Source of the DNA: Thermodesulfobacteriota bacterium
GTDB taxonomy: Bacteria > Desulfobacterota_D > UBA1144 > Nemesobacterales > Nemesobacteraceae
Direction of reading: 5' to 3'
Assembly: GCA_965116725.1 (NCBI GenBank)
Contig: OZ220700.1
Span: 77,897 to 141,896 of the forward strand
DNA: 64,000 nt
Position numbers and translations under genes: made by a program
Notes under the pieces: generated by a model
The model's input: the letters and a program-made list of their open reading frames with translations, nothing else
What the model was told of the DNA's origin: nothing
Databases searched by the model: none
In this document: piece by piece, positions 1-64,000 of the stretch
How positions within the stretch are numbered: the first letter of the stretch is position 1
How the letters are laid out: each line of letters starts with the position of its first letter

Positions 1-925
1 CAGAAAAAAGGCCGGTTTGGGAAGATCTAGGATAAGGCCTGGTGAAGACTTAGAACTTCTTTTTTCGTTTGAATTGTTGAAATCAGATATCCGAACGCAA
101 CTCACCGAGATTGGAGCTCCCGCAAAAATCTCTGACAGAGTCATTGAGATCATCGGAAAAGATGAGGAGAACAGAAACAAGATTGCCCATGAAATCCGCC
201 ATGCGGTTGCCATTTACCAAGGTCAGGCTACACTGGGAAAAATCATCAATGTAATTCTTCATGAAGGCAGACAACCGCTCAGCTACTTCCGGAACCAGAT
301 ACCGAACCTGCGGCACTGGCACGATTTGTTGCAAAAAACTGGAGATTCCGAAGCGCTTGAAAAAATCCTCCCTCTTGTTGACGGCATAGGAGAAAACGCG
401 GAAATCTTCGTTAAGCTCTTCGGCAGGCTTGATCCTCTGGCAGCAGGAAACCGCGCTGCAAAAAAGAAATTGAAACTAAAAAAAGCGCTTCAGGATGCGG
501 TTGCCATCTTTGAAAAAGAAATGAAGTCCTGCAAGGCTACTTACGAGGTCACAGGTGCTAACAATTTCAGCTTTCCCTGCTGGCCTCAGGACATTTATGC
601 GATTTTCACAAATCTCATTGATAACAGCCTTTACTGGATGCGTGGAAAAAAGATTTCTGAGCGGAAAATTACTGTTGAACTTGTGACTGAGGACGGTTCA
701 CTGCTTCACGTTGATTACCGTGACACCGGACCAGGTATTGAACCGGCACTTATTGCAAGCGCGGCGATATTTGAACCCCAGTTCTCCACCAAACCGTATG
801 GCACCGGTTTGGGTCTTGCTATTGCCGGTGAAGCTGCTGCCCGAAATGGTCTTGAACTGAAAGCCTTCGAGTCCGATGAAGGAGCTTGGTTCAGACTGCA
901 GCCGAAAACGGAGGACGAAGAATGA
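1..925 (+). CDS. Sensor histidine kinase-like protein, 5'-partial (frame is open to the window edge)
   Basis: H-box-like LHEGRQPLSYF and a C-terminal HATPase_c region (NLIDNSLYW ... GTGLGLAIA). The reading frame stays open upstream of the TTG at 17. The stop overlaps the start of the next gene as ATGA. Confidence 0.6.
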   Translation, partial: RKKAGLGRSRIRPGEDLELLFSFELLKSDIRTQLTEIGAPAKISDRVIEIIGKDEENRNKIAHEIRHAVAIYQGQATLGKIINVILHEGRQPLSYFRNQIPNLRHWHDLLQKTGDSEALEKILPLVDGIGENAEIFVKLFGRLDPLAAGNRAAKKKLKLKKALQDAVAIFEKEMKSCKATYEVTGANNFSFPCWPQDIYAIFTNLIDNSLYWMRGKKISERKITVELVTEDGSLLHVDYRDTGPGIEPALIASAAIFEPQFSTKPYGTGLGLAIAGEAAARNGLELKAFESDEGAWFRLQPKTEDEE

Positions 926-1944
926 GTGCATTTCAACTTCTCCTTGTCGAAGACAATGAGAAAGAAATTAATGTCTGCAAAGACGCTCTAGAGACATACC
1001 AAAAGGTAAAACAGCGAGAAGTAAATCTTATCGAATGCAAAAACCTTAAAGAAGCCTTGTCAAAACTCGACAGTTCCATTGACGGCGCAATCATAGACCT
1101 GAAGCTTCAAGGCAAAGCGCATGAAGGCAATAAGGTTCTCATCGAAAACGAAAAGCTCCACTTACGGATTCCAGTTGCCATCCTTACAGGGACACCTGAT
1201 GAAGCAAACGTGAACTGCGCAAATATAGGGGTTTTCAAAAAAGGGGACCCTGGAACAGGATATGCTGATCTGCTGGAGCGTCTCTGGAATATCTATGAGA
1301 CCGGACTGACCCGCATCATGGGCGGCAGAGGCACCATTGAAGATACCCTGAATGAAGTGTTCCGTAACAGTCTTCTTCCGCGAATAGATGAATGGATGAA
1401 GTACAGTGAAGCTGACCCTAGCAGAACTGAAAAATCTCTCCTACGTCATACTCTAAATCATTTGCTCCAACTTCTTGATGATGAACATCCTTACTATCCC
1501 GAAGAAGTGTATTTGCATCGGCAGCCTACCACAGAAACTTGGACCGGCAGTCTTGTGAAAAAGAAAGAGGAGGATAAGTGGTTCGTTGTAATGAATCCGG
1601 CCTGTGACCTAGTCAGACGGGAAAATGGTCGTCCGAAGACTGACAGAATCCTCATTATCGAAGTGGATTCCATAAAAGCGACATCTCGAAAAGAACGAAA
1701 AGAAATGTCTAAAAATAAGGAATTACATTATCATTTGCTGCCTGAAACAGATTTTTTCAAAGGAGGTCTCCTGAATTTCAGGAAACTGACTACTCTGGAA
1801 ATCGGAGAGTTCGAAGAAAAATTTGAGGTTTCTCAAATACAGATATCACCGTCTTTCGTTAAAGATATTGCGTCGCGCTTTTCCTCATATTATGCCCGGC
1901 AGGGACAGCCGGATATCGACTTTGATAAATTCATCGATCCTTGA
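922..1944 (+). CDS. Response regulator: N-terminal receiver (REC) domain with an uncharacterised C-terminal domain of about 200 aa
   Basis: LLVEDNEKE ... IIDLKL matches a receiver domain with a phospho-acceptor Asp. A GGAGG sits 7 nt before the ATG at 922. The ATGA overlap with the upstream kinase suggests coupling. The C-terminal half shows no motif I recognise. Confidence 0.6.
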   Translation: MSAFQLLLVEDNEKEINVCKDALETYQKVKQREVNLIECKNLKEALSKLDSSIDGAIIDLKLQGKAHEGNKVLIENEKLHLRIPVAILTGTPDEANVNCANIGVFKKGDPGTGYADLLERLWNIYETGLTRIMGGRGTIEDTLNEVFRNSLLPRIDEWMKYSEADPSRTEKSLLRHTLNHLLQLLDDEHPYYPEEVYLHRQPTTETWTGSLVKKKEEDKWFVVMNPACDLVRRENGRPKTDRILIIEVDSIKATSRKERKEMSKNKELHYHLLPETDFFKGGLLNFRKLTTLEIGEFEEKFEVSQIQISPSFVKDIASRFSSYYARQGQPDIDFDKFIDP

Positions 1945-2343
1945 ACCAAATAGACCGAATCCAGAAACGCCGAGAAACATGACGAATACGCATTGATTGC
2001 TAAATGGTTCTGTCTATTATTCAATTATTCTTCTTGAACATGCAGAAGAAATAAGAGATCAGATTGAGGAATGTCAAGTGAAATATATTCCTATACGGAA
2101 GATAGAAACATTATCTTTAAATATTTCAGAGTTACCGTTTCTGAAACTTTATCACTGTAGAGCCGAAAAAGAATATAGAGTAATCTATGTAGACACTGAA
2201 GTTTTAACCAAACCTAAGGACTATGATATTAACTTGCATTGGATAAAATGGATTTGTCTTAGTCTTTGGATGCCAGAATCATTTTTAGAATCCGTGAAGA
2301 AAACTCTAAGATTCATTCCCGGCTGTAAAAAACGGAGAGATAA

Positions 2344-2676
2344 CAATCGCACAAACAGAAACTTTCACTTCGCGACTGGAGAACCTGCCTATCACGATTG
2401 ACTCTTCCACATGGAGGCAGTCATTTGCTCGGACCATGGTTTCTTGCCCGTTCTTATGGTATCAGCAGATACGACGCGGCCTATCTGGATCTTGCAGTCC
2501 GAGAATCCTTAACACTTGCTAGCTTGGACAGAACACTGGTAAAAGCGGCAGAGAAAGCAGGAGTAAGCATTTATCTTAAAGAAAGGGAAGGGCAAGTGCG
2601 TTATCTGTCTGGGAGTTTTCCGAGCGCTAAGCCTAAAGCAGCAAGAAAACTGATTTATTTCAGCAGACTACGATAA
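2344..2676 (+). pseudogene. PIN-domain (VapC-like) toxin remnant, C-terminal part only
   Basis: GISRYDAAYLDLAVRESLTLASLDRTLVKAAEKAGV resembles the C-terminal conserved block of PIN/VapC toxins. There is no N-terminal PIN half; a stop lies immediately upstream in frame, and the region is AT-rich. Confidence 0.4.
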
Positions 2677-2781
2677 GAAATTAATCTGTTTTCTCTCGAT
2701 ATTCTCTATCCCTTTATTTTACTCTTAAGCCTTGACATGACTCTTTTGATGATTAGTTTGAGAAATGGAGGTACATGCTAG

Positions 2782-3642
2782 ATGCAAACGGCAGTTGCAA
2801 CCTGCGATTCTCTTTCGGTTTTTATGCGGGAGATGGAAAAACATCCGCTTCTCTCAAAAGAGGAAGAGTACGTGCTTGCGGTCAGATATTACGAAAACGA
2901 AGATCTTGAAGCGGCCAATAAACTTGTGGTCTCAAACCTAAGATTCGTGGTGAGAATCGCTTCTGAGTACAAATCCTACGGTTTTCCAATGATGGACCTT
3001 GTTCAGGAAGGTTCGATAGGACTGATGCGAGCCATTCAGAAATTCAACCCCTACAAGGGATACAGGCTTATATCATATGCGGTGTGGTGGATCAGGGCAA
3101 GGATCCAGAACCATATAATGAAGTTCTGGAGCAACGTGAAGATCGGAACCACGCAGTCCCAGCGAAAGCTTTTCCAGAGGATAGAAGGAGCGAAGCGCAA
3201 GCTCGGGATAACTGCCGCTAGTATGGAAGATGACGACATAAGCCGTCTTGCGGACCATTTTGGCGTTAAGGAAGACGAAATCTCCCAGATGCAGGTCCGC
3301 GCTTCCAAAAGAGATCTTTCCCTCTCGGAGCGTCCCGCAGGGGAAGACTCCTCGGCCACTTACGGGGAACTGCTTCCTGACCCGTCGGATAACCAGGAAC
3401 AGGTGCTAAGCGAGTTCGGGTTCGACAGCCTTGCCAGGGAGAATCTGCACGAAGCTCTCAAGACGCTCTCAGAGAGGCAGAAAAAGGTGATAAACGAGAG
3501 GTATTTCACCGAACCTCCAAGAAAACTCCACGAAGTAGCCCGGGATCTCGGGGTTTCCCAGGAGAGGGTAAGGCAGATACAGGCCGAGTCCATAGGGAAA
3601 CTCAGGGGATACATGGCCGAAAAACTTGAAATTCACCCGTAA
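2782..3642 (+). CDS. rpoH: RNA polymerase sigma-32 factor (heat-shock sigma)
   Basis: Sigma-70 regions 2 to 4 are present. The RpoH-type segment W..VKIGTTQSQRKLF follows region 2.4. dnaK starts 26 nt downstream. Confidence 0.8.
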   Translation: MQTAVATCDSLSVFMREMEKHPLLSKEEEYVLAVRYYENEDLEAANKLVVSNLRFVVRIASEYKSYGFPMMDLVQEGSIGLMRAIQKFNPYKGYRLISYAVWWIRARIQNHIMKFWSNVKIGTTQSQRKLFQRIEGAKRKLGITAASMEDDDISRLADHFGVKEDEISQMQVRASKRDLSLSERPAGEDSSATYGELLPDPSDNQEQVLSEFGFDSLARENLHEALKTLSERQKKVINERYFTEPPRKLHEVARDLGVSQERVRQIQAESIGKLRGYMAEKLEIHP

Positions 3643-3668
3643 CAAGAAGAAAAATCAGGAGGAATTAA

Positions 3669-5591
3669 ATGGCTTCTAAGATAATAGGAATAGACCTTGG
3701 AACAACTAATTCATGCATAGCCATCGTTGAGGGCGGCGAACCGAAAGTGATAATCAACGAGGAAGGCACGAGAACGACCCCGTCGGTAGTCGCGTTTCTA
3801 AAAGGCGGAGAAGAGATTCTGGTCGGCGGACCGGCGAAGCGCCAGGCCGTGGCCAATCCCGAAAACACCGTCTACTCCACGAAAAGGCTTATGGGCAGAA
3901 GGTTCGAGGAGATATCGAGCGAAACTTACAGCCTTGCCTACAAGGTAGTGAAATCAGGCAAGTCGGACGCCTGGGTAGAGGTAGAGGGAAAAGAGTATTC
4001 TCCTCCGCAGGTCTCAGCGCACGTGCTCACGAAGCTTAGGAAGGCTGCCGAGGATTACTTGGGGTCTGAAGTCACTGAAGCCGTTATCACTGTTCCCGCG
4101 TATTTTAACGACAGCCAGCGCCAAGCCACAAAAGATGCCGGGAAAATAGCTGGCCTTGACGTAAAGCGCATAATAAACGAGCCGACCGCGGCAGCTTTGG
4201 CCTACGGGTTTGACAAGAAGAAAGAAGGCATGATAGTCGTCTACGACCTCGGAGGCGGAACTTTTGACGTATCGGTGCTTGAGGTCGGAAACAACGTTAT
4301 AGAGGTAAAGTCCACAAACGGCGATACCCATCTCGGCGGAGACGATTTTGACAAGAGGGTGATCGACTACATAATCTCCGAGTTCAAAAAGGATTCCGGG
4401 ATAGACCTCGGGGCGGACAAGATGGCCGTGCAGAGGCTGAGGGAAGCCGCCGAGAAAGCCAAGATCGAGCTTTCAAACACCGTCGAGACGGAAATTAACC
4501 TGCCGTTTATAACGGCCGATGCGAGCGGTCCAAAGCACCTTGTGATGAAGATAACGCGTTCAAAGTTCGAGCAGCTCATAGAAGATCTTATAAAAGGCAC
4601 GCTTAAGCCCTGCGAGCAGGCCCTTAAGGACGCCGGACTTCGCCCGGGCGAGATAGCCGAGGTAATACTGGTTGGCGGATCGACCAGGATCCCGCTTGTG
4701 CAGAAAGTCGTGACTGACTTTTTCGCAAAAGACCCGAGCAGGGGGATAAACCCCGACGAAGTGGTTGCCATGGGGGCCGCCATACAGGCGGGCGTGCTTG
4801 GAGGGGACGTAACCGATGTGCTCCTTCTCGACGTGATACCGCTCTCCTTGGGTATAGAAACCCTTGGAGGGGTCATGACCACTATAATCGAGAGAAACAC
4901 GACCATTCCCACGAAGAAAAGCCAGGTTTTTACCACAGCAGAAGATAACCAGAACTCGGTTGAGATCCACGTGCTGCAGGGGGAGAGGCAAATGGCTGCC
5001 GATAACAGGACGCTTGCTAGGTTCATCCTGTCGGGGATTCCCGCGGCTGCAAGAGGGATTCCGCAGATAGAGGTCACTTTCGACACGGACGCCGACGGAA
5101 TACTCCACGTATCCGCCAAGGACAACGCGACCCAGAAGGAGCAGAAGGTTAAGGTCGAGGCTTCAAGCGGGCTAAGCAGCGATGAGATCGACTCCATGGT
5201 CGAAGAAGCCGAGAAGATGTCCGAGAAGGACAAGGAGAAAAGCGAGCAGGTTCAGAAGAGAAACCAGCTTGACGAGCTTGTTTACAGGACCGACAAGAGC
5301 TTCCAGGAGCTTGGCGATGGTCTCTCCGAGGATGAGAAGAAGGATCTAGAGCAGGCCCTTGAAGAAGGAAGGGAAGCGCTTAAGTCGGATGATCCGACCA
5401 GAATTGACCAAGCGACAGAGAAAATAACCGCTGTTTCCCACAAGCTTGCGGAGCTTATGTATAAGAAACAGCAGGAAGAGGCTGCTGAACAGGGTGCCGG
5501 GGAGGGTGGACAGGAAGGTTCTGCGTCTGGGCAAGGAAATTCCACCTCGGGCGATGATGTTATAGACGCCGAGTTTACCGAGCAAAAGTAA
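3669..5591 (+). CDS. dnaK: Molecular chaperone DnaK (Hsp70)
   Basis: [18 protein letters not shown] and [10 protein letters not shown] are textbook Hsp70 signatures over the full length. An AGGAGG RBS is present. Confidence 0.97.
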
Positions 5592-5949
5592 GCCTCGAAT
5601 TCAATTCCTCCCCCTGTTTTTCATTGAGAGGGCATCGCTCTTCTAATCGGTAAAAAGAGTGCCGAAATAGTTTTGCTAGGGGAGTTATATATCTAGCTTC
5701 CCTAAACTAGACAATCTACTCAAATAAGTAAGGAGCTAGGGCTACGATTTGTCCATTGGGTAGAGAAACATTATAATTTAAAAGCTCGTTTCATCAAACG
5801 ACAAAAATGCTTCCATCACTCTTTTTGTGCTAATAACTTCGTATAATCAGTAATTATTTCTTTAAGTGGTACTCACAAATGTCACGTTAAATCCAATGAG
5901 CGACTTCTGATCTACGGAAGACTTGGTTTGATCACGAAATCAGGAGTAA

Positions 5950-6251
5950 TATCCCAAGAAATATAACAATGCCAACAGTCTCGGACTAAAGTTTCACCTC
6001 CACAGAAGAGATTTGCCGGATTCGCCGGACCTGATTTCCCCAAGGAGAAAAACAGCACTGTTTGTGCATGGATGTTTCTGGTACAGACGCAAGAATTGTT
6101 TGGGAGCAACGACTCCAAAAACCAACATTGAGTACTGGAACAACAAATTCAGGCACAATATGGAGCACGATAGGGAAAGCAGAAGAAAATTGAGCATAAC
6201 AGCTGGAAAGTCTTTGTGATATGGGGTGTGAAACAAAAACTAGGAAATTAA
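5950..6251 (+). pseudogene. vsr: Very-short-patch repair endonuclease (Vsr) remnant, N-terminally truncated and frameshifted
   Basis: LFVHGCFWYRRKNCLGATTPKTNIEYWNNKFRHNMEHDRESRRKL matches the Vsr core (FVDGCFWH ... PKTN.EFW ... RD). The expected C-terminal SWKVFVIWG block continues in the +1 frame after an A-run near 6180. The first roughly 30 residues are missing. Confidence 0.6.
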
Positions 6252-6311
6252 TAGAAGCTTTTTAAAGGAAAAACTTTTTAATCTAACTGTCAATTCTTCT
6301 ATACATCCCGC

Positions 6312-7901
6312 TTAGGTGCCCATTACCGCACCGGCTTCCATCATAATAGCCTCGATTTCGGGGCGCAATTTATTTGGTATCTCTGCTGCTTGGTTTATCT
6401 GAACATATTTGAAAGTGTTTAGATCAAACGGCACCCGGTCGTCACACTTGGCAGGTTCAAACAAGAAAATAAGGCGGTTCTTCTCGTGGTGCTTAAGGGC
6501 GAATCCCGCTTCGATATAGACATTGGGACGATGACCTGTAAGGTCGCAAACAATAATGTCAGAAGAAGCGATGGCCTCATACATTCTGGAATGAATGGGA
6601 AAAGTGCCGCCTTCCTCAGTTCCCATGTCGATCAGCTCAAGTCTCATACCATGAACTTGCTGAAAAGTATTGAGTGTTTGTTGAAGTTGTTGGAACCGTA
6701 ACACCGCTTTATCGTAGGCATTTTCCGGTGCATCCTGAGCCGGATACCAGCGGGCGAGAAAAACGCGATTGGGGATACGGGACTGTGCCACCTTGAAGGT
6801 TTCAAGTAACTGTTGTGCTGGAGAAATCGGATTCAACAAGTTGGTAATGCCATGGTCGCCTAGCCAATGGCCAATCCGATCAAGGCAATCCACTGTTCGG
6901 CGAACCTTCTTTTCGTGATCTTCCCCATTTTCTTCATGCCAGACTAGAGCAGCCAGTTCAAGGAAGCCATGCGTTTTGCAGAGAGAAGGATGGTTAACTT
7001 CCAACTGCGTAACGATATCGGATAATCCTGCAAACAAGTCATTTGCGAAACTAGTCAATGTTTGTCGATCTCGGGCGATAGCCGCATCCATGTTGATCAT
7101 GTTTCGAGCAGACTCCCACAAGGCAGTCAGTGGACGCTCACCGAATCGCCGCCTTGTCGGTTCCGGCAATCCCTTCAGTTGATTCGCCAGAAGTCGTGTC
7201 AAGTGCAGTTCTTTACTATAGGAAAACTCGTTGTCCGGTGTCATTGCATAATCTGGGTGCTGGCCGAGCAGCAGGTGCATTCCGTGTTCCGATTCTAACG
7301 GCAGCGCAGTGCTGTTGATGGTATGAAAGATCAGCGATTCCGAGAAATCGTCGGCGTCACTATCTGGTGGCCCAAGCAACACCATGCAAAATGGTGCAAG
7401 ATATTTTTGCGGAAGGTTCACGTCCTCCTGCAAATTTTCAGCAAACGCCAGCCGATGGTTTCCATCAATACGGCGGATGAGCTTATCCGCCTTAATTGCT
7501 TCCAATTCACTAGACTTCACCCGCAGTTTCTGAATACGGTGATTCTTTCCTGTGAAACGCCTTCCCATCCTGATGAGGCCATAGCCCTTTGTTTCAATAC
7601 CTACGGTTTCATTGTCAATCTGGATCGGCTCTCCTTCACAACGGACAGCGAGAATCACCTCTGGGATGAAGCGATTGTCACTGTATTCCAGATAGTTCTT
7701 AATATCTTCTGCGTGTTTAGCGTCAAGCTTGCGTTGGTGACCGTCTACTTGACCAGTCTGGTCACCAACAGTCATTTGATAGGGAACGGAAACCGCCGCC
7801 AGATCACGCAAGTCAGCAAAACCACGAATGATCTTGAAGATGCCGAGAACCCCTGCCGAAAACAGTCCTTCGAATTCGATGTATTGTCGTCGACGGGACA
7901 T
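6312..7901 (-). CDS. Fusion protein: DndB-like DGQHR (ParB/Srx-fold) domain N-terminally, nucleoside 2-deoxyribosyltransferase-like (NDT-like) domain C-terminally
   Basis: The N-terminal region carries a QR motif (GHQRKLDAKHAEDIKNYL), a DGxHR motif (IDGNHRLAF) and FHTINSTALPL, typical of DGQHR/DndB-like proteins. The C-terminus has DLTGHRPNVYIEAGFAL, the ExGxA catalytic block of NDT/DNPH1-like domains. The start lies 2 nt after the hsdS stop on the same strand. Confidence 0.55.
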   Translation of the reverse strand: MSRRRQYIEFEGLFSAGVLGIFKIIRGFADLRDLAAVSVPYQMTVGDQTGQVDGHQRKLDAKHAEDIKNYLEYSDNRFIPEVILAVRCEGEPIQIDNETVGIETKGYGLIRMGRRFTGKNHRIQKLRVKSSELEAIKADKLIRRIDGNHRLAFAENLQEDVNLPQKYLAPFCMVLLGPPDSDADDFSESLIFHTINSTALPLESEHGMHLLLGQHPDYAMTPDNEFSYSKELHLTRLLANQLKGLPEPTRRRFGERPLTALWESARNMINMDAAIARDRQTLTSFANDLFAGLSDIVTQLEVNHPSLCKTHGFLELAALVWHEENGEDHEKKVRRTVDCLDRIGHWLGDHGITNLLNPISPAQQLLETFKVAQSRIPNRVFLARWYPAQDAPENAYDKAVLRFQQLQQTLNTFQQVHGMRLELIDMGTEEGGTFPIHSRMYEAIASSDIIVCDLTGHRPNVYIEAGFALKHHEKNRLIFLFEPAKCDDRVPFDLNTFKYVQINQAAEIPNKLRPEIEAIMMEAGAVMGT

Positions 7902-7902
7902 A

Positions 7903-9234
7903 TCAACTTGCCCCTACAGGATGAATGCCGAGGATCATCTTTTCAATATCGGTTTCCCGGTCGATCAATGTACCGTTGGCAGCGCTGATGTTTTTCATTA
8001 TTTTTAGTCGGCGTTGTGCGAAATCTTGCTGAACAGCGCCAGATATTTCGGGAAGCCTGATCTCGGCTAAGTTCGCATAGTACATTCGTTGTTTCACACC
8101 GCCCACTCGGTTGAATGAAACAAGCGAGAGAAAATAGTCCGTCCGCAGCAAAAGCGCCATGAAATCAGGAAGAAAACCGTTTTTTATCCGCCATACTTGA
8201 TATTCTGGACTGGTAATCGCATCATTCGGTACATCCGGCACGATACCGAGGGAACCGACATTGGCGCGGGTCGGGTTATGGAAAAACCAGTCTTTCTCGA
8301 TCTTCTTGTATGACGCATTGAAATCCTTGCCCTTTTGTATAGAACTTAGGAAAATTCCTTCTTCATTGTTAACGCCATATATGAACCATTCCTTCTCAGG
8401 TTCCACCCAAGGTTTGACGGTTTCGGTACATTCCTCAGTATAATCGCCCAGCCGCACAAATTCAGGATTGGTGGAAATGAAAGCAGCTGCACGTCCGGCT
8501 TTTACATCCCATTGTGTAGCATTAGCGTAGTTGGCAAAAAAGACCCTGGAACGGGCGGTTTGACTAAAGGCGTGTGTTTGGTTTGCGAGATAAGTGTGAA
8601 GTTCAGAAACCAAATCCGATAAAGCCACTTCCGCTGCAAATAAATCTTGCCGCGCGGCCGCCCAGTACGCCTCAATCTGCCGCTGAACAGGTAGCGACGG
8701 GACAGGGACTCTAACTACTTCCAACTGTGCTGGTTGAATGCGCTTGCGCCCAGATGTCCCACTAACCATCGAATTTAGATATTTCTTAAACGCCACTGTT
8801 CTAAACAGGAGTCTTATATAGCCCGGAATCGCTTTATCTGTTTTTACTGAATAGACGGGAAACTCCGATGTGACACACATATTCTCAATATCGTCTGGCG
8901 CAAGGCCAATCGCGCCATTGCGTACATCGATCTTCGAGAAAACTACATCACCCGGATGCGCACGAAATAGTCTTCCCTTGATGTCTTTGATTTGAATGGG
9001 AACACGTGGTTCAATTGAACCGTCAAAGCGAATGGTGAGCAACGTGACCCTTGTCTCTGGAGATAGAGTGGCAAGTGCAGCTTCGCTCCTTCTTTCCAAT
9101 ATCTGATTCAATGGCTGGATGATTTCATCAGGCCAATTCCAATTGACAGAAAATTGGGCTGCTACAGACCAAGATGCCAGTTTTTGAAAAGCAACTGAGA
9201 AGGTTCTTGGGCGAAGTAGAGAATCCATACTCAT
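7903..9234 (-). CDS. hsdS: Type I restriction-modification specificity subunit (HsdS), two target-recognition domains
   Basis: A central conserved spacer LEVVRVPVPSLPVQRQIEAYW and a C-terminal conserved LPEISGAVQQDFAQRRLKIM repeat separate two variable TRDs. The start overlaps the methyltransferase stop as ATGA. Confidence 0.85.
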   Translation of the reverse strand: MSMDSLLRPRTFSVAFQKLASWSVAAQFSVNWNWPDEIIQPLNQILERRSEAALATLSPETRVTLLTIRFDGSIEPRVPIQIKDIKGRLFRAHPGDVVFSKIDVRNGAIGLAPDDIENMCVTSEFPVYSVKTDKAIPGYIRLLFRTVAFKKYLNSMVSGTSGRKRIQPAQLEVVRVPVPSLPVQRQIEAYWAAARQDLFAAEVALSDLVSELHTYLANQTHAFSQTARSRVFFANYANATQWDVKAGRAAAFISTNPEFVRLGDYTEECTETVKPWVEPEKEWFIYGVNNEEGIFLSSIQKGKDFNASYKKIEKDWFFHNPTRANVGSLGIVPDVPNDAITSPEYQVWRIKNGFLPDFMALLLRTDYFLSLVSFNRVGGVKQRMYYANLAEIRLPEISGAVQQDFAQRRLKIMKNISAANGTLIDRETDIEKMILGIHPVGAS

Positions 9235-11462
9235 TCTTGCGTGCCTATGATCATGGCGAAGGCCTCTGGGTCAGCCAGAAATTGCCGGTACCACTCCACA
9301 CACGTCTTTTCGATCTCCGGGGGCTGATTGGAATTCGGATAAAGCTCGTTCTGATCCTCCTCGCCGGTAGCAGAAATACCGACCTTTTCTGCTTCATACA
9401 TAAAAATAGGATAGTCGAAGCGTTCCTTGACAAGTTGCCTGGTTTCGGAATGTTTTCTAGCATCCATCTCTTTCGCGTAGTCCTTCAGTTTCTTTTGCAT
9501 GGTCTTACGCGTTTTGGCATCCCTGTTGTCTTTGGCTCGCTGAATAGCGGCTTCCAATAGTGCTTTTTTCGTTGCTATTTCCTCTGCGTACTTGTCTTCT
9601 ACCTCATCCGTGGCAGCAGCAAGGGTTGCGTCGAACCACTGTTGCTCTTGTTCGGTGAATTTCTTCAAAAAGAGCAGCGAACATTTTACACTGGCCCCAG
9701 AACTTATAAAAGTCTCCTCTGGAAGACTTACCACGGCGCGCAGAAAAGCACGGTCTTCGGTGAATTGACGCACGTAAGCCAGCGAGGGATTGTTGTAGAT
9801 ACCTTCGGGCAACACGATCCCCAATCGACCACCGGGTCTAAGCAGGTCAAGGCAACGTTCGATAAACAGTATTTCTGTCTTTATCTTCGCCCGGTTGCTT
9901 TTTGGCAGATCAAACAGGCTGGCAATGGGCTTGTTAAGTGCAGCCCTTACTCTGTCCTGAGCAGCGCGGTAAATATCCCCGTATTCGCTTATGTAGGACT
10001 GCTCTGCCACTGAGTTGACCGTAATATCGGTCTCAAGCACTCTATCGGAAGGTTCGACATTGGCACCGAAAGGCGGATTAGTCAGGATGATGTCAAAACG
10101 ACCCTCGAAGATACCATTGACGTTTAGAAAGCCATCGTGATGATGTACGCCCCCGTGCCCGTCACCGTGCATGATCATGTTCATCTTACTGGTACGCGCC
10201 ATCCTGTCATTGGCATCTGTTCCATAGATGCAGCGATTCGATAGGTTCCACAATCGGGAGCCTTCGCGCTGCTGGTCAATGGACGACTGAATTTCTGTAT
10301 ATTTATCCTGAAGCATTTTGGCTTTTTTTGCTGCGGGCAATGATTTTTTTACGTCAATGCCCTTTTTGTAGGTGTTATATTCCCGGTCGGCGTCTTCCAG
10401 TATTTTTTCCCGCACGAGTTCAAAAACACGGATTAAAAATCCACCTGAACCACTGGCGGGGTCACAGACAATTTCACCTTCTTGAGGATCGACCATGCGT
10501 ACCATGAATTCGACGATGGAGCGTGGAGTGAAAAACTGACCGATCTCTCCCCGAAATGTACGCCCAAGAAAGCGTTCAAAAGCAACACCCTTTACATCTT
10601 CGCTGGTATCGGAAAGGTTGTATTTCTCTAGCTTCCGAACAATCTCTTCACCGGTGGCTGGCCTCAAGTTGATGCGCTCTTCTTTCTCAAAAATCTTGTC
10701 ATTGGCGTAAGCGTTCTTTGTGTTTTGAAAAAGGGTATCTAGCGGATTTTCGGAAATCTGATCATGAAGCACATCAACAGTAAACAGATTCTTCCTATTA
10801 CGTCGGGTCAACAACTGCCGTTCCACATAGACTTTCGTGAACAACACTTTGGCGATCTCATCAAAAGCGGCCGCCGGGTCCTTCTTTTCTCTGTTACGAA
10901 TGATGTTGTGGCACTGGTGTAATAGATCGGCGAATTCTTTTTCCTTGAAGGCGCGCAATTTGGAGAATAATTCAGTAATATCACTGTCCGAAGCATCACC
11001 ATGCGGAATATTTTCGATTTCCTCAGTGTAACCGGGCAGTTTATCTTTTATTATTCGCCAGTATTTTGTTTCCCGCGAATTATGGGTAACAAAAAAGGGT
11101 GCGCCACAGATACGCGCATAATTTTCGCCCTGATTGTAATCCTGAGCTTTGATCGTGACGTTATCGGATTTGCATTCGACAATAATAAAGGGAGCGTTAT
11201 TGTCCGCTTTATCCTGTTGCGTCCGCCATATGACGAAATCCGCTCTAGCCCCGGCACTACCCGGACCGGTCAGATCTAGTTCCTCCGATATTTGGGCGGG
11301 TGTGAAACCATATTCGTTGATCAGTATCAATAAGTAATTTTGTCGTACGGTCTCTTCGGGGGTTTCAACTAACCATTTACTGCGAATGTAGCTCCAGATT
11401 TGTCCTTTTGACTCGTCTCGTTTGATATTTAAGGCACTCATATCTCGGTGTTTCCTTTGCAA
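9231..11462 (-). CDS. Gamma-class N6-adenine DNA methyltransferase (HsdM-like) with an N-terminal HsdR_N-type PD-(D/E)xK domain
   Basis: Motif X/I (QFFTPRSIVEFMV ... DPASGSGGFL) and motif IV (ILTNPPFG) are present. Residues about 60 to 130 (ADFVIW ... FIIVECKSDN ... QGENYA) resemble the HsdR N-terminal restriction-endonuclease-like domain. Confidence 0.85.
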   Translation of the reverse strand: MQRKHRDMSALNIKRDESKGQIWSYIRSKWLVETPEETVRQNYLLILINEYGFTPAQISEELDLTGPGSAGARADFVIWRTQQDKADNNAPFIIVECKSDNVTIKAQDYNQGENYARICGAPFFVTHNSRETKYWRIIKDKLPGYTEEIENIPHGDASDSDITELFSKLRAFKEKEFADLLHQCHNIIRNREKKDPAAAFDEIAKVLFTKVYVERQLLTRRNRKNLFTVDVLHDQISENPLDTLFQNTKNAYANDKIFEKEERINLRPATGEEIVRKLEKYNLSDTSEDVKGVAFERFLGRTFRGEIGQFFTPRSIVEFMVRMVDPQEGEIVCDPASGSGGFLIRVFELVREKILEDADREYNTYKKGIDVKKSLPAAKKAKMLQDKYTEIQSSIDQQREGSRLWNLSNRCIYGTDANDRMARTSKMNMIMHGDGHGGVHHHDGFLNVNGIFEGRFDIILTNPPFGANVEPSDRVLETDITVNSVAEQSYISEYGDIYRAAQDRVRAALNKPIASLFDLPKSNRAKIKTEILFIERCLDLLRPGGRLGIVLPEGIYNNPSLAYVRQFTEDRAFLRAVVSLPEETFISSGASVKCSLLFLKKFTEQEQQWFDATLAAATDEVEDKYAEEIATKKALLEAAIQRAKDNRDAKTRKTMQKKLKDYAKEMDARKHSETRQLVKERFDYPIFMYEAEKVGISATGEEDQNELYPNSNQPPEIEKTCVEWYRQFLADPEAFAMIIGTQE

Positions 11463-11530
11463 ACTAAGCTATCTTGGACAACCTCTTCTGAAAAGGTCGT
11501 GGTTTCTTGTTTTATTCTATTGCCCTGCTT

Positions 11531-11557
11531 GTCATTGGTTGGTGTCGTACCAATGAC
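11531..11557. promoter_or_regulatory. Perfect 9-bp inverted repeat (GTCATTGGT n9 ACCAATGAC) upstream of the methyltransferase operon start
   Basis: Seen directly in the sequence. It lies about 70 to 95 bp upstream of the start codon of the 9231..11462 gene, on the promoter side. A second palindrome CACGGGTACCCCGTG is at about 11600. Confidence 0.3.
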
Positions 11558-12308
11558 CCGTATCGCATAGTCAATATTCGTGTACCTGTTTCGATTTCGC
11601 CACGGGTACCCCGTGTTCGTTGCAATGGGAATTATATACAATCCTACACAAAACTTTGAATTTCTCCCTGTAAGACCTTAACTCTCACTCTTGTTTTAGG
11701 TGATATTTTACACAAATAGAGAGAATGATTAAGAAGAGTTAGAAATGTCTAAGAAGAAACGTAAAACCCTTGGGAAGTCAGACGGAGAGGGGATAGAATT
11801 GAGAAACTGTTTTAACTCTTTCCGACTGAGGAAGCGACGGTGAAGTAGTTTGAGGAAAGACGCTGGCCAATACGTACAAACAACGGTGACAGCCGATTAA
11901 AGCCCGGCGAATACCTTTTAGAATCTGGCTCTCCAGATTCAGGTTCATATAATTTTCTGGATCCATATCGACTCGACTTCGTGCTCTTTGTCGTACTTAA
12001 AATGAAAGGACAAAGAACATTACACAAGAGCTCGCTAGCTGGACATAGCTGTTAGGTTATTTGGGCCGGCCGAAAATATCGGATCAGAAAGCTACGCTGG
12101 AAAGGCTTACTAAGAAGTTCGAACATGAAAAAGAAAAACCAAACTAAGAAAACTCGAGACCGGCCAGTCAAGAACTTAAGCAAGCCTACCAATGCCTCAC
12201 CAGAAGAAACAGCTAAAGCAATATCTCTGCCGGCGGAAAAGAAGCTAGAAGTCTCAAAGAAAATCAAGAACTAAGAGTCTGGTAGAATTGTATATAATTT
12301 CCAATCCA

Positions 12309-12575
12309 TTAGATGAAATGTTTGGTCCATATCCAAATTTCAGCAGTAATACACGCTCTGAGCTTCTGCCGTAACTTCTCTGGTGTCTCCCAAACAATAC
12401 GATTGTATTGGCGTGTGTCGAAACGGATTTTCTCTATTACATCTCTACAAGTAAATATCACCGGAATATTGAGTCCATGAGCAAAGTCCGCTTCGTAGTA
12501 GACACCCTATACTGGGTTCTCACTCCTCAGTTGCTAAAGGCTCCGGTCCATAAGTAATTTCCTTAGATTCTCCTT
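12309..12575 (-). pseudogene. Decayed paralog of the NDT-like domain (remnant with in-frame stops)
   Basis: Minus-strand translation gives LRSENPV*GVYYEADFAHGLNIPVIFTCRDVIEKIRFDTRQYNRIVWETPEKLRQKLRA. This aligns with the C-terminus of the 6312..7901 protein (DLTGHRPNVYIEAGFALKHHEKNRLIFLF ... VPFDLNTFKYVQ ... PNKLRPEIEA). It is interrupted by TAG stops and has no start. Confidence 0.4.
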
Positions 12576-13116
12576 CTCCTATCTCCCAGCATTGACGAAA
12601 TCTTTCTAAACGATCCGAGCTGAAGCGAGCCTCATATAAGCGAGTAGAGCGGGTTGCTACGACTGAAAATTGGAAGGATTCATCACGTGCCAAGGAATTC
12701 ATTTTCTCGACCATTTCTTCTTCGTTGGTATCCCACAGTTCTATGTCTCTCGCGTTGCCTCCTTTGTTGTCGATTATCCAGATCCACCAATTCTCGTGTG
12801 AATCGATTCGAAGAGTGAGATGGGGTATGATATCCCGTGAGTCTGCTTTCTGTAACAATTCAGTCTGCTTGCCGAGCTGATCTCGCGTAAGCGATAACTC
12901 CTTGCGCTGAAGGCGGAGTTCTTTGGACTGCAGGAAATACCCGTATACCAGCCAAAGGAAAGCTAGAGGTGTGAAGAGACCTGCAAGAAAGTCTCCCAAC
13001 TCGCTAAGGTTGCCTGCCTTTAAGAGCTCCCATGCATCGTTACTGCGGAAAAAGAGAATGGCGACAATGTAGAGAATACTCAGGCCAACTATTATCCAGG
13101 AATTAGAAAACTTCAT
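12520..13116 (-). CDS. Hypothetical membrane protein (two predicted N-terminal TM helices, coiled-coil-like middle)
   Basis: Hydrophobic stretches WIIVGLSILYIVAILFF and LAGLFTPLAFLWLVYGYFL. It is AT-rich. Its 3' end overlaps the NDT-like remnant in another frame, so it may be the decayed N-terminal half of one former gene. Confidence 0.4.
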   Translation of the reverse strand: MKFSNSWIIVGLSILYIVAILFFRSNDAWELLKAGNLSELGDFLAGLFTPLAFLWLVYGYFLQSKELRLQRKELSLTRDQLGKQTELLQKADSRDIIPHLTLRIDSHENWWIWIIDNKGGNARDIELWDTNEEEMVEKMNSLARDESFQFSVVATRSTRLYEARFSSDRLERFRQCWEIGEGESKEITYGPEPLATEE

Positions 13117-13454
13117 TCTTCCGCCTTCCGCGTGTCCTACTCCGGAACTTTTGGGGTTCAGGGTTTCCCTCAGAAGTCGCTAGCAGATTTCGCCGCATAC
13201 TCTATAGTAATAGAATTTACTGAATGATTAACAGGAATCAATAGAAATTATGCCAACCCCTGTTTGCCGCTTCTAGCATTGAAGAAAGAGTGGTCAAACC
13301 ATTTTTGCAGCCATACTTGGGTTTCCTCGAAATAGTTCCGCTCCAGTAGTGATATTTTCCCCCCTGCGGTTAAAATGATTTTCCGAATCCAGGCTTTCGC
13401 TTCAGCTCCAAAGCACCGTTTTGAGCGTCTGAGGCCGGGTTCCGGATTACAAGG

Positions 13455-13477
13455 GCAACATGGTTTTTCCATGTTGC
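13455..13477. promoter_or_regulatory. Perfect palindrome GCAACATGG-TTTTT-CCATGTTGC about 45 bp upstream of aceE
   Basis: A 9-bp inverted repeat with a 5-nt spacer read directly in the sequence. Its position fits an operator or leader hairpin for the pyruvate dehydrogenase operon. Confidence 0.35.
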
Positions 13478-13520
13478 AAATTTCCCCTGCGGCCCCGTTT
13501 CGCCGCGTTTTGCATGGGTA

Positions 13521-16190
13521 ATGGAAGAAGATTCTCAAATTTCGGAAGAAGAAGTTGAAGATCGGGAATGGATCGAGTCACTTGAATACGTGATCGAGAA
13601 CTCCGGCCGCGAGAGGGCAACCGAACTGCTCCGAAAGCTCAGGATATACTCCCAGAAAAAAGGCGTACAGGTTCCCTACGCCGCGAACACCCCCTACGTG
13701 AACACCATTTCCCTCGAGGACCAGCCGCCTTACCCCGGCAACTACGAAATAGAGCGCAACATAAGAAGCATCATAAGGTGGAACGCCATGGCCATGGTCG
13801 TGCGCGCAAACAGGATAAGCGACGGCATCGGCGGACATATATCGACCTACGCCTCGGCCGCGACGCTCTACGAGATAGGGTTCCACCATTTCTTCAGGGC
13901 AGGCGACGAGGGCCGGGAAGGGGACATGATCTACTTCCAGGGACACGCCTCGCCGGGCATATACGCAAGGGCCTTTCTCGAAGGCACGGTCTCTATCGAG
14001 CAGATGCGCAATTTCAGGAGGGAGCTCGGCGGAGACGGCCTTTCTTCCTATCCCCACCCCTGGCTCATGCCGGACTTCTGGGAGTTCCCGACGGTCTCGA
14101 TGGGACTTTCTCCCATAATGGCGATTTACCAGGCCCGTTTCAACAGATACCTCGAGGACAGGGGCCTAAAGCCCAGGACCGACGCCAAGGTGTGGGCCTT
14201 TATCGGGGACGGGGAAACCGACGAGCCTGAGACCCTGGGAGCCATCACCCTCGCGTCGAGGGAAAAGCTCGACAACCTGATATTCGTGGTTAACTGCAAC
14301 CTCCAGCGCCTTGACGGCCCCGTCAGGGGAAACGGCAAGATAATACAGGAGCTTGAGAGAATCTTCAGAGGGGCGGGGTGGAACGTGATAAAGGTTGTCT
14401 GGGGAGGAACCTGGGATCCGATCCTGGCGCAGGATAAAGACGGCTTTCTGGTCGAGAGGATGGAAGCGGCCCTTGACGGGGATTACCAGAGGTACACCAT
14501 TTCTCCCGGGAAATACATAAGGGAGCATTTTTTCGGCACCCGCCCTGAAATCCTGAAGATGGTCGAGGACCACGCGGACGAGCAGCTTGAGAAGCTCGCA
14601 AGAGGAGGCCACGACTCAGAGAAGGTCTACGCCGCCTACAAGGCCGCGGTTGAGAACACCGGTTCTCCCACGGTGATTCTCGCAAAGACCATAAAGGGTT
14701 ACGGTCTCGGGGAAGCGGGGGAGGGGAAGAACATAACCCACCAGCAGAAAAAACTTAACGAAGAGGAACTCAAGCGCTTCCGGACCCGCTTCTACATACC
14801 GATTACGGACCAGGAAATCAGAAGAGCTCCCTTCTACAGGCCTGCTCCCGACAGCCCCGAGATGAAGTATCTGCGCGAGAGAAGGAAGGCACTCGGCGGA
14901 CCCGTCCCGAAGCGGACCGTACGGGCAAAGCCGCTTCGGAAGATTCCGGAACGGGTGTTCGAGGACTTCAAAAAGGCCTCGGGTCCCAAGAGGAAAGTGG
15001 CCACTACCATGGTGATCGTCCACATGCTCTCAAGACTCATGCGGGACAGGGACATAGGAGATCTGATAGTGCCCATAGTCCCCGACGAGGCGAGAACTTT
15101 CGGAATGGAGGCGCTTTTCCGCCAGGTGGGCATCTATTCAAGCGTGGGACAGCTCTACGAACCCGTTGACGCTGACACCCTCCTTTACTACAAGGAGGCA
15201 AAGGACGGGCAGATACTCGAAGAAGGCATAACCGAGGCGGGCAGCATGTCCTCCTTCATAGCTGCCGGCACGGCCTACTCGACACACGGCATAAACACCA
15301 TTCCCTTTTTCATTTACTACTCGATGTTCGGCTTTCAGAGAATAGGGGATCTTATCTGGGCCGCCGCCGACATGAAGTGCAGGGGTTTCATGGTGGGAGG
15401 CACGGCGGGGCGGACCACCCTTGCGGGCGAAGGTCTTCAGCACCAGGACGGAAACAGCCATCATTTCGCCTACGCCTATCCGAACCTAAAGGCCTACGAT
15501 CCTGCTTTCTCCTACGAGATAGCCGTGATAGTCAGGGACGGGATAAAGAGGATGTACCAGGACGGGGAGGAGATATTCTACTACATAACGGTGATGAACG
15601 AGCGCTACGTGCAGCCCGCCATGCCGGAAGGGGTCGAGGAAGGTATAATAAAGGGGATGTACAGGTTCGCGTCTTCTGAGCCCAAGAACTCGGGGAAAAA
15701 GGTCCATCTTTTCGGAAGCGGCGCCATCATGAACGAGGTTCTCTGGGCGAGGGAGGTTCTTGAGAGCGGCTACGGCGTCCCGACCGACGTCTGGAGCATC
15801 ACGAGCTACAAGGAGCTTTACCAGGACGCGAAAGAGGCGGAAAGATGGAACCGCCTAAATCCCGGCGAGAAGAGAAGAAAGAGCTATATTTCAGAGTGCA
15901 TGGAAGGGGAAGACGGGATATTTGTTGCCGCGACCGACTATCTTAAGAGCCTTCCCGATTCCGTTTCCTCCTATTTTCCCAAGCCCCTTGTCTCTTTAGG
16001 CACCGACGGGTTCGGAAGAAGCGACACTCGGGAGGCGCTTCGCGACTTCTTCGAGGTTGACTACCGCCACATCGCGATTGCGGCGCTCCATGAGCTTGCT
16101 AGGGAAGGCAGGATTGACGAAGAGACCGTTAGCGAGGCGATAAGCGAGTTTGGAATCGACCGGGGGAAGCCCAACCCCGCGGTCACGTGA
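13521..16190 (+). CDS. aceE: Pyruvate dehydrogenase E1 component, homodimeric type
   Basis: Full-length AceE-like sequence (ISTYASAATLYEIGFHHFF ... GHASPGIYARAFLEG) of about 890 aa. Confidence 0.95.
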   Translation: MEEDSQISEEEVEDREWIESLEYVIENSGRERATELLRKLRIYSQKKGVQVPYAANTPYVNTISLEDQPPYPGNYEIERNIRSIIRWNAMAMVVRANRISDGIGGHISTYASAATLYEIGFHHFFRAGDEGREGDMIYFQGHASPGIYARAFLEGTVSIEQMRNFRRELGGDGLSSYPHPWLMPDFWEFPTVSMGLSPIMAIYQARFNRYLEDRGLKPRTDAKVWAFIGDGETDEPETLGAITLASREKLDNLIFVVNCNLQRLDGPVRGNGKIIQELERIFRGAGWNVIKVVWGGTWDPILAQDKDGFLVERMEAALDGDYQRYTISPGKYIREHFFGTRPEILKMVEDHADEQLEKLARGGHDSEKVYAAYKAAVENTGSPTVILAKTIKGYGLGEAGEGKNITHQQKKLNEEELKRFRTRFYIPITDQEIRRAPFYRPAPDSPEMKYLRERRKALGGPVPKRTVRAKPLRKIPERVFEDFKKASGPKRKVATTMVIVHMLSRLMRDRDIGDLIVPIVPDEARTFGMEALFRQVGIYSSVGQLYEPVDADTLLYYKEAKDGQILEEGITEAGSMSSFIAAGTAYSTHGINTIPFFIYYSMFGFQRIGDLIWAAADMKCRGFMVGGTAGRTTLAGEGLQHQDGNSHHFAYAYPNLKAYDPAFSYEIAVIVRDGIKRMYQDGEEIFYYITVMNERYVQPAMPEGVEEGIIKGMYRFASSEPKNSGKKVHLFGSGAIMNEVLWAREVLESGYGVPTDVWSITSYKELYQDAKEAERWNRLNPGEKRRKSYISECMEGEDGIFVAATDYLKSLPDSVSSYFPKPLVSLGTDGFGRSDTREALRDFFEVDYRHIAIAALHELAREGRIDEETVSEAISEFGIDRGKPNPAVT

Positions 16191-16203
16191 CGAGGAACGT
16201 AAG

Positions 16204-17499
16204 TTGATAGAATTCAGGCTTCCCGAACTTGGAGAAGGAATTGAATCCGGACAGGTGATAGAGGTTTTCGTTTCGCCCGGAGACAGGGTCACTCTCGAAC
16301 AGCCCCTGCTTGAAGTGGAAACGGACAAGGCCGCCGTTGAGATTCCTTCCCCGGCAGACGGAACAATTGTCGACGTGTGCGTAAGTGCCGGGGACACGGT
16401 GGAAATAAGCCAGGTGCTCGTGAGAATGAACGGGGACGATGAGGGCAGAGAACCCCCGAAGGATGCTCCCGCGGTCGCAGAAGAGGAAAAACCCGCCGCG
16501 CCGCAAGCGCCCCTCCCTGAAAAAGAACCCGAAGAAAAGAAAAAACAGACCACACCACCCGAAAGCGCGCCCGCGGACGATATCGCCCCGCCTGGACCTC
16601 TAGCGGTGGCGGCAGCGCCTTCCGTGAGACGTCTTGCGAGGGAGCTAGGCGTAGAGCTTTCATCCGTTTCGGGAACGGGTCCCCGAGGGAGGATACTTGA
16701 GAGGGACGTAAAGGTTCACGCAAAGGCCATAATAAAGTCTGCGTCTTCCGCTCCGGCGGCGCCCGAGGAACCCGAGCTTCCCGATTTTTCAAGATGGGGA
16801 GAAACAGTTACCGAGAGTTTCTCGACCGTGAGGAAGCTTACGGCCGAGCGCCTCACCCAGGCGTGGGCGGCCCCGCACGTAACGCAGTTTGACAAGGCGG
16901 ACGCCACGCGGCTTGAAGATCTCAGAAAACTTAACAGGGACAAGGTGTCAGAAGCCGGGGGGAACCTTACCGTAACCGCGATTCTGGTAAAGGCCCTTTC
17001 CCTGGCGCTTTCTGAGTTCCCGAAGTTTAATTCAAGCATACATATGGGCAGCCGCACGATCGTTTACAAGAAATACATAAACATCGGGGTCGCGGTGGAT
17101 ACGGAAAGAGGACTTCTTGTTCCGGTGATAAGGGATGTCGACAAAAAAGACATAACGCAGATATCGGTTGAGTTAACGGAGATCTCTTCTGCGGCTAGGG
17201 AGAAAAAGCTCTCTCCTGACAGGCTCAAGGGGGGAAGTTTCACCATAACCAACCTCGGGGGAATAGGGGGGACCTTCTTTACCCCGATTCTAAATCCCCC
17301 CGAAGTCGCCATACTGGGAGTCTCAAGGTCCTCCTTTGAGCCCGCGTATGTTGACGGGGAGTTTACGCCGAGGTTCATGCTCCCGCTTTCGCTTTCCTAC
17401 GATCACAGGATTATAGATGGGGCGGAAGCCGCCAGGTTCCTCAGGTGGCTATGCGAGATGCTTGAGCGCTCTCCCGAGAGCATATTCGAAGGGGTGTAG
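16204..17499 (+). CDS. aceF: Dihydrolipoamide acetyltransferase (E2) of the pyruvate dehydrogenase complex
   Basis: Lipoyl domain EVETDKAAVEIPSP, an Ala/Pro-rich linker, and a catalytic DHRIIDGAEAARFL block. The start is probably the TTG at 16204 after GAGGAA. The track ORF from 16150 overlaps aceE. Confidence 0.88.
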   Translation: MIEFRLPELGEGIESGQVIEVFVSPGDRVTLEQPLLEVETDKAAVEIPSPADGTIVDVCVSAGDTVEISQVLVRMNGDDEGREPPKDAPAVAEEEKPAAPQAPLPEKEPEEKKKQTTPPESAPADDIAPPGPLAVAAAPSVRRLARELGVELSSVSGTGPRGRILERDVKVHAKAIIKSASSAPAAPEEPELPDFSRWGETVTESFSTVRKLTAERLTQAWAAPHVTQFDKADATRLEDLRKLNRDKVSEAGGNLTVTAILVKALSLALSEFPKFNSSIHMGSRTIVYKKYINIGVAVDTERGLLVPVIRDVDKKDITQISVELTEISSAAREKKLSPDRLKGGSFTITNLGGIGGTFFTPILNPPEVAILGVSRSSFEPAYVDGEFTPRFMLPLSLSYDHRIIDGAEAARFLRWLCEMLERSPESIFEGV

Positions 17500-17505
17500 C
17501 AGGCG

Positions 17506-18939
17506 ATGGCGAGAGTGGCAACGGAAGTGGCGGTAATAGGAGCGGGTCCCGGGGGATATCCCGCGGCGTTTGCCCTTGCCGACAAGGGAAAGAAAGTAAC
17601 GCTTATAGATCCTGAGCTAAACCCCGGAGGAGTCTGTCTCTACAGGGGATGCATACCTTCAAAGGCTCTTTTGCACGCGGCGAAGGTGGCCGAGGAGGCA
17701 AGGGACGCGGCGGATTTCGGTCTTAGCTACGGGGAACCGGAGATCGACCCCCAGAAGCTTTTTTCGTGGAAAGACGAGGTGGTCTCCAAGCTAACGGGCG
17801 GGCTCAGGACGCTTGTTCGGGCCAGAAAAGTAAATTACCTGCGGGGAAGGGCGTCTTTTACCTCTTCCGGCACCCTTCGTGTCGTAACGGCTTCCGGCGA
17901 GGAGAGGGAAGTAGTGTTCGAAAACGCCGTTATCTCCACGGGTTCTGTCTCGAGGAGAATCCCGGGAGTGGATTTCAGCTCCCCGAACGAGGTCGATTCA
18001 GACGGCGCTCTCTCCATGGGAGAGATTCCGAAGAGCCTGCTTGTGGTTGGCGGAGGTTACATAGGCCTTGAGCTTGGAACGTTTTTTTCCTCTCTGGGTA
18101 CCGAGGTCACGGTTGTAGAGATGCTCCCCGGACTCATCCAGGGAGTTGACAGGGATCTTGCGGCGGTCCTTAAAAAGAGGCTCGACCGGAAATTCCGCTC
18201 CATAATGCTTGAAACAAAGTTAATTTCTATAAGTGAGTTAGACAACGAAGTTCAAGTTTCATTCGAAGCCGATGGGAAAAGCTTTCAGGAAAGATACGAA
18301 AAGGTTCTGATCTCGGTCGGAAGGGTGCCGAACACGGAAGGTCTCGGCCTCGAGAACACTCGGGTCGAGGTAGACGGCAAGGGCTTTATAGAGACGGACT
18401 CCCAGAGAAGAACGGCCGACCCGGCGATTTTTGCAATCGGGGATGTCGCCGGAGAACCCATGCTTGCCCACAAGGCGACGTATGAAGCCAAGATCGTGGC
18501 CGAGGTTATAACCGGAGCCAAGACCCAGTACGACCCCAGGGCCGTTCCGGCGGTAATCTTTACCGATCCCGAAATCGCCTGGTGCGGAGTCACCGAAAGC
18601 GAGGCCAGGGAGGCGGGGATGGAAGTGAATGTGTCCAAGTTTCCGTGGGCGGCCTCGGGCAGGGCCCTTACGCTTAACAGGACCGATGGCCTGACGAAGC
18701 TCATAACCGATAAGGGGACCGGGAGGGTGATCGGCGTCGGAATTGTCGGATCGCAGGCGGGGGAACTCATATCGGAATCCGTACTGGCAATTGAAATGGG
18801 CGCGACTGCTGAGGATATAGCTTTTTCAATACATCCTCACCCGACCCTGACCGAGACCATTATGGAGGCGGCAGAAGGCATATACGGGGCAAGCACCCAC
18901 ATTATGAAAAGGCGTCCGAGAAAAGCTTCACGGAAGTGA
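17506..18939 (+). CDS. lpdA: Dihydrolipoyl dehydrogenase (E3)
   Basis: FAD-binding VIGAGPGGYPAAF and redox-active GGVCLYRGCIPSKALL. A pyridine nucleotide-disulfide oxidoreductase over the full length. Confidence 0.93.
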   Translation: MARVATEVAVIGAGPGGYPAAFALADKGKKVTLIDPELNPGGVCLYRGCIPSKALLHAAKVAEEARDAADFGLSYGEPEIDPQKLFSWKDEVVSKLTGGLRTLVRARKVNYLRGRASFTSSGTLRVVTASGEEREVVFENAVISTGSVSRRIPGVDFSSPNEVDSDGALSMGEIPKSLLVVGGGYIGLELGTFFSSLGTEVTVVEMLPGLIQGVDRDLAAVLKKRLDRKFRSIMLETKLISISELDNEVQVSFEADGKSFQERYEKVLISVGRVPNTEGLGLENTRVEVDGKGFIETDSQRRTADPAIFAIGDVAGEPMLAHKATYEAKIVAEVITGAKTQYDPRAVPAVIFTDPEIAWCGVTESEAREAGMEVNVSKFPWAASGRALTLNRTDGLTKLITDKGTGRVIGVGIVGSQAGELISESVLAIEMGATAEDIAFSIHPHPTLTETIMEAAEGIYGASTHIMKRRPRKASRK

Positions 18940-19250
18940 CAAAGTAATATTTGGACTGTTCAAACCTTCTTTTGTTTCCGGATTCATCTCTATAGCAATA
19001 CCTTTCTGAAGTCTGGTTGCGGGGATTATCTGCAACAAAGATGTTAATCAGGACCGCGCAGCGCCAGCCGGGAACAGGCTGTTTTTCCTGCTCTTCCATG
19101 ATATAGTTATGACTGTTCGTAGCTAAAAAGGCGGAAACCTTCCTTTTATGCGGAGGGTGCTCCGACTGCAGGGATAAAAAGAGTTTCTGGACCTTGGTAC
19201 AACTTGAAGACGGCTCTTGATAGCGTCTGGAAATAAGGAGGTTTTTTGTT

Positions 19251-19922
19251 ATGCAATTTCGAATTTTGGGACTTTTGTTCTTGGCGTTGCCCTTGGTAGC
19301 GTTGGTACAGGCTTGCGGAGATGATGACTCTGTCCCCACTATGGAAACGGAAAGGGGAGAACCGATGGGAATGCGGGGATTCTACCTTAGCGTAAACCAA
19401 AATCACGAGATAGACTGCGGTGTTGAAGACGCCTACGTGTACTTGACCGAGACGGAATCCGAGGGAATTTTTGATGTTGAGATTGCGTCTACCAGTGAGC
19501 GTTTTCCGGATTTCACTTATAAGGGGATCAAGACCGTCCGGGGTGATAAAGAGACCTTGGCGGTTTCCTACGTAATCGAATCCCAGGGAAGGGATCCCGC
19601 CCCGGGAATCTACTATCTGGAATCGAGAACCGATTCAGCTATCAGCGAAAAAACGATTTTTACCGGCTACTGGTCGGGCAATGCCGTCCGTCCGGAGAGT
19701 ATGCCCCTTGTGACCTGTCCGTATGTGCTTGTACCCAGAGACGCGATAGGCGAGGGCGGCTGCGGCGGCGCCGGTGAGGGGGAAATGGCCGAGGGTTTGA
19801 AAAAGTATCTCGGTAAAGGTCCTTCGGGCGGATCTCGAGGCGTGGAGCTCGGAACCTGCTACAGCCCGATAACAGCCGACGGGAAATCAACGCCAGGAGA
19901 TATCTCTTTCGGCAATTATTAA
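19251..19922 (+). CDS. Hypothetical lipoprotein
   Basis: Signal peptide with a lipobox (LVALVQACG). No recognisable domain. Confidence 0.5.
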   Translation: MQFRILGLLFLALPLVALVQACGDDDSVPTMETERGEPMGMRGFYLSVNQNHEIDCGVEDAYVYLTETESEGIFDVEIASTSERFPDFTYKGIKTVRGDKETLAVSYVIESQGRDPAPGIYYLESRTDSAISEKTIFTGYWSGNAVRPESMPLVTCPYVLVPRDAIGEGGCGGAGEGEMAEGLKKYLGKGPSGGSRGVELGTCYSPITADGKSTPGDISFGNY

Positions 19923-19930
19923 AACGGAAG

Positions 19931-20281
19931 ATGATTGAAATTGAGTTAAGTGGCTGGAGCGACGGACGCCCTGATTGGGGCGGCTCGCTTTTCGGATTCG
20001 GATTAAGAGTAAGCATGAAAGACCGGGAGATTTTCCGAAAATACTCAACAATAAAGCTCGAATTACCGCGCCCTGCGGGGAAGTTTTACAGACTCGAAGT
20101 AGCCATTACACCGTCTTTCTGGCGCAAGTGTCCCGAGCTTAGACACAAGAAGATCGGGGAGTGGATGTGGGAACGGGGAGATTGTCTGCCCGAGGCGGCT
20201 TCCCCATGGCCGGACGGCAAGGGTCGGCCGCCGAGATATAAGGCCGAGGTTAGAAAGAATTACGTGCGCGTGATTGGCTGA
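19931..20281 (+). CDS. Hypothetical protein
   Basis: An ORF of coding-like composition that follows the lipoprotein gene closely. No motif recognised. Confidence 0.4.
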   Translation: MIEIELSGWSDGRPDWGGSLFGFGLRVSMKDREIFRKYSTIKLELPRPAGKFYRLEVAITPSFWRKCPELRHKKIGEWMWERGDCLPEAASPWPDGKGRPPRYKAEVRKNYVRVIG

Positions 20282-20298
20282 ATACCAGGGAGAAAAGG

Positions 20299-20703
20299 AT
20301 GAACACTCTAAACCGAAAACTTGCTGGGTTTCTGCTGGTGATAATTCTCTTTGCCGCTTCCTGCGGTTGTGGAGATTCAGAACCAAGAAAGTTCAAGCAA
20401 CTTGGGTATTTTAAGGCTTCTAATAAGGCAAGGGTGTTTACAGTGAGTTATACACCGAACGCCACGGAAACCGAGATTAAGGCATATGGATCTTTAAAAG
20501 TGCACACTTTGGGGGCAACAACCGTCACCTATTTTTACCCCGCTGATACGCCGAATATTCCGGATGACGCAGTGACCACGGCTGATAGCGCTATGCAGGC
20601 AATGAAAATAAACGGCGAGGACGGGAGATTTACCTTTCAGGGCTTAATCAATCCCAAGGGGAAATACATTTTCACCAAGGTCGAAGAGGCAAAGGAACCA
20701 TGA
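20299..20703 (+). CDS. Hypothetical lipoprotein
   Basis: Signal peptide with a lipobox (LFAASCGCG). A GGAG RBS is present. Confidence 0.5.
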   Translation: MNTLNRKLAGFLLVIILFAASCGCGDSEPRKFKQLGYFKASNKARVFTVSYTPNATETEIKAYGSLKVHTLGATTVTYFYPADTPNIPDDAVTTADSAMQAMKINGEDGRFTFQGLINPKGKYIFTKVEEAKEP

Positions 20704-20832
20704 CCCAGATACTGAACTTAATTTTTCTTTTGATGTTTCTTTATATATTATTCACCGCCTGTTGAAATTAACGCGATAAAGGCCGCCGGGAATAGTTACT
20801 ATCACGGCTTATAACATTCCCAACCGCTTTTA

Positions 20833-20860
20833 TTGACAATGCGGGAAGAAGATGTAGAAT
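20833..20860 (+). promoter_or_regulatory. Sigma-70-like promoter for rpsT (TTGACA, 16 nt, TAGAAT)
   Basis: TTGACA at 20833..20838 and TAGAAT at 20855..20860, about 35 nt upstream of the rpsT start. Confidence 0.45.
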
Positions 20861-20892
20861 TCAACCTTCATTTTTAGACCCCGGAGGATTTT

Positions 20893-21174
20893 ATGGGCCT
20901 TAGAACAAAATCGGCGCAGAAAAAGCATCGTCAGAACCTGAAAAGACGAGAGAGAAACAAATTCGTAACGTCCACTCTTAAAACCAAGATCAAGCGTTAC
21001 TCGGAAGCTCTTGAGAGCGAGGATACCGATAAATCCCAGGCTCTTCTCAAGGAACTGGTTTCCCTTACCGACAAGGCCGCCACTAAAGGGGTTATCCATA
21101 AGAAAAAAGCCTCAAGATACGTATCGAGGTTCTCAAAGAAGCTTTCAGACCTGAGCCAGGGCGCTGGCTCCTAG
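20893..21174 (+). CDS. rpsT: 30S ribosomal protein S20
   Basis: KSAQKKHRQNLKRRERNK ... DKAATKGVIHKKKASR is the typical S20 sequence and length. Confidence 0.85.
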   Translation: MGLRTKSAQKKHRQNLKRRERNKFVTSTLKTKIKRYSEALESEDTDKSQALLKELVSLTDKAATKGVIHKKKASRYVSRFSKKLSDLSQGAGS

Positions 21175-22133
21175 GTTCCCCGCGAGCAGATTCCCAGAAG
21201 AAGTTTCTCAAGAAGTACGTAGTTGTCCCCGGAACTGTTTTTGATTCCGAAGTCCGTTTCCTCTATAAGCCCAAGTATGCTGCCGAGATCGTTTTCCCTG
21301 AAGTTGCGCACGCTTTTTTTAAGGTAAAAGACGGCCCCGCGGGACGTTTTTATGGCCTTGGCGATGGCTTCATCAGATTTTCCTTCCCGAAGATACTGCG
21401 ACACCTTGAATATCTGGCGGAACCTCCAGGCTATCATGTAGAGTATGGAGAGGGGGTCCTCCCTGTTTCTCTCAAGCTCCCGCAGTATCCTGAGAGAACC
21501 CCGAAGATCCCTGTTCGAAAGCGTGGTCGAGAGGGAAAACACGTTCTCGGTGCTACGTTTCTCAATAAGCCCTCTTAACTCTTTCTCACCTACGGGTTTT
21601 TTCCCGTCAACGTAAAGGGATATTTTCCCAAGCTCGTTCTTGATGAGGTTCATGTCCTCGCCGAGCATGGTTTTTACGAAACCCACCGCCCCGGGAGTAA
21701 GGGAGATCCCGAGTCTTTCCCCGAGGCGCCTTATTTCCTGCTCGGGCTTGCTCCCACGGTCAAGATCAACAAGCTTTATGCCTCTTGCGGGCTTTGTCTT
21801 CCCCTTCCGGGCTCCCCCGGAGAGCAGGACCAGCACGGAGGAAGAGGCCGGGGCCCCGGCGTATTCGTTAAGCAGATCGAGATCGTCTTTTTTAAGGCCG
21901 TCATACCCCTTCGCCACGATCAGTTTTTTCTCGTGAAACATTGGGAGCGTCCTTGCGTCCTCGACTATTTCCTGAAGGGGCGTATCATCGAGGTTTTTGC
22001 TTTCAACCAGCAGCTTGGAAGAACCGCTTGAGAGCTCCTTTTTAAGCTCCTCGATAAAATCTTCGATGAGAAGGGGCTGCGTGCTTTTAAGTACGGTGAC
22101 CGGATGGATGTCGATGCTTTTCTCAGAAGGCAC
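21171..22133 (-). CDS. holA: DNA polymerase III subunit delta
   Basis: Its length and overall pattern resemble HolA. The call is moderately confident. Confidence 0.7.
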   Translation of the reverse strand: MPSEKSIDIHPVTVLKSTQPLLIEDFIEELKKELSSGSSKLLVESKNLDDTPLQEIVEDARTLPMFHEKKLIVAKGYDGLKKDDLDLLNEYAGAPASSSVLVLLSGGARKGKTKPARGIKLVDLDRGSKPEQEIRRLGERLGISLTPGAVGFVKTMLGEDMNLIKNELGKISLYVDGKKPVGEKELRGLIEKRSTENVFSLSTTLSNRDLRGSLRILRELERNREDPLSILYMIAWRFRQIFKVSQYLREGKSDEAIAKAIKTSRGAVFYLKKSVRNFRENDLGSILGLIEETDFGIKNSSGDNYVLLEKLLLGICSRGT

Positions 22134-22149
22134 GACCTGCTTTTTCTCC

Positions 22150-22569
22150 TTATCGGCTGTTTATTTGAAGCTCGCTGAAAAAATATCCTATTTCGTAGGC
22201 GGCCGATTCCGGCGAATCGGACCCGTGCACTATGTTCTTTTCTATACCGGACGCGAAATCCTTTCTTATGGTTCCGGGGTCCGCTTCCTCAGGGTTCGTG
22301 GCGCCCATGATGGCCCTTACCCTCGAGATGGCCTCTTCCCCCTCAAGAACCATCACCACGCACGGTCCCGAGGACATGAAGTCCGTGAGGCTCGAGAAAA
22401 AAGGTCTTTCCCTGTGCACGTGGTAAAACCCCTCGGCCTGTTTCTTTGAAAGGTGTATCATCCGAAGCGCCACAACGCTTATTCCGTTCTCCTCGAACCT
22501 TCGAAGAACTTCACCAATGAGGTTCGCTCCGACTCCGTCAGGTTTTACTATTGACAATGTTCTTTCCAT
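22150..22569 (-). CDS. ndk: Nucleoside diphosphate kinase
   Basis: [12 protein letters not shown] ... NIVHGSDS ... YEIGYFF are canonical NDK motifs. Confidence 0.95.
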
Positions 22570-22666
22570 CTCTTGCCTCCGTGTTTATGTGGTCCCAGTG
22601 ACTGTTTGAATATCAGCTTTGCGGCGGGGGTTAGGTCGGCATGCGCCGCTCCAGGTGAACTTATAT

Positions 22667-23098
22667 CTAGTATTCCCTCTCAAGCTTCTCTACCAGGTTT
22701 TTTCTTCTCCTGCGGCTTTTTATCCTGAGATACACCTTGTGCTTCAGGTCAAGGGTGATCGGCAGGTTAAATTCCCTGCTTACCATCTCGCAGAGCTCTT
22801 TTCCCTTAATGCTGGGCTTCTTTGAGATCGCGTCGTTCATGAAAGATCTTATTTTCCTTTTCCGGGCGCCCTCCGCCTTGTCCATGATCTCGTCTCTTTC
22901 AGAGGCGCTCAGGTTCTTGAGATAAGCGATTACCTCGGAGCGGGTAGGTTCGCTGCTTTCGCTCCGAAACCTCTCTATCGCTGTTCTTATAATCTCGCTT
23001 GAGCTTACGTTCTTGCTGTCCGCGGTTGAGAATACGTAGTCATAGTCGCTTTCGGGAATCCTGAAACTCACAAGCTTGTCTTTGATCTTGGAAGCCAT
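22667..23098 (-). CDS. Hypothetical protein, possible ribbon-helix-helix fold at the N-terminus
   Basis: KLVSFRIPESDYDYV ... SSEIIRTAIERF looks like an RHH beta-alpha-alpha pattern. This is a weak call. Confidence 0.35.
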   Translation of the reverse strand: MASKIKDKLVSFRIPESDYDYVFSTADSKNVSSSEIIRTAIERFRSESSEPTRSEVIAYLKNLSASERDEIMDKAEGARKRKIRSFMNDAISKKPSIKGKELCEMVSREFNLPITLDLKHKVYLRIKSRRRRKNLVEKLEREY

Positions 23099-23498
23099 AA
23101 GTCACTCCGGAAAACCGGGTTCCGGGCCATCAAGCGGAATCCGCAGCAGGCAGTCCCGCCTCCGGTTTCGGAACTAGATTCTAATTATTACGGTGTTAAG
23201 AATCAAGTGCTATATGGCTTTCACGCAATACTGTCTCACGCTGAAGGGGTAGGTTGCTTTTATCGGGAGGTGTTCCGGCGCTTGGGCCGTAGAAATCCCG
23301 GGGTTGCGGTTTTCGCTTCGGAATGCCCCTAGCGCGGGTACATACCGGCAAACAAAAACAAAACAGCCTTCATGATCGGCGCGCGGCAGCAGAGTGAATT
23401 CCCGCGGCCCTCAAAGAGCCGTTCTCAACTTGGACGCGTCCGGAATCCTCTGGGGAGGGCAAGCAGCATCAATATTACAGCAAGCGGGCGGGAAACTC

Positions 23499-25133
23499 TC
23501 AGCCTCGCGCTCTTGTTCTTCCCATCACCGCAAAGACAAGAAGAGTCACGAGGAACAGGGCGAACACAGAAGAATCCCCTGAACCCAGGGCGCAGCCCCC
23601 GTCTCCCGAGGCTTCTGTTTCGCAGTCATCAGGCATTATCACACTCACTCCCTCGGGCTCTTCCCCCTCAAGAGTGACTCCGCATCCCGTGCTTATTTCC
23701 TCGAGCCTTTGAAGCTCAAAAACGCTCTGCGGAATCTCTCCGGTTATTCCCTCCCCGGTGAAATCAAGCTCCGTTACCCTTCCATCATCATCCGTAGTGA
23801 CGCCTGTGTGCCAGTCCTCGAAGTCATAAGGGTCCCCGTAGTCCTCAAACCACTCGGGATTAATGTTAAGCATTTCCTCTATGTCTCTTAGGACCGCTCT
23901 TTCAACCGCGAGTTCAAGCTTATCCGGTATATCTCCCGAAAGTTCATTTCCCCAGAGGGCAAGTTCCACAAGTTCCATAAGACACAGCAATTCTTCTGTC
24001 GGCATATCTCCCGAGAGATTGTTATCCGGAAGACGCAGGGATACAGCCTCTCCAGCGTCATTAGTTTCTACTCCATGCCATTGATCAAGAGGTTCAGTGG
24101 AGTTCCAGTTTTCATTCTCATCCCAGTTCACTCCTCCCGAAGCTTCGTAGAACCTCACAAGGTCTTCCCTGTCTGTTCCGCAGGGGGGAGAATCCGGGTC
24201 GGGGTCTGAGGGTACTGCGGGCGGGGGACCACCGTCAGTGGGGGGAGTGGGAGTAGGTGGTGAGGGCGTGTCGTCCGTGGGCGTGTCGTCCGTGGGCGTG
24301 TCGTCCGTGCGGCCGGTATTGGCCGGAATGGTCAGCGTGAGGCTCGGGCGGCTGGTCAGCGTCAGGGAACTTCCGACCTCGATCACGATGGTCTCGTCAC
24401 CCTCGGCCCTCCCGTCGTTGGTTACCATCAGCGTCGCCGTGGCCGTCGTTTGGCCTGCGATGTCGATGTCATCGGTAACGGCCGAGCCGAGGCCTGTCGG
24501 CGACAGCGTGAAGTCACTGCCTGCAACCGCCGAGCCCATGGCCTTGATGAAATGTAAGGTCGCGCCCGCCGGCGCCTGCCTGTCAAGCGTCGCCGTGAGG
24601 GTCACCGTCGAGCCCTCGGTCGGCCTCAGGTTGTCGGGGTCGGCCGTCAGCGTTACTGTGTACTCCGTGAACGTAGGCGGCGGGGGGGCCTGCGGCGTGC
24701 CGGTCGTGGAAACCCAACTGGTAGGCGTTCCAGAAAGGGCAACATTGATCTCGACAACGTAGGTCGTGCCGTTCGTCAAACCAGTGATTTCCCAGGTATT
24801 TCGGTTTGAGGTGCCGAGAATTTCAATCCCAGTTGCACCGTCACCGTTCAACCAAGTGTTCGTATTCTGCACCTTCCAGCGAATAAAAATGGAATCGGCG
24901 GCGGTCAAAACTCGGGGGTTGGTCCAAGTTAGCGTCAGCTTTCCGTCGCCCGAGGCTGCGGACAGATTGGTCGCCGGACCCGTTTGCGCCACGGCGGGCA
25001 CGGCGGCGAACAGTGAGAGTGCCCCGAGCAAAAGTGCAAGAAGGGAGGGGCGGACGCGCATTGAAGAGAATGTCCATCGAGCGCCAAGAAACGCAGCTAG
25101 GACAAGGAGAAACCATCTAGCGGAGGAAGTCAC
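23499..25133 (-). CDS. Secreted surface protein with TDDTP tandem repeats and a C-terminal Cys-containing sorting-tag-like tail (GG-C ... TM ... RTRAR)
   Basis: A strong AGGAGG lies 5 nt before the GTG start. It has an N-terminal signal peptide and a Thr/Pro-rich repeat region. The C-terminus is GDGGCALGSGDSSVFALFLVTLLVFAVMGRTRARG. Confidence 0.6.
   Translation of the reverse strand: MTSSARWFLLVLAAFLGARWTFSSMRVRPSLLALLLGALSLFAAVPAVAQTGPATNLSAASGDGKLTLTWTNPRVLTAADSIFIRWKVQNTNTWLNGDGATGIEILGTSNRNTWEITGLTNGTTYVVEINVALSGTPTSWVSTTGTPQAPPPPTFTEYTVTLTADPDNLRPTEGSTVTLTATLDRQAPAGATLHFIKAMGSAVAGSDFTLSPTGLGSAVTDDIDIAGQTTATATLMVTNDGRAEGDETIVIEVGSSLTLTSRPSLTLTIPANTGRTDDTPTDDTPTDDTPSPPTPTPPTDGGPPPAVPSDPDPDSPPCGTDREDLVRFYEASGGVNWDENENWNSTEPLDQWHGVETNDAGEAVSLRLPDNNLSGDMPTEELLCLMELVELALWGNELSGDIPDKLELAVERAVLRDIEEMLNINPEWFEDYGDPYDFEDWHTGVTTDDDGRVTELDFTGEGITGEIPQSVFELQRLEEISTGCGVTLEGEEPEGVSVIMPDDCETEASGDGGCALGSGDSSVFALFLVTLLVFAVMGRTRARG
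24266..24310. repeat. Three tandem copies of the 15-bp unit GCGTGTCGTCCGTGG inside the surface-protein gene (encodes TDDTP x3)
   Basis: Read directly. The third copy differs at its last base. Confidence 0.8.
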
Positions 25134-25597
25134 GACTTCCTCCTGAAAAACAGGATTTACGGAATAAATGGGGGGGGGTAGAACTAAACTCCAGTTGAGT
25201 GTGTTTATTTCTATGGGCTGAATTTTCCATGGAAGCGCTTCCCCCTTTGATTGCAGACTTCCCGTATTAGAAACATCCGGTCGGTCTAGATACGTACGGT
25301 TAGTCTAACAAACATGGATATGTAATGTCAAGCTTCAGTCAAGCCAGAGCTTTGTGCGGGCTTCCGTCCCCCCGGTACCACCTCCGATCTTCCTCAAGCG
25401 TAAAATCGCCTTGAGCTTTCATGCCGTGTTCGGAATCGTGTTCTGGAACCGGCCTGTTTTCTAGGTTATTCTGCTGATGTTTAGTCCTGATTGCTTTATA
25501 ATGGCCGATTGTATCTCCGGCACGTGAAGGGGAGTTTCCCTTTAGTGACGGGCAATCAGCAACTTCCTTTGAAGTAAGACAAAAAGACGGTCTGGTT

Positions 25598-27241
25598 ATG
25601 AGGATGAACTCGCAACTACACGTCATTCTGCGAAACGGAGCGAATAATCTTTCCATCGGGCTTCTTTTCTTTCTGCTGACCGTTTTCCCCGCGGTTTCCT
25701 ATAGCGGCGCGGTTACGATCAAGGCGATATACGTCGACCCTCAGGGAATCGGGTTTAACGATACGGCCGGGTTGATGGAGGAGGAAAGGGCGCTGCTAGG
25801 CGATAACGGCAATAACGCGAGCACGCTCGGGCAGGCGAGAAGAAACGCCTTTGAGCACGCCGCCAGTTTGCTTGGACAGAAATTGCCGGGTCAGAACACG
25901 ATCCGGGTTGAGGTGTCGTTCGGGTCCTTTGAGGATGAAAACACGGTTGCCAAAACCTATATGAGGAAGCCCGTAAGCTTCGGTCCCGAAGAGCTGCTGC
26001 ACATAGCGTACCCGCCGGCACTTGCGGAGAAAATCGCGGGAAGGGCCTTGATAGATGAATCGGCGGCTCATTTCATAGTGAAATTCTCAAGGAGCCTGAA
26101 CTTCTACTACGGTTTTCGCGGGGAGGTGCCGCCGTTTTCAATAGATTTCGTCGCCCTCGTCACACACGAAATTATTCACGGGCTCGGGTTCCATTCCTCC
26201 CTTGAGGAAGAAGGTTCTTTTCCAAGCGCGACCCTTGATGTGACTGACGCTGACGGAACCCGGAGTTTTTCACTTGACGTGCCGGAGTGGCAGAGGATCT
26301 ACGACGTGCAGATGTATTCTGAGGAAGACAGAGAATTTATCGTCGACCTTCCGCCGCGGGACAGGGAGCGGGCCATTACTTCTGACACCGGCCTTTTGTG
26401 GGACGGAACCGCGCGGCCTGGAGGGGAGAATTCGTGCAGCTACGGACAGCGCATGGCCGAACTTAAACCTGCAGGCGTAGCTCCGGACGGAAAACCCCAG
26501 CTCTACGCTCCCCCGACTTTTGAAGAGGGCAGCTCCATAACCCATGTTCATACGGACACAGACGATATCATGGAATACCTCTATCCCTTTCCCGTGGACA
26601 TGGACCTGAGCCTTGCCATGCTTGCGGACATGGGCTGGGAAGTAAGCGATGAAGGCTTTCCGCCTTCCTGCGTGCCAACCGGAATAAGCGTTACGCCGAC
26701 TTCAGGACTTGTGACCACGGAGGGGGGCGGGACGGCTTCGTTTCGGGTGAAGCTTGAGTCAGAACCGATAAGCGAGGTCATAATCCCCCTGCGAAGCAGC
26801 CATCCGTCTGAGGGAACGGCCGACACTCGGGCGCTTTCGTTCACGCCCGATGACTGGGAGGTTGCGAAGACCGTGACGGTAACCGGCATGAACGACAGCG
26901 ATGAGGATGGCGCCAGGCGCTACGCTATCGTGCTTGAGCGGGCGCAGAGCCAAGACAGGTTCTATGACGGCTTTGACCCGGACGACGTGTCTCTAACCAA
27001 CCGGGATAATGATCCGGAACCGGATACCCCTTCGCCGGGTTCCATGCTGCCGCCGGGGGAGGAGACGGGACAAGGCGGCCTCGGGTGCGCAGTTGCCGCG
27101 CAAGAGCAAGTGCTGGATGCATCCCGAAGCGGGATGCTTGTCCGGTTTTTGCCCGCCGCACTCCTTGTTTTCGTAATTTCATGCAGAAGCCTGCGAAGAG
27201 AAAAGCGCCACCTCATCCGGGCGGATTTCCTCTCTGATTAA
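25598..27241 (+). CDS. Secreted zinc-metalloprotease-like protein (HExxH) with a C-terminal Cys-containing sorting-tag-like tail
   Basis: A signal peptide, a VTHEIIHGLGFH zinc-binding motif, and the C-terminus GGLGCAVAAQ ... LLVFVISCRSLRREKR, which resembles the tail of the 23499..25133 protein. Confidence 0.55.
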   Translation: MRMNSQLHVILRNGANNLSIGLLFFLLTVFPAVSYSGAVTIKAIYVDPQGIGFNDTAGLMEEERALLGDNGNNASTLGQARRNAFEHAASLLGQKLPGQNTIRVEVSFGSFEDENTVAKTYMRKPVSFGPEELLHIAYPPALAEKIAGRALIDESAAHFIVKFSRSLNFYYGFRGEVPPFSIDFVALVTHEIIHGLGFHSSLEEEGSFPSATLDVTDADGTRSFSLDVPEWQRIYDVQMYSEEDREFIVDLPPRDRERAITSDTGLLWDGTARPGGENSCSYGQRMAELKPAGVAPDGKPQLYAPPTFEEGSSITHVHTDTDDIMEYLYPFPVDMDLSLAMLADMGWEVSDEGFPPSCVPTGISVTPTSGLVTTEGGGTASFRVKLESEPISEVIIPLRSSHPSEGTADTRALSFTPDDWEVAKTVTVTGMNDSDEDGARRYAIVLERAQSQDRFYDGFDPDDVSLTNRDNDPEPDTPSPGSMLPPGEETGQGGLGCAVAAQEQVLDASRSGMLVRFLPAALLVFVISCRSLRREKRHLIRADFLSD

Positions 27242-27263
27242 GCGAATTCCCGTTATTGTGGAC

Positions 27264-27288
27264 AACCCTTGTTTCCGTGCTGTATAAT
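27264..27288 (+). promoter_or_regulatory. Candidate sigma-70 promoter upstream of cysC (TGGACA, 18 nt, TATAAT)
   Basis: A perfect TATAAT at 27283..27288 with a -35-like TGGACA. cysC starts about 120 nt downstream. Confidence 0.35.
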
Positions 27289-27409
27289 GTTGCCCCAAGA
27301 GCTTTGGGAAGAAAGAGGAATTAGCGCGAAAAGCTTGACTGTCTTAATCTGCTTTCCCTTCTCTTTTTTAAATCATATCCGCATCTTACAATCATTGGAG
27401 GCAACATAA

Positions 27410-28012
27410 ATGGAAAGGTTTGTTATTCCCCATCAGCATGAAATCACTAAAGAGGACAGAAGAAGGCTAAACGGCCACGGTTCTTTGATTCTATGGTTCA
27501 CCGGACTTCCGAGTTCCGGAAAATCCACTCTTGCAAATGAAATCGAAAAAGAACTTATACAGCGAAACCACCGCACCTACATACTGGACGGAGACAACGT
27601 GAGGATGGGTCTTTGCAAGGATCTTGGTTTTTCCGCCGAGGACCGCGAGGAGAATATAAGGAGAATAGGAGAGGTATCGAAGCTTTTCATGGACGCGGGA
27701 GTTCTTGTCCTTTCCGCCTTTGTTTCTCCCTACCGCGCCGACCGTGACGCGATAAGGGAGCTTGTGGAGGAAGGGGAGTTCGTCGAGGTATTCGTCGATT
27801 GCTCCGTTGAGCAGTGCGAGCAGCGGGACGTAAAGGGGCTTTACAAGAAAGCAAGAGAAGGCGTTATAAAGGGATTTACGGGAATTGACGATCCGTACGA
27901 GGAGCCCTCAAATCCTGAAATCGTGGTTGATACGGAGAAACACACGATCGAGGAGTGCAAGCAGCAGATACTCGATTACTTGGTCGCGCGCGACGTGGTG
28001 AACATGGGATAA
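27410..28012 (+). CDS. cysC: Adenylyl-sulfate (APS) kinase
   Basis: P-loop GLPSSGKST and the APS kinase pattern LDGDNVRMGLCKDLGFSAEDREENIRR. Confidence 0.9.
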   Translation: MERFVIPHQHEITKEDRRRLNGHGSLILWFTGLPSSGKSTLANEIEKELIQRNHRTYILDGDNVRMGLCKDLGFSAEDREENIRRIGEVSKLFMDAGVLVLSAFVSPYRADRDAIRELVEEGEFVEVFVDCSVEQCEQRDVKGLYKKAREGVIKGFTGIDDPYEEPSNPEIVVDTEKHTIEECKQQILDYLVARDVVNMG

Positions 28013-28109
28013 GGGGAATCCGGGCGCCGTCTCTGCTTGGCCGCTTCTTTTATTCGCGGTTATAGATCATAATAATAGGATTGCGTTAAAGTTTTTCTCG
28101 GAAACACGG

Positions 28110-29405
28110 ATGTCTGCTTCAAACAATGAATCGGGGTCTTCTCCTTCAATGAGTCCTGCGGAGCTGATAAGCGGTATTGCGGAGAATTCAAGAAAAGCCT
28201 CAAGAACCCTGGCTTCCGCCTCGTCTTCCCAGAAAAACGACTTTCTTCTGCGCTTCGCGGACCTTCTGGTCGGGGAAACCGACAATCTGCTCTCGGAAAA
28301 CGCAAAGGACGTTTCCGACGCCGAGGAAAAAGGACTCTCATCTGCCCTTGTTGACCGCCTGAGGCTTAACCCCTCGAGGATAAGCTCCCTGGCCGACGGA
28401 CTGCGGGAGATAGCGGAGCTTCCCGATCCCGTGGGCAAGATATCGGCAAAGTGGGACAGGCCGAACGGGCTTTCCGTTGAGAAAAAAAGAATTCCCCTGG
28501 GCGTTATAGGGATTATCTATGAGTCAAGGCCGGGTGTTACGGCCGACGCCGCGGGACTCTGCGTTAAATCCGGCAATTCCGTAATTCTCCGCGGCGGCTC
28601 TGAAACGATAAGATCGAACCTCGCTATCTCCCGGCTCATGGCCGATTCCCTCTCCCAAAGCGGCCTTTCGCCGTATACCGCCCAGGTCGTCCCGGTTGCC
28701 GACAGGGAGGTCGTGACAGAGATGCTCAAGCTTGAGGACAAAATAGATCTCATTATTCCCAGGGGAGGGGAGGGGCTTATAAGGTTTGTCGCGGAGAACT
28801 CGAGGATCCCGGTTCTCAAGCACTACAAGGGGGTCTGCCACGTTTACGTGGACGAGCATGCGGACCTCGGGATGGCCGAGGAAATCTGCCGGAACGCGAA
28901 AGTCCAGAGACCGGGGGTGTGTAACTCAATGGAGACAATGCTTGTGCACTCCTCCGTGGCGGGTGATTTCCTGCCCTCCGCGATAGAGGGGCTTGAGGGA
29001 GAAGGAGTCGCAATAAAGGGCTGCGAGAACACCAGGAAACTTGTTCCCCACGTGGCCCCGGCACGAGAAGAGGACTGGTACGAGGAGTATCTTGACCTTG
29101 TCCTTAACGTAAGAGTCGTTTCGACGATTGACGAGGCTATAAGCCATATACAGACTTACGGCTCCATGCATACCGACGCCATAGTCACGAAAGACACTGA
29201 AAACTCTGAGAAATTCATAAAAGAAGTGGACTCCTCCGCGGTCATGGTCAATACGTCGACCAGGTTCAATGACGGTTTCCAGCTGGGTTTAGGCGCTGAA
29301 ATCGGCATAAGCACTTCAAAACTGCACGCGTTTGGCCCAATGGGGCTTGAGGAGCTGACCACCTCGAAATTCGTGGTGACGGGAACTGGTCAGGTAAGAA
29401 ACTGA
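28110..29405 (+). CDS. proA: Gamma-glutamyl phosphate reductase (glutamate-5-semialdehyde dehydrogenase)
   Basis: Full-length ProA-like sequence (VIGIIYESRPGVTADAAGLCVKSGNSVILRGGSE). Confidence 0.93.
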   Translation: MSASNNESGSSPSMSPAELISGIAENSRKASRTLASASSSQKNDFLLRFADLLVGETDNLLSENAKDVSDAEEKGLSSALVDRLRLNPSRISSLADGLREIAELPDPVGKISAKWDRPNGLSVEKKRIPLGVIGIIYESRPGVTADAAGLCVKSGNSVILRGGSETIRSNLAISRLMADSLSQSGLSPYTAQVVPVADREVVTEMLKLEDKIDLIIPRGGEGLIRFVAENSRIPVLKHYKGVCHVYVDEHADLGMAEEICRNAKVQRPGVCNSMETMLVHSSVAGDFLPSAIEGLEGEGVAIKGCENTRKLVPHVAPAREEDWYEEYLDLVLNVRVVSTIDEAISHIQTYGSMHTDAIVTKDTENSEKFIKEVDSSAVMVNTSTRFNDGFQLGLGAEIGISTSKLHAFGPMGLEELTTSKFVVTGTGQVRN

Positions 29406-29429
29406 ACCTTCTAGTGGCTCGGGGGGATT

Positions 29430-29455
29430 TTCGCGGAATTGCCCGGTTCCGCGAA
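29430..29455. promoter_or_regulatory. Perfect 9-bp inverted repeat TTCGCGGAA-n8-TTCCGCGAA about 27 nt upstream of recN
   Basis: Read directly. No U-tract follows it, so it is more likely an operator or leader hairpin than a terminator. Confidence 0.35.
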
Positions 29456-29481
29456 GCTATGGCGGGGGGCTTACAAAACAG

Positions 29482-31143
29482 ATGCTTGTTGAACTCAGGC
29501 TTAATAATTTTGCCATAATAGACGAAATTTCCATCAATTTCGGGGCAAACCTGAACATAATTACCGGAGAGACGGGCACGGGGAAATCCCTTATTGTTGA
29601 CGCCATAAACATAATCCTGGGCGACAAGTTTACGGCGGACCACGTAAAATCAACTGACAGGCAGACATCGGTAGAAGCCCTTTTCGAGGTTCCGGGCGAC
29701 TGCGGCATCGGGGAGAAACTTGAGCAGCTGGGTCTTGGGGACTCTGAAGGCGAGCTTGTCATAAAAAGGGTTTTTAACCCGGGCGGAAGGAACAGGATTT
29801 ATATAAACGGTTCGATGGCGACGCTCGGGACTCTCTCGGAAGTGACCGACGGACTTGTTAACATGTTCGGTCAGCATGAACACCAGAGTCTTCTTAAGAA
29901 AAGCAATTATCTAAGTTATTTAGACTCTTTTTCTCAACTTGAACATGAAGTCTCCGAATACAAGGCCTCTTACACGGAACTCGTGCGTGCGGAGAATGAA
30001 CTTGAGGCGCTCAGGAAAAAAGAACGGGAAGGGGCGGAAAAAGAGGATTATCTAAGATTCCAGGCTGAAGAGATAAAAAAGGTATCCCCGGCGCCGAACG
30101 AGGATTCCGAACTTGAGGCGGAGAGAGTGAGGCTTGAGAACTCAGAGAGGTTCTCATCTTCGCTCACAAGCGCGACCGGGCTTGTGTACGAGGGAGAGAG
30201 CTCGGCTGTGGGTTTTCTCAAGCAGGCCCTTTTGGATCTTGAGCGGGTTTCAGACCTTGATTCGTCTCTCGGGGAACTTCGCGACAGGATTGCGGCCGTA
30301 CTTATAGAAACCGAGGATGTCTTCTACGGTCTGAATGAATTCGCAGGAAAGATAGAACACAATCCCCAGCGACTTGAAGAGGTGCTCTCGAGGCTTGAAG
30401 AAATAAGCAGGCTTAAGAGAAAGCACGGGGATTCGATCGAGGAAATAATAAAAAAGCAGCAGCAGATCGAATCCGAACTTGAAGGCCTTGAGAATTCGGC
30501 CGAGATGCTTGAGGAAATTGAGCGAAAAAGGGATTCCTTGAAGGAGAAGGTCTCCGTGGTTGCCTCTTCGATATCGGCCGCAAGAAAAGCAGGAGCCAGG
30601 CGGCTTCAGGATCTTTTCTCCGAGCAGGCTGAGTCGGTCGGACTTAAAAACGCCTGTTTCGAGGTGGAATTCTCGGAAAAAGATCTCTCGGGAGACGGCA
30701 AAGACAGCGTGCAGTTTCTTTTCTCCGCCAACCCGGGCCAGCCCCCCAGGCCCGTTAACAGGGTTGCTTCCGGCGGAGAACTCTCAAGAATAATGCTTCT
30801 GCTTAAAAGTTTCGTTTCCACCGGTGATGCCGGTTCGATCTTCATATTTGACGAAGTGGATGCCGGCATAGGGGGAGTTGTGGCCGAGAGCATAGGGAGG
30901 AAAATAAAGGATCTCTCGGACCAAAGCCAGGTAGTGTGCATAACGCACCTCCCTCAGGTTGCGAAGTTCGCGAACACCCATCTGCTGGTTGCGAAGGAAC
31001 TCGGCGAGAGTGAAACGGATGTCTCGGTTGATGCCCTTGGTGAAGAGGAGAGGGTAATGGAAATCGGCAGGATGCTTGCCGGAAAAAGTGTGTCAGAAAA
31101 AACCTTTGAAGTTGCCCGCGAACTGATAAAGGGAGCTAGCTGA
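29482..31143 (+). CDS. recN: DNA repair protein RecN
   Basis: N-terminal Walker [13 protein letters not shown] and the SMC-like RecN architecture. It is 553 aa. Confidence 0.93.
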
Positions 31144-31699
31144 TCGTCTTTGCCTCGTAGGAGCAGAAAACCACCGCGGTGAGAACCGTTGTCCAGAGTC
31201 CGTTTTTATCTCCTACTGCACTCTGCGTTATGTTTCTGCTTTTTACCTTGTGTCCGCTTATCTCCCATATGTCTTTCTGTTCGTCGTAACTTTTATCTGG
31301 ATCAAAGGGAGCGTTAAGCGTAGTAGCGAGCATGTAGGCGGCTAGATCTTCGGCGTACTCTCCCGCAAGGGCTTCCTTCTGGCCATAGCTGTGGTGTTCC
31401 GAGATGTATCCGTGGCGCGTTTTGTCCTTCGGTATCGCGAGGCCGGTGGATGCGGCGATGAGCCTGCTGGGCTCGTTTGTGGAATTCTCACTCATTACCA
31501 CAAACGCTATCTGCCCGGGGGAGAGCATGGTGAGTCCCTGATTTCTACTTACCAGCTGGCAGCCCGGGGGGAATATGCTTGAAACCTTAACCAGGTTGAA
31601 CTGCGCGATGCCCGCATTCCTTAGAGCAAGCTCAAAGCTTGAGAGCTTTTTCTTGTGCTTGCCTACACCCTTGGTTACAAAAGCTTTTGTAGGGGTCAA
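31136..31699 (-). CDS. pdaD: Pyruvoyl-dependent arginine decarboxylase (PdaD family)
   Basis: [21 protein letters not shown] and AIPKDKT closely parallel the archaeal PdaD signature (LNAGIGNVNLIRISSIMPP ... AIPKDKS), including the SS self-cleavage site. Confidence 0.75.
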
Positions 31700-31771
31700 T
31701 CCACCACTCCTTATAAGCTTGCATTCAAGTTATATTTACGGGGTGAATTTGTCAAACGGGAGTAAACCGCG

Positions 31772-32608
31772 ATGAAATTCGGAGCGCATGTTTCAATAGC
31801 CGGCGGGATTGAGAATGCCCCGCTTAGGGCGAGGCAGCTCGGATGCGAATGCTTTCAGATGTTCACCCGCTCACCAAGAGGCGGCAGACCCCCGGAGCTT
31901 GAGGATCGCCTGCTCGAAGCCTTCTTTCTTAACTGCTCCGAGGCCTCCATAAGCGATTACTACGTTCACACTCCTTATTTCATAAACCTGGCTTCCGGAA
32001 AAGAGGACCTGAGGGAAAAAAGCGTGGATCTGGTAAGAGAGGAACTTGAAAGATCAAGCACCTTGGGGGTGAAATACATGATGACCCACATAGGAAGCGC
32101 AAAGGGACTGCAAAGAGACGCGGCGATAGACAACGTGGTCGACTCCATTTTGAGAATTCTCGAGGACTACGGCGGCACGACGCAGCTTCTGCTTGAGAAC
32201 ACTGCGGGGCAGGGGGATACCATAGGAGCGAGCTTCGAGGAGGTTTCTCTCATACTGCGACGCGTTGCATATGGCGATCTTGGAGTCTGCATGGATACCG
32301 CCCACATGTTTGCTTCCGGATACGATATAAGGACCCGCGAGGGCGTAGAGGAGCTGGTAGAGAGCATCGGAGCCGCGTTTGCCCCCGGAACGGTGAAACT
32401 CGTTCACGCGAACGATTCCAAGGCCGAGTTCAATTCCAGCAAGGACCGCCACGAACATATAGGAGAGGGGAAGATAGGAATCGAGTGCTTCAGCGCTATG
32501 GTCGGGAACCCGTTTTTCGAGGATCTTGACATGATAGTGGAAATGCCTCCTCCCGAGGTGTCAAAGGACGTCGAGCTTCTTAAGAAACTGAGGGACGGGA
32601 GTACGTAA
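31772..32608 (+). CDS. nfo: Endonuclease IV (AP endonuclease, xylose-isomerase-like TIM barrel)
   Basis: MKFGAHVSIAGG ... FQMFTRSPRGG ... HIGSAKG parallels E. coli Nfo. Confidence 0.88.
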   Translation: MKFGAHVSIAGGIENAPLRARQLGCECFQMFTRSPRGGRPPELEDRLLEAFFLNCSEASISDYYVHTPYFINLASGKEDLREKSVDLVREELERSSTLGVKYMMTHIGSAKGLQRDAAIDNVVDSILRILEDYGGTTQLLLENTAGQGDTIGASFEEVSLILRRVAYGDLGVCMDTAHMFASGYDIRTREGVEELVESIGAAFAPGTVKLVHANDSKAEFNSSKDRHEHIGEGKIGIECFSAMVGNPFFEDLDMIVEMPPPEVSKDVELLKKLRDGST

Positions 32609-32610
32609 TT

Positions 32611-33369
32611 TCAGGGCGAGAGCGAAAACCCGCTTTTCCCCACCTGTAAGCCGTCAACATAGATATTTTTTTCCTCGTCAATCGCGACCCTCCCGTTTGC
32701 GATCAGGTCGTGGACCACGAAGGGAAAAAGTTTCCATTCCCCCTGTTCTCTTATTTTCTCTTCCATAGCTGCCACGTCCCCTATACCGAAACCCTCAAGG
32801 GATATGTCGGCTGACTGGGCGATCACGGTTCCGAACCTTGTTTCGGGGTCGTTTTCAAGATAGACAGTGCATCTTATGGTTTTCTCCCCGTTCTCTAATG
32901 CCTGGACGCACGCGATTTTACCTCTTACGAGGTAATTCCTGGTTGTGTCCCCGGGGTAGAGGTTTAAGATCCTGTTTGCGAATCTTTCAGTGAACAGATG
33001 GCTGAGCCTTCTCCTGTATCCGGCCAGCACCACGAGATCGGGATCAAAAGCCTCTTCAATGAGGGAAATCACTGCCGAATCGTAAAGGATCCGTCCGCCT
33101 TCATCCGAAGGGGGCTTCCCAAGATCTTCGAAGAACTTCTCGGAACTTATTGAGGAGGTTTCGATTTTTAGCGCTTCCGCCTTCGCGAGAACCGGGGCCT
33201 CGGGGTCGTTTGAGAAGACATGCTCTATGGCACCGTAGTTTTTCCCGCCGTCTTGTTCAAGCTCCATCTGCCTTGAGTGTATTTTCTCGAAATTCGTTCC
33301 TCTGCCAGAGGCAAGAACGAGAATTTTCATCGGCCGGCCGGTGTCTGAGTAAAGTGACGTTATTTGCAT
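32611..33369 (-). CDS. purN: Phosphoribosylglycinamide formyltransferase-like protein (formyl transferase family) with a C-terminal extension
   Basis: KILVLASGRGTNFEKI and LVVLAGYRRRL ... NLYPG match PurN motifs. The extra roughly 45 aa at the C-terminus make the purN symbol assignment only moderately confident. Confidence 0.65.
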   Translation of the reverse strand: MQITSLYSDTGRPMKILVLASGRGTNFEKIHSRQMELEQDGGKNYGAIEHVFSNDPEAPVLAKAEALKIETSSISSEKFFEDLGKPPSDEGGRILYDSAVISLIEEAFDPDLVVLAGYRRRLSHLFTERFANRILNLYPGDTTRNYLVRGKIACVQALENGEKTIRCTVYLENDPETRFGTVIAQSADISLEGFGIGDVAAMEEKIREQGEWKLFPFVVHDLIANGRVAIDEEKNIYVDGLQVGKSGFSLSP

Positions 33370-33421
33370 TGATTGCTTTATCGTTTAATTTTTATGCGAT
33401 TTCACGTAAGTGTGACGCAGT

Positions 33422-34303
33422 ATGACAGAAAGCAGAAACCTGATCATGAGAATCGTTACTGCCGTCGTGGCCGTACCGATACTTCTTCTCATATTCTACC
33501 ACGGGGGAGTGTACTATCTGGCTTTGATGTGTCTGATTGCGGCTCTGTGCTCCATTGAGTTCTTCGCGCTTGCGGGCCCGGATATCCGGAAGTCGAGAAG
33601 AACCTATATAACGGCTATCTCCCTGCTTCTGATCATAAGCGCGTTTTTCGACTTCATGCTCATGAGCCTTTTTTTCACCTTCCTGATATTTCTCTCCATA
33701 ATTCTCGAATTCCGTAAAAAGGACTTCAGCGACTGCCTGCGAGACCTCGGCATGACCCTTCTGCCGCTTATATATTTCGGCTGGATGCTTGCCCACGGAG
33801 TGTTGCTGAGAAATATCTCGGGCGGCGAGAGTGCTTTGTATTACGGTTCATATGGTCAGGGCCCCGAAGACATCGGCTTTTTCCTCGTGGTGCTTGCGGT
33901 TTCCTGCACTTTTCTTAACGACGCGGGAGCGTATTTCTTTGGGAAAACTTTCGGGAAAAAGAAGCTGGCCAGCCATATAAGCGCAGGCAAGACCGTGGTG
34001 GGACTCATCGGGGGATTCGTTGTTTCTGTCGTAAGCGCCTTCGTGGTGAATCTTGTATTCATCAACCCCCTTCCTGCTCTATGGGTGGTTCTTTACGCGG
34101 TAATAATAGCCGCGGCCGCGGTTGCCGGTGATCTTTTCGAATCCACTATAAAAAGAGGGGCGGGAGTAAAGGATTCCGGCTCCTTGATTCCCGGACATGG
34201 CGGGGTGCTTGACAGGTTCGACAGCCTGATATTCGTCTTTCCTTGCACATATTATACTTCCCTGATTTTCTTTCGCCTGAGCGAGACAGGGACCGTCCTG
34301 TAA
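33422..34303 (+). CDS. cdsA: Phosphatidate cytidylyltransferase
   Basis: A multi-TM protein with the CdsA signature FFGKTFGKKKLASHISAGKTVVG ... GHGGVLDRFDS. Confidence 0.85.
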   Translation: MTESRNLIMRIVTAVVAVPILLLIFYHGGVYYLALMCLIAALCSIEFFALAGPDIRKSRRTYITAISLLLIISAFFDFMLMSLFFTFLIFLSIILEFRKKDFSDCLRDLGMTLLPLIYFGWMLAHGVLLRNISGGESALYYGSYGQGPEDIGFFLVVLAVSCTFLNDAGAYFFGKTFGKKKLASHISAGKTVVGLIGGFVVSVVSAFVVNLVFINPLPALWVVLYAVIIAAAAVAGDLFESTIKRGAGVKDSGSLIPGHGGVLDRFDSLIFVFPCTYYTSLIFFRLSETGTVL

Positions 34304-34309
34304 GGAGGG

Positions 34310-34750
34310 GTGAAAATGGAAATATCCATAGTGGACAGGGAGGAATTCATTGACGAACGGGGGAAGAAAAAACTGGTGCGCTTGATTGAAAGAATACTTG
34401 CGTATCTTGATCTCTCCTCCCGAAGCGAACTCTGTGTCTCGCTTGTGAGCGACGTAGACATGCGGGAACTTAACCGGCGTTACAGGCAGATTGACACAAC
34501 TACGGATGTTCTCTGCTTTCCGCAGAAAAGCGATGTAAACTCCGATCTTCTAGGCGATATAGTGATATCCTACCAGACGGCCCTCCGTCACTCCCGGAGG
34601 CTTGAGATCACGGTTGAAGAAGAACTGCGTTTGCTTATAGTCCATGCGGTTCTGCACCTGCTTGGATTCGACCACAAGAAGAAAAAGGAAAGAGAGGCAA
34701 TGCGTGAGAAAGAAAAAGAGGTGCTTAACTACCTGGCTGAGGCGGGGTAG
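34310..34750 (+). CDS. ybeY: Endoribonuclease YbeY (rRNA maturation factor)
   Basis: HAVLHLLGFDH zinc-binding motif. It is 146 aa. Confidence 0.9.
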   Translation: MKMEISIVDREEFIDERGKKKLVRLIERILAYLDLSSRSELCVSLVSDVDMRELNRRYRQIDTTTDVLCFPQKSDVNSDLLGDIVISYQTALRHSRRLEITVEEELRLLIVHAVLHLLGFDHKKKKEREAMREKEKEVLNYLAEAG

Positions 34751-34760
34751 GGCGTGTCGG

Positions 34761-35298
34761 TCATCCGGGTTCTTTCAGATCTTCCTTAATCTTCTCGATT
34801 TCCTTTACTGTAGGCAGGTCCTTCAGGCTCTTAAGGCCGAATGTCTCAAGGAAAAGATTTGTGGTTTTGTAGAGAAAAGGCTTTCCCGGAACTTCCTTTC
34901 TTCCCGCAATCTCGATGAATCTTCTATCAAGGAGCATGCTCACGCTGCTTGAGCAGTCCACCCCTCTTATTTTTTCAACCTCGATCTTCGTAACGGGTTG
35001 CTCGTAAGCCATTATGGCAAGCACTTCGAGGGAGGCTTTCGAGAGCCTGAACTTCTTTATTTCCTTGTTAAACTCGACTATGTATTGCGAATACTCGGGA
35101 CGGGTCCTGAACTGATATCCCTCGGCGACGCTGCTTAGATGAAACTTCGCCCCATCTCCTCCCAGCGCCCCTGGAGTTCGCTTAGGGCGTCGGTTATCTC
35201 TTTTTTCTCGACGTCCTTCAGAAACTCGGAGATTTCCTGAATGGTTAGGGGGTGTTTAGAAACGAATATCAAGCATTCTATTATCTTTTCAAGAGAAC
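34761..35298 (-). CDS. scpB: Segregation and condensation protein B, reading frame interrupted by an apparent single-base frameshift near 35150
   Basis: The C-terminal two-thirds (SSVAEGYQFRTRPEYSQYIVEF ... LAIMAYEQPVTKIEVEKIRGVD ... LYKTTNLFLETFGLKSL) are in one frame. The N-terminus MDDRSSLEKIIECLIFVSKHPLTIQEISEFL ... ELQGRWEEMGRSF is in another. The two frames join at a C/G homopolymer. Confidence 0.7.
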
Positions 35299-35300
35299 TT

Positions 35301-36074
35301 CTATCGTCCATTTTCCTCCCTCAGAATTATCTTTATGGGTTCTTCGAAGGTCGGCTGAAAAACATCCAGGATGCCCTCTTTCAGCAGTTCCAGTATCGAG
35401 AGGAAGGTTACCACGAGTTTCATGCGGTTTTTATCCCCTTCGAAAAGATCCTCAAAGAGAACCTCTTTTTCCCTTCTCATTATTTCGATTACCTGGTTTT
35501 TTCTTTCATCAACGGTGTAAGTCTGCGGGGCGAGGGATATTTCCCTTGTCTCGGCCTTCTCTCTGTCCTCGCATATCTTAGAGAAGGTGTCCACCAGGGA
35601 CCAGAGGTCGAATTTCACGAATTCCGTCTCTTCTTCCGGTTCTCCGAACATTTCCCTGCGGTCGTAACCCGCCAGGAAAACGTCCTTTCCGAGAATTTCC
35701 ATCCCCCCGAGTTCCGCCGCCGCGCCTCTGTACTTTTCATACTCAAGCAGGCGTCTTACGAGTTCCTCCCTGGGATCCTCTTCCTCCTCTTCGCCTTCCT
35801 CCTTTATCCTGGGAAGAAGCATGCGCGACTTTATGTACCCCAGTTCGGCCGCCATGGACATGTAGTCCCCGACGATCTCGAGGTTCACGTCCTTTAGGAA
35901 CTCAAGATATTCAAGGTACTGCTCGGTTATGAGCGCGATGGGTATGTCGTAGATGTCCACCTCGTGTTTCTTTATGAGGTGAAGCAGCAGATCAAGCGGG
36001 CCGTTGAATATCTCGAGCTGTACGCTGTAGACTGACTGAGGATCTTCCATTCCTTCGTTTCTCTCGGCAATCAC
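35301..36074 (-). CDS. scpA: Segregation and condensation protein A
   Basis: FNGPLDLLLHLIKKHEVDIYDIPIALITEQYLEYL matches the ScpA kleisin N-terminus. Confidence 0.88.
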   Translation of the reverse strand: MIAERNEGMEDPQSVYSVQLEIFNGPLDLLLHLIKKHEVDIYDIPIALITEQYLEYLEFLKDVNLEIVGDYMSMAAELGYIKSRMLLPRIKEEGEEEEEDPREELVRRLLEYEKYRGAAAELGGMEILGKDVFLAGYDRREMFGEPEEETEFVKFDLWSLVDTFSKICEDREKAETREISLAPQTYTVDERKNQVIEIMRREKEVLFEDLFEGDKNRMKLVVTFLSILELLKEGILDVFQPTFEEPIKIILREENGR

Positions 36075-36736
36075 TACGGGTTCATCGCCCGGATCACGAT
36101 CTCAAGTTCGCTCGGGCTGAAATTGCACACTTGTATAAAGATAACCACAGGAACGCGTATGAAGTAACCCAGGAATTGCCCGCCGAACAGGAAAAAGGCG
36201 AAAAGAATGAATATTCCGTAAGTTTCAAATCTTGCGTACCTGTAGGCGAGGCTGTCGGGAAGCAGCCCGTAAAGCACCCGCGAGCCGTCAAGCGGCGGAA
36301 CGGGGATCATGTTGAAAACGGCAAGCACTATCCCTATGTACATGAACCACACGAGCATCCGCACTGCAACGTCGGCCCCGCTTCCCGGGGGTATGGCCGC
36401 GAAATTCTCAAATATCGCCTTTAGAATCACAGCCGCCGCAATCGCGGTCAGAATGTTGGATATGGGGCCCGCAATCGCGACCATAAGCATGTCTTTTTTC
36501 GGGTTCCTGAAGTTCCTCGGGTCAACGGGAACCGGTTTCGCCCATCCGAAATGCACGATGAAAAGCAGCAGGGTTCCCAGGACGTCAAGGTGCACGAGGG
36601 GGTTAAGCGAGAGTCTTCCCTGTCTCTTCGCCGTGTCGTCCCCGAGCCTGTAGGCCACAAGCGCGTGGGCGTACTCATGTATGGTGAGGGAGAAAAGGAT
36701 CACGGGGACCAGTATTATGAGGAATTCGTAGTTCAT
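36074..36736 (-). CDS. Site-2 protease family zinc metalloprotease (peptidase M50)
   Basis: HEYAHA (HExxH) inside a TM helix and a polytopic membrane protein architecture. Confidence 0.8.
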   Translation of the reverse strand: MNYEFLIILVPVILFSLTIHEYAHALVAYRLGDDTAKRQGRLSLNPLVHLDVLGTLLLFIVHFGWAKPVPVDPRNFRNPKKDMLMVAIAGPISNILTAIAAAVILKAIFENFAAIPPGSGADVAVRMLVWFMYIGIVLAVFNMIPVPPLDGSRVLYGLLPDSLAYRYARFETYGIFILFAFFLFGGQFLGYFIRVPVVIFIQVCNFSPSELEIVIRAMNP

Positions 36737-36745
36737 ATCGATAGT

Positions 36746-37639
36746 TTACGCTCTTGGATGAGATTTTTCGTGTATGCGTTTAAGCCTTTCTTTTTCAACA
36801 TAAGTGTATATCTGGGTCGTGGATATGTCCGAGTGGCCTAGCATGGCCTGTATGGCCCGCAGGTCGGCCCCCCGCTCAAGCAGGTGCGTGGCGAAGGAGT
36901 GGCGGAGCACGTGGGGGGTTATGTGGGAGTGTATGCCCGCGGCGAGCGCGTAGTTCTTTATCATGCGCCAGAAGCGCTGGCGGCTCATCTTGGACCCGGT
37001 TCTGGAGGTAACGAAAAGGTACTCCGAAGTTCTTTCGCGAAGAAGTTTTGGTCTTGAGTCAGAAAGATAGTCCCTTACTTTCCTGATGGCGGCCTCGCCT
37101 ATGGGAACTATCCTCTCCTTGCTTCCTTTGCCGAGGGTGATGACGTAGCCGTGGTCAAGGTTGACGCGGTTGAGCTCAAGTGAGATCAGTTCCGATACCC
37201 TGACCCCTGTGGCGTAGAGAACCTCGAGCATCGCGCGGTCCCTGAGCGCCTCGGCGGACTTGCCTCCCTCGGGCTCCCGGAGGAGCCTCTCGACCTCTTC
37301 CAGCGAGAGAGTGTGGGGGAGGGTTTTCGCGGGCTTGGGAGAGACGGTGTTTCTTAGCGGATCCTCGGTTATGACGCTTTCTGTGAGAAGGAACCTGAAG
37401 AACTGCTTTATGGAAACTATGTTTCTCGCCACGCTTCTCGGGGAGAGCTTCTTTTTTCTCAGGTGGTCGAAAAAAGCGGCTATTTCGTCTTCGCTTACGG
37501 CGGCGGGGTCGGATATACCCCTTTTGTCCAGAAAGGCCACGAGGGATGATATGTCCCTTGAATATGACTGAATGGTGTTTTTCGAAAGGCCCCTGTTCAC
37601 CGTAAGATATACAAGGAACGAATCGAGGTGCTCATCCAT
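36746..37639 (-). CDS. Tyrosine site-specific recombinase, XerC/XerD family
   Basis: C-terminal RHSFATHLLERGADLRAIQAMLGHSDISTTQIYTYV with the catalytic Tyr. It sits next to scpAB in a chromosomal context. Confidence 0.85.
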   Translation of the reverse strand: MDEHLDSFLVYLTVNRGLSKNTIQSYSRDISSLVAFLDKRGISDPAAVSEDEIAAFFDHLRKKKLSPRSVARNIVSIKQFFRFLLTESVITEDPLRNTVSPKPAKTLPHTLSLEEVERLLREPEGGKSAEALRDRAMLEVLYATGVRVSELISLELNRVNLDHGYVITLGKGSKERIVPIGEAAIRKVRDYLSDSRPKLLRERTSEYLFVTSRTGSKMSRQRFWRMIKNYALAAGIHSHITPHVLRHSFATHLLERGADLRAIQAMLGHSDISTTQIYTYVEKERLKRIHEKSHPRA

Positions 37640-37644
37640 TAATC

Positions 37645-40100
<2,456 letters not shown>

Positions 40101-40333
40101 TAGGCGACCTCAAAAGTCCAAGTAATATAATTATTCTGGTTTTCCTGTCAAACAGGCCGTTGCTTTGCCGCCGCGGGTTCCTTGGGGGTGTGTTGCTGCG
40201 GCCGGTTTTTCAACTGAACAGGGTGCTTGGACTGGTATTATAGCTGCCCGATCCATGTGGAGGCGCGTGGGTTTTTGCCGTTGTTCGGGTAAAATACAAA
40301 AAAATCCCACTTGCACCCTGCGGAGAAAATGAA

Positions 40334-41014
40334 ATGAAGAAACTCCTGGCTCCTTCAATACTCTCGTGTGACTATCTTCGTCTTGAAGACGAGGTAACCG
40401 CCGTTTGCGAGGCGGGCGCCGATCTAATACACGTGGACGTGATGGACGGGCATTTCGTTCCGAACATAAGCATAGGAATACCCATAGTGGAGGCGATTGC
40501 CCGGATGGAATCGCCACCCCAGATGGATATACACCTGATGATTGATAGTCCCGAGAAATTCACGGAAAAATTCATAGACGCGGGCGCTCCTCACGTGAAA
40601 ATTGTCACGGTCCAGATGGAGGCCTGCAACCTTCTCTACAGCGCTCTCTCTTCCATCAGGTGGAGAGGGATTATGACCGGGGTGGCCCTTAACCCCGCAA
40701 CCCCGATCGGCGTGATCGAGGAAAAGCTGATGGAGCTTATAGACGTGATAGTGATAATGACCGTGGAGCCGGGGTTCGGAGGTCAGAAATTCATTCCCGA
40801 GATGCTGTCGAAAATAAGGGACCTGAGGTCTCTTCTTGACAGGATGGATGGAGATGGAAAGAAGCCGCTTATTGAAGCTGACGGCGGGATAAATCTCGGG
40901 AACATAAGGGAAGTTATCGAGGCCGGGGCGGACATAGTGGTAACGGGATCCGGAATATACAAGACGGAAAACTATGCCGATACGATGTCGGCCATGCGCG
41001 AGATGATGGAGTAG
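40334..41014 (+). CDS. rpe: Ribulose-phosphate 3-epimerase
   Basis: LAPSILSCDYLRLEDEV ... HVDVMDGHFVPNISIG matches the Rpe pattern. Confidence 0.93.
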   Translation: MKKLLAPSILSCDYLRLEDEVTAVCEAGADLIHVDVMDGHFVPNISIGIPIVEAIARMESPPQMDIHLMIDSPEKFTEKFIDAGAPHVKIVTVQMEACNLLYSALSSIRWRGIMTGVALNPATPIGVIEEKLMELIDVIVIMTVEPGFGGQKFIPEMLSKIRDLRSLLDRMDGDGKKPLIEADGGINLGNIREVIEAGADIVVTGSGIYKTENYADTMSAMREMME

Positions 41015-41034
41015 GGGCCAGACCCGAGGGCTGC

Positions 41035-41709
41035 GTGTTTTTCCGGGGGAAGATGAAGTCTCAAGAGCGAAACTACATAGCCGACATAGAGCGGTATTTT
41101 CTCGGGCTTGCGGGAAAGGGTCTCATGCTTTCGGCCAGGGACTACGGTTTCATAAGGGAACTTGGCGAAAGATCAGTCTCAAAGGAAATGGTAATTAAGG
41201 CTATAGCCTACGGCTTTGAGCAAAAGAGGCAGAGAGGGGCCCAGGAACCGAGGGGGCTTTTTAACATAAGGCATGAAATTGAGGATTACCTGAGAACGCA
41301 TTCGGTAGAACGGGAATCGAAACAGGCAACACCCCGGAACGCCGCTTTTACGAGAAGCAATATAATAGAACAGGTTCTACAGAGGCTTGATAGGATCATA
41401 GTTGAGGAAAAAAGAGAGGATATACGGGGGAAATACGAGGAACTCAGGCGCAGGGTCGGAGAGACGGACGGCGCGGGGTCCGCTAACATATACAAACAGT
41501 TTGATTTGCTGTGGCGGGATTTCATGGGGGATGTTTTCTCAGGTCTTTCCGCCGAGAGGAAAAAGCAGATAACCGATGCCGCGCTAAGCAGGATTCCCGC
41601 CAAGGCGAAACTCTACGACGAAGATGCCAAGAGAAAAACCCTTAACGCCTTCAGGGATGAAATTGTATGCGAAACTCTCGGCATAAATAATGTTTTCACG
41701 ATGAAGTAA
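41035..41709 (+). CDS. Hypothetical protein, possibly a DnaD-like primosome or replication accessory protein (inferred from context only)
   Basis: No recognised motif. Its stop lies 2 nt before the start of the DnaC-like gene, which suggests an operon. Confidence 0.3.
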   Translation: MFFRGKMKSQERNYIADIERYFLGLAGKGLMLSARDYGFIRELGERSVSKEMVIKAIAYGFEQKRQRGAQEPRGLFNIRHEIEDYLRTHSVERESKQATPRNAAFTRSNIIEQVLQRLDRIIVEEKREDIRGKYEELRRRVGETDGAGSANIYKQFDLLWRDFMGDVFSGLSAERKKQITDAALSRIPAKAKLYDEDAKRKTLNAFRDEIVCETLGINNVFTMK

Positions 41710-41710
41710 C

Positions 41711-42646
41711 ATGGCCAGAAGAAAACGCATCATTACGGGTTGTCGAAAATGCTTCGGAAGTGGATACACGATCTCCTCCGAGAATGGTCAGTACGCCCGT
41801 GCGGAGGTCTGCGACTGCGTTTCCGAATGCAGTGACTGCGGGGGGACCGGAACGGTGTTTTTGGTGAACGAAAGGGGCTACAGGTATCTTGAGCGCTGCG
41901 GGCTCTGCGGAATGGTGAGGCTTAAGGTCAGAAGATACAACAACGCGAAGATTCCTTCAAAGTACGCCGGCGTTCTGCAGTCAGACGATATAGACCCCCG
42001 TGACAACAGCCAGTTTGAGGCAATGACCTACGTGAAGTCGTTTGTCGACAAGTACCCGGAGGAAAAAGGCTTTCTGCTTATGGGAGGTCCCGGGCTTGCC
42101 AAAACACGCTTGGCCGTAGGGGCCATAGCGGAGCTTACGCTTCAGAAAGCCGTTGAATGCGTGTTTACCGATTTCTTCTTTCTGCTTGGAGACCTGCGGA
42201 AGGCGTATTCAGAGGGAATTCCCGAAAACGAGATAATAGGACCGCTAATAAACGCGGAAATTCTGGTTATAGACGAGATGGGAAAAGGCAAAAGTTCCGA
42301 ATGGGAGCAGAACATTCTCGACCAGCTTATCTCCAAGCGTTACAACTCCTCAAAGAAGACTCTTGTTACTACCAATTATGTGGCCAGGGAGTCACTGCCT
42401 AAGAAATCCAGGAATAAGACGGAAATACTTGAGGACAGGGTGGGGGAGAGGATAGCTTCAAGACTTTATGAGATGTGCTTTGGCAGTACCGCCAGCTCCG
42501 ACAATCGCACACCCGTCCTCACCGCTAACTCCCCCGCTTTTCATCGAGGGAAGCGATTACAGGAAAGATGGAATTTCCTCCTGAAACATTACCGGGTTCA
42601 ACTGAAATCCAAAGCTGATGCACCACCGCTAAGGTGCTTGCCCTGA
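41711..42646 (+). CDS. DnaC/DnaI-like AAA+ helicase-loader family protein with an N-terminal Cys-rich zinc-finger-like region
   Basis: An N-terminal CxxC ... CxC ... CxxC cluster, a Walker A-like GGPGLAKT, and a Walker B ILVIDEMG. It is 311 aa. Confidence 0.55.
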   Translation: MARRKRIITGCRKCFGSGYTISSENGQYARAEVCDCVSECSDCGGTGTVFLVNERGYRYLERCGLCGMVRLKVRRYNNAKIPSKYAGVLQSDDIDPRDNSQFEAMTYVKSFVDKYPEEKGFLLMGGPGLAKTRLAVGAIAELTLQKAVECVFTDFFFLLGDLRKAYSEGIPENEIIGPLINAEILVIDEMGKGKSSEWEQNILDQLISKRYNSSKKTLVTTNYVARESLPKKSRNKTEILEDRVGERIASRLYEMCFGSTASSDNRTPVLTANSPAFHRGKRLQERWNFLLKHYRVQLKSKADAPPLRCLP

Positions 42647-42776
42647 TTTTCTTTGTTTTGATCTGAAAGTTTTCACAATTTTTATCTCAGGCAATTTTTA
42701 GCAAAAACTAATAATATTATTAAAAAATTGTAAAAACTATTAACATTTGCTATTCTTTAGTGCCGGAGGTGATATT

Positions 42777-43043
42777 ATGGCTAAGGAGAGAAGCGGGTCA
42801 TCTGACATGGTAAATATCTCTGCACAGATTCCTGCTGAGATCGCCGAAATATTAGGCAAGGTATCAAGAGCGGAGGAAAGGTCAAAAAGTTATTACGTAA
42901 GAAAGGGGTTAGAGTTGCTTTTAATGGCTAGGCTGGAAGATCTTGAGGATTATGAAGATGCTTCCAAGGCTTATAAGGAATTTCTGGCTTCTGGAGAAAA
43001 AACGGTTTCCTTTTCTGAGCTCAAAAAGGAACTGAATCTCTAG
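42777..43043 (+). CDS. relB: Type II antitoxin, RelB/DinJ-like
   Basis: LEDLEDYEDASKAYKEFLASGEKTVSFSELKKEL is the RelB-type C-terminus. GGAGGTG precedes the ATG at 42777, and the upstream region is AT-rich. Confidence 0.65.
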   Translation: MAKERSGSSDMVNISAQIPAEIAEILGKVSRAEERSKSYYVRKGLELLLMARLEDLEDYEDASKAYKEFLASGEKTVSFSELKKELNL

Positions 43044-43047
43044 AATT

Positions 43048-43370
43048 ATGTGGAAGGTGGAGTTCAGCGAAAAAGGGGAACATAGTGGGGACATGTCGCC
43101 TTGGCAAAAGCAAAATCATGGTGAAGGCCACCGATCAGGTAGCAGTTTGCCAAATTGCCTAGAGATATTCAGCAAAGCATTGTTAAGGCAATAGAGGAGA
43201 AGCTGTTGGTTGATCCTGATTTTTATCTTTCTCGGCTCTCGGGTCATATGGGAAGTTTTTATAGATTCAGGGTCGGCAATTATAGATTGTTGTGTCTGAG
43301 GCGAGATGAAGAGATATTTGTCATAGCTGTTGGGCACAGAAAAGATATTTACAAGAGCATGTCGACATGA
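43048..43370 (+). pseudogene. relE: RelE/ParE-family toxin gene, apparently disrupted by an insertion with a frameshift of about 65 nt after codon 11
   Basis: MWKVEFSEKGE at 43048 is in a different frame from the remainder FAKLPRDIQQSIVKAIEEKLLVDPDFY ... GNYRLLCLRRDEEIFVIAVGHRKDIY. The two parts are separated by unrelated sequence that contains a stop. Confidence 0.5.
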
Positions 43371-43379
43371 CTTGTTGCT

Positions 43380-44414
43380 CTAGAAATTCCAGAATTTCGA
43401 GTAAATTTTTCTGATCTCCGAGACGGTGTGTTCGCAGGTTGTCCGCTTGGGATCAAAACCGGTATCTGACACCTTAAGATCGAGTATCTCTTCTATGACC
43501 GACCGCATGATCAGTCCCATCTCCGCGGTGTTGTAGCCGCCCTCGAGCAAAAAGGCGATATTTCCGCGGCAGTGCTTTTCTGCAAGTCGCATAACGAATC
43601 TTGTAAGCCTGGCGAAACCTCCTGAGGTAACCAGCATTCCACCAAGCGGATCGACCTGGTAAGCGTCAAAGCCCGCGGAAATGAGAATGAATTCCGGGGA
43701 GTACTGCTCCACTACGGGTTCGAGTATCTCGGCGAAGATCCTGAGGTAATCTTCATCTCCCAGCATCGCGGGGCAGGGGACGTTAACCGTGTACCCGAGC
43801 CCCTCTTTGTATCCGAGTTCCTTAAGGCTTCCGGTGCCGGGGTAAAACGGGAACTGGTGCAGTGAGAAGAAGAGCACGCTGCTTGAATCATAGAAGATAT
43901 GCTGGGTGCCGTTTCCGTGGTGCACGTCCCAGTCTATGATCAGGACTCTCTCAAGACCGCAGTTGGCTAACAGATGGGCCCCGGCGACCGCCACGTGATT
44001 AAACAGGCAGAACCCCATCGCCCTGTCGTGTTCAGCGTGATGTCCGGGAGGGCGGGGGAGTACGAACGCGGTATCGATTTTCCCTGAAAGAATATCGTTT
44101 ACCGAGCATATAAGTCCCCCGGAGCCCGCAAGCGCGGCGTCAAAAGAAACTTCGCACGTAGAGGTGTCGGCATCAAGCTGCGAGAACTCCTTGCCGGAGG
44201 TGCCTTTGACCATATCGAAATAGGGCTTGCTGTGTACGAGGGTGATCTCTTCCTCCGTCGCGGGCCTTGTGTCGGCGGGAACCGTTTTCTCCATAAGACC
44301 CGAACTCTCAAGCGCTCCCAGAATGCTGGTCAGTCTTTCCGGACACTCAGGGTGCCCCGGAGGGTTCTGGTGAGCCAGGAAAAGATCGTTACTTACTATC
44401 GAGAGTCTCTTCAT
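43380..44414 (-). CDS. Histone deacetylase / acetoin-utilisation AcuC family deacetylase
   Basis: PPGHHAEHDRAMGFCLFNHVAVA and IDWDVHHGNGTQ match the arginase/deacetylase-fold signature. Confidence 0.85.
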   Translation of the reverse strand: MKRLSIVSNDLFLAHQNPPGHPECPERLTSILGALESSGLMEKTVPADTRPATEEEITLVHSKPYFDMVKGTSGKEFSQLDADTSTCEVSFDAALAGSGGLICSVNDILSGKIDTAFVLPRPPGHHAEHDRAMGFCLFNHVAVAGAHLLANCGLERVLIIDWDVHHGNGTQHIFYDSSSVLFFSLHQFPFYPGTGSLKELGYKEGLGYTVNVPCPAMLGDEDYLRIFAEILEPVVEQYSPEFILISAGFDAYQVDPLGGMLVTSGGFARLTRFVMRLAEKHCRGNIAFLLEGGYNTAEMGLIMRSVIEEILDLKVSDTGFDPKRTTCEHTVSEIRKIYSKFWNF

Positions 44415-45663
44415 CTTGGATCACATCTTTAAGATAACCTATTAGATAAAAGGAACCACAAACACAAGCTGCTTCTCCGTAACCAAGAAGCTTTTCATAT
44501 GCCTCCAGAGGGTCTTTTACCGTCACGACCGAGTCGAATTGTCCCCGGGTAAGGGCCAGAATTCTTTCCGTTTCCAAAAACTTCTTTTCCCCGGCAAGTT
44601 CCGTTATGATCAGTTTCCCCGAAACGCGGGAGAGCGTTTCGGTGAACCCTCCGATGTCTTTATTTTTAAGCATTGTTATGAGGAAATTGAATTTTTTCCC
44701 CGGATGATAAAACTCAAGCGACTTAACGAGGTTTTCCCCCGCGGCGAGGTTGTGCGCGCCGTCGATTATGACGGGAGTTTTCCTGTCTAAGTATTCCATT
44801 CGCCCCCCCAGACTGACTTCCGAAAGAGCCTCTTTTATTTTTTCCGGGTCCGTTTTGTAGCGGGTATGCATTGTCAGCAGCTCGGCTGCCGCTATGGATA
44901 TAACGGCGTTTTCCACCTGGTGCGTGCCCGCGAGAGAAATTCTGAGTCCCGCAATATTCCACTCGGGCCCCGTGTAATCAAAGCTCAGATCTTCTTTCTC
45001 CCCGTAAGTGAAATCTGTTCCGATTCTGTGGCATGTTGAGGAGTTCTCCCTAGCCCTGCGCTCGATTACCGACAGGGCCTCGCCCGTGCATCCTGTCACC
45101 ACGAGGCCGTTTTTTTTGATTATTCCGGCTTTTTCCCCGGCAATCTCACCCAAAGTGTTTCCCAGGTATTCGGTGTGGTCAAAGGACACGTTCGTTATAA
45201 CGCCTGCCAGATGATCGCATACGTTTGTCGAGTCCCATCTTCCTCCCATTCCCACTTCAAGCACGCCTACATCTATTGCCTTGCCGTTGAAGTGAAGAAA
45301 TGCGGCTGCGGTGAGCGTTTCGAAATAACTGAGCTCCACGCCGATCCTGGCGCAGGCGGCAAAAACCGTGCCGAGGGTCTCTTCAAGCTGCTCCCTGGTT
45401 ATTTCCTCTCCGTCTACTTTTATTCTTTCCGTGACGTCGATCAGATGAGGGGAGGTAAAGAGACCTGCCCGATAGCCGTTCGCCTCGAATATTGACGCGA
45501 TACAGGCCGCCACGGACCCCTTGCCGTTAGTTCCGGCAACGGCGACGTAATCCTTTTTCCTGTGAGGAGACCCCAGTTCCTCAAGAACCGCGGTGATTCT
45601 CTGGAGCCCCGGTTTTACGCTGTCCACTCCCTTTAGACGGAGTCTGTCGAGATTCTCAAACAT
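44389..45663 (-). CDS. folC: Bifunctional folylpolyglutamate synthase / dihydrofolate synthase
   Basis: VAVAGTNGKGSVAACIASIF ... LFTSPHLIDVTERI matches the Mur-ligase-family FolC pattern. Confidence 0.9.
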   Translation of the reverse strand: MFENLDRLRLKGVDSVKPGLQRITAVLEELGSPHRKKDYVAVAGTNGKGSVAACIASIFEANGYRAGLFTSPHLIDVTERIKVDGEEITREQLEETLGTVFAACARIGVELSYFETLTAAAFLHFNGKAIDVGVLEVGMGGRWDSTNVCDHLAGVITNVSFDHTEYLGNTLGEIAGEKAGIIKKNGLVVTGCTGEALSVIERRARENSSTCHRIGTDFTYGEKEDLSFDYTGPEWNIAGLRISLAGTHQVENAVISIAAAELLTMHTRYKTDPEKIKEALSEVSLGGRMEYLDRKTPVIIDGAHNLAAGENLVKSLEFYHPGKKFNFLITMLKNKDIGGFTETLSRVSGKLIITELAGEKKFLETERILALTRGQFDSVVTVKDPLEAYEKLLGYGEAACVCGSFYLIGYLKDVIQDEETLDSK

Positions 45664-45774
45664 TTTGGGCCTACCGGGTTAAAGATAGCACATGCCGGAT
45701 TGAAATCCTGCACACACTGCAGGAGCGTCTTTTTCGAATCCGCAAGGGCGGGACGGAGATCAGGGTTTAGGTGA

Positions 45775-46152
45775 TCAGTCCTCAAGTATAACTACGGCGA
45801 CGGAGTATTCCCCGTCGTGTGATATGGTGGTATGAATTCGGGTCAGGCCCCTTTGTTCGGCGATTTCCTTTGTGCTTCCCCTGAGGTCTATGAAGGGTTT
45901 TCCAAGCTCGTTGCGCTTGACCGCTATGTTGTGAAATTTTATGCCCCGCCTGAACCCGGTCCCGAGCGCCTTCACAAAAGCTTCCTTGACCGCGTAATTG
46001 GCCGCGTAGCTTATGTTTCTGTTTTTACCGTCACCGTTTTGCGCGAGTTCATCGTCGGTGAAGACTTTTCGAAGGAATTTCTCCCCCCATCTCTCAATAA
46101 GGTTCTCTATGCGACTGTTGCGAACCATATCGATGCCTATGCCTGAAACCAT
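45775..46152 (-). CDS. acpS: Holo-[acyl-carrier-protein] synthase
   Basis: MVSGIGIDMV ... AVKEAFVKALGTG. It is 125 aa. Confidence 0.88.
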   Translation of the reverse strand: MVSGIGIDMVRNSRIENLIERWGEKFLRKVFTDDELAQNGDGKNRNISYAANYAVKEAFVKALGTGFRRGIKFHNIAVKRNELGKPFIDLRGSTKEIAEQRGLTRIHTTISHDGEYSVAVVILED

Positions 46153-46186
46153 ATCTTTTCGCCTTATGCCTTGTTATAGAAAAATA

Positions 46187-46900
46187 TTATAGCAGGTTGA
46201 TCATGTCTCTTACGGCTTTCTCCATTCCGGAGAGAACCGCCCGTGAAACTATGCTGTGGCCGATGTTGAGTTCCTCAATCCCGTCTATTCGTGAAACCGC
46301 GGTCACGTTAACGTAGTTAAGCCCGTGACCGGCGGATACCCTGAGTCGGTGGGAGAGGGCGTCTTCCGTTGATTTTCTGATCTTGTCAAGTTCCATCATC
46401 ATCCCGGTCTCGTCGCGGGCGTTCGCGTAACTTCCGGTGTGGAGTTCAACCATATGAGCGCCGGTCTGCGCGGAGGCGCCTATCTGTTCGGGGTCGGGGT
46501 CTATGAAAATGCTTACGAACAGTCCGGAGCTCTTCAGTTTTTCAATTCCCGCGGCAATTCTCTCCGTATCCCCGCGCACGTCAAGTCCCCCTTCAGTGGT
46601 TATCTCCTGCCTTTTTTCCGGAACAAGGGTAACGACGTCGGGAAGCGTCTCGCACGCAATCTCAATCATTTCGTCCGTTACGGCCATTTCCATGTTAAGC
46701 TTCGTCCGCACCGTCTGTCTCAGCAGAAGAAGGTCCCTTTCCTGAATGTGTCGGCGATCTTCACGAAGATGGACCACTATTCCGCTCGCTCCGGCGAGTT
46801 CAGCCTGCGCGGCGGCAGCCACGGGGTCGGGTTCGTCTCCCATCCTTGCCTGTCTCAGGGTCGCTACGTGGTCAACGTTTACATTCAGTCTGGTTTTCAT
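46187..46900 (-). CDS. pdxJ: Pyridoxine 5'-phosphate synthase
   Basis: [15 protein letters not shown] ... HLREDRRHI matches PdxJ. Confidence 0.93.
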
Positions 46901-48286
46901 CTACAGATTTCCTGTTCCTATGTTCTCGCTTATTACGGAAGATACGCGGGAAGCGATTCCGTTTATCAGGGTTTCATCCTCTCCCTCCACCATTACCCGC
47001 GCCAGCAGTTCGGTTCCGGAATATCTGAGGTTTATTCTTCCTTTGTCTCCAAGGATTTTTTCAGATTCCCTGACGATCTCGACAAGCCCCGGGATCTGCT
47101 CAAACGGTTTTTTCTCTCTGATTTTAAAACTGTTAAGAATCTGGGGAAACAAATCTATTATCCCGGCGAGCTCAGAAAGCGGTTTTCCCTTTCTTTTCAT
47201 TATGCCCAGAATCTGAAGCGAGGCCAGCAGCCCGTCTCCCGTTGTCGAGTGGTCAAGAAACAGCAGGTGACCCGATTTCTCGCCTCCGAGGTTTGCTCCC
47301 AGTTCTCTCATCGCTTCTACCACGTACCTGTCTCCCACGCGGGTTCTCTCAAGTCTGAGGCCTTTTGCGCTGAGGTAGTTCTCAAGGGCCATGTTGCTCA
47401 TCTGGGTAGCCACCACGGTGTCCGTTGCCAGGGTGCCGCTCTCAAGCATTTCCGATGAGCAGATCGCAAGCACATGGTCGCCGTCAACCTCATTTCCGTT
47501 CTCATCGCAGAAAACCACCCTGTCCGCGTCTCCGTCAAGCGCTATTCCTATGTCGGAACCGCTTCGCACTACTTCTTCACAGAGTATTTCGGGGCGCAGG
47601 CTTCCGCAGTCAACGTTTATATTCGTTCCGTTCGGCTCAGTGCCGATCGTGATCACCTCAGCCCCAAGTTCCTCGAAGATTATGGGTGCGACCTTGTACG
47701 CCGCTCCGTTGGCGCAGTCAACCACGATTCTCACTCCATCGAGCGTAAGATCATCAGGGAAGGTGTTTTTGAGAAACACTATGTAGCGTCCGACCGCGTC
47801 CTCGATTCTTTTCGCCTTTCCCGTCAGGGGAGGGGGGCTTAACTGTTTTTCTCCGAGAACCATGTTCTCTATCTCAGCCTCTATTTTGTCCGGGAGTTTG
47901 AAGCCCGTGGAATCAAATATTTTTATTCCGTTATCGGTGTAGGGATTATGTGACGCGGAGATAACCACGCCGGCTGTGGCTCTCATGTTTGAAGTGAGAA
48001 AGGCTATCGCCGGAGTGGGCAGGGGACCAACGAGCAGTACGTCGGCTCCCATGGACGTTATGCCCGAGGCTATTGCCTGTTCGAAGACGTAGCCTGAAAG
48101 GCGGGTGTCTTTGCCGACGAGTATTTTCACGTGGCCGCCCGTTTTCCCGGACAGATATTTTGTGAGCGCTTTTCCCAGGGCAAGCGATACCTCGGGGGTC
48201 ATCGGATAGGTGTTGGTAACCCCCCTTATTCCATCGGTTCCAAAAATCTTTCTTTCGGGAAATTCAGGTGCGGACTTCTTCTTCAT
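46901..48286 (-). CDS. glmM: Phosphoglucosamine mutase
   Basis: Active-site ISASHNPYTDNGIKIF and the overall phosphohexomutase architecture. Confidence 0.95.
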   Translation of the reverse strand: MKKKSAPEFPERKIFGTDGIRGVTNTYPMTPEVSLALGKALTKYLSGKTGGHVKILVGKDTRLSGYVFEQAIASGITSMGADVLLVGPLPTPAIAFLTSNMRATAGVVISASHNPYTDNGIKIFDSTGFKLPDKIEAEIENMVLGEKQLSPPPLTGKAKRIEDAVGRYIVFLKNTFPDDLTLDGVRIVVDCANGAAYKVAPIIFEELGAEVITIGTEPNGTNINVDCGSLRPEILCEEVVRSGSDIGIALDGDADRVVFCDENGNEVDGDHVLAICSSEMLESGTLATDTVVATQMSNMALENYLSAKGLRLERTRVGDRYVVEAMRELGANLGGEKSGHLLFLDHSTTGDGLLASLQILGIMKRKGKPLSELAGIIDLFPQILNSFKIREKKPFEQIPGLVEIVRESEKILGDKGRINLRYSGTELLARVMVEGEDETLINGIASRVSSVISENIGTGNL

Positions 48287-48289
48287 GAT

Positions 48290-49246
48290 TTACGTCTTGG
48301 GGGATTCTTCCGGGGGAGGCGGTTTGACTCTAACCCTGACACTCCTCGGAGAGGTCTTCGTAAGTTTCAGCAGGTCTGAACTTGGATACTGAACTTTTAC
48401 CCTGAGTCTTTTTTGCCTGCTCTCGCCCATCTCCGTCCCGTCTATGAAGACTTTGACATCGTTGCTCGTAAGGTCGTTAATGGTCTTGTAGGGACCGTTG
48501 AATACCAGCGTGGCCTTAAGCTCGGGAGCTGTAGTGTATTCGAGTTCTCCGAAATTTCGGGGAACTATGTCGACATCCCGAAACTCCTTGGACAGTATTA
48601 TCTCTTTTATGTAAACGGTTACGTTCACGTGATCGCCTTCGAGGACTTCCATGTACTGGGAGGGCAGCTGCAGCTGCGCCGGCGCCGTGAACTCGGCTTT
48701 TTCGCCTTCAAGCTTTATTTTCGCCGTTTCTATGGTTTCCAGCTTGCCAAGCTGCGAAGCGGGTCCTTTTACTTTTACGAATTGCGGGACGACCTTTAAT
48801 TTCTTCGATATCTCGTAGCCGGAGTCCGGTTCTCCGAGCACGGGTTTCACCTTGAACCTTTTCGTCACAAGCATGTCTATGTTAAGAGAGAGCTTTGAGG
48901 GTCTCGCGGCGACTATATCGATTCCTCTGGGAACTATCTGCGACGCCGCGCGCCTTAAGTCTATTTTAAGAACACCCCGTTCCGTTTTCTGCAGGTCAAC
49001 GGGAATTGACTTGTTCGAGAAGGCAAATGAAGAGAGCAGGTTTCTCGCCCCCCTGAGGGAGAGGTCAACATTTTCGGGGGCATTGTTCACGATAATAAGG
49101 TCTTCGGGCAGACCGCTTAGGTGAAGCGGAATCCTGACGTCCCTTTCCACGTCAAGTTCGAAGTTCGTAAATGCCCAGAGAATTACCGCAAGCGCAAGCG
49201 CAATTGTTTTTTTTGCAAGACCTTGAAAGAAAGGTTTTTTCTCCAT
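48290..49246 (-). CDS. cdaR: YbbR-domain protein (CdaR-type regulator of diadenylate cyclase)
   Basis: An N-terminal TM followed by repeated YbbR-like beta-rich domains. It lies between cdaA and glmM as in the conserved cdaA-cdaR-glmM operon. Confidence 0.75.
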   Translation of the reverse strand: MEKKPFFQGLAKKTIALALAVILWAFTNFELDVERDVRIPLHLSGLPEDLIIVNNAPENVDLSLRGARNLLSSFAFSNKSIPVDLQKTERGVLKIDLRRAASQIVPRGIDIVAARPSKLSLNIDMLVTKRFKVKPVLGEPDSGYEISKKLKVVPQFVKVKGPASQLGKLETIETAKIKLEGEKAEFTAPAQLQLPSQYMEVLEGDHVNVTVYIKEIILSKEFRDVDIVPRNFGELEYTTAPELKATLVFNGPYKTINDLTSNDVKVFIDGTEMGESRQKRLRVKVQYPSSDLLKLTKTSPRSVRVRVKPPPPEESPKT

Positions 49247-50043
49247 CAGGCTTTTCCTGCCTGCCCTACTTTTATGCTGCTCAGACTCTCAGCGCTAAGT
49301 TCGGAAACCAGACTCGGCTTTAGCAGTTTATCGTTGGCAATTCTTTTAAGTTCTCCGTCTGCCGCCAGCGAGATCTTCCCTGTTTCCTCGGACACAACTA
49401 CCACGACGGCGTCAGTCTCCCTGGAGAGCTCTATTGCGGCCCTGTGCCTTGTTCCAAGTTCTGTTCCGAGTTCAAGGTCCGTGCTGATCGGGAAAAAGCA
49501 CCCGGCTGAAACAATAACGTCGTCTTTGACTATCACTCCCCCGTCGTGAAGAGGGGATGCCGGGTTGAAAATGGTTATAAGCATCTCGCTTGATAAGCTG
49601 GCGTTAATAGGTCTTCCGGGGAACACTCTCAGGCTCTCCTGCCTTTCAATGGCTATCAGGGCTCCGATTTTCCTTGAAGAGAGAAAAGAACAGGCGTCCG
49701 CCAGTTCTTCTACCATTGCTTCATTTGCGGCCTGTTTTGCGAAACTGAAGAGGAGAGGCTTTTTCCCTATGTTCGCAAGCCCCCTTCTTATATCATCCTG
49801 GAAGAGGATTATTATTATTAGGATAGCGAAACCGAGAAAGTGGGTAAGCACCCAGTTAAGCGTGAAAAAACCCCATTTCCTTGAGGCAAAGTAAAGAACC
49901 GCCATCGCCACGAGTCCGACCAGAATCTGAGAGCTTCTGGTTCCCTCTATGGCCTTCAGTACGTAGAAAAATATTATGGCGACGATCAGGATATCCAGAC
50001 TGTCTGAAAAGAATCGAAAGTTCTGTATGGTAGAGTCTGTCAT
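49246..50043 (-). CDS. cdaA: Diadenylate cyclase CdaA (DAC domain with three N-terminal TM helices)
   Basis: DGAVIVKDDVIVSAGCFFP ... HRAAIELSRETDAVVVVVSEETGKISLA matches the DisA_N/DAC motif. Confidence 0.88.
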   Translation of the reverse strand: MTDSTIQNFRFFSDSLDILIVAIIFFYVLKAIEGTRSSQILVGLVAMAVLYFASRKWGFFTLNWVLTHFLGFAILIIIILFQDDIRRGLANIGKKPLLFSFAKQAANEAMVEELADACSFLSSRKIGALIAIERQESLRVFPGRPINASLSSEMLITIFNPASPLHDGGVIVKDDVIVSAGCFFPISTDLELGTELGTRHRAAIELSRETDAVVVVVSEETGKISLAADGELKRIANDKLLKPSLVSELSAESLSSIKVGQAGKA

Positions 50044-50046
50044 CTC

Positions 50047-50934
50047 CTAGCTAACCCCATATATGCTTTTTACCGTCCGAATCGCCTGCACTGTTTCAAG
50101 TACATCATGAACTCTTACGATAGAAATACCCTTGAGCATTGATATTATTACTGAACAGACGGATCCTATCAATCTTTGCTCGGCAAGCGGGCTCCCCAGG
50201 ATTTCTCCTATAAAGGATTTTCGCGAGGTTCCGATGCAGACCGGAAACCCGAGCTCGCAGAATTCCTCGAGCCTTCTTATGATTTCGAGGTTCTGCGGGG
50301 TGGTTTTTCCGAATCCGATACCCGGATCAATTATTATGTGGTCCCGCGGCACTCCCGCCGCCATGGCCGTCTGAGCAGAATTCGAAAGAAAATCCGCTAT
50401 GTCGGGAATAAGCGAACTGTATTGGGTTTTCTCCTGCATGTCCAGCGGGCGTGAACTTGTGTGGGTAAGCACGATTGCGGCTCCTTTCTCCGATACTTTC
50501 TGCGCCACTTGCGGCTCGAAACTCAGTCCGCTTATGTCGTTTACCATAGAAGCTCCGCACCCCAGGGCCTCCTCGGCGACAGCTGCTTTTGTGGTGTCGA
50601 CGGATATTACGGTGTCAAATTCCGCCGAAGCCGCTTCTATTACCGGTATAACCCTGTGAAGCTCCTCTTCCGTGCTCACGCCGAGAGAACCCGGCCTTGT
50701 GGATTCTCCTCCTATATCAATAATATCGGCCCCGTCTCTGATTAAAGAGGCGATTCTCCCGAGAGCCTTCTGGGGATCGTTGTATGCTCCGCCGTCATAA
50801 AAGGAGTCCGGCGTCATGTTCACGATTCCCATGACGAGGGGTTTTTGGCTGAGATCCAGTTCTTTTGAACCGAGTTTTATCAAATGATGTTCTGGTGCGT
50901 TCTGATTTGCTTTATGGACTGAAGACTTTGGCAA
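50047..50934 (-). CDS. folP: Dihydropteroate synthase
   Basis: MGIVNMTPDSFYDGG ... DIGGESTRPGS matches the pterin-binding motif. Confidence 0.92.
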   Translation of the reverse strand: MPKSSVHKANQNAPEHHLIKLGSKELDLSQKPLVMGIVNMTPDSFYDGGAYNDPQKALGRIASLIRDGADIIDIGGESTRPGSLGVSTEEELHRVIPVIEAASAEFDTVISVDTTKAAVAEEALGCGASMVNDISGLSFEPQVAQKVSEKGAAIVLTHTSSRPLDMQEKTQYSSLIPDIADFLSNSAQTAMAAGVPRDHIIIDPGIGFGKTTPQNLEIIRRLEEFCELGFPVCIGTSRKSFIGEILGSPLAEQRLIGSVCSVIISMLKGISIVRVHDVLETVQAIRTVKSIYGVS

Positions 50935-51003
50935 ACGGCTTTTACTCCCGGTTTTGCAAAGACAGCCAAAAAACAGCGGCGGGGCAAGGCAAAGCCGTAG
51001 GGA

Positions 51004-52854
51004 TCAGACCCTGCCGGTTATATCAAACGGCTTTTTCACTTCCGGCCTGAACTCTTGTTTTCTTGACACCAGCTCGTCAAGTTCCGCCGAGTCTATAACT
51101 TCTTTTTCAAGAAGCAGGGAAGAGAGATCATGCAGAAGATCCAGGTTGTCTCCTAAGAGCTTCATTACCTCGTTGTAGCTTTCGTTCACGATCTTCCTTG
51201 TCTCCTGATCGATCTGCACCGCGGTATCTTCGCTGTAATCGCTTTTTCTCGATATTTCCCTGCCTAGAAAAGGCTGCTGTTCCCCTTTGCCGAAAGTTAC
51301 CGGTCCCACAACTTCGCTCATTCCCCATTCGCATACCATTTTTTTGGCTATGTCAGTAACTCTCTCAAGGTCGTTCGCGGCGCCGCTGGTTCTTTCGGAG
51401 AACACAAGTTCTTCGGCGGCCCTGCCTCCCAGAAGCACCTTTATGGTGGAAAGGAGATAGGTTCTCGAAAGGGTGTACTTGTCTTCAAGGGGAAGCTGCT
51501 GGGTGACTCCGAGAGCCATTCCTCTCGGTATAATCGTCACCTTGTGTATGGGATCGGCCTCGGGAGTCAGTTTCGCCACGAGCGCGTGTCCGGCCTCGTG
51601 ATAAGCGGTGATTTTCTTCTCTTTTTCGCTTATCAGCATGCTTTTTCTCTCAACTCCCATTGTGACCTTGTCTTTTGCGTATTCAAAGTCTTCTATGGAG
51701 ACCTGTTCCTTGTCGTTGCGGGCCGCGTGAAGAACCGACTCGTTGACCAGGTTCTCAAGGTCGGCTCCGGAGAAACCCGGGGTGGACCTGGCGATCACCG
51801 AAAGATCAACGTCATCAGCTATCGGGGTGTCTTTTGAATGAACGACCAGGATGGCCTCTCTTCCCCTGACATCCGGCCTCGGGACGACAACCTGGCGGTC
51901 AAACCTCCCGGGCCTGAGAAGCGCCGGGTCAAGCACGTCCGGGCGGTTCGTGGCGGCCATGACTATAATGCCTTCGTTTCCTTCAAAGCCGTCCATCTCG
52001 ACCAGAAGCTGGTTAAGGGTCTGCTCCCTTTCGTCGTGGCCTCCTCCGAGCCCCGCTCCCCTGTGTCTTCCCACGGCGTCGAGTTCGTCAACGAATATTA
52101 TGCAAGGGGCGTTTTTCTTGGCCTGTATGAACAGGTCCCTTACCCTTGAAGCTCCGACTCCGACGAACATCTCTACGAAATCACTCCCGCTTATGATAAA
52201 AAATGGCACTCCCGCTTCTCCGGCTATGGCTTTTGCGAGAAGAGTTTTTCCCGTTCCCGGGGGACCGACCAGAAGAACTCCCCTGGGTATTCTTCCCCCA
52301 AGCCGGGTGAATTTCTGCGGACTTTTCAGGAACTCCACTATTTCGCTTACTTCCTCTTTTGCCTCCTCAACTCCTGCCACGTCCTTGAAGGTGATTTTGT
52401 TCTGTTCATCGGAGAGCATCCTCGCGCGGTTTTTTCCGAAGCTCATCGCCTTCGTGCCCCCGGCCTGTACCTGTCTCATGAAAAAGACCATCAGGGCGAC
52501 CAGTATGAAAAGAGGGCCCCAGTTTATCAGTATCTGTGTAAGCGAACTTTGTTTGCGACGGGAAAAACTGAACTCTGTGCCGCTTTCCTCAAGCTTTGCG
52601 ATAAGGAGTTCTCCCGCGGGGCCGGTGGTTGTGAATCCGCGGTCTTCGGGGTCGGCGTTTTTAAGCTCTCCTCTTATTATGTTTTCGCCGAATTCTATCT
52701 TGGCTATCCTGTCGTTATCCAAGTGTTCCAGGAATTTGCTGTAGGATATCTCCGAGTAGACGTTTGCCGAGGTGTTCATGAACTGGTACACGGCGAACAC
52801 TCCGACGAACATGGCCACCCAGAGCACAAGATTTTTAAAAATGTTTGCTGACAT
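51004..52854 (-). CDS. ftsH: ATP-dependent zinc metalloprotease FtsH
   Basis: N-terminal TM, AAA+ Walker A GPPGTGKT, second region of homology, and HEAGHA zinc site. Confidence 0.97.
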
Positions 52855-52947
52855 GCACTATTCCTCTGTCTTTACGTAACTCTCACGCGGATAAACATAT
52901 CCAAAAGATAAAATAACATAGTTAAATTTTCATTTCAAACGGGTTTT

Positions 52948-53859
52948 TTAGTCGTAAAGGTCGGTCCCAAGATACATCTCTCCGCTGTCGCAGAAAGTTA
53001 CAAGCAATTGGCCGCCGTCTCGAAGTTCTTTCGAGATCCCAAGGGCCGCGCTGAGGCAGGCTCCCGAAGATATTCCGACCAGTATGCCTTCCTCGGAAGC
53101 GAGAGTTTTGGCGCATTCACGGGCATCTTCCGTGGAGACCGCGTAGATCCTGTCGATCACGCCGGTATCAAGTTTCTCGGGAACGAACCCGGGCGATATT
53201 CCGCAGATGCCGTGAGGACCTTTCTTTCCCTCGGAAAGAGTAGGGCATTCGGTGGGTTCGACCACCACTACCTTGAGGTCGGGATAGATTTTTTTGAGTT
53301 CGGAGCCCACTCCCGTTACCGTTCCCCCGCTTCCGACTCCGCACACAAAGGCATCGAGATGCCCCGGTATCTGGTTTTTTATTTCTTTTGCGGTCTCCTC
53401 GCGGTGAATCTCTATGTCCGCGGTGTTTTTGAACTGGTCAAGGAAATAGGAATCCGGGTTTTCACGTTCTATCTCGCTAGCCTTTTCTCTCGATCCTCGA
53501 AGTCCCAGGCTTGGGTCGGTAAGAACCACCTGTCCCTTAAACGCTTTTATTACCTGGATTTTCTCTTTTGCCGTATCCTCGGGCATAACAACGGTGAAGT
53601 CGTAGCCGCCTGCCCGGCAGCAGAGGGCTATTCCTATCGCAGTGTTCCCGCTTGACGCTTCGATCACGGTTGTTTTACCGGGTTCTATCAGGTTCTCGTG
53701 CTCCGCTCGTCTTAGCATGGCGATACATGCCCTGTCCTTTATGCTGCCCGCGGGGTTTAAGTTCTCAAGCTTCGCCCATATCTTTGAGCGTCCGTCTTTC
53801 GGTACGCTTCTGAGCCTTATTACCGGAGTGTTGCCGATGCAGTCAATCAGGTTTGCCAT
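52948..53859 (-). CDS. cysK: Cysteine synthase (O-acetylserine sulfhydrylase)
   Basis: PLP-lysine region LENLNPAGSIKDR and the glycine loop GVGSGGTVTG. Confidence 0.9.
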   Translation of the reverse strand: MANLIDCIGNTPVIRLRSVPKDGRSKIWAKLENLNPAGSIKDRACIAMLRRAEHENLIEPGKTTVIEASSGNTAIGIALCCRAGGYDFTVVMPEDTAKEKIQVIKAFKGQVVLTDPSLGLRGSREKASEIERENPDSYFLDQFKNTADIEIHREETAKEIKNQIPGHLDAFVCGVGSGGTVTGVGSELKKIYPDLKVVVVEPTECPTLSEGKKGPHGICGISPGFVPEKLDTGVIDRIYAVSTEDARECAKTLASEEGILVGISSGACLSAALGISKELRDGGQLLVTFCDSGEMYLGTDLYD

Positions 53860-53880
53860 TTGCGTGTTTTTCGCGCCCGG

Positions 53881-54093
53881 TCAATACACAAGAAAAGGGA
53901 TTATGTCTTTGAGCGCGCTGCCGTCTTTACTTTTGATCTCGGCCAGTATCTCTCTTATCTGTTCCCACGTCACGTCTTCTTTTCTGATCTCGTTTTTGAG
54001 TTTCAGAATAAGTACTTTTATTTCCTGGTCCGTCACGCTTTTTACGTATGAACTGAGAGCGGCCATCGCTTCATCTTCAGAAAAATGTGTCAT
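53881..54093 (-). CDS. Hypothetical small protein (70 aa) immediately upstream of cysK
   Basis: The ORF sits 21 nt upstream of cysK on the same strand. No motif recognised. Low confidence that it is expressed. Confidence 0.3.
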   Translation of the reverse strand: MTHFSEDEAMAALSSYVKSVTDQEIKVLILKLKNEIRKEDVTWEQIREILAEIKSKDGSALKDIIPFLVY

Positions 54094-54180
54094 TGGTCTA
54101 ATTGCTGATTACAATAACCCAAAAAGTTTTTTTAAGGTAACCTTTTTTCGAGTTGATTTCCACGGAACTGTATACTCCCG

Positions 54181-56778
54181 GTGCAAATGAAATTTAATAG
54201 AGGGATCAATCTTGCCGGCAAAGAGCCGGGCAAGCTTCCCCGTTTCCGTTTTTTCTTGCCTGCGGTCTTTGCGTTTGCCTGCCTGGTCGGGATTCTTGCG
54301 GTCTATATCTATTTCTCAAAAGACCTCCCTGACCTTCGCGATCTCACCAGGTATCAGCCCGCTATCCTGAACGAATTCTATTCATCCGAAGGAGAGCTGA
54401 TAGCGCAGTCCGGGATTGAGAGAAGGGCGCTTGTAAATCTCGAGGATATGCCTGCTCACGTGGTAAACGCCTTCATAGCCGTCGAAGACAGGAGGTTCTA
54501 CCAGCACAGGGGCGTGGACGCCAAAAGCGTTGTGAGGGCTCTTTTTCAGAACCTGGTTACGGGGAGAATCGTCTCCGGCGGAAGCACCATTACGCAGCAG
54601 ATAACCAAAAACCTCATTCTGGGTCCCGAAAAGGCCTACAGCAGGAAGATAAAAGAAGCTATTCTCTCATACAGGATAGAAAAGAACCTCTCCAAAGACG
54701 AAATACTCTACCTTTACCTAAACCACATATACCTTGCCGACGGCGTCTACGGAGTTGAGATGGCGAGCCGGAATTACTTCGGAAAGTCGGCAAAAGACAT
54801 AAACATAGCCGAGGCGTGTCTGCTTGCGGGAATTCCGCGAAGACCGGAGCTGTACTCCCCCAGAGTCAATCCCTCAAATGCGCTTAAAAGGCAGAAGACC
54901 GTGATAAACATAATGCGCAACCAGGAGTTCATAACCGAAAGACAGAAGCGCAAGGCCTTGGCCTATAAGATAAAAATCATTCCGAAGCAGGAACCCAGAG
55001 GGGAATACATCGCCCCTTATTTCATTGAGTACGTAAGGGAATATCTTGAGAACAAAGTCGGCAGGAGGGCCTACGAAAAGGGCGGCTACAAGGTTTACAC
55101 AACCCTTGACATGGACCTGAACCTTGTGGCCTACAGGGCCCTTAAAAGGGGAATACGCAACACTGAGAAAAGACAGGGCAGAACCAGATTTACCATTGCC
55201 AGACTCAGAACTCTTGAGAAGATCGAGGAATTCAAGGAACAGCAGCGCCAGCTTGCTTTTCAGGACGGAAAAACGTACAGGGCCGTTATCACCGTCACGG
55301 GAGACATAGACGAGAGAACTTCTTTTGCTACGGTGGAAGTCGGCGGCGAGAAACGGAAGTTCAGCTACATAGTCGACCCGGAGAGGTATCTTCCCCCTCC
55401 CGATGGCATCTATCTTCTCCCAGAGAGACTGAACCCGGGAGACGTTATAAAGGTGAGGGTGTCTGTAAGCGAGGAGAAGGTGACCGATATAGTTCCCCTG
55501 TTTTGGCCCCAGACCCAGGGGGCGCTGGTCGCCATGGACGCAAGGGGCAACATCATTTCAATGGTGGGAGGATATGACTTCGGACTCTCGAAGTTCAATC
55601 GGGCTATTCAGGCGAAAAGGCAGCCGGGTTCCGCGTTTAAGCCTTTTCTCTACTCGGCGGCTATAGACAAAGGGTATACGCAGACGAGCAAGCTTCTTGA
55701 CGTGCCGATTATCGTGGATGACTGGATTCCGGAGAATTACGACGAAGAATACATGGGGTCGATCTTCTTCAGAGAATCTCTTGTCAACTCGAGGAACCTT
55801 TCTTCGATCAGGCTTATCATGGACGTGGATCCGCGATACGTGGCGAGTTATTCCAGGCCCTTCGGGTTCGGATCCAGAATCAATCCCTATCCCTCGCTTG
55901 CCCTGGGGAGCTCCGAAGTGACTCTGCTGGAAATAACCGCGGCGTATTCTGTTTTCGCAAATTCCGGGATATACAGGAAACCGAATTTCATACTCAGGAT
56001 CTATGACAGGAACGGAAGCCTGATTGAGGATAACACCGGGGAGGTGTATCTGCGGTACGAGAGGAGACTTAAGCAGGGTGAGGAGTCGGGGGAATGGCAT
56101 TATCAGGAGCGTCTTTCGCCGCAGCCTAGCGAGAGCAGGTCGCAGTTTTTAGGGCTTTTGGCCGAAGATCAAAGAGACTTCGTTACTGCGGGGGAATTCG
56201 GGTTTTTCATCAAAAAAGTTCCCATCCATTATTTTGGCAATACGGAAGAGTTTAAGAGGGTTATAAGCCCCGAGACTGCATATATAATGACGGACATGAT
56301 GGAAGCGGTTGTGTCAGAAGGGACGGGACTACTCGCCAATTCGCTTAATTCCAAGGCAAGAATCGCGGGCAAGACAGGTACCACAAATGATTATACGGAT
56401 GCGTGGTTCATAGGATACAGTCCCATGGTTGTCGCGGGGGTATGGGTTGGAAAGGACGATAACACCTCGCTTGGAGACAAGGAATCAGGATCCCTGGCCG
56501 CGGTTCCGGTCTGGAAAGAGTACATGAGCAGAGTGCTTGAAAAATACAATGAGCGCAAGGAATTTGAGATTCCATCCGGCATAAAAATCAGGAACACTCC
56601 CCTGGGAGAAATTTCATTCAAGGTCAAGCCAACCATGTCCAAAGACGAGGTGCTCAGGGGATTGAAGATGATGGTAGTGGAATCTGCGGAAAAGAAAGCG
56701 GAGCTCTCGCAAGAACACGACTACAACAGGATAAGGTCTCTTTTCAGGCGGGATAAGGAAGAAGATGATGATGAATAA
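54181..56778 (+). CDS. mrcA: Penicillin-binding protein 1A (bifunctional transglycosylase/transpeptidase)
   Basis: GT51 motifs AFIAVEDRRFYQHRGVD and GGSTITQQITKN, plus transpeptidase SAFKPF and KTGTTND. Confidence 0.93.
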   Translation: MQMKFNRGINLAGKEPGKLPRFRFFLPAVFAFACLVGILAVYIYFSKDLPDLRDLTRYQPAILNEFYSSEGELIAQSGIERRALVNLEDMPAHVVNAFIAVEDRRFYQHRGVDAKSVVRALFQNLVTGRIVSGGSTITQQITKNLILGPEKAYSRKIKEAILSYRIEKNLSKDEILYLYLNHIYLADGVYGVEMASRNYFGKSAKDINIAEACLLAGIPRRPELYSPRVNPSNALKRQKTVINIMRNQEFITERQKRKALAYKIKIIPKQEPRGEYIAPYFIEYVREYLENKVGRRAYEKGGYKVYTTLDMDLNLVAYRALKRGIRNTEKRQGRTRFTIARLRTLEKIEEFKEQQRQLAFQDGKTYRAVITVTGDIDERTSFATVEVGGEKRKFSYIVDPERYLPPPDGIYLLPERLNPGDVIKVRVSVSEEKVTDIVPLFWPQTQGALVAMDARGNIISMVGGYDFGLSKFNRAIQAKRQPGSAFKPFLYSAAIDKGYTQTSKLLDVPIIVDDWIPENYDEEYMGSIFFRESLVNSRNLSSIRLIMDVDPRYVASYSRPFGFGSRINPYPSLALGSSEVTLLEITAAYSVFANSGIYRKPNFILRIYDRNGSLIEDNTGEVYLRYERRLKQGEESGEWHYQERLSPQPSESRSQFLGLLAEDQRDFVTAGEFGFFIKKVPIHYFGNTEEFKRVISPETAYIMTDMMEAVVSEGTGLLANSLNSKARIAGKTGTTNDYTDAWFIGYSPMVVAGVWVGKDDNTSLGDKESGSLAAVPVWKEYMSRVLEKYNERKEFEIPSGIKIRNTPLGEISFKVKPTMSKDEVLRGLKMMVVESAEKKAELSQEHDYNRIRSLFRRDKEEDDDE

Positions 56779-56857
56779 GCAGGTAACGGAGAAACGACTG
56801 AGTGGAATTCATCTTCTCGAACTTAGGGTGCCTCAAAGCTCCAGGAAGTTTAGAGGG

Positions 56858-57742
56858 TTATTTGTTGAACATTATTGTTCTGTTTTTGTATATCAGAATT
56901 TCTCTGTTGATGTGAGACCAGATTGCTTGTGAAAGAACCTGTTTCTCCAGATCCTCTCCCTTTCTCACCAGGTCGTCTATGGAATCGTTGTAGTTTACCC
57001 GTATCACATTCTGCTCTATTATGGGTCCTGAATCCAGATCCTCGGTTACGTAATGGCTCGTTGCTCCAACGATCTTAACACCTCTTTTGTAGGCGTTGTG
57101 GTAGGGACGCGCTCCGGGAAAGGCGGGAAGGAAGGAATGGTGAATGTTGATTATCCTGTTTTTATAGTGTGAGACAAAATTCTCGCTAAGTATCTGCATG
57201 TACCTGGCGAGCACTATGAAATCCACTTTATAGTCCTTGAGAAGCTCAAGCTGGCTGGCTTCCACTTCCTCTTTGTTATTTTCCACATCGTTGAACACAA
57301 AAAAATCCATGCCGTAGCGGTCAGCAACAGGTTTGAGGTTAAGATGATTGCTTATAATGACGGGAACTTCCACATTATTCCACTCCCTGACTCTTAACCT
57401 GTATATGATATCGGAGAGACAATGTGGGAGTTTTGAGACGAAAACCGCCATGCGCAGCGCTCTCCCGGTGAAGAATATGTCGAATTTTATGTCGAATTCT
57501 GAAGCTACTTCCTCTTGGAAACGTTCGGAGAATTCCTCTTTGGGAATGGAAAATTTCTCCATTGACCACTTTACACGGACAAAGGTGACCATTTCGTCCT
57601 TGTCCATGCAGTGCTGCATTTCGTATATGTTACCGCCATGTCTGGATATGAAGTCGATTATTGCGCGGAGAAGACCCGGGCGGTCGGGAGAATGCGTAAG
57701 CAGTACTGCTTGTTCAGAGCTTTCTGGCATGATTAGGACCAA
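56858..57742 (-). CDS. purU: Formyltetrahydrofolate deformylase
   Basis: An N-terminal ACT domain and a C-terminal formyl-transferase domain (NIHHSFLPAFPGARPYH). Confidence 0.9.
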   Translation of the reverse strand: MVLIMPESSEQAVLLTHSPDRPGLLRAIIDFISRHGGNIYEMQHCMDKDEMVTFVRVKWSMEKFSIPKEEFSERFQEEVASEFDIKFDIFFTGRALRMAVFVSKLPHCLSDIIYRLRVREWNNVEVPVIISNHLNLKPVADRYGMDFFVFNDVENNKEEVEASQLELLKDYKVDFIVLARYMQILSENFVSHYKNRIINIHHSFLPAFPGARPYHNAYKRGVKIVGATSHYVTEDLDSGPIIEQNVIRVNYNDSIDDLVRKGEDLEKQVLSQAIWSHINREILIYKNRTIMFNK

Positions 57743-57802
57743 CCTCTTGTGATTAATGAAAATGCCATTATACCTTAAAAAAGGATATAGTCCTACAAGT
57801 TT

Positions 57803-58594
57803 TTAAAACAGTCCCCTCAACAATCCTCCATCAACTTGGATGGTAGTTCCTGTCATGTAACTTGCTTTCTCAGAAGCAAGAAAGCAGGCTAGGGCGGCCA
57901 GTTCTTCAGGGGTTCCTATTCTTTGCAGGGGAATGTCCTTTTCCATCTCTTCTATGGCTTCTTCATATCCAATGCCTGACTGAGCGGCCCGTTTTTCCGC
58001 AAGCGCCTTTATCCTGTCCGTGTAGATCCGTCCGGGACAGATGTTATTCACCAGTATATTGTCTTTTGCCAGTTCGTTTGAAAGAGTCTTTGAGAAGCCT
58101 ATGAGCCCGGCACGGGAAGTGTTTGAGAGTATCAGCCCGTCTATCGGCTGTTTAACGGCTATTGAGGTTATGTTGACTATTCTTCCCCAGCTTCTCTTCT
58201 TCATCAGAGGAACTACTTTCTTTGCCAGGTGAATACCGCTTAGAAGGTTAAGTTCCAGAGCGTTTTGCCAGTCAGGTGATTCAAAATCTTCAAAAAAGCC
58301 GAAAGGGGGTCCTCCGGCGTTGTTTATCAGAATATCAATTCCGCCAAGTCTTTTAACCGTTTCTTCTATTACACGGTCAATCTGTTCTGTATTTGTTACA
58401 TCGGCCGCAGAGGCAAGGACATGGACATCAAAACGAGTTCTAATCTCGGAAGCTGTGCGTTCTATTTCGTCTTCTGAGCGCGAGAATATGGAGAGATTTA
58501 CACCTTCATCCGCAAGAGCGAAAGCTATTGCTTTTCCGATTCCCTTGCTGGACGCTGCCACCAAGGCAACTTTTCCTTTTATTCCTAGGTCCAT
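57803..58594 (-). CDS. Short-chain dehydrogenase/reductase (FabG-like SDR)
   Basis: GKVALVAASSKGIGKAIA cofactor-binding motif, NNAG, and a catalytic YxxxK region. Confidence 0.8.
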   Translation of the reverse strand: MDLGIKGKVALVAASSKGIGKAIAFALADEGVNLSIFSRSEDEIERTASEIRTRFDVHVLASAADVTNTEQIDRVIEETVKRLGGIDILINNAGGPPFGFFEDFESPDWQNALELNLLSGIHLAKKVVPLMKKRSWGRIVNITSIAVKQPIDGLILSNTSRAGLIGFSKTLSNELAKDNILVNNICPGRIYTDRIKALAEKRAAQSGIGYEEAIEEMEKDIPLQRIGTPEELAALACFLASEKASYMTGTTIQVDGGLLRGLF

Positions 58595-58967
58595 AAGTTA
58601 TTTGAAAATTAGCGATTTAAATTAAAAGAGGCCGCTCTCCTTTCTAAGAAGACAATATTATTATATTTTACCGGTTGGGGGAAGAAGGTCAGTTATAAGT
58701 AGTTTGAATGCCTTAAAAAAGTAAGTTTATGCACCTCGAGCGAGTTAGCGAGGGTTTAACCCCTATGAAAACAAGTCGCTATACTGCATTTTATGATGAT
58801 ATGGGTGTCAAGAAGTCTAGCAATAGAAGCTGTAAAATTAGATTAAATAAAAGGCAATAACGAAAAATATTTTGATGTTTTGCCATACTCAAAACACTTC
58901 AGTATCTTTCCCTCATTAAAATCTGAAAAGTTTTATACTGCTTTCCTTGCTAGGGGAAGAATTGCCG

Positions 58968-59577
58968 ATGGCCGCAGATACTGAGCATGTAACGGTAGTA
59001 GATCACCAACCAGATGATAATTTTATTTGGCGCTATTTAGACCTGCCAAAACTAATCGACCTTTTGCAAACTCAATCTCTTCACTTTGCTAGGGTTAGTT
59101 TGCTTAAGGAAGACCCTTTTGAAGGATGGTTTACGGAAGGTGATTCCAAGTTGTTATTAAGACATTTTACTGCGGTCAAAACTAATGGGAAAGAAGAGGA
59201 AGAGCATGCCCGTAATATGCTAGAAGTGATTGTCCACTCGGGAAAAAACTCTGCATATATTAACTGTTGGCACGCAGGCGATGCCGAGAGTGTTGCCTTG
59301 TGGAAACAGTACGGTACGGAGGCGGGTGCTATGGCTATACAGAGCACCTACGAGAAACTAGCGAGTGCTTTTCCTGATGATCCGGAAAAAACTGTTTACA
59401 TGGGAATGATAAAATACAAAAACTTATTAAGATCCCTGTTGATCTCGACAAAATCATTGAAGAGATTCGGATGCGACCGAGGACGCCAGAGTGGATTACA
59501 AAAACTGTCGAAAAGGTTGTCAAGAAATACGACTTACATCTGAAAGTTCTTCCCGTAGTCGGTTTCATACCAACCTG
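58968..59577 (+). pseudogene. DUF2971-like protein gene with an apparent frameshift in an A-run near 59410 to 59425
   Basis: The N-terminal two-thirds (IWRYLDLPKLIDLLQTQSLHFARVSLLKEDPFEGWF) resemble the DUF2971 signature. The protein-like continuation KLIKIPVDLDKIIEEIRMRPRTPEWITKTVEKVVKKYDLHLKVLPVVGFIPT runs in another frame to 59577. The surrounding region is AT-rich. Confidence 0.4.
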
Positions 59578-59725
59578 AGCCTTTCAGATGAAAAGCGGAA
59601 ACAGAGATGAGTCTTTTAAGTCTTCCTCCGCATTCCTCGCACTTTCTTACAGGTTTGTCATTAAAGCCCTGCAGGATCTCGAAGACGCCTTCACACTTTT
59701 GGCATTGATATTCGTAAATAGGCAT
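59534..59725 (-). CDS. FmdB-family zinc-ribbon protein
   Basis: MPIYEYQCQKCEGVFE ... CEECGG is the typical FmdB CxxC ... CxxC small protein. It overlaps convergently with the 3' end of the DUF2971-like ORF. Confidence 0.6.
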   Translation of the reverse strand: MPIYEYQCQKCEGVFEILQGFNDKPVRKCEECGGRLKRLISVSAFHLKGSGWYETDYGKNFQM

Positions 59726-59967
59726 GGCTTATAAAATCTCCCATATTTCCAGAAAATCATCCGGACATATGAGAAAAAATCAAGAACAGCGGTGAAATAG
59801 GGCACTTGTCGCTGATTTCTTCGGATTTGTTCATGGATTTATATAAGTTTACATAATATACATTATCGGACGTTGGATATTTTCGCCGGGAAGCTCGAGG
59901 AGGAGTGTCATTTAAGATATATTTATAAGTAATTAGAGGTAATTAGAGATAAAAGCTTATAAGTTTT

Positions 59968-60597
59968 TTAGACAATTATAACTATTGCTCTTCCTGGACC
60001 ATGAACTCCCAGTGTGAGGTTAAGTTCTATATCAGCCGTTCTACTCGGTCCAGTTATAAAAGAAATACACGTACACAATTCATCATAATTTTTTTCATAA
60101 GATTCCCCGAGCTTTGCAAACAGAGCATGAATATTCAAAACTATGTTCTCCTTTTCAAGTATCGCGATATGCACGGGAGGTAGAAGCGAAGTAAGTCTCG
60201 GCTGCTCCGGGCCGGACAGCAGAACTAAAGTTCCTGTGTCAGCAATAGCGAAGTCAGCTCCAGTTATACCTATATCTGCGGTTGCAAGATCAGTTTCCGA
60301 GGCAATTTCAAGTGATTTCAAGGGTTTTGTATTCCAGAAGGAAACCGACTGGGCACCAAGCTCTTGGATAAGTTCATTTATTTTCTCAATCAGGCTTCCT
60401 TTCTCTTCGAGAAGATGAACTTCCCCGGATACCATCTCAAAGTTTACTATAAAATCGTTTTCTAACTTGCTTTGATCAATAGATAATTGAGGGTTTAGAA
60501 AACCATTCTCTGTAGTTTCCCTTCCCCTTTTCTCCATTGTTCCCGGGGGATGTTGTAAGTTTTGCAGTATAAGTGCTTTGGATTCTTTAAAAATCAT
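59968..60597 (-). CDS. lutC: Lactate utilisation protein C (LUD domain)
   Basis: LUD-domain sequence throughout. The start is assigned to the internal ATG that overlaps the lutB stop (ATGA) rather than the longer track ORF. Confidence 0.8.
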   Translation of the reverse strand: MIFKESKALILQNLQHPPGTMEKRGRETTENGFLNPQLSIDQSKLENDFIVNFEMVSGEVHLLEEKGSLIEKINELIQELGAQSVSFWNTKPLKSLEIASETDLATADIGITGADFAIADTGTLVLLSGPEQPRLTSLLPPVHIAILEKENIVLNIHALFAKLGESYEKNYDELCTCISFITGPSRTADIELNLTLGVHGPGRAIVIIV

Positions 60598-62039
60598 CTT
60601 AGTCCTGTTCCATTTTCCCCATGGTATTTCTCTTTCCATCTTTGTCTAAAGGGTTTTTTCGAGAAGGCAGGAAAGTTTTTTTCTCTAGTCCACTTTGAAA
60701 AAGGATATGGAAGTCCCTGTAATTCATTGCCTTTTTGGTAGAAATACTGTAAAAAAACCATCACTCTTCCTGTAAGATTATAGTAAAACGGCTTACTGAA
60801 AACGAAACTCCAGACCCGAAAAGCAATTTTCTCCATGAATCCTGCCGGGTCCGGCTTTTTCCTTCCCTGTTCCACTACTTTCTGTCTCAGAGAGAGAAGA
60901 ACATGGGGAAAATCGATTTTTACCGGGCACACGTCCCTGCAGGCTCCGCAAAGGGATGACGCAAACGGCAGGTCTGCCGTTTTTTCCAAGTCGTTTAACT
61001 GGGGAGTTATTACCGCGCCTATCGGCCCCGAGTAAACCCATCCGTAGCTGTGCCCTCCTACTTGCCTGTAAACCGGACATATGTTGATGCAGGCTCCGCA
61101 TCTTATGCAGTAGAGCGATTCCTTTGTCTCCTCTGATCTTGCTATGTCGCTTCTTCCGTTATCAAGAAAAACAAGGTGAAACTGCCGGGGACCATCACTC
61201 TCCCCTTCCCTTCTGGGGCCTGTTATGAGAGAAACATAAGTGGAGGATTTCTGCCCCGTGGCGCTCCTTGCCAGGAGGCTCAAAAAGATGGAGAGCTGCT
61301 CGAACTTGGGAACGATTTTTTCTATTCCCATGATAGCCACGTGTATGTCTGGAAACGTGGTTGCGAGTCTGGCGTTGCCCTCGTTCTCCACTATTGCTAT
61401 GGTTCCACTCTCTGCCACGGCGAAGTTCACCCCGGAAACGCCCATATCGGCCGAGAGAAACTTTTCTCTCAGTTTTTTTCTCGCTATTTCCGTAAGCTTT
61501 TCCGGCTCTTCATACTCGGGCACTCCGAATTTCTCGGAGAAAAGCTTCGATATGTCCTCTTTGGTCTTATGGATTGCGGGGGCGATTATGTGGAAGGGAT
61601 GATCATTGCAAAGCTGCACTATGTATTCCCCGAGGTCTGTTTCCACGGTGTTTACCCCGTTTGATATAAGGTGCCTGTTAAGTTCTATCTCCTCTGTGGC
61701 CATTGATTTACTTTTCACGACGTTTCTGACGTTGTTTTCTCTGGCTATATCGACCACTATTGAGGAAGCTTCTTCGGCATCTTTTGCCCAGTGTACGTTG
61801 CCACCCATCCTGATAACGCTTTTTTCAAGCTCCAGGAGATAGCTGTCCAGATTGTTAATCACATCTTCTTTTATCCTTCTGGCTTCGGACCTGAGTTCTT
61901 CCCACTCAGAGACTTCGTTTACCGCTTTCCGTCTGAAGGCTCTTGACCTGTCGGTGAAATTCACAAGAGCTTTTTTCAGCTTTGGGCTTTTTAGAGCCTC
62001 TACGGAATTTTTCTTGAAATCTATGCGTTCGGTAATCAT
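60594..62039 (-). CDS. lutB: Lactate utilisation protein B (4Fe-4S ferredoxin-type iron-sulfur protein)
   Basis: CIRCGACINICPVYRQVGGHSYGWVYSGPIG and a second cluster CGACRDVCP, typical of LutB/YkgF. Confidence 0.9.
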   Translation of the reverse strand: MITERIDFKKNSVEALKSPKLKKALVNFTDRSRAFRRKAVNEVSEWEELRSEARRIKEDVINNLDSYLLELEKSVIRMGGNVHWAKDAEEASSIVVDIARENNVRNVVKSKSMATEEIELNRHLISNGVNTVETDLGEYIVQLCNDHPFHIIAPAIHKTKEDISKLFSEKFGVPEYEEPEKLTEIARKKLREKFLSADMGVSGVNFAVAESGTIAIVENEGNARLATTFPDIHVAIMGIEKIVPKFEQLSIFLSLLARSATGQKSSTYVSLITGPRREGESDGPRQFHLVFLDNGRSDIARSEETKESLYCIRCGACINICPVYRQVGGHSYGWVYSGPIGAVITPQLNDLEKTADLPFASSLCGACRDVCPVKIDFPHVLLSLRQKVVEQGRKKPDPAGFMEKIAFRVWSFVFSKPFYYNLTGRVMVFLQYFYQKGNELQGLPYPFSKWTREKNFPAFSKKPFRQRWKEKYHGENGTGLR

Positions 62040-62788
62040 TTAGTGTCCTCAAAAGCAATAAGCTCGGCCAGATGAAGCACTTTTACAGGCATTTTTTTTC
62101 TGGATACAAGTCCTTTTATGTTCATGAGGCATCCCATGTCGGTTGAAACGACAGCATCTGCCCCCGAATCCAGGATCGAGTCTGTTTTTTCCTGAAGCAT
62201 GGATTTTGATACTTCCGGATACTTGATTGAAAAAGTTCCTCCAAAGCCACAACAGGCATCGGCCATCTCCATTTCGATGAGTTCGACTCCGTTAAGGGAC
62301 TTGATAAGTTCACGAGGTTGAGAACTTATCCCTAGTTCTCTTAGCGCGTGGCAGGAATCATGAAACGTAACCCTGCCCTTGTATGCCGAGTTAAGATTGA
62401 GAGCTTCTTTATGTTGGAAAACAAATTCTGAGAACTCATAAATGTTGGATGAAACCTTCTCCACTAGGGACAGTTTTTCGGGGTCATTACGGAAAAGTTC
62501 CGCGTAATAGTGTTTTACCATGGATACGCATGAACCCGAGGGACACACGATTGCCTCGTCCCCATCGCCAAAAACATCAAGAAAGTGACAGGCGACCTTC
62601 TCGGCTTCTTTTGCGTGACCGGAGTTAAACGCGGGTTGTCCACAACATGTCTGCTCTTGCGGAAATTCGATTTCCAGTCCCATGCCTGAGAGGACCCTCA
62701 GCATTGCTTCTCCTACTTGGGGGAAAAAATTGTCTACAAGGCAGCTTATGAAAAGACGGATTCTCTGTTTTCTCTCAGGAGGGGTCAT
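62036..62788 (-). CDS. lutA: Lactate utilisation protein A (CCG-domain Fe-S oxidoreductase)
   Basis: Two Cys-rich CCG-type repeats (CCGQPAFNSG ... CCGFGG), typical of LutA/YkgE. There is an ATGA overlap with lutB. Confidence 0.9.
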   Translation of the reverse strand: MTPPERKQRIRLFISCLVDNFFPQVGEAMLRVLSGMGLEIEFPQEQTCCGQPAFNSGHAKEAEKVACHFLDVFGDGDEAIVCPSGSCVSMVKHYYAELFRNDPEKLSLVEKVSSNIYEFSEFVFQHKEALNLNSAYKGRVTFHDSCHALRELGISSQPRELIKSLNGVELIEMEMADACCGFGGTFSIKYPEVSKSMLQEKTDSILDSGADAVVSTDMGCLMNIKGLVSRKKMPVKVLHLAELIAFEDTK

Positions 62789-62939
62789 ACTTCATATAAG
62801 ATAACTTTAACCTGCGGGATTTCTACAAACTGTTTCCAGTCTTCCAGCAAATAAGCTTTTGTTCCGTATAGTCTCAATTCAAATTCTCCATTCCTTATAG
62901 ATCCATCCGTTAATGAACCGGAAGAGTTAACAAGGGTTT

Positions 62940-63317
62940 TTGACATCAAAACCAAGTTGGTGGACAATCACAGGCATGAGCACGATTTTCACACAAATAA
63001 TAAATCGAGAAATTCCGGCCGATATAGTATATGAAGATGAGTTCTGCCTGGCTTTCAGGGATATAAACCCCCAAGCTCCTGTTCATGTCCTTCTCATACC
63101 GAAAAAGGAAATAGTTTCGATGGCGACTGTTAAGACTGAAGATCAGACCGTCCTGGGACACCTTATGGTTAAGGCTTCAGAAATAGCCTCAATGCTCGGC
63201 CTTAGTGAGAGCGGGTACAGGCTTGTCGTAAACACGAACGAGGATGCGGGACAAAGCGTTTTTCACCTGCACATGCATATTCTCGGTGGAAGGACCCTTA
63301 CCTGGCCTCCGGGGTAA
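62940..63317 (+). CDS. HIT-family (histidine triad) protein
   Basis: HLHMHILGG is the histidine-triad motif. It is 125 aa. Confidence 0.88.
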   Translation: MTSKPSWWTITGMSTIFTQIINREIPADIVYEDEFCLAFRDINPQAPVHVLLIPKKEIVSMATVKTEDQTVLGHLMVKASEIASMLGLSESGYRLVVNTNEDAGQSVFHLHMHILGGRTLTWPPG

Positions 63318-63344
63318 TTTCATATGCTCTGAGGTGTTAGAGGA

Positions 63345-64000
63345 CTAAAGCCCAAGCGCTGATGCATCCCTCTCGCTGAGGAATCTTCCATTCGACCTTT
63401 TTTTTACGGTTCTTCCCCTCTTCCAGGACCGCTCGCATCTAGGCTCCTGGGAAAGATCCGTAAGTTCCACATGGATTTCTTCTCCGGCAGAGATCTCAAA
63501 TCTGCTTACCCCGCAGAGATCTTCAAGCTCCGGTTCGAACTTCTTTATATCGTCAAAAAGATCTTTGTTAACCGTCACTGAAAGAGCAGCGTCAAGGGGA
63601 TTGTTTATGCCGCCCTCTCCCCGCGCATCCTCGAGGGCTTTTAGGCATAGTTTCCTTATATCCATAACATCGTTCCAGGTTTTATCGGCCTCAACTTTTT
63701 CAACGCGTGGGAATGTTTCAAGGTGCACGTTGGCATCGTCCTCTCTTTTCAGGGATTTATAGGCTTCAAAGGAAGTATGGACTAGGACAGGGGCGAGAAA
63801 CTTTATGATTCCATCGGCTACTTGGTACATGACCGTCTGGGCGCGTCTTCTTTTCCTGCTGTCCTTTTTTTCGCAGTAAAGCCTGTCTTTTATGCACTCG
63901 AGGTAAACGGCGCTCATCTCATCGGAGCAAAAAGAGAAAATAAGATCGCTTGCCTGCTTGTAGCTAAAGCCCGAGTAGGCATCCAAGGTTTCGTTCGCGA
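63345..64000 (-). CDS. ileS: Isoleucyl-tRNA synthetase, C-terminal part (gene continues beyond the window end)
   Basis: KDRLYCEKKDSRKRRRAQTVMYQV ... LAPVLVHTSFEAY matches the class-I anticodon-binding region. The zinc-finger tail (PRCERSWKRG) is typical of IleRS, and the ORF is open to the window edge. Confidence 0.75.
   Translation of the reverse strand, partial: ANETLDAYSGFSYKQASDLIFSFCSDEMSAVYLECIKDRLYCEKKDSRKRRRAQTVMYQVADGIIKFLAPVLVHTSFEAYKSLKREDDANVHLETFPRVEKVEADKTWNDVMDIRKLCLKALEDARGEGGINNPLDAALSVTVNKDLFDDIKKFEPELEDLCGVSRFEISAGEEIHVELTDLSQEPRCERSWKRGRTVKKRSNGRFLSERDASALGL

Follow-up and report, generated by a model that had tools for sequence, protein, structure and literature searches.

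We consider it very likely that the segment at about 5612-13344 of the window, meaning the whole 64,000-nucleotide stretch of DNA analysed here, is the current filling of a gene-exchange hotspot between two core operons, rpoH-dnaK and aceE-aceF-lpd; this account includes the mechanisms of slot turnover and operon function that we propose below. The stretch that separates dnaK from the pyruvate dehydrogenase genes is in all probability a true gene-swapping hotspot, and the genome is that of a sponge-type Candidatus Dadabacteria. On the left, rpoH (2782-3642) lies immediately 5′ of the conserved dnaK gene (3669-5591, plus strand; Pfam HSP70, E 4.6e-257), whose product is 83-97% identical across 27 related Dadabacteria loci. 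On the right stands the conserved aceE-aceF-lpd operon (13521-18939, plus strand; aceE 13521-16190, aceF 16150-17499, lpd 17506-18939), recognized by Pfam PDH_E1_M, 2-oxoacid_dh and Pyr_redox_2 and by its synteny in relatives. Between them the island holds an intact three-gene operon, an orphan gene for a protein with two transmembrane segments (2-TM), and three relics (vsr, ribbon-helix-helix and NDT-like).

The initial annotation took the whole interval 5592-13520 as the island. Our alignments support this for about 5612-13344, which is the variable portion proper, and assign the last ~175 nt to the promoter region of aceE, which is conserved. Compared across the 27 loci, the junctions show a semi-conserved segment after the dnaK stop codon (5592-5625), which includes the left copy of the short string CCCCTGTTT; similarity to locus L003 stops at about 5611. 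The right boundary, as resolved by blastn and alignment, is a graded zone (13117-13344) that includes the right copy of CCCCTGTTT and is common to L003 from about 13137 and to L013 from about 13303. Beyond it, an alignment of nine loci defines a conserved aceE upstream (promoter/leader) block outside the island (13345-13520, plus strand), in which AGTGATATTTT..TGCGGTTA is invariant in all nine, the empty site of L021 included. A 96-aa ORF on the minus strand (13248-13538) was rejected as a gene; it is an antisense artefact over this conserved block, and family searches with it returned no match.

The case for an island rests on comparison with related genomes. The rpoH-dnaK pair is present in all 27 close loci, and aceE-aceF-lpd follows downstream wherever the available DNA extends that far; in 13 of the 27 aceE was not reached (nine after a 10 kb flank, four at an earlier contig end), and adjacency is assumed there. 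The dnaK-aceE gap is about 170-270 bp in five outgroup genomes (L021, L023, L026, L027, L032), 0.76-2.7 kb in L016, L012, L014 and L018, and 6.8-9.9 kb in L003, L013, L002, L007 and L024. These data establish adjacency, with 170-270 bp between the operons, as the ancestral state. In the 22 closer relatives the gap measures from 0.8 to more than 10 kb and is filled with mostly unrelated defence, toxin and transposase genes. The 113 ORFs of this cargo are rich in defence and mobile-element families, among them GajA/OLD nucleases (4), rve integrases (4), KAP NTPases (3), Schlafen/AlbA_2 (3), Mutator transposases (2) and HipA toxins (2), as well as TIR_2 and Endonuclease_NS. A few neighbours share islands in part (for example L004 with L013 and L019 with L025), every locus converges on one aceE upstream block with nested breakpoints, and a second hotspot, sucC|rpoH, behaves in a like manner. 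The repeated gain and loss proposed at the outset is borne out by mostly unrelated cargo in 22 relatives and by five empty sites. Relatives with the same gene content would have pointed the other way; the content differs, and the window's island genes are absent from every compared locus except the sister contig L091.

Base composition contributes less. The flanks are indeed richer in GC, with 53.5% in dnaK and 56.6% in aceE against 45.7% in the interval, and the rest of the window stands at 50.6%. The GC3 of the island genes is 0.45-0.51, compared with 0.586 +/- 0.076 in 38 other genes. Since the corresponding z-scores are just -1.0 to -1.8, the description of the interval as AT-rich holds in a relative sense only, and not as a strong signal: housekeeping genes at 56.8-62.8 kb are equally low or lower. 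The low GC of the interval is genuine yet weak, about one standard deviation under other genes, and composition alone makes a weak case.

The relics record loss at this site. Nearest to dnaK is a vsr pseudogene (5971-6277, plus strand) that matches TIGR00632 in part (E 1e-15) and is called Vsr by PADLOC. It retains Vsr residues 32-134, has lost its N-terminus, and carries a frameshift and an in-frame stop, in agreement with the initial annotation of a remnant. A functional Vsr endonuclease was rejected here, an intact ORF of about 135-155 aa being absent. An intact counterpart sits 9 kb upstream on the same contig, and compared with intact vsr (L001, 3196-3600) the relic is 73% identical in amino acids and 85% in nucleotides (tblastn, blastn).

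The spacer at 11463-12519 fits its earlier description in length and composition (1.06 kb, 41.5% GC) and departs from it in not being empty, as it contains two relics. One is a controller-like ribbon-helix-helix (RHH) ORF upstream of the M gene (11583-11690, minus strand), found by tblastn with the 60-aa RHH ORF of locus L092, to which it is 53% identical over 36 aa; its frame is interrupted by stops. The other is an NDT/TIR-like pseudogene (12309-12506, minus strand), of which translation shows that the C-terminal 65 codons alone remain, with the EAGFA motif changed to EADFA and a scrambled C-terminus. It has 24 homologues at 53-79% identity and resembles the C-terminal domain of the 529-aa operon protein (hhalign probability 92%, E 5e-7). 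This pseudogene is real, as proposed; it lies between the 2-TM gene and the remainder of the spacer rather than on the 2-TM gene's aceE-facing side. Together with the vsr pair, it bears out the claim that related modules occur here in both intact and decayed form. A repeat search also found an imperfect inverted repeat of 27 nt (11621-12308), whose arms, at 11621-11647 and 12282-12308, flank 634 nt of AT-rich spacer. Its core occurs only twice in the 64 kb, once in each arm, and none of 100 shuffles reached two matches.

The 2-TM protein (12520-13116, minus strand, 198 aa) shows the expected two N-terminal hydrophobic segments, or TM helices, in its hydropathy profile and has no family match in Pfam, PADLOC or NCBIfam. 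Its 275 homologues are unannotated and are located, in further genomes from this metagenome series, in defence islands beside SLFN_AlbA_2, HEPN_AbiV, TIR_2 and PIN genes; a 72% identical copy of the gene lies upstream of rpoH in L019.

The operon described in the initial annotation as M, S and a fusion gene was found with all three genes intact on the minus strand. The first (9231-11441) encodes an RM fusion subunit of 736 aa from the ATG at 11441, or 743 aa from a TTG at 11462. It combines an N-terminal PD-(D/E)xK nuclease-type domain (Pfam HSDR_N_2, E 2e-22; D68, E89, K91) with a gamma-class N6-adenine methyltransferase bearing an NPPF motif (N6_Mtase, E 2.6e-34; PADLOC MTase_I, 753 bits). 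D68-X20-E89-x-K91, the DPASGSGGF motif and NPPF are invariant across six cassettes, and the nearest solved relative is RM.BsaXI (8w0p, E 3e-26); public annotation calls the protein a type I subunit, or merely an N-6 DNA methylase. The second gene (7903-9234) encodes a 443-aa specificity (S) subunit with two target-recognition domains (PADLOC Specificity_I, E 2e-44, in two matched stretches; Pfam Methylase_S). Among cassettes S is only 31-97% identical, whereas M and the third protein remain conserved.

The third gene (6312-7901), labelled 'hypothetical' in public records, encodes a 529-aa protein with a putative DGQHR/DndB-like (ParB/Srx-type) N-terminus, a helical middle and a C-terminal domain of the MilB/DNPH1/NDT (TIR-like) N-glycosidase fold. 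The motifs that mark a DGQHR domain are a QR pair, the DGQHR pentapeptide and FxxxN (PMC4619093), and their counterparts here, GHQR (54-57), DGNHR (146-150) and FHTIN (192-196), do not vary among 120 homologues. The DGQHR profile scores lie under the curated cutoffs: TIGR03187 gives E 2.5e-9 and 37.3 bits, where 58.85 would be required, and Pfam DndB (PF14072) gives E 0.002. PADLOC gives a weak DpdB match, also at E 0.002. The C-terminal domain has a flavodoxin-like fold with a predicted catalytic Glu in a (G/N)VxxExG motif, and the closest structures are the free-nucleotide N-glycosidases MilB, BcmB and DNPH1, followed by NAD-cleaving TIR domains. Asp80 of DNPH1 aligns with an invariant Met of the third protein, and its chemistry may therefore differ from that of DNPH1.

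The same cassette was found in eight or nine further loci from seven other genomes or contigs: Metallumcola, Pseudomonas, Trichlorobacter, Zhongshania, Thiodiazotropha, an ICE with a type IV secretion system (T4SS), and L091. The gene order M-S-X, where X is the third gene, the tight spacing and the lack of HsdR are constant in all of them; a ResIII/helicase gene was found neither in the island nor beside the cassette in the other loci. Operon identity is 66-98% across phyla. At the DNA level the copies are 68-84% identical to the window, the GC of their hosts spans 38% to 60%, and the cassette is carried by conjugative elements (ICEs; L092) and by integrase-bearing islands (L084, L094), in the last of which ArdA and Abi genes adjoin it. 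DNA identity of this order with the Pseudomonas, Firmicutes and ICE copies leaves horizontal transfer as the sole explanation; the operon, all three of its genes intact, was acquired horizontally.

L091, a contig with 2x coverage, carries the operon in the same slot. Its identity to the window is 97.4% over the 5.7-kb cassette and 91% over the dnaK 3′ end and the vsr relic. It contains in addition an IS1595-linked methylase/nuclease insertion (N4/N6 methylase and PDDEXK_5 genes), and a dcm-vsr module at the place held by the 2-TM gene in the window.

The slot might instead hold ancestral content that was differently lost or eroded among lineages, with no insertion at a hotspot. The vsr relic and cassette in the slot of L091, the partial sharing of islands between neighbours, and the relics, which prove that loss happens here, would all suit such a history. 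It is nevertheless quite improbable, as the slot is empty in all five of the clade's most divergent members, the cargo is unrelated in more than 20 genomes, and the cassette is so close in DNA to its counterparts in Pseudomonas, Firmicutes and an ICE. An assembly artefact, with the contig a chimera fused at dnaK or at aceE, is hardly credible at all: the source is indeed a metagenome contig, with 10x coverage, but L091, an independent contig of another sample, shows the same succession of dnaK 3′ end, vsr relic and cassette, and at the right junction the sequence passes without a break into the block common to L003 and L013.

A classical site-specific island, or an ICE or prophage remnant, with its own integrase at an att site would accord with the cassette being cargo of an ICE and of integrase-bearing islands elsewhere, and the island ends are joined by two short collinear matches (D4, D11). 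We regard this as highly improbable, because no integrase or transposase family matched among the scanned island ORFs of at least 60 aa and the 64 kb contain no tRNA; an Rfam search of positions 1-22000 also gave no match. The suspicion in the initial annotation that the shared string CCCCTGTTT could be chance proved sound. Both copies exist, at 5611-5619 and 13257-13265, but the best local alignment between the island ends has a score of 21, a value reached by about 5% of the controls, shuffled or taken from real sequence (p about 0.05). The right copy lies within DNA common to L003, which lacks the left one, and we therefore rejected the string as an att direct repeat; the scans and the end alignment agree with the earlier report of no integrase, tRNA or clear flanking repeats. 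Likeness to the ICE copy is furthermore limited to the three genes and 164 nt upstream. We favour the hotspot reading, in which homologous recombination within conserved flanking DNA, together with local IS insertion and deletion, would renew the content of the slot, and ICEs or integrase islands would have been the first carriers of the cargo. Our inference of recombination draws on one contrast between cassette and flank (97.4% versus 91%) and on the lack of a recombinase.

The operon most likely encodes a BcgI/BsaXI-like (RM)2S enzyme, whose S subunit would read a bipartite site and which may cut both strands on either side of it. In type IIB enzymes of this kind the S gene is preceded by that of an RM fusion, whose N-terminus is a PD-(D/E)xK domain and whose C-terminus is an N6A methyltransferase (PMC9159934), and the window operon shares this gene order, the domain layout and the two target-recognition domains (PDB 8w0p). 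It differs from them in a third gene, strictly conserved at a 1-nt gap, and in an RM subunit of 736 aa against 916. The RM subunit is predicted to methylate adenine in self DNA, and its N-terminal PD-ExK domain to cut unmethylated DNA. Type I RM systems resemble the operon in their HsdM-like methyltransferase and in an HsdS-like subunit that has two target-recognition domains and varies between copies. In contrast, the HsdR translocase/helicase is absent from all ten cassette loci, with the DGQHR/NDT-like protein in third place instead. The methylation-associated defence system MADS was considered and rejected, as the profile scores fall short (NF047738 MAD2 301.8 bits, cutoff 720; MAD5 26, cutoff 400) and the cassette has no further genes.

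By analogy, the third protein would have a GmrSD/SspE-like build, a ParB-fold DGQHR nucleotide switch with an N-glycosidase effector domain in the place of HNH, and it is probably a second effector against invading DNA or nucleotides. GmrSD, SspE and BrxU likewise join an N-terminal DGQHR/DUF262-type domain (QR, DGxHR, FxxxN) to a C-terminal effector, in or beside DNA-modification systems (PMC4619093, PMC12839542). Their effector is an HNH nuclease, in contrast to the NDT/MilB/DNPH1 N-glycosidase fold here, and the sequence similarity is marginal. COG1479/DUF262, equated with the DGQHR domain, also occurs inside a Campylobacter jejuni type I RM locus (PMC3632139). In the window the DGQHR protein is the sole third gene and has an N-glycosidase-fold effector. 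A study of Vibrio cholerae VPI-2 reportedly associated DUF262-type genes with type I RM loci.

The third protein could also be a guard or abortive-infection module, by analogy with the PrrC and RloC of type I loci. It would then be restrained by the M-S complex, and phage anti-restriction that disables the complex would unleash hydrolysis of nucleotides such as dNMP, NAD or NTP. Its nearest structures, which cleave free nucleotides or NAD, would suit such a role, as would the nuclease motif already present in the RM subunit and the ArdA and Abi genes beside the cassette in L094. We find this possible but rather unlikely, given a DGQHR-type N-terminus of the kind usual in DNA-binding proteins such as DndB, DpdB, GmrS and SspE (PMC4619093, PMC12839542). 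We suggest tentatively, and below even chances, that M-S-X represents an undescribed RM-like defence class. Its BsaXI-like RM subunit and hypervariable S subunit would have as a permanent partner the fusion of a DndB-fold nucleotide switch with an NDT/MilB/DNPH1-type N-glycosidase, and restriction would proceed at least partly by base removal from DNA or nucleotides and not just by phosphodiester cuts. In DpdA/DpdB, a DndB-like ParB ATPase is paired with a deoxyribose base-exchanging enzyme for 7-deazaguanine insertion (PMC12839542). The cassette lacks both a TGT homologue and preQ0 genes; the resemblance is an analogy only. NDT enzymes exchange bases by their chemistry. In the boldest form of this proposal, the NDT-type domain may swap a DNA base at the sites that S defines, in the manner of a DpdA/DpdB pair fused into one protein.

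As in known defence islands and hotspots, the flanks are core genes, the cargo of RM, Abi, toxin-antitoxin and transposase genes varies between strains, and relics stand beside intact systems (PMC3632139, Makarova et al. 2013). The dnaK|aceE site, paired with sucC|rpoH, differs in being specific to one Dadabacteria clade, and the window's island in having no integrase or tRNA anchor. As an island it is ordinary and of a known type; the interesting lead is the unannotated RM-like cassette that it carries.

Our results show that the slot between dnaK (3669-5591) and aceE (13521-16190; aceF and lpd come next) is a hotspot: it was ancestrally empty, its cargo differs from lineage to lineage, and it houses decayed relics next to intact genes as well as a cassette that moves horizontally. 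The window's DnaK gene lies on a metagenome contig of 305 kb (ENA ERZ25072196; locus L001). There sdhA-sdhB-sucC is followed by variable DNA, then by rpoH-dnaK, our interval and aceE-aceF-lpd; the initial annotation had identified and placed both flanking genes correctly. The nearest DnaK relatives (83-97% identity) belong to MAGs that carry the label Candidatus Dadabacteria or Thermodesulfobacteriota and are mostly chromosomes of 1.5-2.4 Mb, and the closest relatives of the window are found among these and in the same metagenome series (ENA ERZ250xxxxx).

The evidence for a hotspot comes from tblastn comparison of the window's proteins with 80 DnaK-anchored loci, each with 10-kb flanks. The two genes are only 170-270 bp apart in L021, L023, L026, L027 and L032, the most divergent members of the close clade, while the gap measures 0.76 kb in L016, 1.6 kb in L012, 2.2 kb in L014, 2.7 kb in L018 and 6.8-9.9 kb in L003, L013, L002, L007 and L024. 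For 13 further loci aceE lies outside the available DNA, nine of them still without it after 10 kb and four on contigs that end sooner. The island genes of the window were absent from these compared loci by tblastn, the single exception being a copy of the two-transmembrane (2-TM) protein in L019, which is 72% identical and sits on the other side of the gene pair, upstream of rpoH (L019 8128-8730). The cargo of the slots (113 ORFs of at least 100 aa in 21 occupied slots; L014, the remaining one of the 22 examined, has no ORF that long) includes GajA/OLD-type nucleases and rve integrases (four each), KAP NTPases and Schlafen/AlbA_2 proteins (three each), Mutator transposases and HipA toxins (two each), together with UvrD helicases, AAA_14/DUF4143, Endonuclease_NS, DUF6361, one TIR_2 protein and a vsr-like ORF adjoining a HATPase_c_3 protein, and is the signature of a defence and mobile-element hotspot. 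Adjacency in five loci and differing cargo elsewhere thus bear out the hotspot that had been proposed from the sequence of the window.

The sucC-rpoH gap on the other side of the pair is 133-215 bp in five genomes (L021, L022, L023, L027 and L032), 4.3-6.3 kb in three, including the window's contig, and larger in the remaining ones. Because it varies like the dnaK-aceE gap, the rpoH-dnaK pair is bracketed by two hotspots. On the window's contig this second gap is 6.3 kb long (window 1-2781, continuing as L001 2820-9113) and holds dcm, an intact vsr, HATPase_c_3, HATPase_c, a receiver-like protein and two small ORFs. Two side observations concern the aceE side of the comparison. A set of more distant Dadabacteria-like genomes whose DnaK is 73-77% identical (L029, L033, L034, L038-L042, L045, L046, L049, L050 and others) do not have aceE downstream of dnaK, and have instead a second Hsp70 paralogue (about 55% identical) about 4.6 kb downstream. 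The aceE match of L014 (14097-16486) is split into overlapping pieces covering residues 1-462 and 439-797, which points to either a frameshift or misassembly in this MAG.

Base composition is a less decisive guide. The AT-richness described in the initial annotation holds in that the interval has 45.7% GC, whereas dnaK has 53.5%, aceE 56.6% and the window outside the interval 50.6%, and only 5% of 7.9-kb windows are at or below its value. However, the four island genes fall just 1.0-1.8 SD low in GC3 relative to 38 other genes of the window (0.586 +/- 0.076), and the contrast is partly due to the flanks being high-GC3 genes. A housekeeping-type patch at 56858-62788 (a formyltransferase, an SDR and LutC/LutB/LutA-like genes) has a GC of 0.40-0.47 and a GC3 down to 0.34, below the island, and since housekeeping genes are equally low or lower, foreign origin is not provable from composition alone. 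Low GC is not diagnostic of foreign DNA in this genome, unless that patch is itself an old acquisition.

The block upstream of aceE (AGTGATATTTT...TGCGGTTAAA, from about 13345) is common to all loci, with further shared DNA to its left from about 13303 in L013 and from about 13137 in L003, and at the left edge 20-45 nt past the stop codon of dnaK show partial conservation. This leaves about 5612-13344 as the variable segment, with 13345-13520 being core DNA. The string CCCCTGTTT (D11) occurs at both ends, at 5611-5619 and 13257-13265, and a second match, D4, is collinear with it (28 nt, 75% identity, 5663-5690 and 13328-13355). We reject both as att sites because the best local alignment of the slot ends scores 21, a value reached by about 5% of shuffled and real-sequence controls, and because the comparators do not have both copies; L003 carries the right-hand block without the left CCCCTGTTT copy. 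The earlier suspicion that this string could be chance was therefore well placed, and the local-alignment search for att repeats returned none that is credible. As had also been noted, tRNA genes are lacking, the scan of the whole 64 kb finding none, and an Rfam scan of 1-22000 gave no family matches. The slot was tested as an integrase-type genomic island and is not one.

A sister contig, L091, carries the same cassette in the same slot. It matches the window at 91% nucleotide identity over the 3′ end of dnaK and the vsr relic and at 97.4% over the cassette and 524 nt of upstream spacer. That the cassette is closer between the two lineages than the core flank fits recombinational exchange. 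L091 also has an insert (11648-14389) that separates its vsr relic from the cassette's third gene and falls a few bases at most from window 6271-6277; it comprises an IS1595 transposase, an N4/N6 methylase and a 163-aa PDDEXK_5 protein, the latter two likely a type II RM pair. Past the spacer it has a dcm-vsr module in place of the 2-TM gene, of which the last 65 nt are kept. Through this insert and the dcm-vsr module, the slot has been remodelled module by module within one lineage.

The cassette itself is the operon of three intact minus-strand genes that the initial annotation had called: M, an RM fusion (9231-11441), S, a specificity subunit (7903-9234), and X, a 529-aa protein (6312-7901), with a 4-nt overlap and a 1-nt gap between them. 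The M protein joins an HSDR_N_2 domain of PD-(D/E)xK type to an N6-adenine methyltransferase. Six cassettes taken from unrelated hosts all keep its D68, E89-x-K91, NPPF and AdoMet motif DPASGSGGF unchanged. Among solved structures it comes closest to RM.BsaXI, a type IIB RM fusion (E 3e-26). The BsaXI enzyme is (RM)2S, and its RM gene stands ahead of an S gene that encodes two target-recognition domains (TRDs) (PMC9159934). The S subunit of our operon also has two TRDs. Among cassettes it is 31-97% identical, as against 66-98% for the M and X proteins, the pattern expected of a specificity determinant being shuffled. All nine fetched loci, from eight other genomes or contigs, have the M-S-X order with the same tight spacing and lack HsdR. 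Since a canonical type I system has HsdR, the operon is not one, and it is not MADS either, its scores being far under the MADS cutoffs. It agrees at the sequence level with the definition of a type IIB RM-plus-S pair and adds a conserved third subunit. Our literature searches (DGQHR, DndB plus deoxyribosyltransferase, MADS, HsdM/HsdS/DUF262/TIR) found no description of the cassette or of that subunit.

The cassette is exceptionally conserved, with 66-98% protein identity in hosts that are Proteobacteria, Firmicutes, Desulfobacterota or of Chloroflexi type. At E 0.001 the third protein has over 660 relatives. The top 120, with identities of 65-97%, belong to Pseudomonas, Metallumcola (Firmicutes), Trichlorobacter, Zhongshania, Thiodiazotropha, Dehalococcoidia and other hosts; when 50%-identity representatives were searched with a profile, 100 clusters passed E 1e-30 and 1388 passed E 0.001. 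Pseudomonas and Trichlorobacter M proteins share one 90%-identity cluster, which indicates very recent transfer between classes. Other copies lie in integrase-bearing islands (L084, and L094 with ArdA, Abi_C and Fic), beside IS elements (L086 and L091) and on a type IV secretion ICE (L092). This last cassette (L092 13034-20907) is 84% identical, adjoins GmrSD and DUF488 genes and travels with ArdC, TrbC, VirB3, VirB4 and CagX, and its DNA similarity to the window covers exactly the three genes and 164 nt upstream. The viral and plasmid collections have essentially no copies of the cassette. Among viral contigs there was one relative of the 529-aa protein, at 22% identity and with no adjoining M or S gene. 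The protein is nearly absent from the plasmid collection, with one 20%-coverage match, a Leisingera 'N-6 DNA methylase' (NZ_CP109788.1 329119-329421), where a DGQHR-like stretch (36% identity) lies inside the annotated ORF and suggests that there are direct DGQHR-methylase fusions.

The third protein is named 'hypothetical' in every public record checked and matches no Pfam family at the default cutoff (E up to 0.001). Its N-terminus gives DGQHR/DndB matches that are below the curated threshold yet significant (TIGR03187, E 2.5e-9), and it carries GHQR, DGNHR and FxTIN, invariant across 120 homologues, which correspond to the three diagnostic DGQHR-type motifs (PMC4619093). An AlphaFold model built with 120 homologues reached pLDDT 80, a single-sequence model being unusable (pLDDT 35), and a PDB sequence search with the family profile gave nothing meaningful. 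The invariant Glu464, within NVYIEAG, lines up with the Glu of GVGYELG in DNPH1, which is the catalytic nucleophile of that enzyme. GmrSD and SspE combine a ParB-fold nucleotide switch with an effector, and the 529-aa protein appears to share this architecture; in those systems, however, the effector is an HNH nuclease, where our protein would have an N-glycosidase domain (PMC4619093, PMC12839542).

The C-terminal domain has a decayed relative in the same slot. An NDT-like relic of 65 codons (12309-12506), which starts directly after the stop codon of the 2-TM gene, reads EADFA where the family has EAGFA and has a scrambled C-terminus, and its family matches the C-terminal domain of the intact 529-aa protein at a profile-profile probability of 92% (E 5e-7). 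The NDT-like pseudogene of the initial annotation is accordingly real. A 96-aa ORF at 13248-13538, considered as this pseudogene, has no family match and no similarity to the fusion protein, and reads the conserved block upstream of aceE in antisense. The vsr remnant was likewise recovered, at 5971-6277 on the plus strand, as a pseudogene with a frameshift and a stop codon that covers Vsr residues 32-134. It is 85% identical in DNA over 334 nt to the intact vsr upstream of rpoH (L001 3196-3600, minus strand), which adjoins a C5-methylase gene on the same contig; the two copies are inverted and about 9 kb apart, and could serve as a substrate for inversion of the rpoH-dnaK segment. Both pairs agree with the earlier statement that intact and decayed copies of related modules share the locus.

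The supposed 1 kb of non-coding DNA upstream of M does contain an AT-rich spacer, but also the NDT-like relic and that of a ribbon-helix-helix ORF (11583-11690), whose counterpart is intact upstream of the M gene in L092. A 27-nt inverted repeat (arms 11621-11647 and 12282-12308, 85% complementary) encloses 634 nt of this spacer. Its core occurs at two places only in the window, none of 100 shuffles reaches two matches, and the other loci fetched do not repeat it; either a MITE-like footprint or a palindrome with a regulatory role might explain it. The 2-TM protein (12520-13116, 198 aa) has the two hydrophobic helices reported earlier, at its N-terminus, and matches neither a Pfam family nor the 8xMP family of four other islands. 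Its roughly 275 homologues are unannotated and come almost entirely from metagenome assemblies; their sources include one Acidobacteriota MAG and genomes as large as 5.8 Mb. Both homologues looked up lie inside defence islands, one adjoining Schlafen/AlbA_2, HEPN_AbiV and HigB and the other TIR_2, PIN and HsdM genes. At L089 the 2-TM gene adjoins an intact TIR_2 gene, much as that of the window abuts the NDT/TIR-like relic.

The most likely scheme would have cargo arrive on ICEs or integrase islands, spread among related strains via homologous recombination in the dnaK and aceE flanks, and be edited in place by IS elements and deletions. The operon would act as a type IIB-like (RM)2S enzyme, methylating self DNA and cutting unmethylated DNA, and its third protein would probably make a second attack on invading DNA or nucleotide pools. 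The role of this protein allows several readings, each short of an even chance. We tentatively prefer a DNA- or nucleotide-directed glycosidase effector working within the complex. A guard or abortive-infection role is slightly less likely. DNA base exchange, which would rest on analogy with DpdA/DpdB, we consider improbable, and the remaining probability falls to roles outside these three.

The island is of a type already well known, a defence island at a core-gene-flanked hotspot; it adds one such hotspot in a little-studied symbiont phylum and is otherwise ordinary. With the paired hotspots around rpoH-dnaK, there is a fixed place at which this Dadabacteria clade's defence repertoire can be sampled. 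The compact three-gene cassette that the slot exposes is a more interesting lead than the island. Should its third protein prove to be an N-glycosidase effector coupled to a sequence-specific methyltransferase, known restriction chemistry would be extended, and the protein could be a source of programmable, S-subunit-guided base-removal enzymes.

Follow-up and report, generated by a model that had tools for sequence, protein, structure and literature searches.

The locus examined here raises the question of what a three-gene operon does when a DNA methyltransferase-like protein (M) and a specificity subunit (S) are followed, in the place where the helicase-nuclease HsdR would normally stand, by a 529-aa protein of a different kind (gene 3). 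In the original prediction, gene 3 was taken to replace HsdR in an undescribed restriction-like or defence system. In this study, the whole 64-kb stretch of DNA (the window) and homologous loci were analysed. The open reading frames and their junctions confirmed a tightly coupled operon on the minus strand, and its features are as follows.

9231..11462, minus strand: gene 1 (M) as the mechanical open reading frame, 743 aa from a TTG start
9231..11441, minus strand: gene 1 as the 'RM' subunit, 736 aa from ATG 11441 (MSALNIK...)
11004..11360, minus strand: gene 1 nuclease domain, aa 28-146 in the 736-aa numbering (Pfam HSDR_N_2, E 2e-22)
9603..10601, minus strand: methyltransferase core of gene 1, about aa 281-613 (Pfam N6_Mtase, E 2.6e-34)
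7903..9234, minus strand: gene 2 (S, specificity subunit), 443 aa with two target-recognition domains (TRDs)
6312..7901, minus strand: gene 3, 529 aa in three parts: DGQHR/ParB-like, helical and NDT/DNPH1-like (TIR-related)
7287..7901, minus strand: N-terminal DGQHR/ParB-like domain of gene 3, aa 1-205
6786..7286, minus strand: all-helical middle part of gene 3, aa 206-372 (AF2 models)
6315..6785, minus strand: C-terminal flavodoxin-like domain of gene 3, NDT/DNPH1/MilB-like (DrHyd, TIR-related), aa 373-529
11631..11660, minus strand: promoter-like site 5' of gene 1, TTCAAA-18-TATAAT, 10/12 positions, a consensus match only
6013..6219: truncated vsr remnant

The stop codon of M overlaps the start of S as ATGA, just as predicted, and a single nucleotide lies between the S stop and the gene-3 ATG (TGAtATG), which corrects the 2 nt given previously. 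Homologues and gene callers place the start of M at ATG 11441, and an identical 736-aa protein is present in a public collection. Only M, AceE (889 aa) and a class A PBP (865 aa) reach at least 700 aa among the open reading frames of the window, and the survey of these frames found no hsdR in the 64 kb, as had been claimed.

The reading of gene 1 as an HsdM-like methyltransferase did not hold. The N-terminus of canonical HsdM is an HsdM_N domain, whereas M carries a PD-(D/E)xK nuclease domain, followed by a helical connector and a gamma-class N6-adenine methyltransferase (DPASGSGGF, NPPF); the PADLOC model MTase_I (PDLC03018) covers M over its full length (E 9e-227). Within the nuclease domain, E54, D68, E89 and K91 (736-aa numbering) are invariant and make up an E...D...ExK motif, and after the methyltransferase core there is a predicted long helical hairpin and then a conserved DYPIFMYEAEKVG motif, common to BsaXI. 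When the M family profile was searched against the PDB, it matched RM.BsaXI (8w0p, E 6e-42) collinearly over four segments along the whole of M, with the methyltransferase part aligned to BsaXI residues 210-485 and 549-783. In the profile alignment to BsaXI residues 45-126, which by itself is worth only 12 bits, the four nuclease positions of M line up with BsaXI E73/D90/E105/K107, the mutation of which abolishes BsaXI cleavage (PMC11997821). Since BsaXI cleaves DNA as RM+S alone (PMC9159934), no HsdR is expected here, and because M is a nuclease-methyltransferase fusion, the nuclease is not missing from the cassette. The tetrad is invariant although family members share as little as about 42% identity, which implies selection for catalysis. 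The nuclease domain of M and its full-length homology to RM.BsaXI argue against gene 3 as a stand-in for HsdR. Nothing in M corresponds to the C-terminal ~130 residues of BsaXI, including the 'paddle' residues D816 and E823 that BsaXI requires for cleavage (PMC11997821), and this, together with the weak nuclease alignment, means that autonomous cleavage by M+S is not assured. As judged from the sequences, M and S are probably a complete Type IIB-like restriction-modification (R-M) enzyme.

S gave a Methylase_S match, and PADLOC Specificity_I models match each of its halves. From locus to locus, M and gene 3 retain 67-90% identity, whereas that of S spans 22-89% and its TRDs are shuffled, a pattern expected of diversifying target specificity. 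In three loci, M is fused to a half-S, producing a single-chain R-M-S protein that is followed by gene 3.

With reference to the distribution of the trio, the M-S-gene 3 order was observed in all four long genome contigs (Firmicutes, Pseudomonas, Zhongshania and Trichlorobacter), in 48 of the 49 informative metagenome loci, the 49th having a split M, and also in two relatives at only 24-31% identity. Of 56 distinct loci, 33 have a single nucleotide between the S stop and the gene-3 start, and in all 56 the distance lies between -11 and +11 nt. Chance is excluded by the recurrence of this gene order, with the same junctions, across dozens of unrelated contigs, and the three-gene cassette is found in many phyla rather than being a local oddity. 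No HsdR or other recurrent helicase was detected within 10 kb in the examined homologous loci, and both the conserved gene order and this lack of hsdR bear out the original prediction on these points. The identities of M and of gene 3, each to the window proteins, are correlated (r = 0.95). Gene 3 looks like an obligate, co-diverging add-on to M+S that is peculiar to this clade, and not like a substitute for HsdR.

Invariant motifs, profile searches and fold searches upheld the predicted make-up of gene 3, namely a DGQHR/ParB-like domain fused to one of NDT/DNPH1-like type in which a Glu is conserved. Its N-terminal motifs are QR (Q56 R57), RxDGNHR (R144, D146-R150) and FxxxN (F192, N196), of which QR, DGNHR and FxxxN are invariant across the family, and the C-terminal invariant motif DLTxxxPNVxxExGxA contains E464; deep invariance in the family is confined to these DGQHR motifs and to the ExG motif of the NDT-like domain. 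The C-terminal profile matches N-glycosidases, with E464 placed on the catalytic Glu of the NDT/DNPH1/MilB family, and the AF2 models, although of moderate confidence (pLDDT 75 and 73), together with fold searches support this assignment, while the middle part gave no informative match in the fold search. Profile matches were weak but consistent, being DGQHR/DndB-like N-terminally, with a weak DpdB match, and TIR/NDT-like C-terminally, where the closest match in the defence library is a TIR-type effector (PADLOC). No family profile was reached at its curated cut-off (DGQHR, DndB, Pfam Nuc_deoxyrib_tr and CAP12-PCTIR_TIR all scored below), and gene 3 is covered by no model of Pfam, NCBIfam (2026) or PADLOC. 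It is important to note that the solved relatives of the NDT-like domain act on (d)NMPs or nucleosides, not NAD+, and that classic TIR chains were absent from the sequence-search matches of this domain.

The AT-rich island between dnaK and aceE was correctly recognised (about 5.5-13 kb; 41-49% GC vs 52-58% in the flanks). Regarding the remnants said to adjoin the operon, the truncated vsr stood, but the NDT-like ones did not, as tblastn of gene 3 against the window gave nothing beyond chance. In close relatives, the spot upstream of aceE holds other defence or toxin cargo, which supports the predicted location in a variable defence hotspot. Cassette neighbours at other loci include Mrr, Fic, HEPN-DUF5655, OLD-like and McrB-EVE. 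The third gene beside a paralogous M-S pair (44% identity) codes for an OLD-family ATPase-TOPRIM nuclease, and for this reason the third slot behaves as an effector slot.

We prefer, with a confidence that falls somewhat short of an even chance, a model in which a Type IIB-like R-M enzyme is joined by gene 3 as a second defence layer. What is directly observed is the gene content, the homology, the conservation of catalytic residues and the strict linkage and co-divergence of the genes; the enzyme activities, complex formation, trigger and substrate are inferred. The cassette would be a self-contained, mobile three-gene defence unit, in which the products of genes 1 and 2 would form the R-M enzyme, with the Type I-style S subunit setting a bipartite target. 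RM and S would probably assemble as (RM)2S, like BsaXI, methylate host sites and cut unmethylated DNA; HsdR would be unneeded because the RM subunit holds both the PD-(D/E)xK nuclease and the N6-adenine methyltransferase. The ParB/DGQHR-like domain of gene 3 may serve as a sensor or switch, as suggested by its NTP-binding, DNA-engaging relatives DndB, DpdB, GmrS and SspE, and the NDT/DNPH1-like domain may cleave the N-glycosidic bonds of a nucleotide or NAD+ via the invariant Glu464, which would make gene 3 a DNA/NTP-gated second-line effector. The gene-3 enzyme would be switched on once restriction is engaged, or once something such as an anti-restriction protein blocks it, and would then deplete NAD+ or nucleotides and so stop phage growth. 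TIR/DrHyd domains are NADase effectors (PMC9503650), and effector fusions of ParB-like COG1479/DGQHR proteins are on record beside R-M loci (PMC3632139). Nevertheless, the near-absolute retention of gene 3 is unexpected for a mere back-up if M+S is sufficient.

That retention, together with the r = 0.95 co-divergence with M, would better fit an integral subunit, such as one acting directly on DNA, with the ParB-like NTPase loading at or near RM-S sites and the NDT-like domain cleaving or exchanging bases. This would amount to glycosylase-type restriction of unmethylated targets or to extra modification of host sites, comparable to the DGQHR ATPase DpdB assisting the transglycosylase DpdA. DndB and DpdB are DGQHR proteins of DNA-modification systems, and such proteins characteristically operate on DNA, to which the weak DpdB match may be added; base exchange on deoxyribose by NDT enzymes proceeds via an intermediate linked to the Glu with which E464 aligns; and gene 3 might supply the step for which M lacks the BsaXI paddle. 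We nonetheless consider it unlikely, since to our knowledge no member of the NDT/DNPH1 family acts on polymeric DNA, the domain is small and closest to a TIR-type effector, and the invariant nuclease motif argues that M does the strand cleavage. The same motif bears on the originally predicted arrangement, in which M+S would only recognise and methylate, the nuclease-like domain of M would not cut, and gene 3 would be the sole restriction-like effector. The lack of hsdR in the window or beside any locus, the constant presence of gene 3 and the re-use of HsdMS with a different effector in Ronin speak for it, but selection on the tetrad and the full-length homology of M to an enzyme cleaving without a third protein leave it improbable.

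Gene 3 might otherwise exert DndB-like control over methylation or restriction, or act as a DNPH1-like sanitiser or sensor of N6-methyl-dAMP from degraded methylated DNA, which we rate as quite unlikely. DndB, a DGQHR protein, regulates modification (PMC4507180; PMC3632139), DNPH1 and MilB, going by the names of the matches, hydrolyse modified nucleoside monophosphates, and both the role of methylated mononucleotides as danger signals and the reported linkage of DrHyd effectors to N6-adenine methylases (bioRxiv 10.64898/2026.01.15.699771) favour this reading. On the other hand, gene 3 lacks an HTH domain and stands last in the operon, the paralogous cassette has an OLD-family nuclease in its third slot, and a pool sanitiser would hardly need a DNA-type ParB domain; R-M systems tolerate regulator loss poorly, yet their control is usually by small C proteins. 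Lastly, a latent gene-3 toxin could be bound by RM-S purely as a guard, with no role in ordinary restriction, and be released when a phage anti-restriction protein (Ocr, ArdA) binds RM-S. The precedents of PrrC and Ronin, the co-divergence expected of a physical partner and the effector-type domain agree with such a guard, which overlaps the preferred model and differs only in its trigger; a purely protein-protein trigger leaves the conserved ParB-like NTP/DNA domain unexplained, and we hold this version to be of low probability.

Compared with known systems, the cassette is closest in M and S to the Type IIB enzymes BsaXI and BcgI, with which it shares nuclease, connector and methyltransferase in one M chain, a Type I-like, two-TRD S subunit as a separate protein and the occurrence of single-chain R-M-S variants; the collinear match to RM.BsaXI extends to all four catalytic nuclease positions. 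Unlike BsaXI, which works as RM+S, it lacks the paddle region and has an obligate third gene in every cassette locus. The S architecture, TRD shuffling and M-S translational coupling are those of Type I R-M, and the PADLOC labels for M and S are MTase_I and Specificity_I, but the cassette has no HsdR translocase and M has its N-terminal nuclease domain. MADS, the methylation-associated defence system, is an eight-gene system. M is similar to MAD2 (E 9e-90) and S, weakly, to MAD5, though with scores far under the equivalog cut-offs (302 vs 720 and 26 vs 400, respectively), and no other NCBIfam MADS model matches the three proteins, gene 3 matching none. In its QR, DGxHR and FxxxN motifs, its order of a sensor or NTPase domain before an effector domain and its association with DNA modification, gene 3 is similar to the ParB-like DGQHR/DUF262 (COG1479) fusions (DndB, DpdB, GmrSD, SspE). 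It differs in scoring under the DGQHR and DndB cut-offs, in having an NDT/DNPH1-like (TIR-related) effector rather than HNH, PD-(D/E)xK or HEPN, and, in contrast to Dnd, Ssp and Dpd, in its m6A Type IIB-like partner. The flavodoxin-like fold and the ExG Glu on the catalytic Glu are shared with NDT, DNPH1 (Rcl) and MilB N-glycosidases and TIR/DrHyd, and the PADLOC match with TIR effectors, whereas fusion to a ParB-like domain inside an R-M operon, and scores below the Nuc_deoxyrib_tr and CAP12-PCTIR_TIR cut-offs, set it apart. The concept of an M-S module tied genetically to a non-helicase effector, an arrangement suggestive of a second layer of defence, has precedents in the R-M-linked suicide modules PrrC/EcoprrI and Ronin (HsdM, HsdS and the 61-aa RonA) and is not novel; of the novelty originally claimed, what stands is this particular trio, with both domains coupled to M-S, which is described in no paper within the searchable literature. 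Ronin has no nuclease and acts through a small membrane protein, and PrrC is an anticodon nuclease, while here M keeps its nuclease domain and the partner is a 529-aa protein with two enzyme domains. Against all these systems, the trio presents itself as a self-contained R-M enzyme and an uncharacterised two-domain partner protein that are conserved together.

The cassette formed by the RM subunit (M), the specificity subunit (S) and the 529-aa third protein (gene 3) is a predicted restriction-modification (R-M) system joined by a putative accessory enzyme that is new and conserved to great depth; R-M-linked accessory effectors are already an established theme. The genes of the cassette and the small features beside them are located in the window as follows.

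6312..7901, minus strand: gene 3, an ORF of 529 aa
7903..9234, minus strand: S, an ORF of 443 aa
9231..11462, minus strand: M, longest ORF, 743 aa from a TTG start
6013..6219, plus strand: truncated vsr fragment (very-short-patch repair endonuclease), C-terminal 25 residues of the Pfam Vsr profile, E 3.6e-7
12520-13116, minus strand: 198-aa ORF in the low-GC island, N-terminal half hydrophobic, without a Pfam match

The stop of M is joined to the start of S by an ATGA overlap, and the ATG of gene 3 lies 1 nt past the S stop (TGAtATG), not 2 nt as had been stated before. In all homologues and in the public gene call, M begins at ATG 11441 (MSALNIK...), and the public protein collection contains an identical 736-aa product, suggesting that the true M gene is probably 9231..11441; the first seven codons of the mechanical ORF (11441-11462) are probably not translated. 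Only three ORFs reach 700 aa in the 64-kb window, coding for M, for AceE and for a class A penicillin-binding protein, and no hsdR ORF (SF2 helicase/translocase plus nuclease, about 750-1100 aa) was observed among the ORFs of the window, in agreement with the original prediction of a three-gene operon without hsdR. The GC content is 41-49% across approximately 5.5-13 kb, against 52-58% in the dnaK and aceE flanks. With no adjoining cytosine methyltransferase, the vsr fragment is a probable relic of an earlier occupant of the island. The remnants resembling nucleoside 2-deoxyribosyltransferase (NDT) that had been placed near the operon were not found in the window, and no fourth gene is attached to the window's own cassette.

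In M, Pfam detected a PD-(D/E)xK nuclease domain (HSDR_N_2, E 2e-22) followed by N6_Mtase (E 2.6e-34), and the PADLOC model MTase_I PDLC03018 spans the protein end to end (E 9e-227). The closest solved relative is the RM subunit of BsaXI, a Type IIB enzyme composed of an RM fusion and an S subunit (8w0p; E 3e-26 with the single sequence). When a profile of 31 family members was used, the match to 8w0p reached E 6e-42, collinear over four stretches, which cover the nuclease at BsaXI residues 45-126, the connector and first methyltransferase half at 210-485, the NPPF motif, and the C-terminal half at 549-783, within which a DYPIFM(Y/A)EAE(K/N)VG motif is near-identical in the M family and BsaXI. 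E54, D68, E89 and K91 (in the 736-aa numbering), together with NPPF, are invariant in the M family, and the four residues align with BsaXI E73, D90, E105 and K107, positions where alanine abolishes cleavage and which are reported to be conserved across Type IIB enzymes (PMC11997821). The nuclease segment of the BsaXI alignment is by itself weak (12 bits), and is backed by the strong Pfam match and the residue invariance. The alignment stops at BsaXI residue 783 of 916, with only about 22 M residues beyond this point and a helical hairpin earlier in M; the last 130 or so residues of the BsaXI RM subunit have no aligned counterpart in M, and among them are D816 and E823 of the paddle, both likewise required for cleavage (PMC11997821). 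These alignments show that M fuses a nuclease to a methyltransferase, is homologous to the RM subunit of a Type IIB enzyme and has its predicted catalytic residues intact. BsaXI RM and S are active when reconstituted, with no further protein needed (PMC9159934). The observation behind the original prediction was confirmed and its interpretation partly supported; its reading of gene 3 as a replacement for HsdR is not supported, since M carries a nuclease domain, so that none is missing, and gene 3 would rather be an addition to a Type IIB-like enzyme.

As a specificity subunit, S has two target-recognition domains (TRDs), detected by Pfam Methylase_S and by PADLOC Specificity_I models on aa 62-212 and 235-395. 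Between loci its identity can be as low as 22% or as high as 89%, and its TRDs are clearly shuffled, as is the case for systems with diversifying target specificity. We also observed three metagenome loci (L009 7051-9999, L035 125-2950 and L058 640-3513, where L numbers denote the loci compared) in which M is fused to a half-size S in a single R-M-S chain of 941-982 aa; the fused chain ends 1-3 nt before the gene-3 start or overlaps it by a few nt, and it parallels single-chain Type IIB/IIG enzymes.

With regard to gene 3, no Pfam, NCBIfam release 20 (June 2026) or PADLOC v2 model matched it at threshold. Weaker matches were obtained with TIGR03187 DGQHR (E 2.5e-9, 37.3 bits, below the cut-off of 58.85), with PF14072 (DndB; 14.7 bits against a cut-off of 29.1, and a weak match in 48 of the 52 family members), with PF10137 (CAP12-PCTIR_TIR; 14.6 bits against 24.7, weak in 41 of the 52) and with PADLOC 'Effector TIR' PDLC00733 (aa 414-509, E 1.2e-9), and PF05014 matched three of the 52 members, the best E of 0.047 being below the Pfam gathering score. 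The motifs that define DGQHR domains are QR, DGQHR and FxxxN (PMC4619093), and in gene 3 these appear as Q56-R57, RxDGNHR (R144, D146-R150, a DGNHR variant) and F192...N196. In a gene-3 alignment reaching members as low as 20% identity, QR, DGNHR and FxxxN are invariant or nearly so, with N196 nearly invariant, and the C-terminal motif DLTxxxPNVxxExGxA is invariant at N460, V461, E464 and G466; outside these motifs, invariance is confined to eight single residues at scattered positions and to the pair P80-E81.

The single gene-3 sequence found no match in the PDB. A profile of its C-terminal 155 residues matched the CMP N-glycosidase 4jen (E 5e-5), the nucleoside 2-deoxyribosyltransferase 2a0k (E 2e-4) and DNPH1/Rcl (E 0.007-0.03), with no TIR chain among the PDB sequence-search matches, and E464 aligns with the catalytic Glu of every one of these N-glycosidases. 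The predicted fold of the domain is flavodoxin-like, and the putative catalytic Glu follows strand 3 as part of an ExG motif, the arrangement that marks the NDT/DNPH1/MilB enzymes. Fold searches with the full-length model returned mostly generic flavodoxin-like proteins (CheY receivers, LacI), the informative matches being MilB, NDT and TIR. No informative fold match was obtained with the middle helical domain. The motifs, the weak profile matches and the alignment of E464 with the catalytic Glu of solved N-glycosidases thus agree in supporting the pair of DGQHR/ParB-like and NDT/DNPH1-like domains that had been described earlier. As judged from its sequence, the C-terminal domain belongs to the TIR-DrHyd-SLOG class, which in conflict systems comprises effectors known or predicted to act as NADases or to process nucleotides (PMC9503650). 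Gene 3, which has the DGQHR motifs and scores under every curated cut-off, is best treated as a separate putative family, whose N-terminus is related to DndB/DGQHR and whose C-terminus is related to NDT/DNPH1/TIR-like domains.

Relatives of gene 3 are numerous, with 665 among the 90%-identity clusters, all named 'hypothetical', and 545 among the 50%-identity representatives, where some full-length members share as little as about 23% identity; proteins 65-81% identical to it were found in Pseudomonas, Metallumcola (Firmicutes), Dehalococcoidia, Geobacteraceae, Thiomicrospira and others. Members of the cassette are distributed across Proteobacteria, Firmicutes, Chloroflexi and Desulfobacterota, in hundreds of sequence clusters. 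Linkage was surveyed by exact look-ups and by a metagenome scan with the gene-3 alignment, which yielded 80 metagenome loci, 49 of them informative, with the gene-3 N-terminus complete and 3.7 kb or more available upstream. M lies at most 2 kb upstream of gene 3, with S in between, in 48 of the 49 informative loci, the remaining one having a split M. The order M (HSDR_N_2 and N6_Mtase), S, gene 3 is identical in four long genome contigs, and the homologues in the contigs and metagenomes therefore bear out the predicted linkage of the three genes; the same arrangement surrounds two gene-3 relatives at 24% and 31% identity. In 33 of 56 distinct loci a single nucleotide separates the S stop from the gene-3 start, and in all of them the distance is from -11 to +11 nt; across loci the identity of M to the window protein correlates with that of gene 3 (r = 0.95). 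Neither HsdR nor any other helicase was recurrent in the 10-kb surroundings of the cassette in over 50 related loci. These comparisons establish the trio as a conserved and horizontally mobile three-gene unit, in which gene 3 diverges in step with M and has retained the signature residues of each of its two predicted domains.

The cassette was absent from the phage and E. coli collections searched, and the plasmid collection contained none apart from a fusion in Leisingera. In this 747-aa 'N-6 DNA methylase' of the Leisingera thetidis plasmid NZ_CP109788.1 (L091 5809-8052), an M-like part comprising the connector and the methyltransferase as far as NPPF is followed directly by a gene-3-like part that runs from just before DGNHR to a C-terminal NVYHEIGY. 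As the protein has no nuclease domain, S or QR motif, it probably arose by deletion from a divergent cassette, and its interpretation as a Rosetta-stone fusion was set aside on account of this layout. Other gene-3 matches are without the first 80-170 residues (L038, L042-L044, L064, L075-L079 and L082); they have no M or S nearby where flanks exist (e.g. L075, L076), and are probably decayed cassette remnants.

The large neighbours of the cassette vary, and include a PHP-ATPase (ABC/AbiEii-like ATPase domains), an LRR hydrolase, EVE-McrB, a PNP_UDP protein and an AAA_13 protein. They were ruled out as HsdR, being unrelated variable defence genes, with a lone helicase domain 3 kb upstream in L034. 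Some loci harbor a fourth gene that overlaps or abuts the gene-3 stop and encodes an Mrr_cat endonuclease (one with HARE-HTH), Fic, DUF4145(HEPN)-DUF5655 or NucS_C, at the following positions.

L004 11629-12555: variable fourth gene, NucS_C with DUF5655
L007 11635-12678: variable fourth gene
L019 11380-12438: variable fourth gene
L023 11629-12669: variable fourth gene
L049 6677-7711: variable fourth gene
L055 11635-12669: variable fourth gene
L060 1778-2815: variable fourth gene
L092 6330-7424: variable fourth gene

A paralogous cassette was noticed on the Flammeovirga kamogawensis plasmid NZ_CP076130.1 (L089 7692-13356), consisting of an HTH regulator, an M paralog (HSDR_N_2-N6_Mtase, 44% identical), S and an OLD-family ATPase-TOPRIM nuclease, which replaces the DGQHR/NDT-like protein at the third position; this suggests that the third position is reserved for an effector that can be exchanged. 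In close relatives, that is, contigs with an AceE in the window's cluster of at least 90% identity, the region upstream of aceE (L095 1-9762, L096 491-4574 and L097 478-4561) carries a HipA/HTH toxin-antitoxin, a HEPN-like protein and Endonuclease_NS as cargo, and L095 has in addition a DnaJ-domain protein and an OLD-type ATPase-TOPRIM about 9 kb upstream of aceE; dnaK was not seen in these three contigs. The differing cargo before aceE suggests that the spot is a variable defence hotspot. In the Metallumcola-related locus L002 (1360-4396), two ThsB-type TIR genes flank a MAP3K_TRAF_bd (DUF4071)/TPR-S protein just upstream of the cassette, and this module, which adjoins integrase and IS21 fragments, is another TIR/DrHyd-type defence module in the same island.

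On this evidence, we tentatively favour a model of two layers, in which M and S would act as a Type IIB-like enzyme and gene 3 as a sensor-gated second layer destroying NAD+ or nucleotides. In the first layer, M and S would form, by analogy, an (RM)2S enzyme that methylates host sites and cuts unmethylated DNA. In the second, gene 3 may be a third subunit or a tightly associated partner, whose ParB-like domain would gate the N-glycosidase-type domain, and the destruction of NAD+ or nucleotides would provide abortive defence once restriction is engaged or blocked. The second layer is supported by the domain logic of the GmrSD/SspE type (ParB-like sensor plus effector), by the precedents of PrrC and Ronin, and by the paralogous cassette, in which the third gene encodes an effector-type protein. 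Our confidence in the model is held back by three points: the enzymes of solved structure related to the C-terminal domain use nucleoside monophosphates or nucleosides and not NAD+ as substrates, M shows no aligned counterpart of the BsaXI paddle, and gene 3 is retained throughout, as would be expected equally well of an integral catalytic component.

Gene 3 might instead act on DNA itself by base excision or exchange, as DpdB assists DpdA, which we consider unlikely. A more elaborate version, in which a ParB-like NTP-dependent clamp would deliver the NDT-type domain and gene 3, as a DNA-directed N-glycosyl enzyme, would excise or exchange adenine or its methylated form at RM-S sites, is improbable, and the same holds for its variant, in which N6-methyl-dAMP would be sensed or destroyed; the former would mean that restriction or modification proceeds partly by base removal or replacement and not by strand cleavage alone, and the latter would link the methylome to immunity. 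A regulatory or pool-sanitising role, including the sensing or hydrolysis of m6dAMP, is quite unlikely. Little credence is given to gene 3 as the only effector, as first proposed, M carrying a nuclease of its own, and equally little to gene 3 as a pure anti-anti-restriction guard. A canonical Type I system with a distant hsdR was discarded, as no neighbourhood supports it and it is unnecessary given the nuclease domain of M.

In the literature searched in full text, no description of the trio was found, and the mid-2026 NCBIfam release has no dedicated model for it. That ParB-like COG1479/DGQHR proteins are fused to effectors beside R-M loci, possibly as cell-death modules, was already stated in 2013 (PMC3632139). 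If confirmed, the cassette would represent a widespread R-M subtype, in which a ParB-like/N-glycosidase protein invariably accompanies a Type IIB-like enzyme, and whose loci current annotation tools would call orphan or incomplete Type I systems. Its appeal is that it is compact, widespread and tractable, with a third component of unusual domain pair, and its three genes offer an experimental handle on the wiring of restriction to a metabolic or nucleotide-directed effector. It may also reveal the role of NDT/DNPH1-type domains in bacterial immunity, and its RM-S part may give new Type IIB specificities for biotechnology.

In comparison with known systems, gene 3 has the motifs of the DGQHR/DndB family (TIGR03187, PF14072) and misses the curated cut-offs, and it is likewise below the cut-off of the TIR-type effectors (CAP12/Pycsar TIR, PF10137). 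Membership of MADS was rejected on scores and gene content, as M recorded 301.8 bits against the MAD2 cut-off of 720 and S 26.4 against the MAD5 cut-off of 400, and no other MADS model matched any of the three proteins when these were scanned. Ronin consists of HsdM and HsdS without a nuclease and the 61-aa membrane toxin RonA; the cassette was excluded from it, since M has a nuclease domain and the third gene encodes 529 aa with enzyme domains. With Type I R-M systems, S shares two TRDs and conserved helical regions, but the cassette is not Type I, because there is no HsdR and the architecture of M is different. It is with Type IIB (BsaXI/BcgI-like) that the predicted features of the cassette agree, namely an N-terminal PD-(D/E)xK domain and a gamma-class N6-adenine methyltransferase (NPPF) in one chain, and M is homologous over its length to the biochemically characterised RM subunit of BsaXI. 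Relative to BsaXI, the cassette shows no aligned counterpart of the paddle and has an obligate third gene.

Follow-up and report, generated by a model that had tools for sequence, protein, structure and literature searches.

A predicted ParB-like and N-glycosidase fusion protein as candidate effector of a restriction-modification-type cassette

The open reading frame at positions 6312-7901 of the window (the whole 64,000-nucleotide stretch of contig OZ220700.1, from a Thermodesulfobacteriota bacterium, that was analysed) encodes an uncharacterised protein, here called T, in which a ParB/DndB-like nucleotide-switch domain is predicted to be joined to a domain cleaving sugar-base bonds. T is the third and last gene of a translationally coupled operon, behind genes for a methylase (M) and a specificity subunit (S), and its homologs are almost always encoded right after an M-S pair or a classical hsdMSR operon. 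Because it is nearly always the last gene of a methylase/specificity operon, T is probably the effector of an undescribed phage defence cassette of the restriction-modification (R-M) type. In its full form, i.e. T as effector subunit of a three-gene, horizontally mobile R-M-type defence cassette, most likely as an N-glycosidase acting on NAD+ or adenine nucleotides, this is the reading that we tentatively prefer, with a confidence a little short of even. The operon, which had been missed by the first-pass annotation of this DNA, is the most informative fact about T. In the literature searched, neither a DGQHR-NDT/TIR fusion nor an M-S-T cassette was described; the results related to MADS were dominated by papers on plant MADS-box genes.

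The M-S-T operon and its distribution

The cassette consists of three genes in about 5.1 kb and is located in an island of low GC content, with dnaK and aceE on either side. Its features are the following:

11631-11660, minus strand: promoter-like site TTCAAA-18-TATAAT upstream of M (consensus match only)
9231-11441, minus strand: M, 736 aa, ATG at 11441 (PADLOC MTase_I 9e-227; N6_Mtase 2.6e-34)
11169-11240, minus strand: nuclease-type motif D68 ... E89-C90-K91 of M, conserved without exception in 15 M homologs with identities as low as 30%
10068-10079, minus strand: catalytic motif N455-P-P-F458 of M, invariant in M homologs
7903-9234, minus strand: S, a 443-aa HsdS-like specificity subunit with two target-recognition domains (Methylase_S; PADLOC Specificity_I 2.2e-44)
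6312-7901, minus strand: T, 529 aa, one uninterrupted frame with its stop codon at 6312-6314

The single reading frame given for T by the first-pass annotation was thus confirmed, and its strand, which had been left out, can be added. M begins with an HSDR_N_2 PD-(D/E)xK domain, behind which lies a gamma-class N6-adenine methylase. The stop codon of M overlaps the start of S (ATGA), and 1 nt separates the stop of S from the start of T (TGA-T-ATG). Promoter and terminator scans did not rise above shuffled expectation and are given no weight; an ARAGORN scan for a tRNA integration site was empty. M and S provide the HsdM-type methylase and the HsdS subunit of a Type I R-M system, and no HsdR with an SF2 translocase motor is encoded between dnaK and aceE in the window. 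The S subunit is highly variable from locus to locus.

The linkage of T with these genes was examined in the 61 genome loci with enough upstream DNA. T is preceded by M-S in 54 loci, by a complete hsdM-hsdS-hsdR in six (all Firmicute-type loci, with a distant T) and by a degraded M in one. The commonest spacings between T and its upstream gene in these loci are +1 nt and -4 nt. Linkage with M is retained in viral or prophage contigs at 22-26% T identity. Downstream, there is no conserved fourth gene 3' of T, and unrelated conflict-type genes are found instead. When 47 metagenome loci were anchored on M, the third gene was T in 13 loci and an ABC-ATPase/OLD-type protein in 12, with another gene or none in the remaining 22. 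The third position therefore appears to be an exchangeable effector slot. As about half of the M-S loci do not carry T and M keeps its invariant PD-ExK motif, T may be accessory rather than a restriction subunit.

T proteins from distant phyla share 65-80% identity, and the gene is therefore evidently mobile. With tblastn, T had no match in 50,697 phage genomes and only one partial match in 72,556 plasmids. This match is a Leisingera plasmid protein that unites an M-type methylase core, a DGNHR domain and a glycosidase domain in one chain. Two singleton proteins carry related effector domains: in P0215, a relative of the C-terminal domain of T is fused to GmrSD_N (DUF262), and in P0214 a T-type effector domain follows an HsdS fragment. 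P0214 was downgraded as a second supporting fusion, since it is a singleton and shares its last 167 residues, without a difference, with P0215; both proteins could be rearrangements or assembly artefacts.

Domains of T and their nearest relatives

Over its full length (6312-7901, minus strand), T is predicted to comprise a DGQHR-type ParB/Srx domain, a helical domain and a domain of the NDT/TIR N-glycosidase class:

7254-7901, minus strand: N-terminal domain, about aa 1-216, ParB/Srx fold, DGQHR type
7731-7736, minus strand: Q56-R57, the QR pair of DGQHR/DUF262 domains, invariant in alignment A2
7452-7466, minus strand: D146-G-N-H-R150, family-specific version of the DGQHR pentapeptide, corresponding to GERR of ParB, invariant in alignments A1, A2 and A4
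7314-7328, minus strand: F192-H-T-I-N196, the FxxxN motif, with F invariant and N nearly invariant
6783-7253, minus strand: helical middle domain, about aa 217-373, with invariant W346 (AF2 secondary structure; conservation)
6315-6782, minus strand: C-terminal domain, about aa 374-529, putative flavodoxin-like N-glycosidase of the NDT/MilB/DNPH1-TIR class
6501-6563, minus strand: active-site block S447-F467, with D448, D453, R458, N460 and the putative nucleophile E464 (nt 6510-6512)

Residues are given in true T numbering; Met1 is missing from the full-length AF2 model and from alignments A1 and A2, so that their numbers are one lower. Profile statistics were taken over 44 diverse members of the family, conservation was called from A2, which spans about 21-97% identity, and the structure prediction of the N-terminal domain was built from close homologs only. 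Sequence profiles, conservation and predicted fold all support this domain assignment. The first-pass annotation had proposed the same pairing of a DGQHR/ParB-Srx with an NDT/DNPH1-like domain, and the motifs that it quoted (QR, I..YL, IDGNHRLAF, F..IN and the active-site block) were all found in T and do not match by chance. It had tied this proposal to the conservation of the Glu and of DGxHR and to profile similarity: both elements proved invariant, and profiles of both families were matched by family members. The C-terminal domain, for which it had given about 90 residues, actually covers about 150. In A2, the residues invariant down to about 21% identity are the QR pair, DGNHR, F192, N460, V461, E464 and G466. 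Judged from sequence, T keeps all three nucleotide-binding motifs of the ParB/Srx fold as well as the catalytic Asp/Glu constellation of the NDT/MilB/TIR class. A variable, beta-rich insert occupies about aa 87-130 of the N-terminal domain.

The N-terminal domain displays the QR pair by which DGQHR domains are defined (PMC4619093), followed by I67..Y70-L71, together with the FxxxN motif and the ParB/Srx fold. The pentapeptide itself, within the wider motif I145-D146-G-N-H-R150-L-A-F, reads DGNHR: D, G, H and R are retained and N is fixed across all homologs. The earlier label "DGQHR" is hence right for the type of domain and wrong for the pentapeptide, in which the Q-to-N change is family-wide. 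The nearest profile relatives are of the DndB/DpdB type (TIGR03187, TIGR04172, NF041060 and PF14072). TIGR03187 (DGQHR) was matched by all 44 family members, with a best E-value of 3e-15 and 2.5e-9 for T of the window, all of them under the curated cut-off (37.3 bits for T of the window vs. 58.85). The Pfam DndB profile PF14072 was matched by 24 of the 44 members (14.7 for T of the window vs. a cut-off of 29.1), and the NCBIfam DpdB profile weakly by 15. T of the window lies under the curated cut-offs of every family matched, and in the profile search it matched neither DUF262/GmrSD_N nor HNH/DUF1524. With PADLOC, only the TIR-like tail of T was matched.

These relatives raise the question of whether T is a DNA-binding regulator of the modification operon, with a C-terminal domain that senses a ligand and is not catalytic. 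This would agree with the weak matches to DndB and DGQHR_dnd_1, DndB being a known negative regulator of dnd (PMC4507180). However, the window and those related loci in which neighbouring genes were inspected contain no dnd, ssp or dpd genes, and a role as DndB-like regulator of phosphorothioation, to which the first-pass annotation had linked the N-terminal domain, is therefore unsupported. Being last in the operon and translationally coupled is also atypical for a regulator. Moreover, E464 and its neighbouring residues are invariant across about 21-97% identity, which argues for catalysis rather than ligand sensing in the C-terminal domain. We regard this regulator role as hardly credible.

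The DpdB matches, in turn, are compatible with a role in DNA modification. The DGQHR ATPase DpdB assists the DNA transglycosylase DpdA and powers its base exchange (PMC12839542). NDT enzymes are transferases acting through a covalent glycosyl-Glu intermediate, and T could likewise swap a base of host DNA by NTP hydrolysis and deoxyribosyl transfer, leaving a second epigenetic mark beside m6A with no attack on the invader. However, no biosynthetic genes for an unusual base are present in or near the cassette, which already has a complete methylase. In addition, the slot of T is filled in sister loci by ABC-ATPase/OLD-type proteins, and OLD-family proteins are nucleases, not modification enzymes. 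Such a base exchange is very improbable.

The C-terminal domain was placed by the family profile, which retrieved NDT, Rcl/DNPH1 and BcmB from the PDB sequences, in register at the catalytic Glu, as well as TIR-STING and PycTIR; a single-sequence search of the same PDB sequences with T gave nothing. The active-site stretch reads S447-DIIVCDLTGHRPNVYIEAGF-A468, with E464 inside. In the alignment that the first-pass annotation had suggested as a check, E464 lines up with the catalytic Glu of T. brucei NDT, Rcl and BcmB, and D448 with D69 of Rcl, while R458 occupies the position of the phosphate-binding Ser87 of Rcl. The Pfam profile Nuc_deoxyrib_tr (PF05014) was matched by 20 of the 44 family members (best 7e-9) and had no match in T of the window at E<=0.1; the CAP12/Pycsar TIR-like family (PF10137) was matched by 12. 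T shows features of the PF05014 superfamily: a Glu at the catalytic position, an upstream Asp and a predicted flavodoxin-like NDT fold. Its C-terminal domain is no closer to NADase TIRs than to the N-glycosidases MilB, DNPH1 and NDT.

The kinship with MilB and DNPH1 allows for a further substrate: T might hydrolyse modified (d)NMPs (5-hm-dCMP, 5-hm-dUMP) that phages make to evade R-M, and so complement the linked R-M system. It is not evident why such a hydrolase of free nucleotides should require a ParB-like DNA module or so strict a coupling with M-S in one operon (60 of the 61 loci). We therefore consider this substrate quite improbable.

Proposed effector activity or restriction of DNA

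The earlier proposal that DNA sensing is coupled to glycosidic-bond chemistry is kept as the best general framework. Within it, our preferred reading of T as the effector of an R-M-type cassette can be put as a series of steps, for which we infer the substrate, the trigger and the contact between M and T. T would dock on the M(S) recognition/methylation complex, and its ParB-like domain would serve as a switch gated by NTP and DNA, as in GmrSD, SspE, BrxU and DpdB. The trigger might be an encounter of the M(S) complex with unmodified target DNA or, alternatively, the disabling of the complex by phage anti-restriction factors, as in the "guard" model of PrrC. Once T was activated, its N-terminal domains would close or dimerise and bring two C-terminal domains together. 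The active sites of NDT/DNPH1 enzymes and of TIR NADases both require paired subunits. E464 would then cleave N-glycosidic bonds, most likely those of NAD+ or adenine nucleotides by analogy with the NDT-like effector of retron Ec86 and the TIR-like effectors of CBASS, Pycsar and SPARTA, and the infected cell would be arrested. In retron Ec86, DNA methylation activates the NDT-like effector (E106/D69), and adenine derivatives are depleted (bioRxiv 10.1101/2023.08.16.553469). ParB-like COG1479/DGQHR proteins fused to toxins have also been reported in Type I R-M loci (PMC3632139).

Since the effector domain is in every case attached to modules that handle DNA (the ParB/DGQHR domain, the Leisingera methylase and possibly DUF262 in P0215 and HsdS in P0214), an action on DNA also fits. 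T would then be a DNA-damaging subunit, and the cell would survive as in classical restriction: the ParB-like domain would load on, or slide along, DNA from an unmethylated site bound by M-S, and the NDT-like domain would remove bases from foreign DNA, the abasic sites leading to breaks. P0215 has the architecture of GmrSD, with a T-type domain where GmrSD has its HNH nuclease, and R458, at its phosphate-binding position, is compatible with backbone contacts. A ParB-like NTPase that works together with glycosidic-bond chemistry on DNA has a precedent in the DpdB-DpdA pair, and Aravind and colleagues proposed that the NDT domains of Abi-like proteins target DNA (PMC3710099). However, the characterised defence members of the NDT/TIR class target NAD+ or free nucleotides, and M already possesses an invariant nuclease motif. 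To our knowledge, no domain of this class has been found to excise bases from duplex DNA. P0214 and P0215 are also, as stated above, singletons with identical C-termini that could be artefacts. We judge this action on DNA unlikely, though deserving serious attention.

In a bolder version, M-S-T would be a new class of R-M system, in which an NDT-fold enzyme removes or exchanges bases instead of motor-driven phosphodiester cleavage; this is rather doubtful. A ParB-type, NTP-gated DNA clamp would here deliver T from unmethylated sites that a Type I-like methylase/specificity complex recognises. If this were true, a "restriction glycosylase" would have been invented a second time, unrelated to R.PabI, and T would be the first enzyme of the NDT/TIR class with a demonstrated action on duplex DNA in prokaryotic immunity. 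If the substrate were DNA, the cassette would also represent a new kind of restriction chemistry and might yield programmable base-excision tools.

If, as we prefer, the cassette defends against phages through T as its effector, Type I-like marking of self and non-self would be joined by a ParB-type nucleotide switch to N-glycosidase effectors of the TIR/NDT class. Methylase/specificity marking and NAD+- or nucleotide-destroying effectors have so far been studied separately. The cassette would also present the PD-ExK-bearing M-S module as a docking platform whose third subunit is T, an ABC-ATPase/OLD-type protein or none, and this view would help to annotate many "orphan" Type I-like methylases. 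Being compact, the cassette should be easy to test, with E464, D448, DGNHR and QR as targets for point mutations in T.

Comparison with known systems

GmrSD, SspE and BrxU combine a DUF262 ParB-like NTPase with an HNH/DUF1524 nuclease. In T, the predicted effector is instead an N-glycosidase of the NDT/TIR class, and the N-terminal domain belongs to the DGQHR type, its pentapeptide being fixed as DGNHR, and has no DUF262/GmrSD_N match. Moreover, those systems stand alone, whereas T is found in strict coupling with an m6A methylase/specificity pair. DndB and DpdB, the latter a ParB-like ATPase working with a base-exchanging enzyme, are the best profile relatives of the N-terminal domain. Unlike them, T has an additional, predicted catalytic domain at its C-terminus, N for Q in the pentapeptide and no dnd or dpd neighbours. 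Membership of Dnd and Dpd was rejected on gene content and on scores under the cut-offs.

The effector of retron Ec86 (Retron-Eco1) shares with T an NDT-like defence effector domain (putative in T) and a catalytic Glu/Asp pair; it needs dimerisation and is controlled via bound nucleic acid and methylation state (bioRxiv 10.1101/2023.08.16.553469). None of the PADLOC retron-effector models matched T, and the sensor of T would be a ParB-like domain with an R-M methylase/specificity module, not a reverse transcriptase with msDNA. Unlike CAP12/TIR-STING, PycTIR and TIR-SAVED, T has no link to cyclic-nucleotide signalling genes, and in structure and profile it matches NDT, MilB and DNPH1 at least as well as it matches TIR-like NADases.

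PrrC, RloC and other Abi toxins embedded in R-M loci are latent toxins whose N-terminus carries an NTPase regulatory domain. They depend on a Type I R-M operon, within which or at the end of which they are encoded. The six Firmicute-type loci in which T follows a complete hsdM-hsdS-hsdR resemble this arrangement. However, PrrC is an ABC-type NTPase with an anticodon nuclease, both domains being unrelated to those of T.

Finally, membership of MADS was rejected: MADS2 (301.8 vs. a cut-off of 720) and MADS5 (26.4 vs. 400) scored far under their cut-offs, and the other mad genes are absent. Unlike Type I systems, the window has no SF2 motor HsdR, and a third gene such as T is unprecedented in Type I/IIB systems and in MADS. 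M and S are themselves, as in Type I and Type IIB R-M systems, a HsdM-like gamma-class methylase and an HsdS-like subunit with two target-recognition domains, and M shares its N-terminal PD-ExK domain with BcgI-type enzymes and MAD2.

Domain composition of T

The minus-strand interval 6312-7901 of the window holds a single unbroken ORF of 529 codons, T, and the plus-strand reading of the same interval contains many stops. Every motif quoted in the first-pass annotation was recovered in T:

Motifs of T
Q56-R57: QR pair
I67..Y70-L71: I..YL motif
I145-DGNHR150-LAF: pentapeptide region
F192-HTI-N196: FxxxN motif
S447-DIIVCDLTGHRPNVYIEAGF-A468: C-terminal active-site block

Residue numbers in two family alignments (A1, A2) and in the full-length AF2 model of T run one below the true T numbers, because the input sequence lacked Met1.

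For the window protein alone, matches in the profile libraries are weak: TIGR03187 DGQHR (2.5e-9, 37 bits, for a cut-off of 58.85), Pfam DndB (0.017), Pfam CAP12/Pycsar TIR-like (0.034) and PADLOC 'Effector TIR' (1.2e-9). Judged by sequence profiles, they become convincing at the family level. We found 665 relatives of T in the non-redundant protein collection; the best 120 of these are all full-length (515-551 aa, 65-97% identical), have either no name or the label 'hypothetical', and stem from widely differing phyla. Among 50%-identity representatives, 545 relatives were found, down to ~21% identity. In a conservation alignment of 44 sequences spanning this range, R26, G27, S38, Q56, R57, P80, E81, D146, G147, N148, H149, R150 and F192 are invariant in the N-domain, as are W346, F381, N460, V461, E464 and G466 in the rest of the protein. 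When these 44 members were scanned singly, all matched TIGR03187 (best 3e-15), 20 matched DGQHR_dnd_1 and 15 matched DpdB. Pfam DndB was matched by 24/44, Pfam Nuc_deoxyrib_tr by 20/44 (best 7e-9) and the Pfam CAP12/Pycsar TIR-like family by 12/44.

The DGQHR domain is defined by a QR pair, a DGQHR pentapeptide and an FxxxN motif (PMC4619093). T keeps the first and the last, but its pentapeptide is a family-fixed DGNHR; the DGQHR-type N-domain proposed at first pass is therefore right as a domain type, with a variant pentapeptide. The AF2 model comprises three domains (pLDDT 73, pTM 0.43). The N-domain has a predicted ParB/Srx fold with nucleotide-binding-type motifs at all three sites, the second as DGNHR, and the C-domain a predicted fold of the NDT/TIR class, in which the Glu is invariant and the Asp conserved. 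The nearest Foldseek neighbours of the predicted C-domain are BcmB and DNPH1 (E ~1e-3, TM 0.70). Searched against PDB sequences, the family profile matched the T. brucei NDT (3e-4), Rcl/DNPH1 and the CMP N-glycosidase BcmB, with E464 aligned on the catalytic Glu of all three, D448 on Rcl D69, and R458 at the position of the Rcl phosphate-binding serine; TIR-STING (CAP12) and PycTIR ranked lower (0.04-0.16). The fusion of two domain types in one ORF was thus borne out by the family profiles, the conservation and the predicted fold, and the putative catalytic Glu is conserved in the alignment. The C-domain is nevertheless longer than the roughly 90 residues first assigned to it (~150), and its attribution to NDT/DNPH1 holds only in part: it lies between two groups, the NDT/MilB/DNPH1 enzymes and the TIR-like NADases, squarely in neither.

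The M-S-T operon and its linkage

T is the last of three genes in a minus-strand operon, which was overlooked at first pass:

Genes of the operon
9231-11441, minus strand: M, N6-adenine methylase gene, with its true ATG at 11441
7903-9234, minus strand: S, two-TRD HsdS-like subunit, from profile matches
6312-7901, minus strand: T

Stop and start overlap at the M/S junction (ATGA), and a single base separates them at the S/T junction (TGA-T-ATG). M joins an N-terminal HSDR_N_2 PD-(D/E)xK domain to a gamma-class N6-adenine methylase (N6_Mtase 2.6e-34) and is covered over its full length by PADLOC MTase_I PDLC03018 (9e-227). Across 15 homologs of M, reaching as low as 30% identity, its residues D68, E89-C90-K91 and N455-PPF458 never vary. 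Given this invariant PD-ExK motif, M-S may be a self-sufficient R-M enzyme.

The GC content is 41-49% across window positions ~5600-13500, against 52-54% for dnaK and 55-58% for aceE on the flanks, as would suit an island gained by horizontal transfer; neither a tRNA gene nor an integrase nor a flanking repeat was identified there. A truncated and frameshifted remnant of a very-short-patch repair endonuclease (Vsr) lies at 6013-6240 on the plus strand, convergent with the 3' end of T. Its 68-aa ORF (6013-6219) covers no more of the 74-position Pfam Vsr profile than positions 46-70 (3.6e-7), and the C-terminal GW.V..W-type motif runs on in a different frame. The contig of a 97%-identical relative (L167) carries, upstream of M-S-T, a Dcm-type methylase paired with Vsr, both intact. 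The low-GC stretch also contains, between the M promoter region and aceE, a 198-aa ORF (12520-13116, minus strand) with a hydrophobic N-terminus and zero matches in Pfam, NCBIfam and PADLOC.

Profile scans of the window genes revealed no dnd, ssp, dpd or further mad genes at the cassette, and no SF2-motor HsdR. With the dnd, ssp and dpd genes absent around T and its catalytic residues invariant, the initial idea of a regulator of phosphorothioation systems was not upheld. A purely regulatory, DndB-like role is likewise a lesser alternative, against which the invariance of these residues argues.

Keeping one genome per species, we collected 79 loci anchored on T, from Pseudomonadota, Desulfobacterota, Nitrospirota, Acidobacteriota, Verrucomicrobiota, Planctomycetota, Cyanobacteria, Bacteroidota, Bacillota and, for one locus, a Methanomicrobiales archaeon. 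Identity of T falls from 71% to 26% across them, full length in nearly all. From the T side, linkage to M-S or hsdMSR is close to absolute: among the 61 loci whose sequence upstream of T extends for 3.8 kb or more, 54 have the same M family and S immediately before T, and 6 have a classical hsdM-hsdS-hsdR there (Pfam-confirmed in L066). The remaining locus (L030, Rhodobacteraceae, 6359-9613) is the sole T-anchored one in which M is a C-terminal fragment, and its T is frameshifted, with one HSP at 7998-9206 and another, in a different reading frame, at 9188-9613; this single case is as expected if T loss follows M loss. The commonest gaps between T and the upstream gene are +1 nt and -4 nt. M remains 56-81% identical at loci where T is only ~30% identical, and S is highly variable. 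On IMG/VR contigs, T relatives at 22-26% identity also adjoin an M gene, some with the order M-T-S or an additional small gene.

In the Bacillota-type hsdM-hsdS-hsdR-T loci (L062, L064, L066, L080, L081, L082; T at ~8001-9460), the PD-ExK-methylase type of M is replaced, and the T homologs directly following are 26-30% identical and 482-495 aa long. Downstream of T, a different conflict-type gene is found in nearly every lineage, its start often overlapping the T stop (-3 nt):

Genes after T
L003/L004/L012: DUF5655 with NucS_C or DUF4145(HEPN)
L013/L015: Fic
L029: zeta-toxin-like kinase
L090: Mrr
L045-47: DUF4357/RAMA
L075: T5orf172
L020/L025: DUF6880

Comparison of the related loci gave no conserved gene at this position, and in the window no such gene follows T, only the convergent Vsr remnant. 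Variable conflict genes of this kind collect in R-M operons (PMC3710099; PMC3632139).

Seen from M, in 47 metagenomic loci with enough downstream sequence, the third gene is T in 13 and an ABC-ATPase (AAA_15, AAA_21, SMC_N profiles) in 12; the third position is empty or holds an unrelated gene in 22. The M-S pair looks like a platform for recognition and marking that takes exchangeable third components, T among them, because the third position varies in this way and the gene after T is not conserved. The ABC-ATPase type of third gene (L147, L152-L156, L158-L161, L165, L166, and a Flammeovirga plasmid, L085:10704-12410) goes with a sister clade of M, ~45% identical. The Flammeovirga protein adds an OLD-type TOPRIM domain to the ABC-ATPase, and in L152-type loci two more genes come after the ABC-ATPase, for an unknown protein of 291 aa and for a second ATPase (AAA_21/DUF2813).

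Possible activity of T

NDT/DNPH1 enzymes are obligate dimers and TIR NADases require self-association, so that pairing of the C-domains could be the switch in T: NTP- or DNA-driven closure of the N-domains would pair the C-domains, and N-glycosidic cleavage by E464 would then be switched on. By analogy, NAD+ or adenine nucleotides are the favoured putative substrate, because the characterised prokaryotic defence effectors of this fold class all act, to our knowledge, on small nucleotides. Lesser alternatives are hydrolysis of hypermodified nucleotides, suggested by the MilB and DNPH1 matches, and base-exchange modification.

The main rival is a restriction glycosylase acting on DNA. We know of no NDT/TIR-class enzyme that excises bases from duplex DNA, which argues against it, but the effector domain is in every case joined to modules that handle DNA, DpdB, a DGQHR ATPase, serves as helper to a DNA transglycosylase (PMC12839542), and the metagenomic protein P0215 has the GmrSD architecture with a T-type domain replacing the HNH nuclease. 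P0215 (473 aa) and P0214 (387 aa) are, however, singletons and possible rearrangements: they share an identical 167-residue C-terminus with the T-type glycosidase domain, behind a GmrSD_N (DUF262) domain in P0215 and an HsdS TRD fragment in P0214, a pattern that recombination at an R-M locus, or an error of assembly, could have produced. If the substrate of T proves to be DNA, the significance would be much higher.

Returning to a nucleotide-cleaving T, the ParB-like domains of GmrSD, SspE, BrxU and DpdB are NTPases gating partner activity on DNA (PMC12839542; PMC4619093). Retron Ec86 has one of the defence effectors that act on small nucleotides: NDT-like, and governed by whether the DNA bound to it is methylated, it depletes adenine derivatives (bioRxiv 10.1101/2023.08.16.553469). 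The trigger might be M-S engaging unmethylated sites, or anti-restriction proteins disabling the R-M complex, as in the PrrC-type guard model. The latter is attractive because T also follows complete hsdMSR systems, because many M-S loci exist without T, and because the alternative third gene encodes an ABC-ATPase/OLD-type protein, a class that serves in known guard systems.

Relation to known systems

By analogy, T may be likened to ParB-NTPase-plus-effector proteins (GmrSD, SspE, BrxU and the COG1479 proteins of Type I loci) and, for its C-domain, to the NDT/TIR-class effectors of retron Ec86, CBASS and Pycsar. It falls outside every curated family: no profile score reaches its cut-off, the pentapeptide departs from DGQHR, and none of the partner genes that define Dnd, Dpd and MADS lies beside it. 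PADLOC v2.0.0 recognises M and S, and matches only the TIR-like tail of T. In the full-text literature searched, whose coverage is incomplete, we found no description of a DGQHR-NDT/TIR fusion or of the M-S-T cassette. M-S-T is a candidate defence system that is clean and open to testing, and it pairs sensor and effector in an unusual way.

A three-part fusion is encoded, with no S gene next to it, on the Leisingera thetidis plasmid pBMJM1_1 (WP_264214082.1, 747 aa, annotated 'N-6 DNA methylase'; NZ_CP109788.1 328057-330300, i.e. L084:6939-9182). It joins an M-type methylase core with NPPF (31% identical, 1e-30), the second half of the T DGNHR domain (DGNHR/FHNIN; 36%, 4e-13) and the T C-terminal glycosidase domain (ADLT..NVYHEIGY; 4e-7).

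Follow-up and report, generated by a model that had tools for sequence, protein, structure and literature searches.

We asked where DNA cleavage might reside in an operon that encodes a restriction-modification (RM)-type methyltransferase, M, and a specificity subunit, S, with no HsdR beside them. A sequence-only reading of the locus had noted that HsdR was missing and had proposed that cleavage or DNA sensing may lie partly in M, in an HsdR_N-type N-terminal module fused to a gamma-class methyltransferase. The missing HsdR was confirmed for the window (the whole stretch of DNA that was analyzed, 64 kb), where neither profile searches nor inspection of open reading frames (ORFs) returned an HsdR or helicase and where every checked ORF of ~450 aa or more is a housekeeping gene (encoding DnaK, AceE/AceF/Lpd, PBP1A, FtsH, RecN, and others). 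Clustering of the neighboring ORFs of 80 related loci likewise yielded no conserved helicase or HsdR; this negative result covers the window and flanks of up to 10 kb in the relatives. Neither a separate methyltransferase nor an ATP-dependent translocase accompanies M and S in the window, and no translocase is conserved across the 80 loci.

The ORF at 9231 to 11462 described in the sequence-only reading exists exactly there, but it lies on the minus strand, with the plus-strand translation riddled with stops, and the gene within it probably starts at 11441. An ATG at that position is preceded by AAGGAAA, and the TTG at 11462 probably makes the ORF 7 codons too long; we favor the ATG because an identical public protein (P0001, 100% identity) and independent gene calls on two contigs all give a length of 736 aa. 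At its N terminus M carries a PD-(D/E)xK nuclease domain, which a helical connector links to a gamma-class N6-adenine methyltransferase; a helical hairpin comes next, and a tail forms the C terminus. The features are as follows:

11631 to 11660, minus strand: promoter-like site TTCAAA-18-TATAAT, ~190 nt 5′ of the M start (consensus scan)
9231 to 11441, minus strand: RM-type gene M, 736 aa (ORF list, Pfam, PADLOC, identical public protein, gene calls)
11004 to 11360, minus strand: HSDR_N_2-type PD-(D/E)xK domain, M residues 28 to 146 (PF13588, AF2; coordinates checked by translation)
11118 to 11282, minus strand: catalytic core of M, E54, D68, E89-C-K91, and Q104-G-E-N-Y108
11280 to 11282, minus strand: E54
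11238 to 11240, minus strand: D68
11169 to 11177, minus strand: E89-C-K91
11118 to 11132, minus strand: QxxxY motif, Q104-G-E-N-Y108
10602 to 11003, minus strand: helical connector, M residues 147 to 280 (AF2, all helical, low confidence)
9657 to 10601, minus strand: gamma-class N6-adenine methyltransferase domain, M residues 281 to 595 (PF02384, PDB matches)
10434 to 10463, minus strand: motif I, DPASGSGGFL (motif positions, translation)
10068 to 10079, minus strand: motif IV, NPPF (motif positions, translation)
9417 to 9653, minus strand: long helical hairpin, M residues 597 to 675, inserted ahead of the last beta-strand (AF2)

There is weak evidence for the promoter-like site upstream of M, the consensus scan having returned 13 sites against a chance expectation of 10.3. 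M matches the PADLOC profile MTase_I (PDLC03018, labeled Type I methyltransferase) over its full length at 753 bits, and public names for its ~735-aa family are "N-6 DNA methylase" or "type I restriction enzyme M protein" and nothing more.

The peptides on which the nuclease-like module had been recognized (ADFVIW, APFIIVECKSDNVTIKAQDYNQGENYA, and FFVTHNSRETKYW) are present in the M translation, and the PD-(D/E)xK domain is real, although its family is HSDR_N_2 and not the HSDR_N that had been named. Residues 28 to 146 match HSDR_N_2 (PF13588; gathering threshold, 25 bits) across profile positions 1 to 110 of 110 (E = 2e-22, 79.8 bits), and the isolated domain scores 83.8 bits (E = 1.1e-23), far past chance level. 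HSDR_N (PF04313) reached 14.5 bits with whole M and 20.2 bits with the isolated domain in the Pfam search, under its threshold of 25.1 bits; it is a related family with a subthreshold match. The anticipated D...ExK arrangement is intact, and alignment revealed no replacement of the triad in homologs: among 74 family members at 57 to 81% identity from many phyla, D68, E89, and K91 are each present in 74/74 and E54 and Y108 each in 73/74, and Q104, tallied in an alignment of 47 sequences, is the same in all of them. The QxxxY motif to which Q104 and Y108 belong is a nuclease motif of RecB/HsdR (PMC2475608). Conservation of the N-terminal domain equals that of the methylase (mean column majority of 0.74 versus 0.75 to 0.82 in the 74 relatives). 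The order of elements in the AF2 prediction, alpha(28-43)-beta(51-56)-beta(66-71)-beta(86-90)-alpha(99-112)-beta(116-119), matches a PD-(D/E)xK core, and the acidic residues and the lysine occupy their canonical places in it (pLDDT of 75 to 87 for residues 1 to 50 and 58 to 79 for residues 51 to 90). Judged from sequence, the N-terminal module of M is a genuine HsdR-type PD-(D/E)xK domain whose catalytic set is intact and conserved.

The methyltransferase downstream of it proved to be as described. M matches N6_Mtase (PF02384) at E = 2.5e-34, its methylase matches in the PDB are the BsaXI RM subunit and Type I M subunits, and FFTPR (at residue 303), DPASGSGGFL (327), and NPPF (455) follow the motif order X, I, IV, which assigns the methylase to the gamma class. 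The match to BsaXI is collinear: the connector of M corresponds in position to the multihelical connector of BsaXI (193 to 348), the hairpin helices (597 to 638 and 642 to 675; pLDDT of 86 to 92) align to BsaXI 548 to 698, the "knob" position, and the strand after the hairpin, DYPIFMYEAEKVG, aligns to BsaXI 740 to 784. The "paddle" is absent from M in an alignment to the BsaXI domain map; most other Type IIB RM subunits are likewise without a paddle. The overall architecture of M is not well modeled, the AF2 prediction for the full-length protein being of poor quality (pLDDT of 58.9).

Among solved proteins, BsaXI RM is the best relative of M both by fold (Foldseek, 1.2e-14; Type I M subunits reach 2.6e-7 at best) and by sequence (phmmer, 4e-26; M family profile, 2.2e-32 in five collinear segments), a similarity that comes mostly from the methylase, with 3 to 5 bits from the N-domain segment within full-length HMMER alignments. 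The nuclease fragment of BsaXI is itself a match to HSDR_N_2 (7e-10) and aligns to M at E = 4e-6, with E73/D90/E105/K107 on E54/D68/E89/K91. Alanine mutants of these four BsaXI residues lose cleavage, and acidic residues in the C-terminal paddle of BsaXI are also needed for it (PMC11997821). Because the domain is intact and conserved, HsdR is absent, and BsaXI cuts with the same domain, the suggestion that cleavage is located at least partly in M is well supported on sequence grounds.

The second gene is as follows:

7903 to 9234, minus strand: specificity (S) subunit, 443 aa, with two target-recognition halves (PADLOC, Pfam)

S matches the PADLOC profile Specificity_I (PDLC03148) in two stretches at 2.2e-44 as well as Pfam Methylase_S, and its halves are weakly alike (21% over 215 aa, E = 3e-6). 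Its start ATG overlaps the stop codon of M (ATGA in the junction sequence), and S directly follows M in 70 of the 80 related loci. Across these loci S varies from 20 to 74% identity while M stays at or above 57%, the pattern expected of specificity shuffling. PADLOC and Pfam place the target-recognition domains (TRDs) in this separate protein and return no helicase domain in M. By definition, a Type IIB enzyme has a PD-D/EXK domain at its N terminus and, distal to it, a gamma-class adenine methylase with NPPF, and neither a translocase nor another methylase accompanies it (PMC4081073); in BcgI, CspCI, and BsaXI, the RM fusion works with a separate two-domain S in a 2RM:1S complex on a bipartite target (PMC4081073; PMC11997821). 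The domain order, the separate two-TRD S, and homology to a characterized member are all found here. What had been likened to Type IIG or Type ISP enzymes, but with a separate S, is thus the known design of BcgI, CspCI, and BsaXI (textbook Type IIB/IIC), and M-S is no new arrangement.

The less ordinary part of the locus, and its new element, is a third gene, T:

6312 to 7901, minus strand: gene T, 529 aa, annotated as hypothetical only, with a DGQHR domain, a helical middle, and a TIR/NDT-like C terminus
7257 to 7901, minus strand: N-terminal DGQHR-type (DndB/ParB-like) domain of T, residues ~1 to 215 (NCBIfam, conservation, translation)
6312 to 6776, minus strand: C-terminal TIR/nucleoside-2-deoxyribosyltransferase-like domain of T, residues 376 to 529

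This conserved gene 3′ of S had gone unremarked in the sequence-only reading. NCBIfam DGQHR matches span residues 30 to 203 of T, below curated cutoffs for the DGQHR/DndB profiles (TIGR03187, 37.3 versus 58.85 bits; PF14072, 14.7 versus 29.1 bits). T nevertheless looks like a divergent DGQHR/DndB relative, because the motif variants D53-G-H-Q-R57 and D146-G-N-H-R150, checked by translation, are present and conserved: G54, Q56, R57, R144, and D146 to R150 are invariant in 27 members at 29 to 71% identity. By fold, the C terminus is a putative relative of N-glycosidases and TIR domains, and it matches a PADLOC TIR effector profile; D453, E464, G466, A468, and D493 are invariant in the same 27 members, with E464 a candidate catalytic glutamate.

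T begins 1 nt past the S stop codon, and its translation is coupled to that of S; among the 23 loci with a third ORF that falls into the T cluster, this ORF starts at −43 to +14 nt relative to the S stop. T is the sole recurrent third gene among M-S loci and follows M-S in about half of the related loci with enough sequence. Thirty loci contain the M-S pair with no conserved third gene at all, so M-S looks self-sufficient. In a search started from T, M and S were found directly upstream in ~49 of ~51 informative metagenome loci, and in the two exceptions T is truncated. In the M tree, T-bearing loci are interspersed with loci that lack T, and T fragments in four loci indicate that its loss is ongoing. 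The T family comprises a few hundred clusters, all named "hypothetical."

Given by analogy with the characterized Type IIB enzymes, our preferred explanation, which we regard as probable, is that M and S form a Type IIB-like restriction-modification enzyme and that T is an accessory partner dependent on M-S. As in BcgI and BsaXI, two M (RM) chains would dock on one S to give (RM)2S, with S recognizing a bipartite target and the gamma-class domain methylating one adenine per half-site, which would mark self DNA. Unmethylated DNA would be cut near the site by the HSDR_N_2 PD-(D/E)xK domain (E54, D68, E89, K91, and QxxxY), and an ATP-driven HsdR motor would be unnecessary. We infer cleavage by M-S, its geometry, and the stoichiometry of the complex from these analogs. 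In T, a DndB/ParB-like domain that would bind DNA or nucleotides is joined to a TIR/NDT-like putative N-glycosidase domain. More speculatively, T most likely serves the RM complex as an attached effector of second line, as PrrC does EcoprrI. That T depends so strictly on M-S might also mean that, where T is present, the nuclease domain is not the sole agent of restriction.

We propose more tentatively, as a view that could prove correct but which we do not favor, that M-S-T constitutes an undescribed three-gene defense module in which T is an obligate partner of the (RM)2S enzyme. T would then sense in what state the RM complex or its DNA sites are, perhaps triggered by unmethylated sites or by inhibition of RM by phage anti-restriction proteins, and would fire an N-glycosidase activity, for instance one that depletes NAD+ or nucleotides or excises bases, and so add a second immune layer. 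If this is true, T is an RM-coupled effector of a new kind, and a "hypothetical" family gains a function.

It is unlikely that M-S provides only methylation and target recognition, its nuclease domain perhaps nicking or sensing, while T does the killing or restriction in a three-component system. Unmethylated sites would be detected, and the TIR/NDT-like domain of T would deplete NAD+, hydrolyze nucleotides, or excise bases, so that T would functionally replace HsdR in T-bearing loci. Such a role would suit the coupling of T to S, the finding that T never occurs without M-S upstream in ~51 informative loci (the two truncated-T loci aside), the N-glycosidase/TIR-like fold and PADLOC TIR effector match of its C terminus, and the invariant polar residues that fit active sites (DGxQR, DGNHR, D453, E464, and D493). 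However, among loci with enough sequence, half are without T and still keep M-S with every nuclease residue intact; the nuclease catalytic set is conserved in the 74 relatives irrespective of T; and the T fragments in four loci point to ongoing loss.

PD-(D/E)xK folds are at times reused for binding, a precedent for supposing that M-S is an orphan Type I-like methyltransferase (M2S) with an epigenetic rather than defensive role and with the N-terminal domain as a noncleaving structural, DNA-binding, or regulatory module. In databases the M family carries only a methylase label, and cleavage within it is predicted only. We nonetheless consider this explanation quite improbable, since a decayed nuclease would not be expected to keep catalytic positions, including QxxxY, (near-)invariant across 74 members from many phyla. 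The surroundings also speak against it: M lies in a low-GC islet (41 to 49%, versus 52 to 58% in the flanks), typical defense-island and mobile-element genes (RadC, YhcG, Fic, Schlafen/AlbA, and kinase-helicase) neighbor M in relatives, and S subunits are strongly shuffled. A classical Type I system with HsdR encoded elsewhere in the genome is scarcely credible, for while M and S resemble HsdM and HsdS, no HsdR or helicase was found in the 64-kb window, neither is conserved in the flanks (up to 10 kb) of the 80 relatives, and canonical HsdM has no N-terminal nuclease, Type I M structures aligning to M from about residue 260 on only.

Returning to the preferred reading of M-S as a Type IIB-like enzyme with T as its partner, the closest known system is BsaXI (RM.BsaXI plus S.BsaXI; PDB 8w0p, 8w2p, and 8w2q), which shares the domain order of M, including the helical insertion before the last strand, the separate two-TRD S, the absence of a translocase, and the aligned catalytic E/D/ExK residues. 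It differs in its low identity to M (~19 to 27%), its length (916 aa versus 736 aa), its paddle with extra cleavage-critical residues, and the linked T here, no such gene being described for BsaXI in PMC11997821. BcgI and CspCI, compared by published description (PMC4081073), similarly pair an HsdS-like S with an RM subunit in which a PD-D/EXK domain lies N-terminal to an NPPF-type methylase. The Type I systems EcoKI and EcoR124I (HsdR2M2S) have M and S cores homologous to those here, and the nuclease domain of M falls in the same group as the N-terminal nuclease of HsdR, QxxxY included. There, however, the nuclease sits on the helicase-bearing HsdR and here on the M chain; membership was rejected because no SF2-helicase HsdR, the ATP-dependent motor, is encoded with M and S in the window or conserved in the 80 loci. 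Type IIG (e.g., MmeI) and Type ISP (LlaGI and LlaBIII) were rejected because the TRDs are on a separate S and the helicase domain is absent; BpuSI, DrdV, and LlaBIII are distant fold matches of M only (Foldseek). In MADS, an eight-gene system (mad1 to mad8), MAD2 (NF047738) is the best NCBIfam match of M, aligned from residue 12 and thus including the N-terminal domain, and MAD5 weakly matches S. Membership was rejected at a MAD2 score of 302 bits versus a cutoff of 720; beyond the MAD2 and MAD5 counterparts no mad genes were found, T being without a mad match in PADLOC. For T itself, the comparators are ParB-fold proteins of the GmrSD, SspE, and DndB types and RM-embedded effectors such as PrrC. 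SspE combines DUF262 with a nuclease, and PrrC is embedded in the EcoprrI RM operon. GmrSD (PMC4619093) also has a DUF262-plus-nuclease layout. T is likewise embedded in an RM operon and resembles GmrSD and SspE in layout, with a DGQHR/ParB-like domain at its N terminus and an effector domain after it; the effector domain of T is TIR/NDT-like, not an HNH nuclease or an anticodon nuclease.

The methyltransferase gene M, which encodes a nuclease-methyltransferase fusion, and the specificity-subunit gene S that follows it are best read as encoding a self-sufficient, motor-less, Type IIB-like restriction-modification (RM) enzyme, M-S. The ORF listing of the window contains a single minus-strand ORF at 9231-11462; a plus-strand reading of this interval was rejected, as that frame is full of stop codons. 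The maximal ORF begins with TTG, and an ATG at 11441, preceded by AAGGAAA, is the likely start of M, giving a 736-aa protein to which a public protein of the same length (P0001) is identical. Gene calls made independently for two contigs from this organism returned 736, 443, and 529 aa for M, S, and a third gene, T. The three genes are closely packed, with the S start overlapping the M stop (ATGA) and T beginning 1 nt past the S stop, and they occupy a low-GC islet of ~8 kb (window ~5600-13500; 41 to 49% GC, against 52 to 58% in the surroundings):

3669-5591: dnaK, one border of the islet
6312-7901, minus strand: T, third gene, 529 aa
7903-9234, minus strand: S, specificity subunit, 443 aa
9231-11441, minus strand: M, nuclease-methyltransferase fusion, 736 aa
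11442-12519: ~1.08-kb gap preceding M, whose ORFs do not exceed 71 aa and where tRNA and Rfam scans found nothing
12520-13116, minus strand: 198-aa ORF with a hydrophobic N-terminus and without a Pfam, NCBIfam, or PADLOC match
13521-16190: aceE (pyruvate dehydrogenase genes), the other border of the islet

Such an islet would fit an M-S-T module acquired by horizontal transfer; no tRNA or Rfam element was found at its borders, and no integrase was seen there. In 19 related loci, a RadC-JAB gene (232 to 256 aa) lies immediately upstream of M. This gene is missing from the window, and tblastn found no remnants of it in the 1-kb gap. The 198-aa ORF, whose N-terminus probably forms two membrane helices, occupies an equivalent position on the two contigs from this organism, has no homologue among 80 related genome loci, and may be part of the islet. 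Elsewhere in the window, three ORFs in a row on the plus strand (886-2676; 352, 134, and 92 aa), all without a Pfam match, lie downstream of an ORF for a histidine-kinase-like ATPase.

The sequence-only reading had proposed an HsdR-type nuclease domain at the N-terminus of the methyltransferase, and Pfam bears this out: residues 28-146 of M match HSDR_N_2 (PF13588) over the entire profile (E = 2e-22, 79.8 bits; 83.8 bits with the isolated domain). The family it had named, HSDR_N (PF04313), is not the right one, scoring 14.5 and 20.2 bits, under the cut-off of 25.1. The remainder of M is, as proposed, a gamma-class N6-adenine methyltransferase (N6_Mtase, E = 2.5e-34), with motifs FFTPR at 303, DPASGSGGFL at 327, and NPPF at 455. 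We aligned 74 full-length relatives of M from the 80 genome loci (57 to 81% identity; many phyla, including some archaea). The nuclease site is intact: D68, E89, and K91 are invariant, while E54 and Y108 are each conserved in 73 of 74 sequences. A second alignment, of 47 closer homologues, shows no variation at Q104. With Y108 this residue forms a Q104xxxY108 element, 13 residues past K91, that matches QxxxY, the hallmark motif of HsdR and RecB-family nucleases (PMC2475608). Conservation of the nuclease domain is about equal to that of the methylase domain. An AF2 model of full-length M built from 47 close homologues was poor (pLDDT 58.9) and usable over residues 1-90 (pLDDT 75 to 87 over 1-50 and 58 to 79 over 51-90). 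The N-terminal domain is predicted to adopt an alpha-beta-beta-beta-alpha-beta core, with E54/D68/E89/K91 modelled in canonical positions.

S is an HsdS-type protein with two recognition halves and follows M in 70 of the 80 loci. Its identity across loci is 20 to 74%, against at least 57% for M, which is a signature of target recognition domain (TRD) shuffling. The absence of HsdR, also part of the earlier reading, held up both in the window, where the large ORFs are housekeeping genes and none is a hidden HsdR, and across the relatives, where clustering every ORF of 150 aa or longer from the 80 loci recovered no conserved helicase or HsdR. The recurrent neighbours were only S, T, RadC-JAB, Fic-like genes, and shadow ORFs. 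Given a two-half S, no conserved HsdR or helicase, and large ORFs that are all housekeeping genes, M-S shows every defining feature of Type IIB RM+S enzymes (PMC4081073, PMC11997821) that sequence can reveal, cleavage on both sides of the site being the one feature that belongs to biochemistry. We infer that the N-terminal domain of M would act as the endonuclease of the M-S enzyme and carry out cleavage. Type I, Type IIG, Type ISP, and MADS systems were each ruled out on the failure of one defining feature; for MADS, the MAD2 score of 302 bits falls short of the 720-bit cut-off, and further mad genes are lacking.

At 90% identity the M family comprises at least 8,000 clusters, for which the only annotation is "N-6 DNA methylase" or "Type I M protein." Genomes carrying it include Acinetobacter variabilis, Pseudomonas sp. 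QL9, Stenotrophomonas pavanii, and Zhongshania arctica. Conservation is unusually high, at ~76 to 87% identity among the 120 closest relatives, and these come from many phyla, among them Gammaproteobacteria, Desulfobacterota, Deferribacteres (Geovibrio), and Spirochaetes (Sphaerochaeta); an archaeal locus in a Methanomicrobiales MAG is 60% identical. The version from an Enterobacteriaceae MAG was found in no E. coli genome. Such conservation of M across phyla, alongside an S at 20 to 74% identity, suggests that horizontal transfer is frequent and that TRDs are shuffled in the process. Plasmid-borne relatives are distant, at about 40 to 44% identity. One, on Flammeovirga kamogawensis plasmid p1 (L162; NZ_CP076130.1; 5692-11356 of the locus; 44% identity), lies in an operon of an HTH regulator, an N-6 DNA methylase (770 aa), an S subunit, and an "ATP-binding protein" (568 aa) that differs from T. 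Toxic Type II RM systems typically have such a controller-like HTH gene upstream. Another, on Acidithiobacillus caldus pTcM1 (L161; NC_010600.1; 5917-8685 of the locus), is a 922-aa "N-6 DNA methylase" with 39.5% identity to M; it has no adjoining S gene, has an IscB gene and several transposases in its vicinity, and may be a single-chain RMS form.

T, annotated only as hypothetical, is the only recurrent third gene, beginning between -43 and +14 nt relative to the S stop in the 23 loci whose third ORF clusters with it. Its N-terminus gives weak but consistent DGQHR matches (DndB/DpdB-type, ParB-like; TIGR03187, 2.5e-9, below cut-off), and its C-terminus matches a TIR effector (PADLOC, 1.2e-9) and is TIR/NDT-like. 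Invariant residues among 27 members (29 to 71% identity) include G54/Q56/R57 (DGHQR), R144, D146-R150 (DGNHR), D453, E464, and D493; as they fall in both domains, both look functional. Among genome loci with enough downstream sequence, T was present in 26, fragmentary in 4, and absent from 30, and these three kinds of loci are intermixed on the M tree. Where T-less relatives carry another third gene, it is a singleton (YhcG nuclease, Fic, Schlafen/AlbA, kinase-helicase, or DUF4357) of a kind typical of defence islands. We also used T as the query to retrieve 80 metagenome loci, of which ~51 were informative (at least 3.7 kb upstream): in ~49, this M family and S lay directly upstream, and the two exceptions had a truncated T. 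T depends on M-S and M-S does not depend on T, a one-way dependence such as an accessory effector or guard joined to the RM complex would show. That T is instead the true effector wherever it is present seems to us unlikely. T-family proteins are few, with 545 representatives at E <= 1e-3 among 1.84 billion proteins (mainly 490 to 600 aa or fragments), and T was not found on plasmids. In an incomplete library of papers, those on HSDR_N_2, on DGQHR, and on DndB-like/TIR/RM combinations included none describing the M-S-T triad. If proven to be an RM-dependent effector, T would offer a new instance in which a restriction enzyme serves as the base for layered immunity. Experimental follow-up would best go to this gene, with its DGQHR and TIR/NDT-like domains, its conservation, and its strict linkage.

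The main value of the M-S finding is corrective, for a family annotated as methylase only. The M family most likely represents complete restriction enzymes of Type IIB design that work without a motor, so genome surveys that score M as a Type I or orphan methylase would misjudge defence content. Type IIB enzymes also make useful reagents, 2b-RAD being one application, and many new specificities could come from the shuffled S subunits found here.

The closest characterised counterpart is BsaXI, a Type IIB enzyme with an RM fusion and a separate S. RM.BsaXI, its RM chain, was the top PDB match to M (phmmer, 4e-26), and the M family profile matched it at 2.2e-32 in five collinear segments over BsaXI residues 36-784. 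In a Foldseek search with the poor M model, for which the ranking alone is informative and TM-scores are meaningless, three BsaXI entries led (1.2e-14 to 4.3e-13), followed by Type I M subunits (2.6e-7 or worse) and then DrdV, LlaBIII, and BpuSI. The BsaXI N-terminal fragment, as printed by HMMER, itself falls in HSDR_N_2 (7e-10) and aligns to M (E = 4e-6) with E73, D90, E105, and K107 on E54, D68, E89, and K91; alanine substitutions at these four BsaXI residues abolish cleavage (PMC11997821). The position of the BsaXI "knob" is occupied in the M model by a predicted helical hairpin (residues 597-675, pLDDT ~90). The BsaXI "paddle" is missing from M, as it is from BsaXI homologues below 800 aa and from other identified Type IIB enzymes. 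The mechanism guessed in the sequence-only reading was largely right. What that reading took for a departure from Type IIG and Type ISP enzymes is a design already established for Type IIB, and M-S is a new, unannotated member of this known kind.
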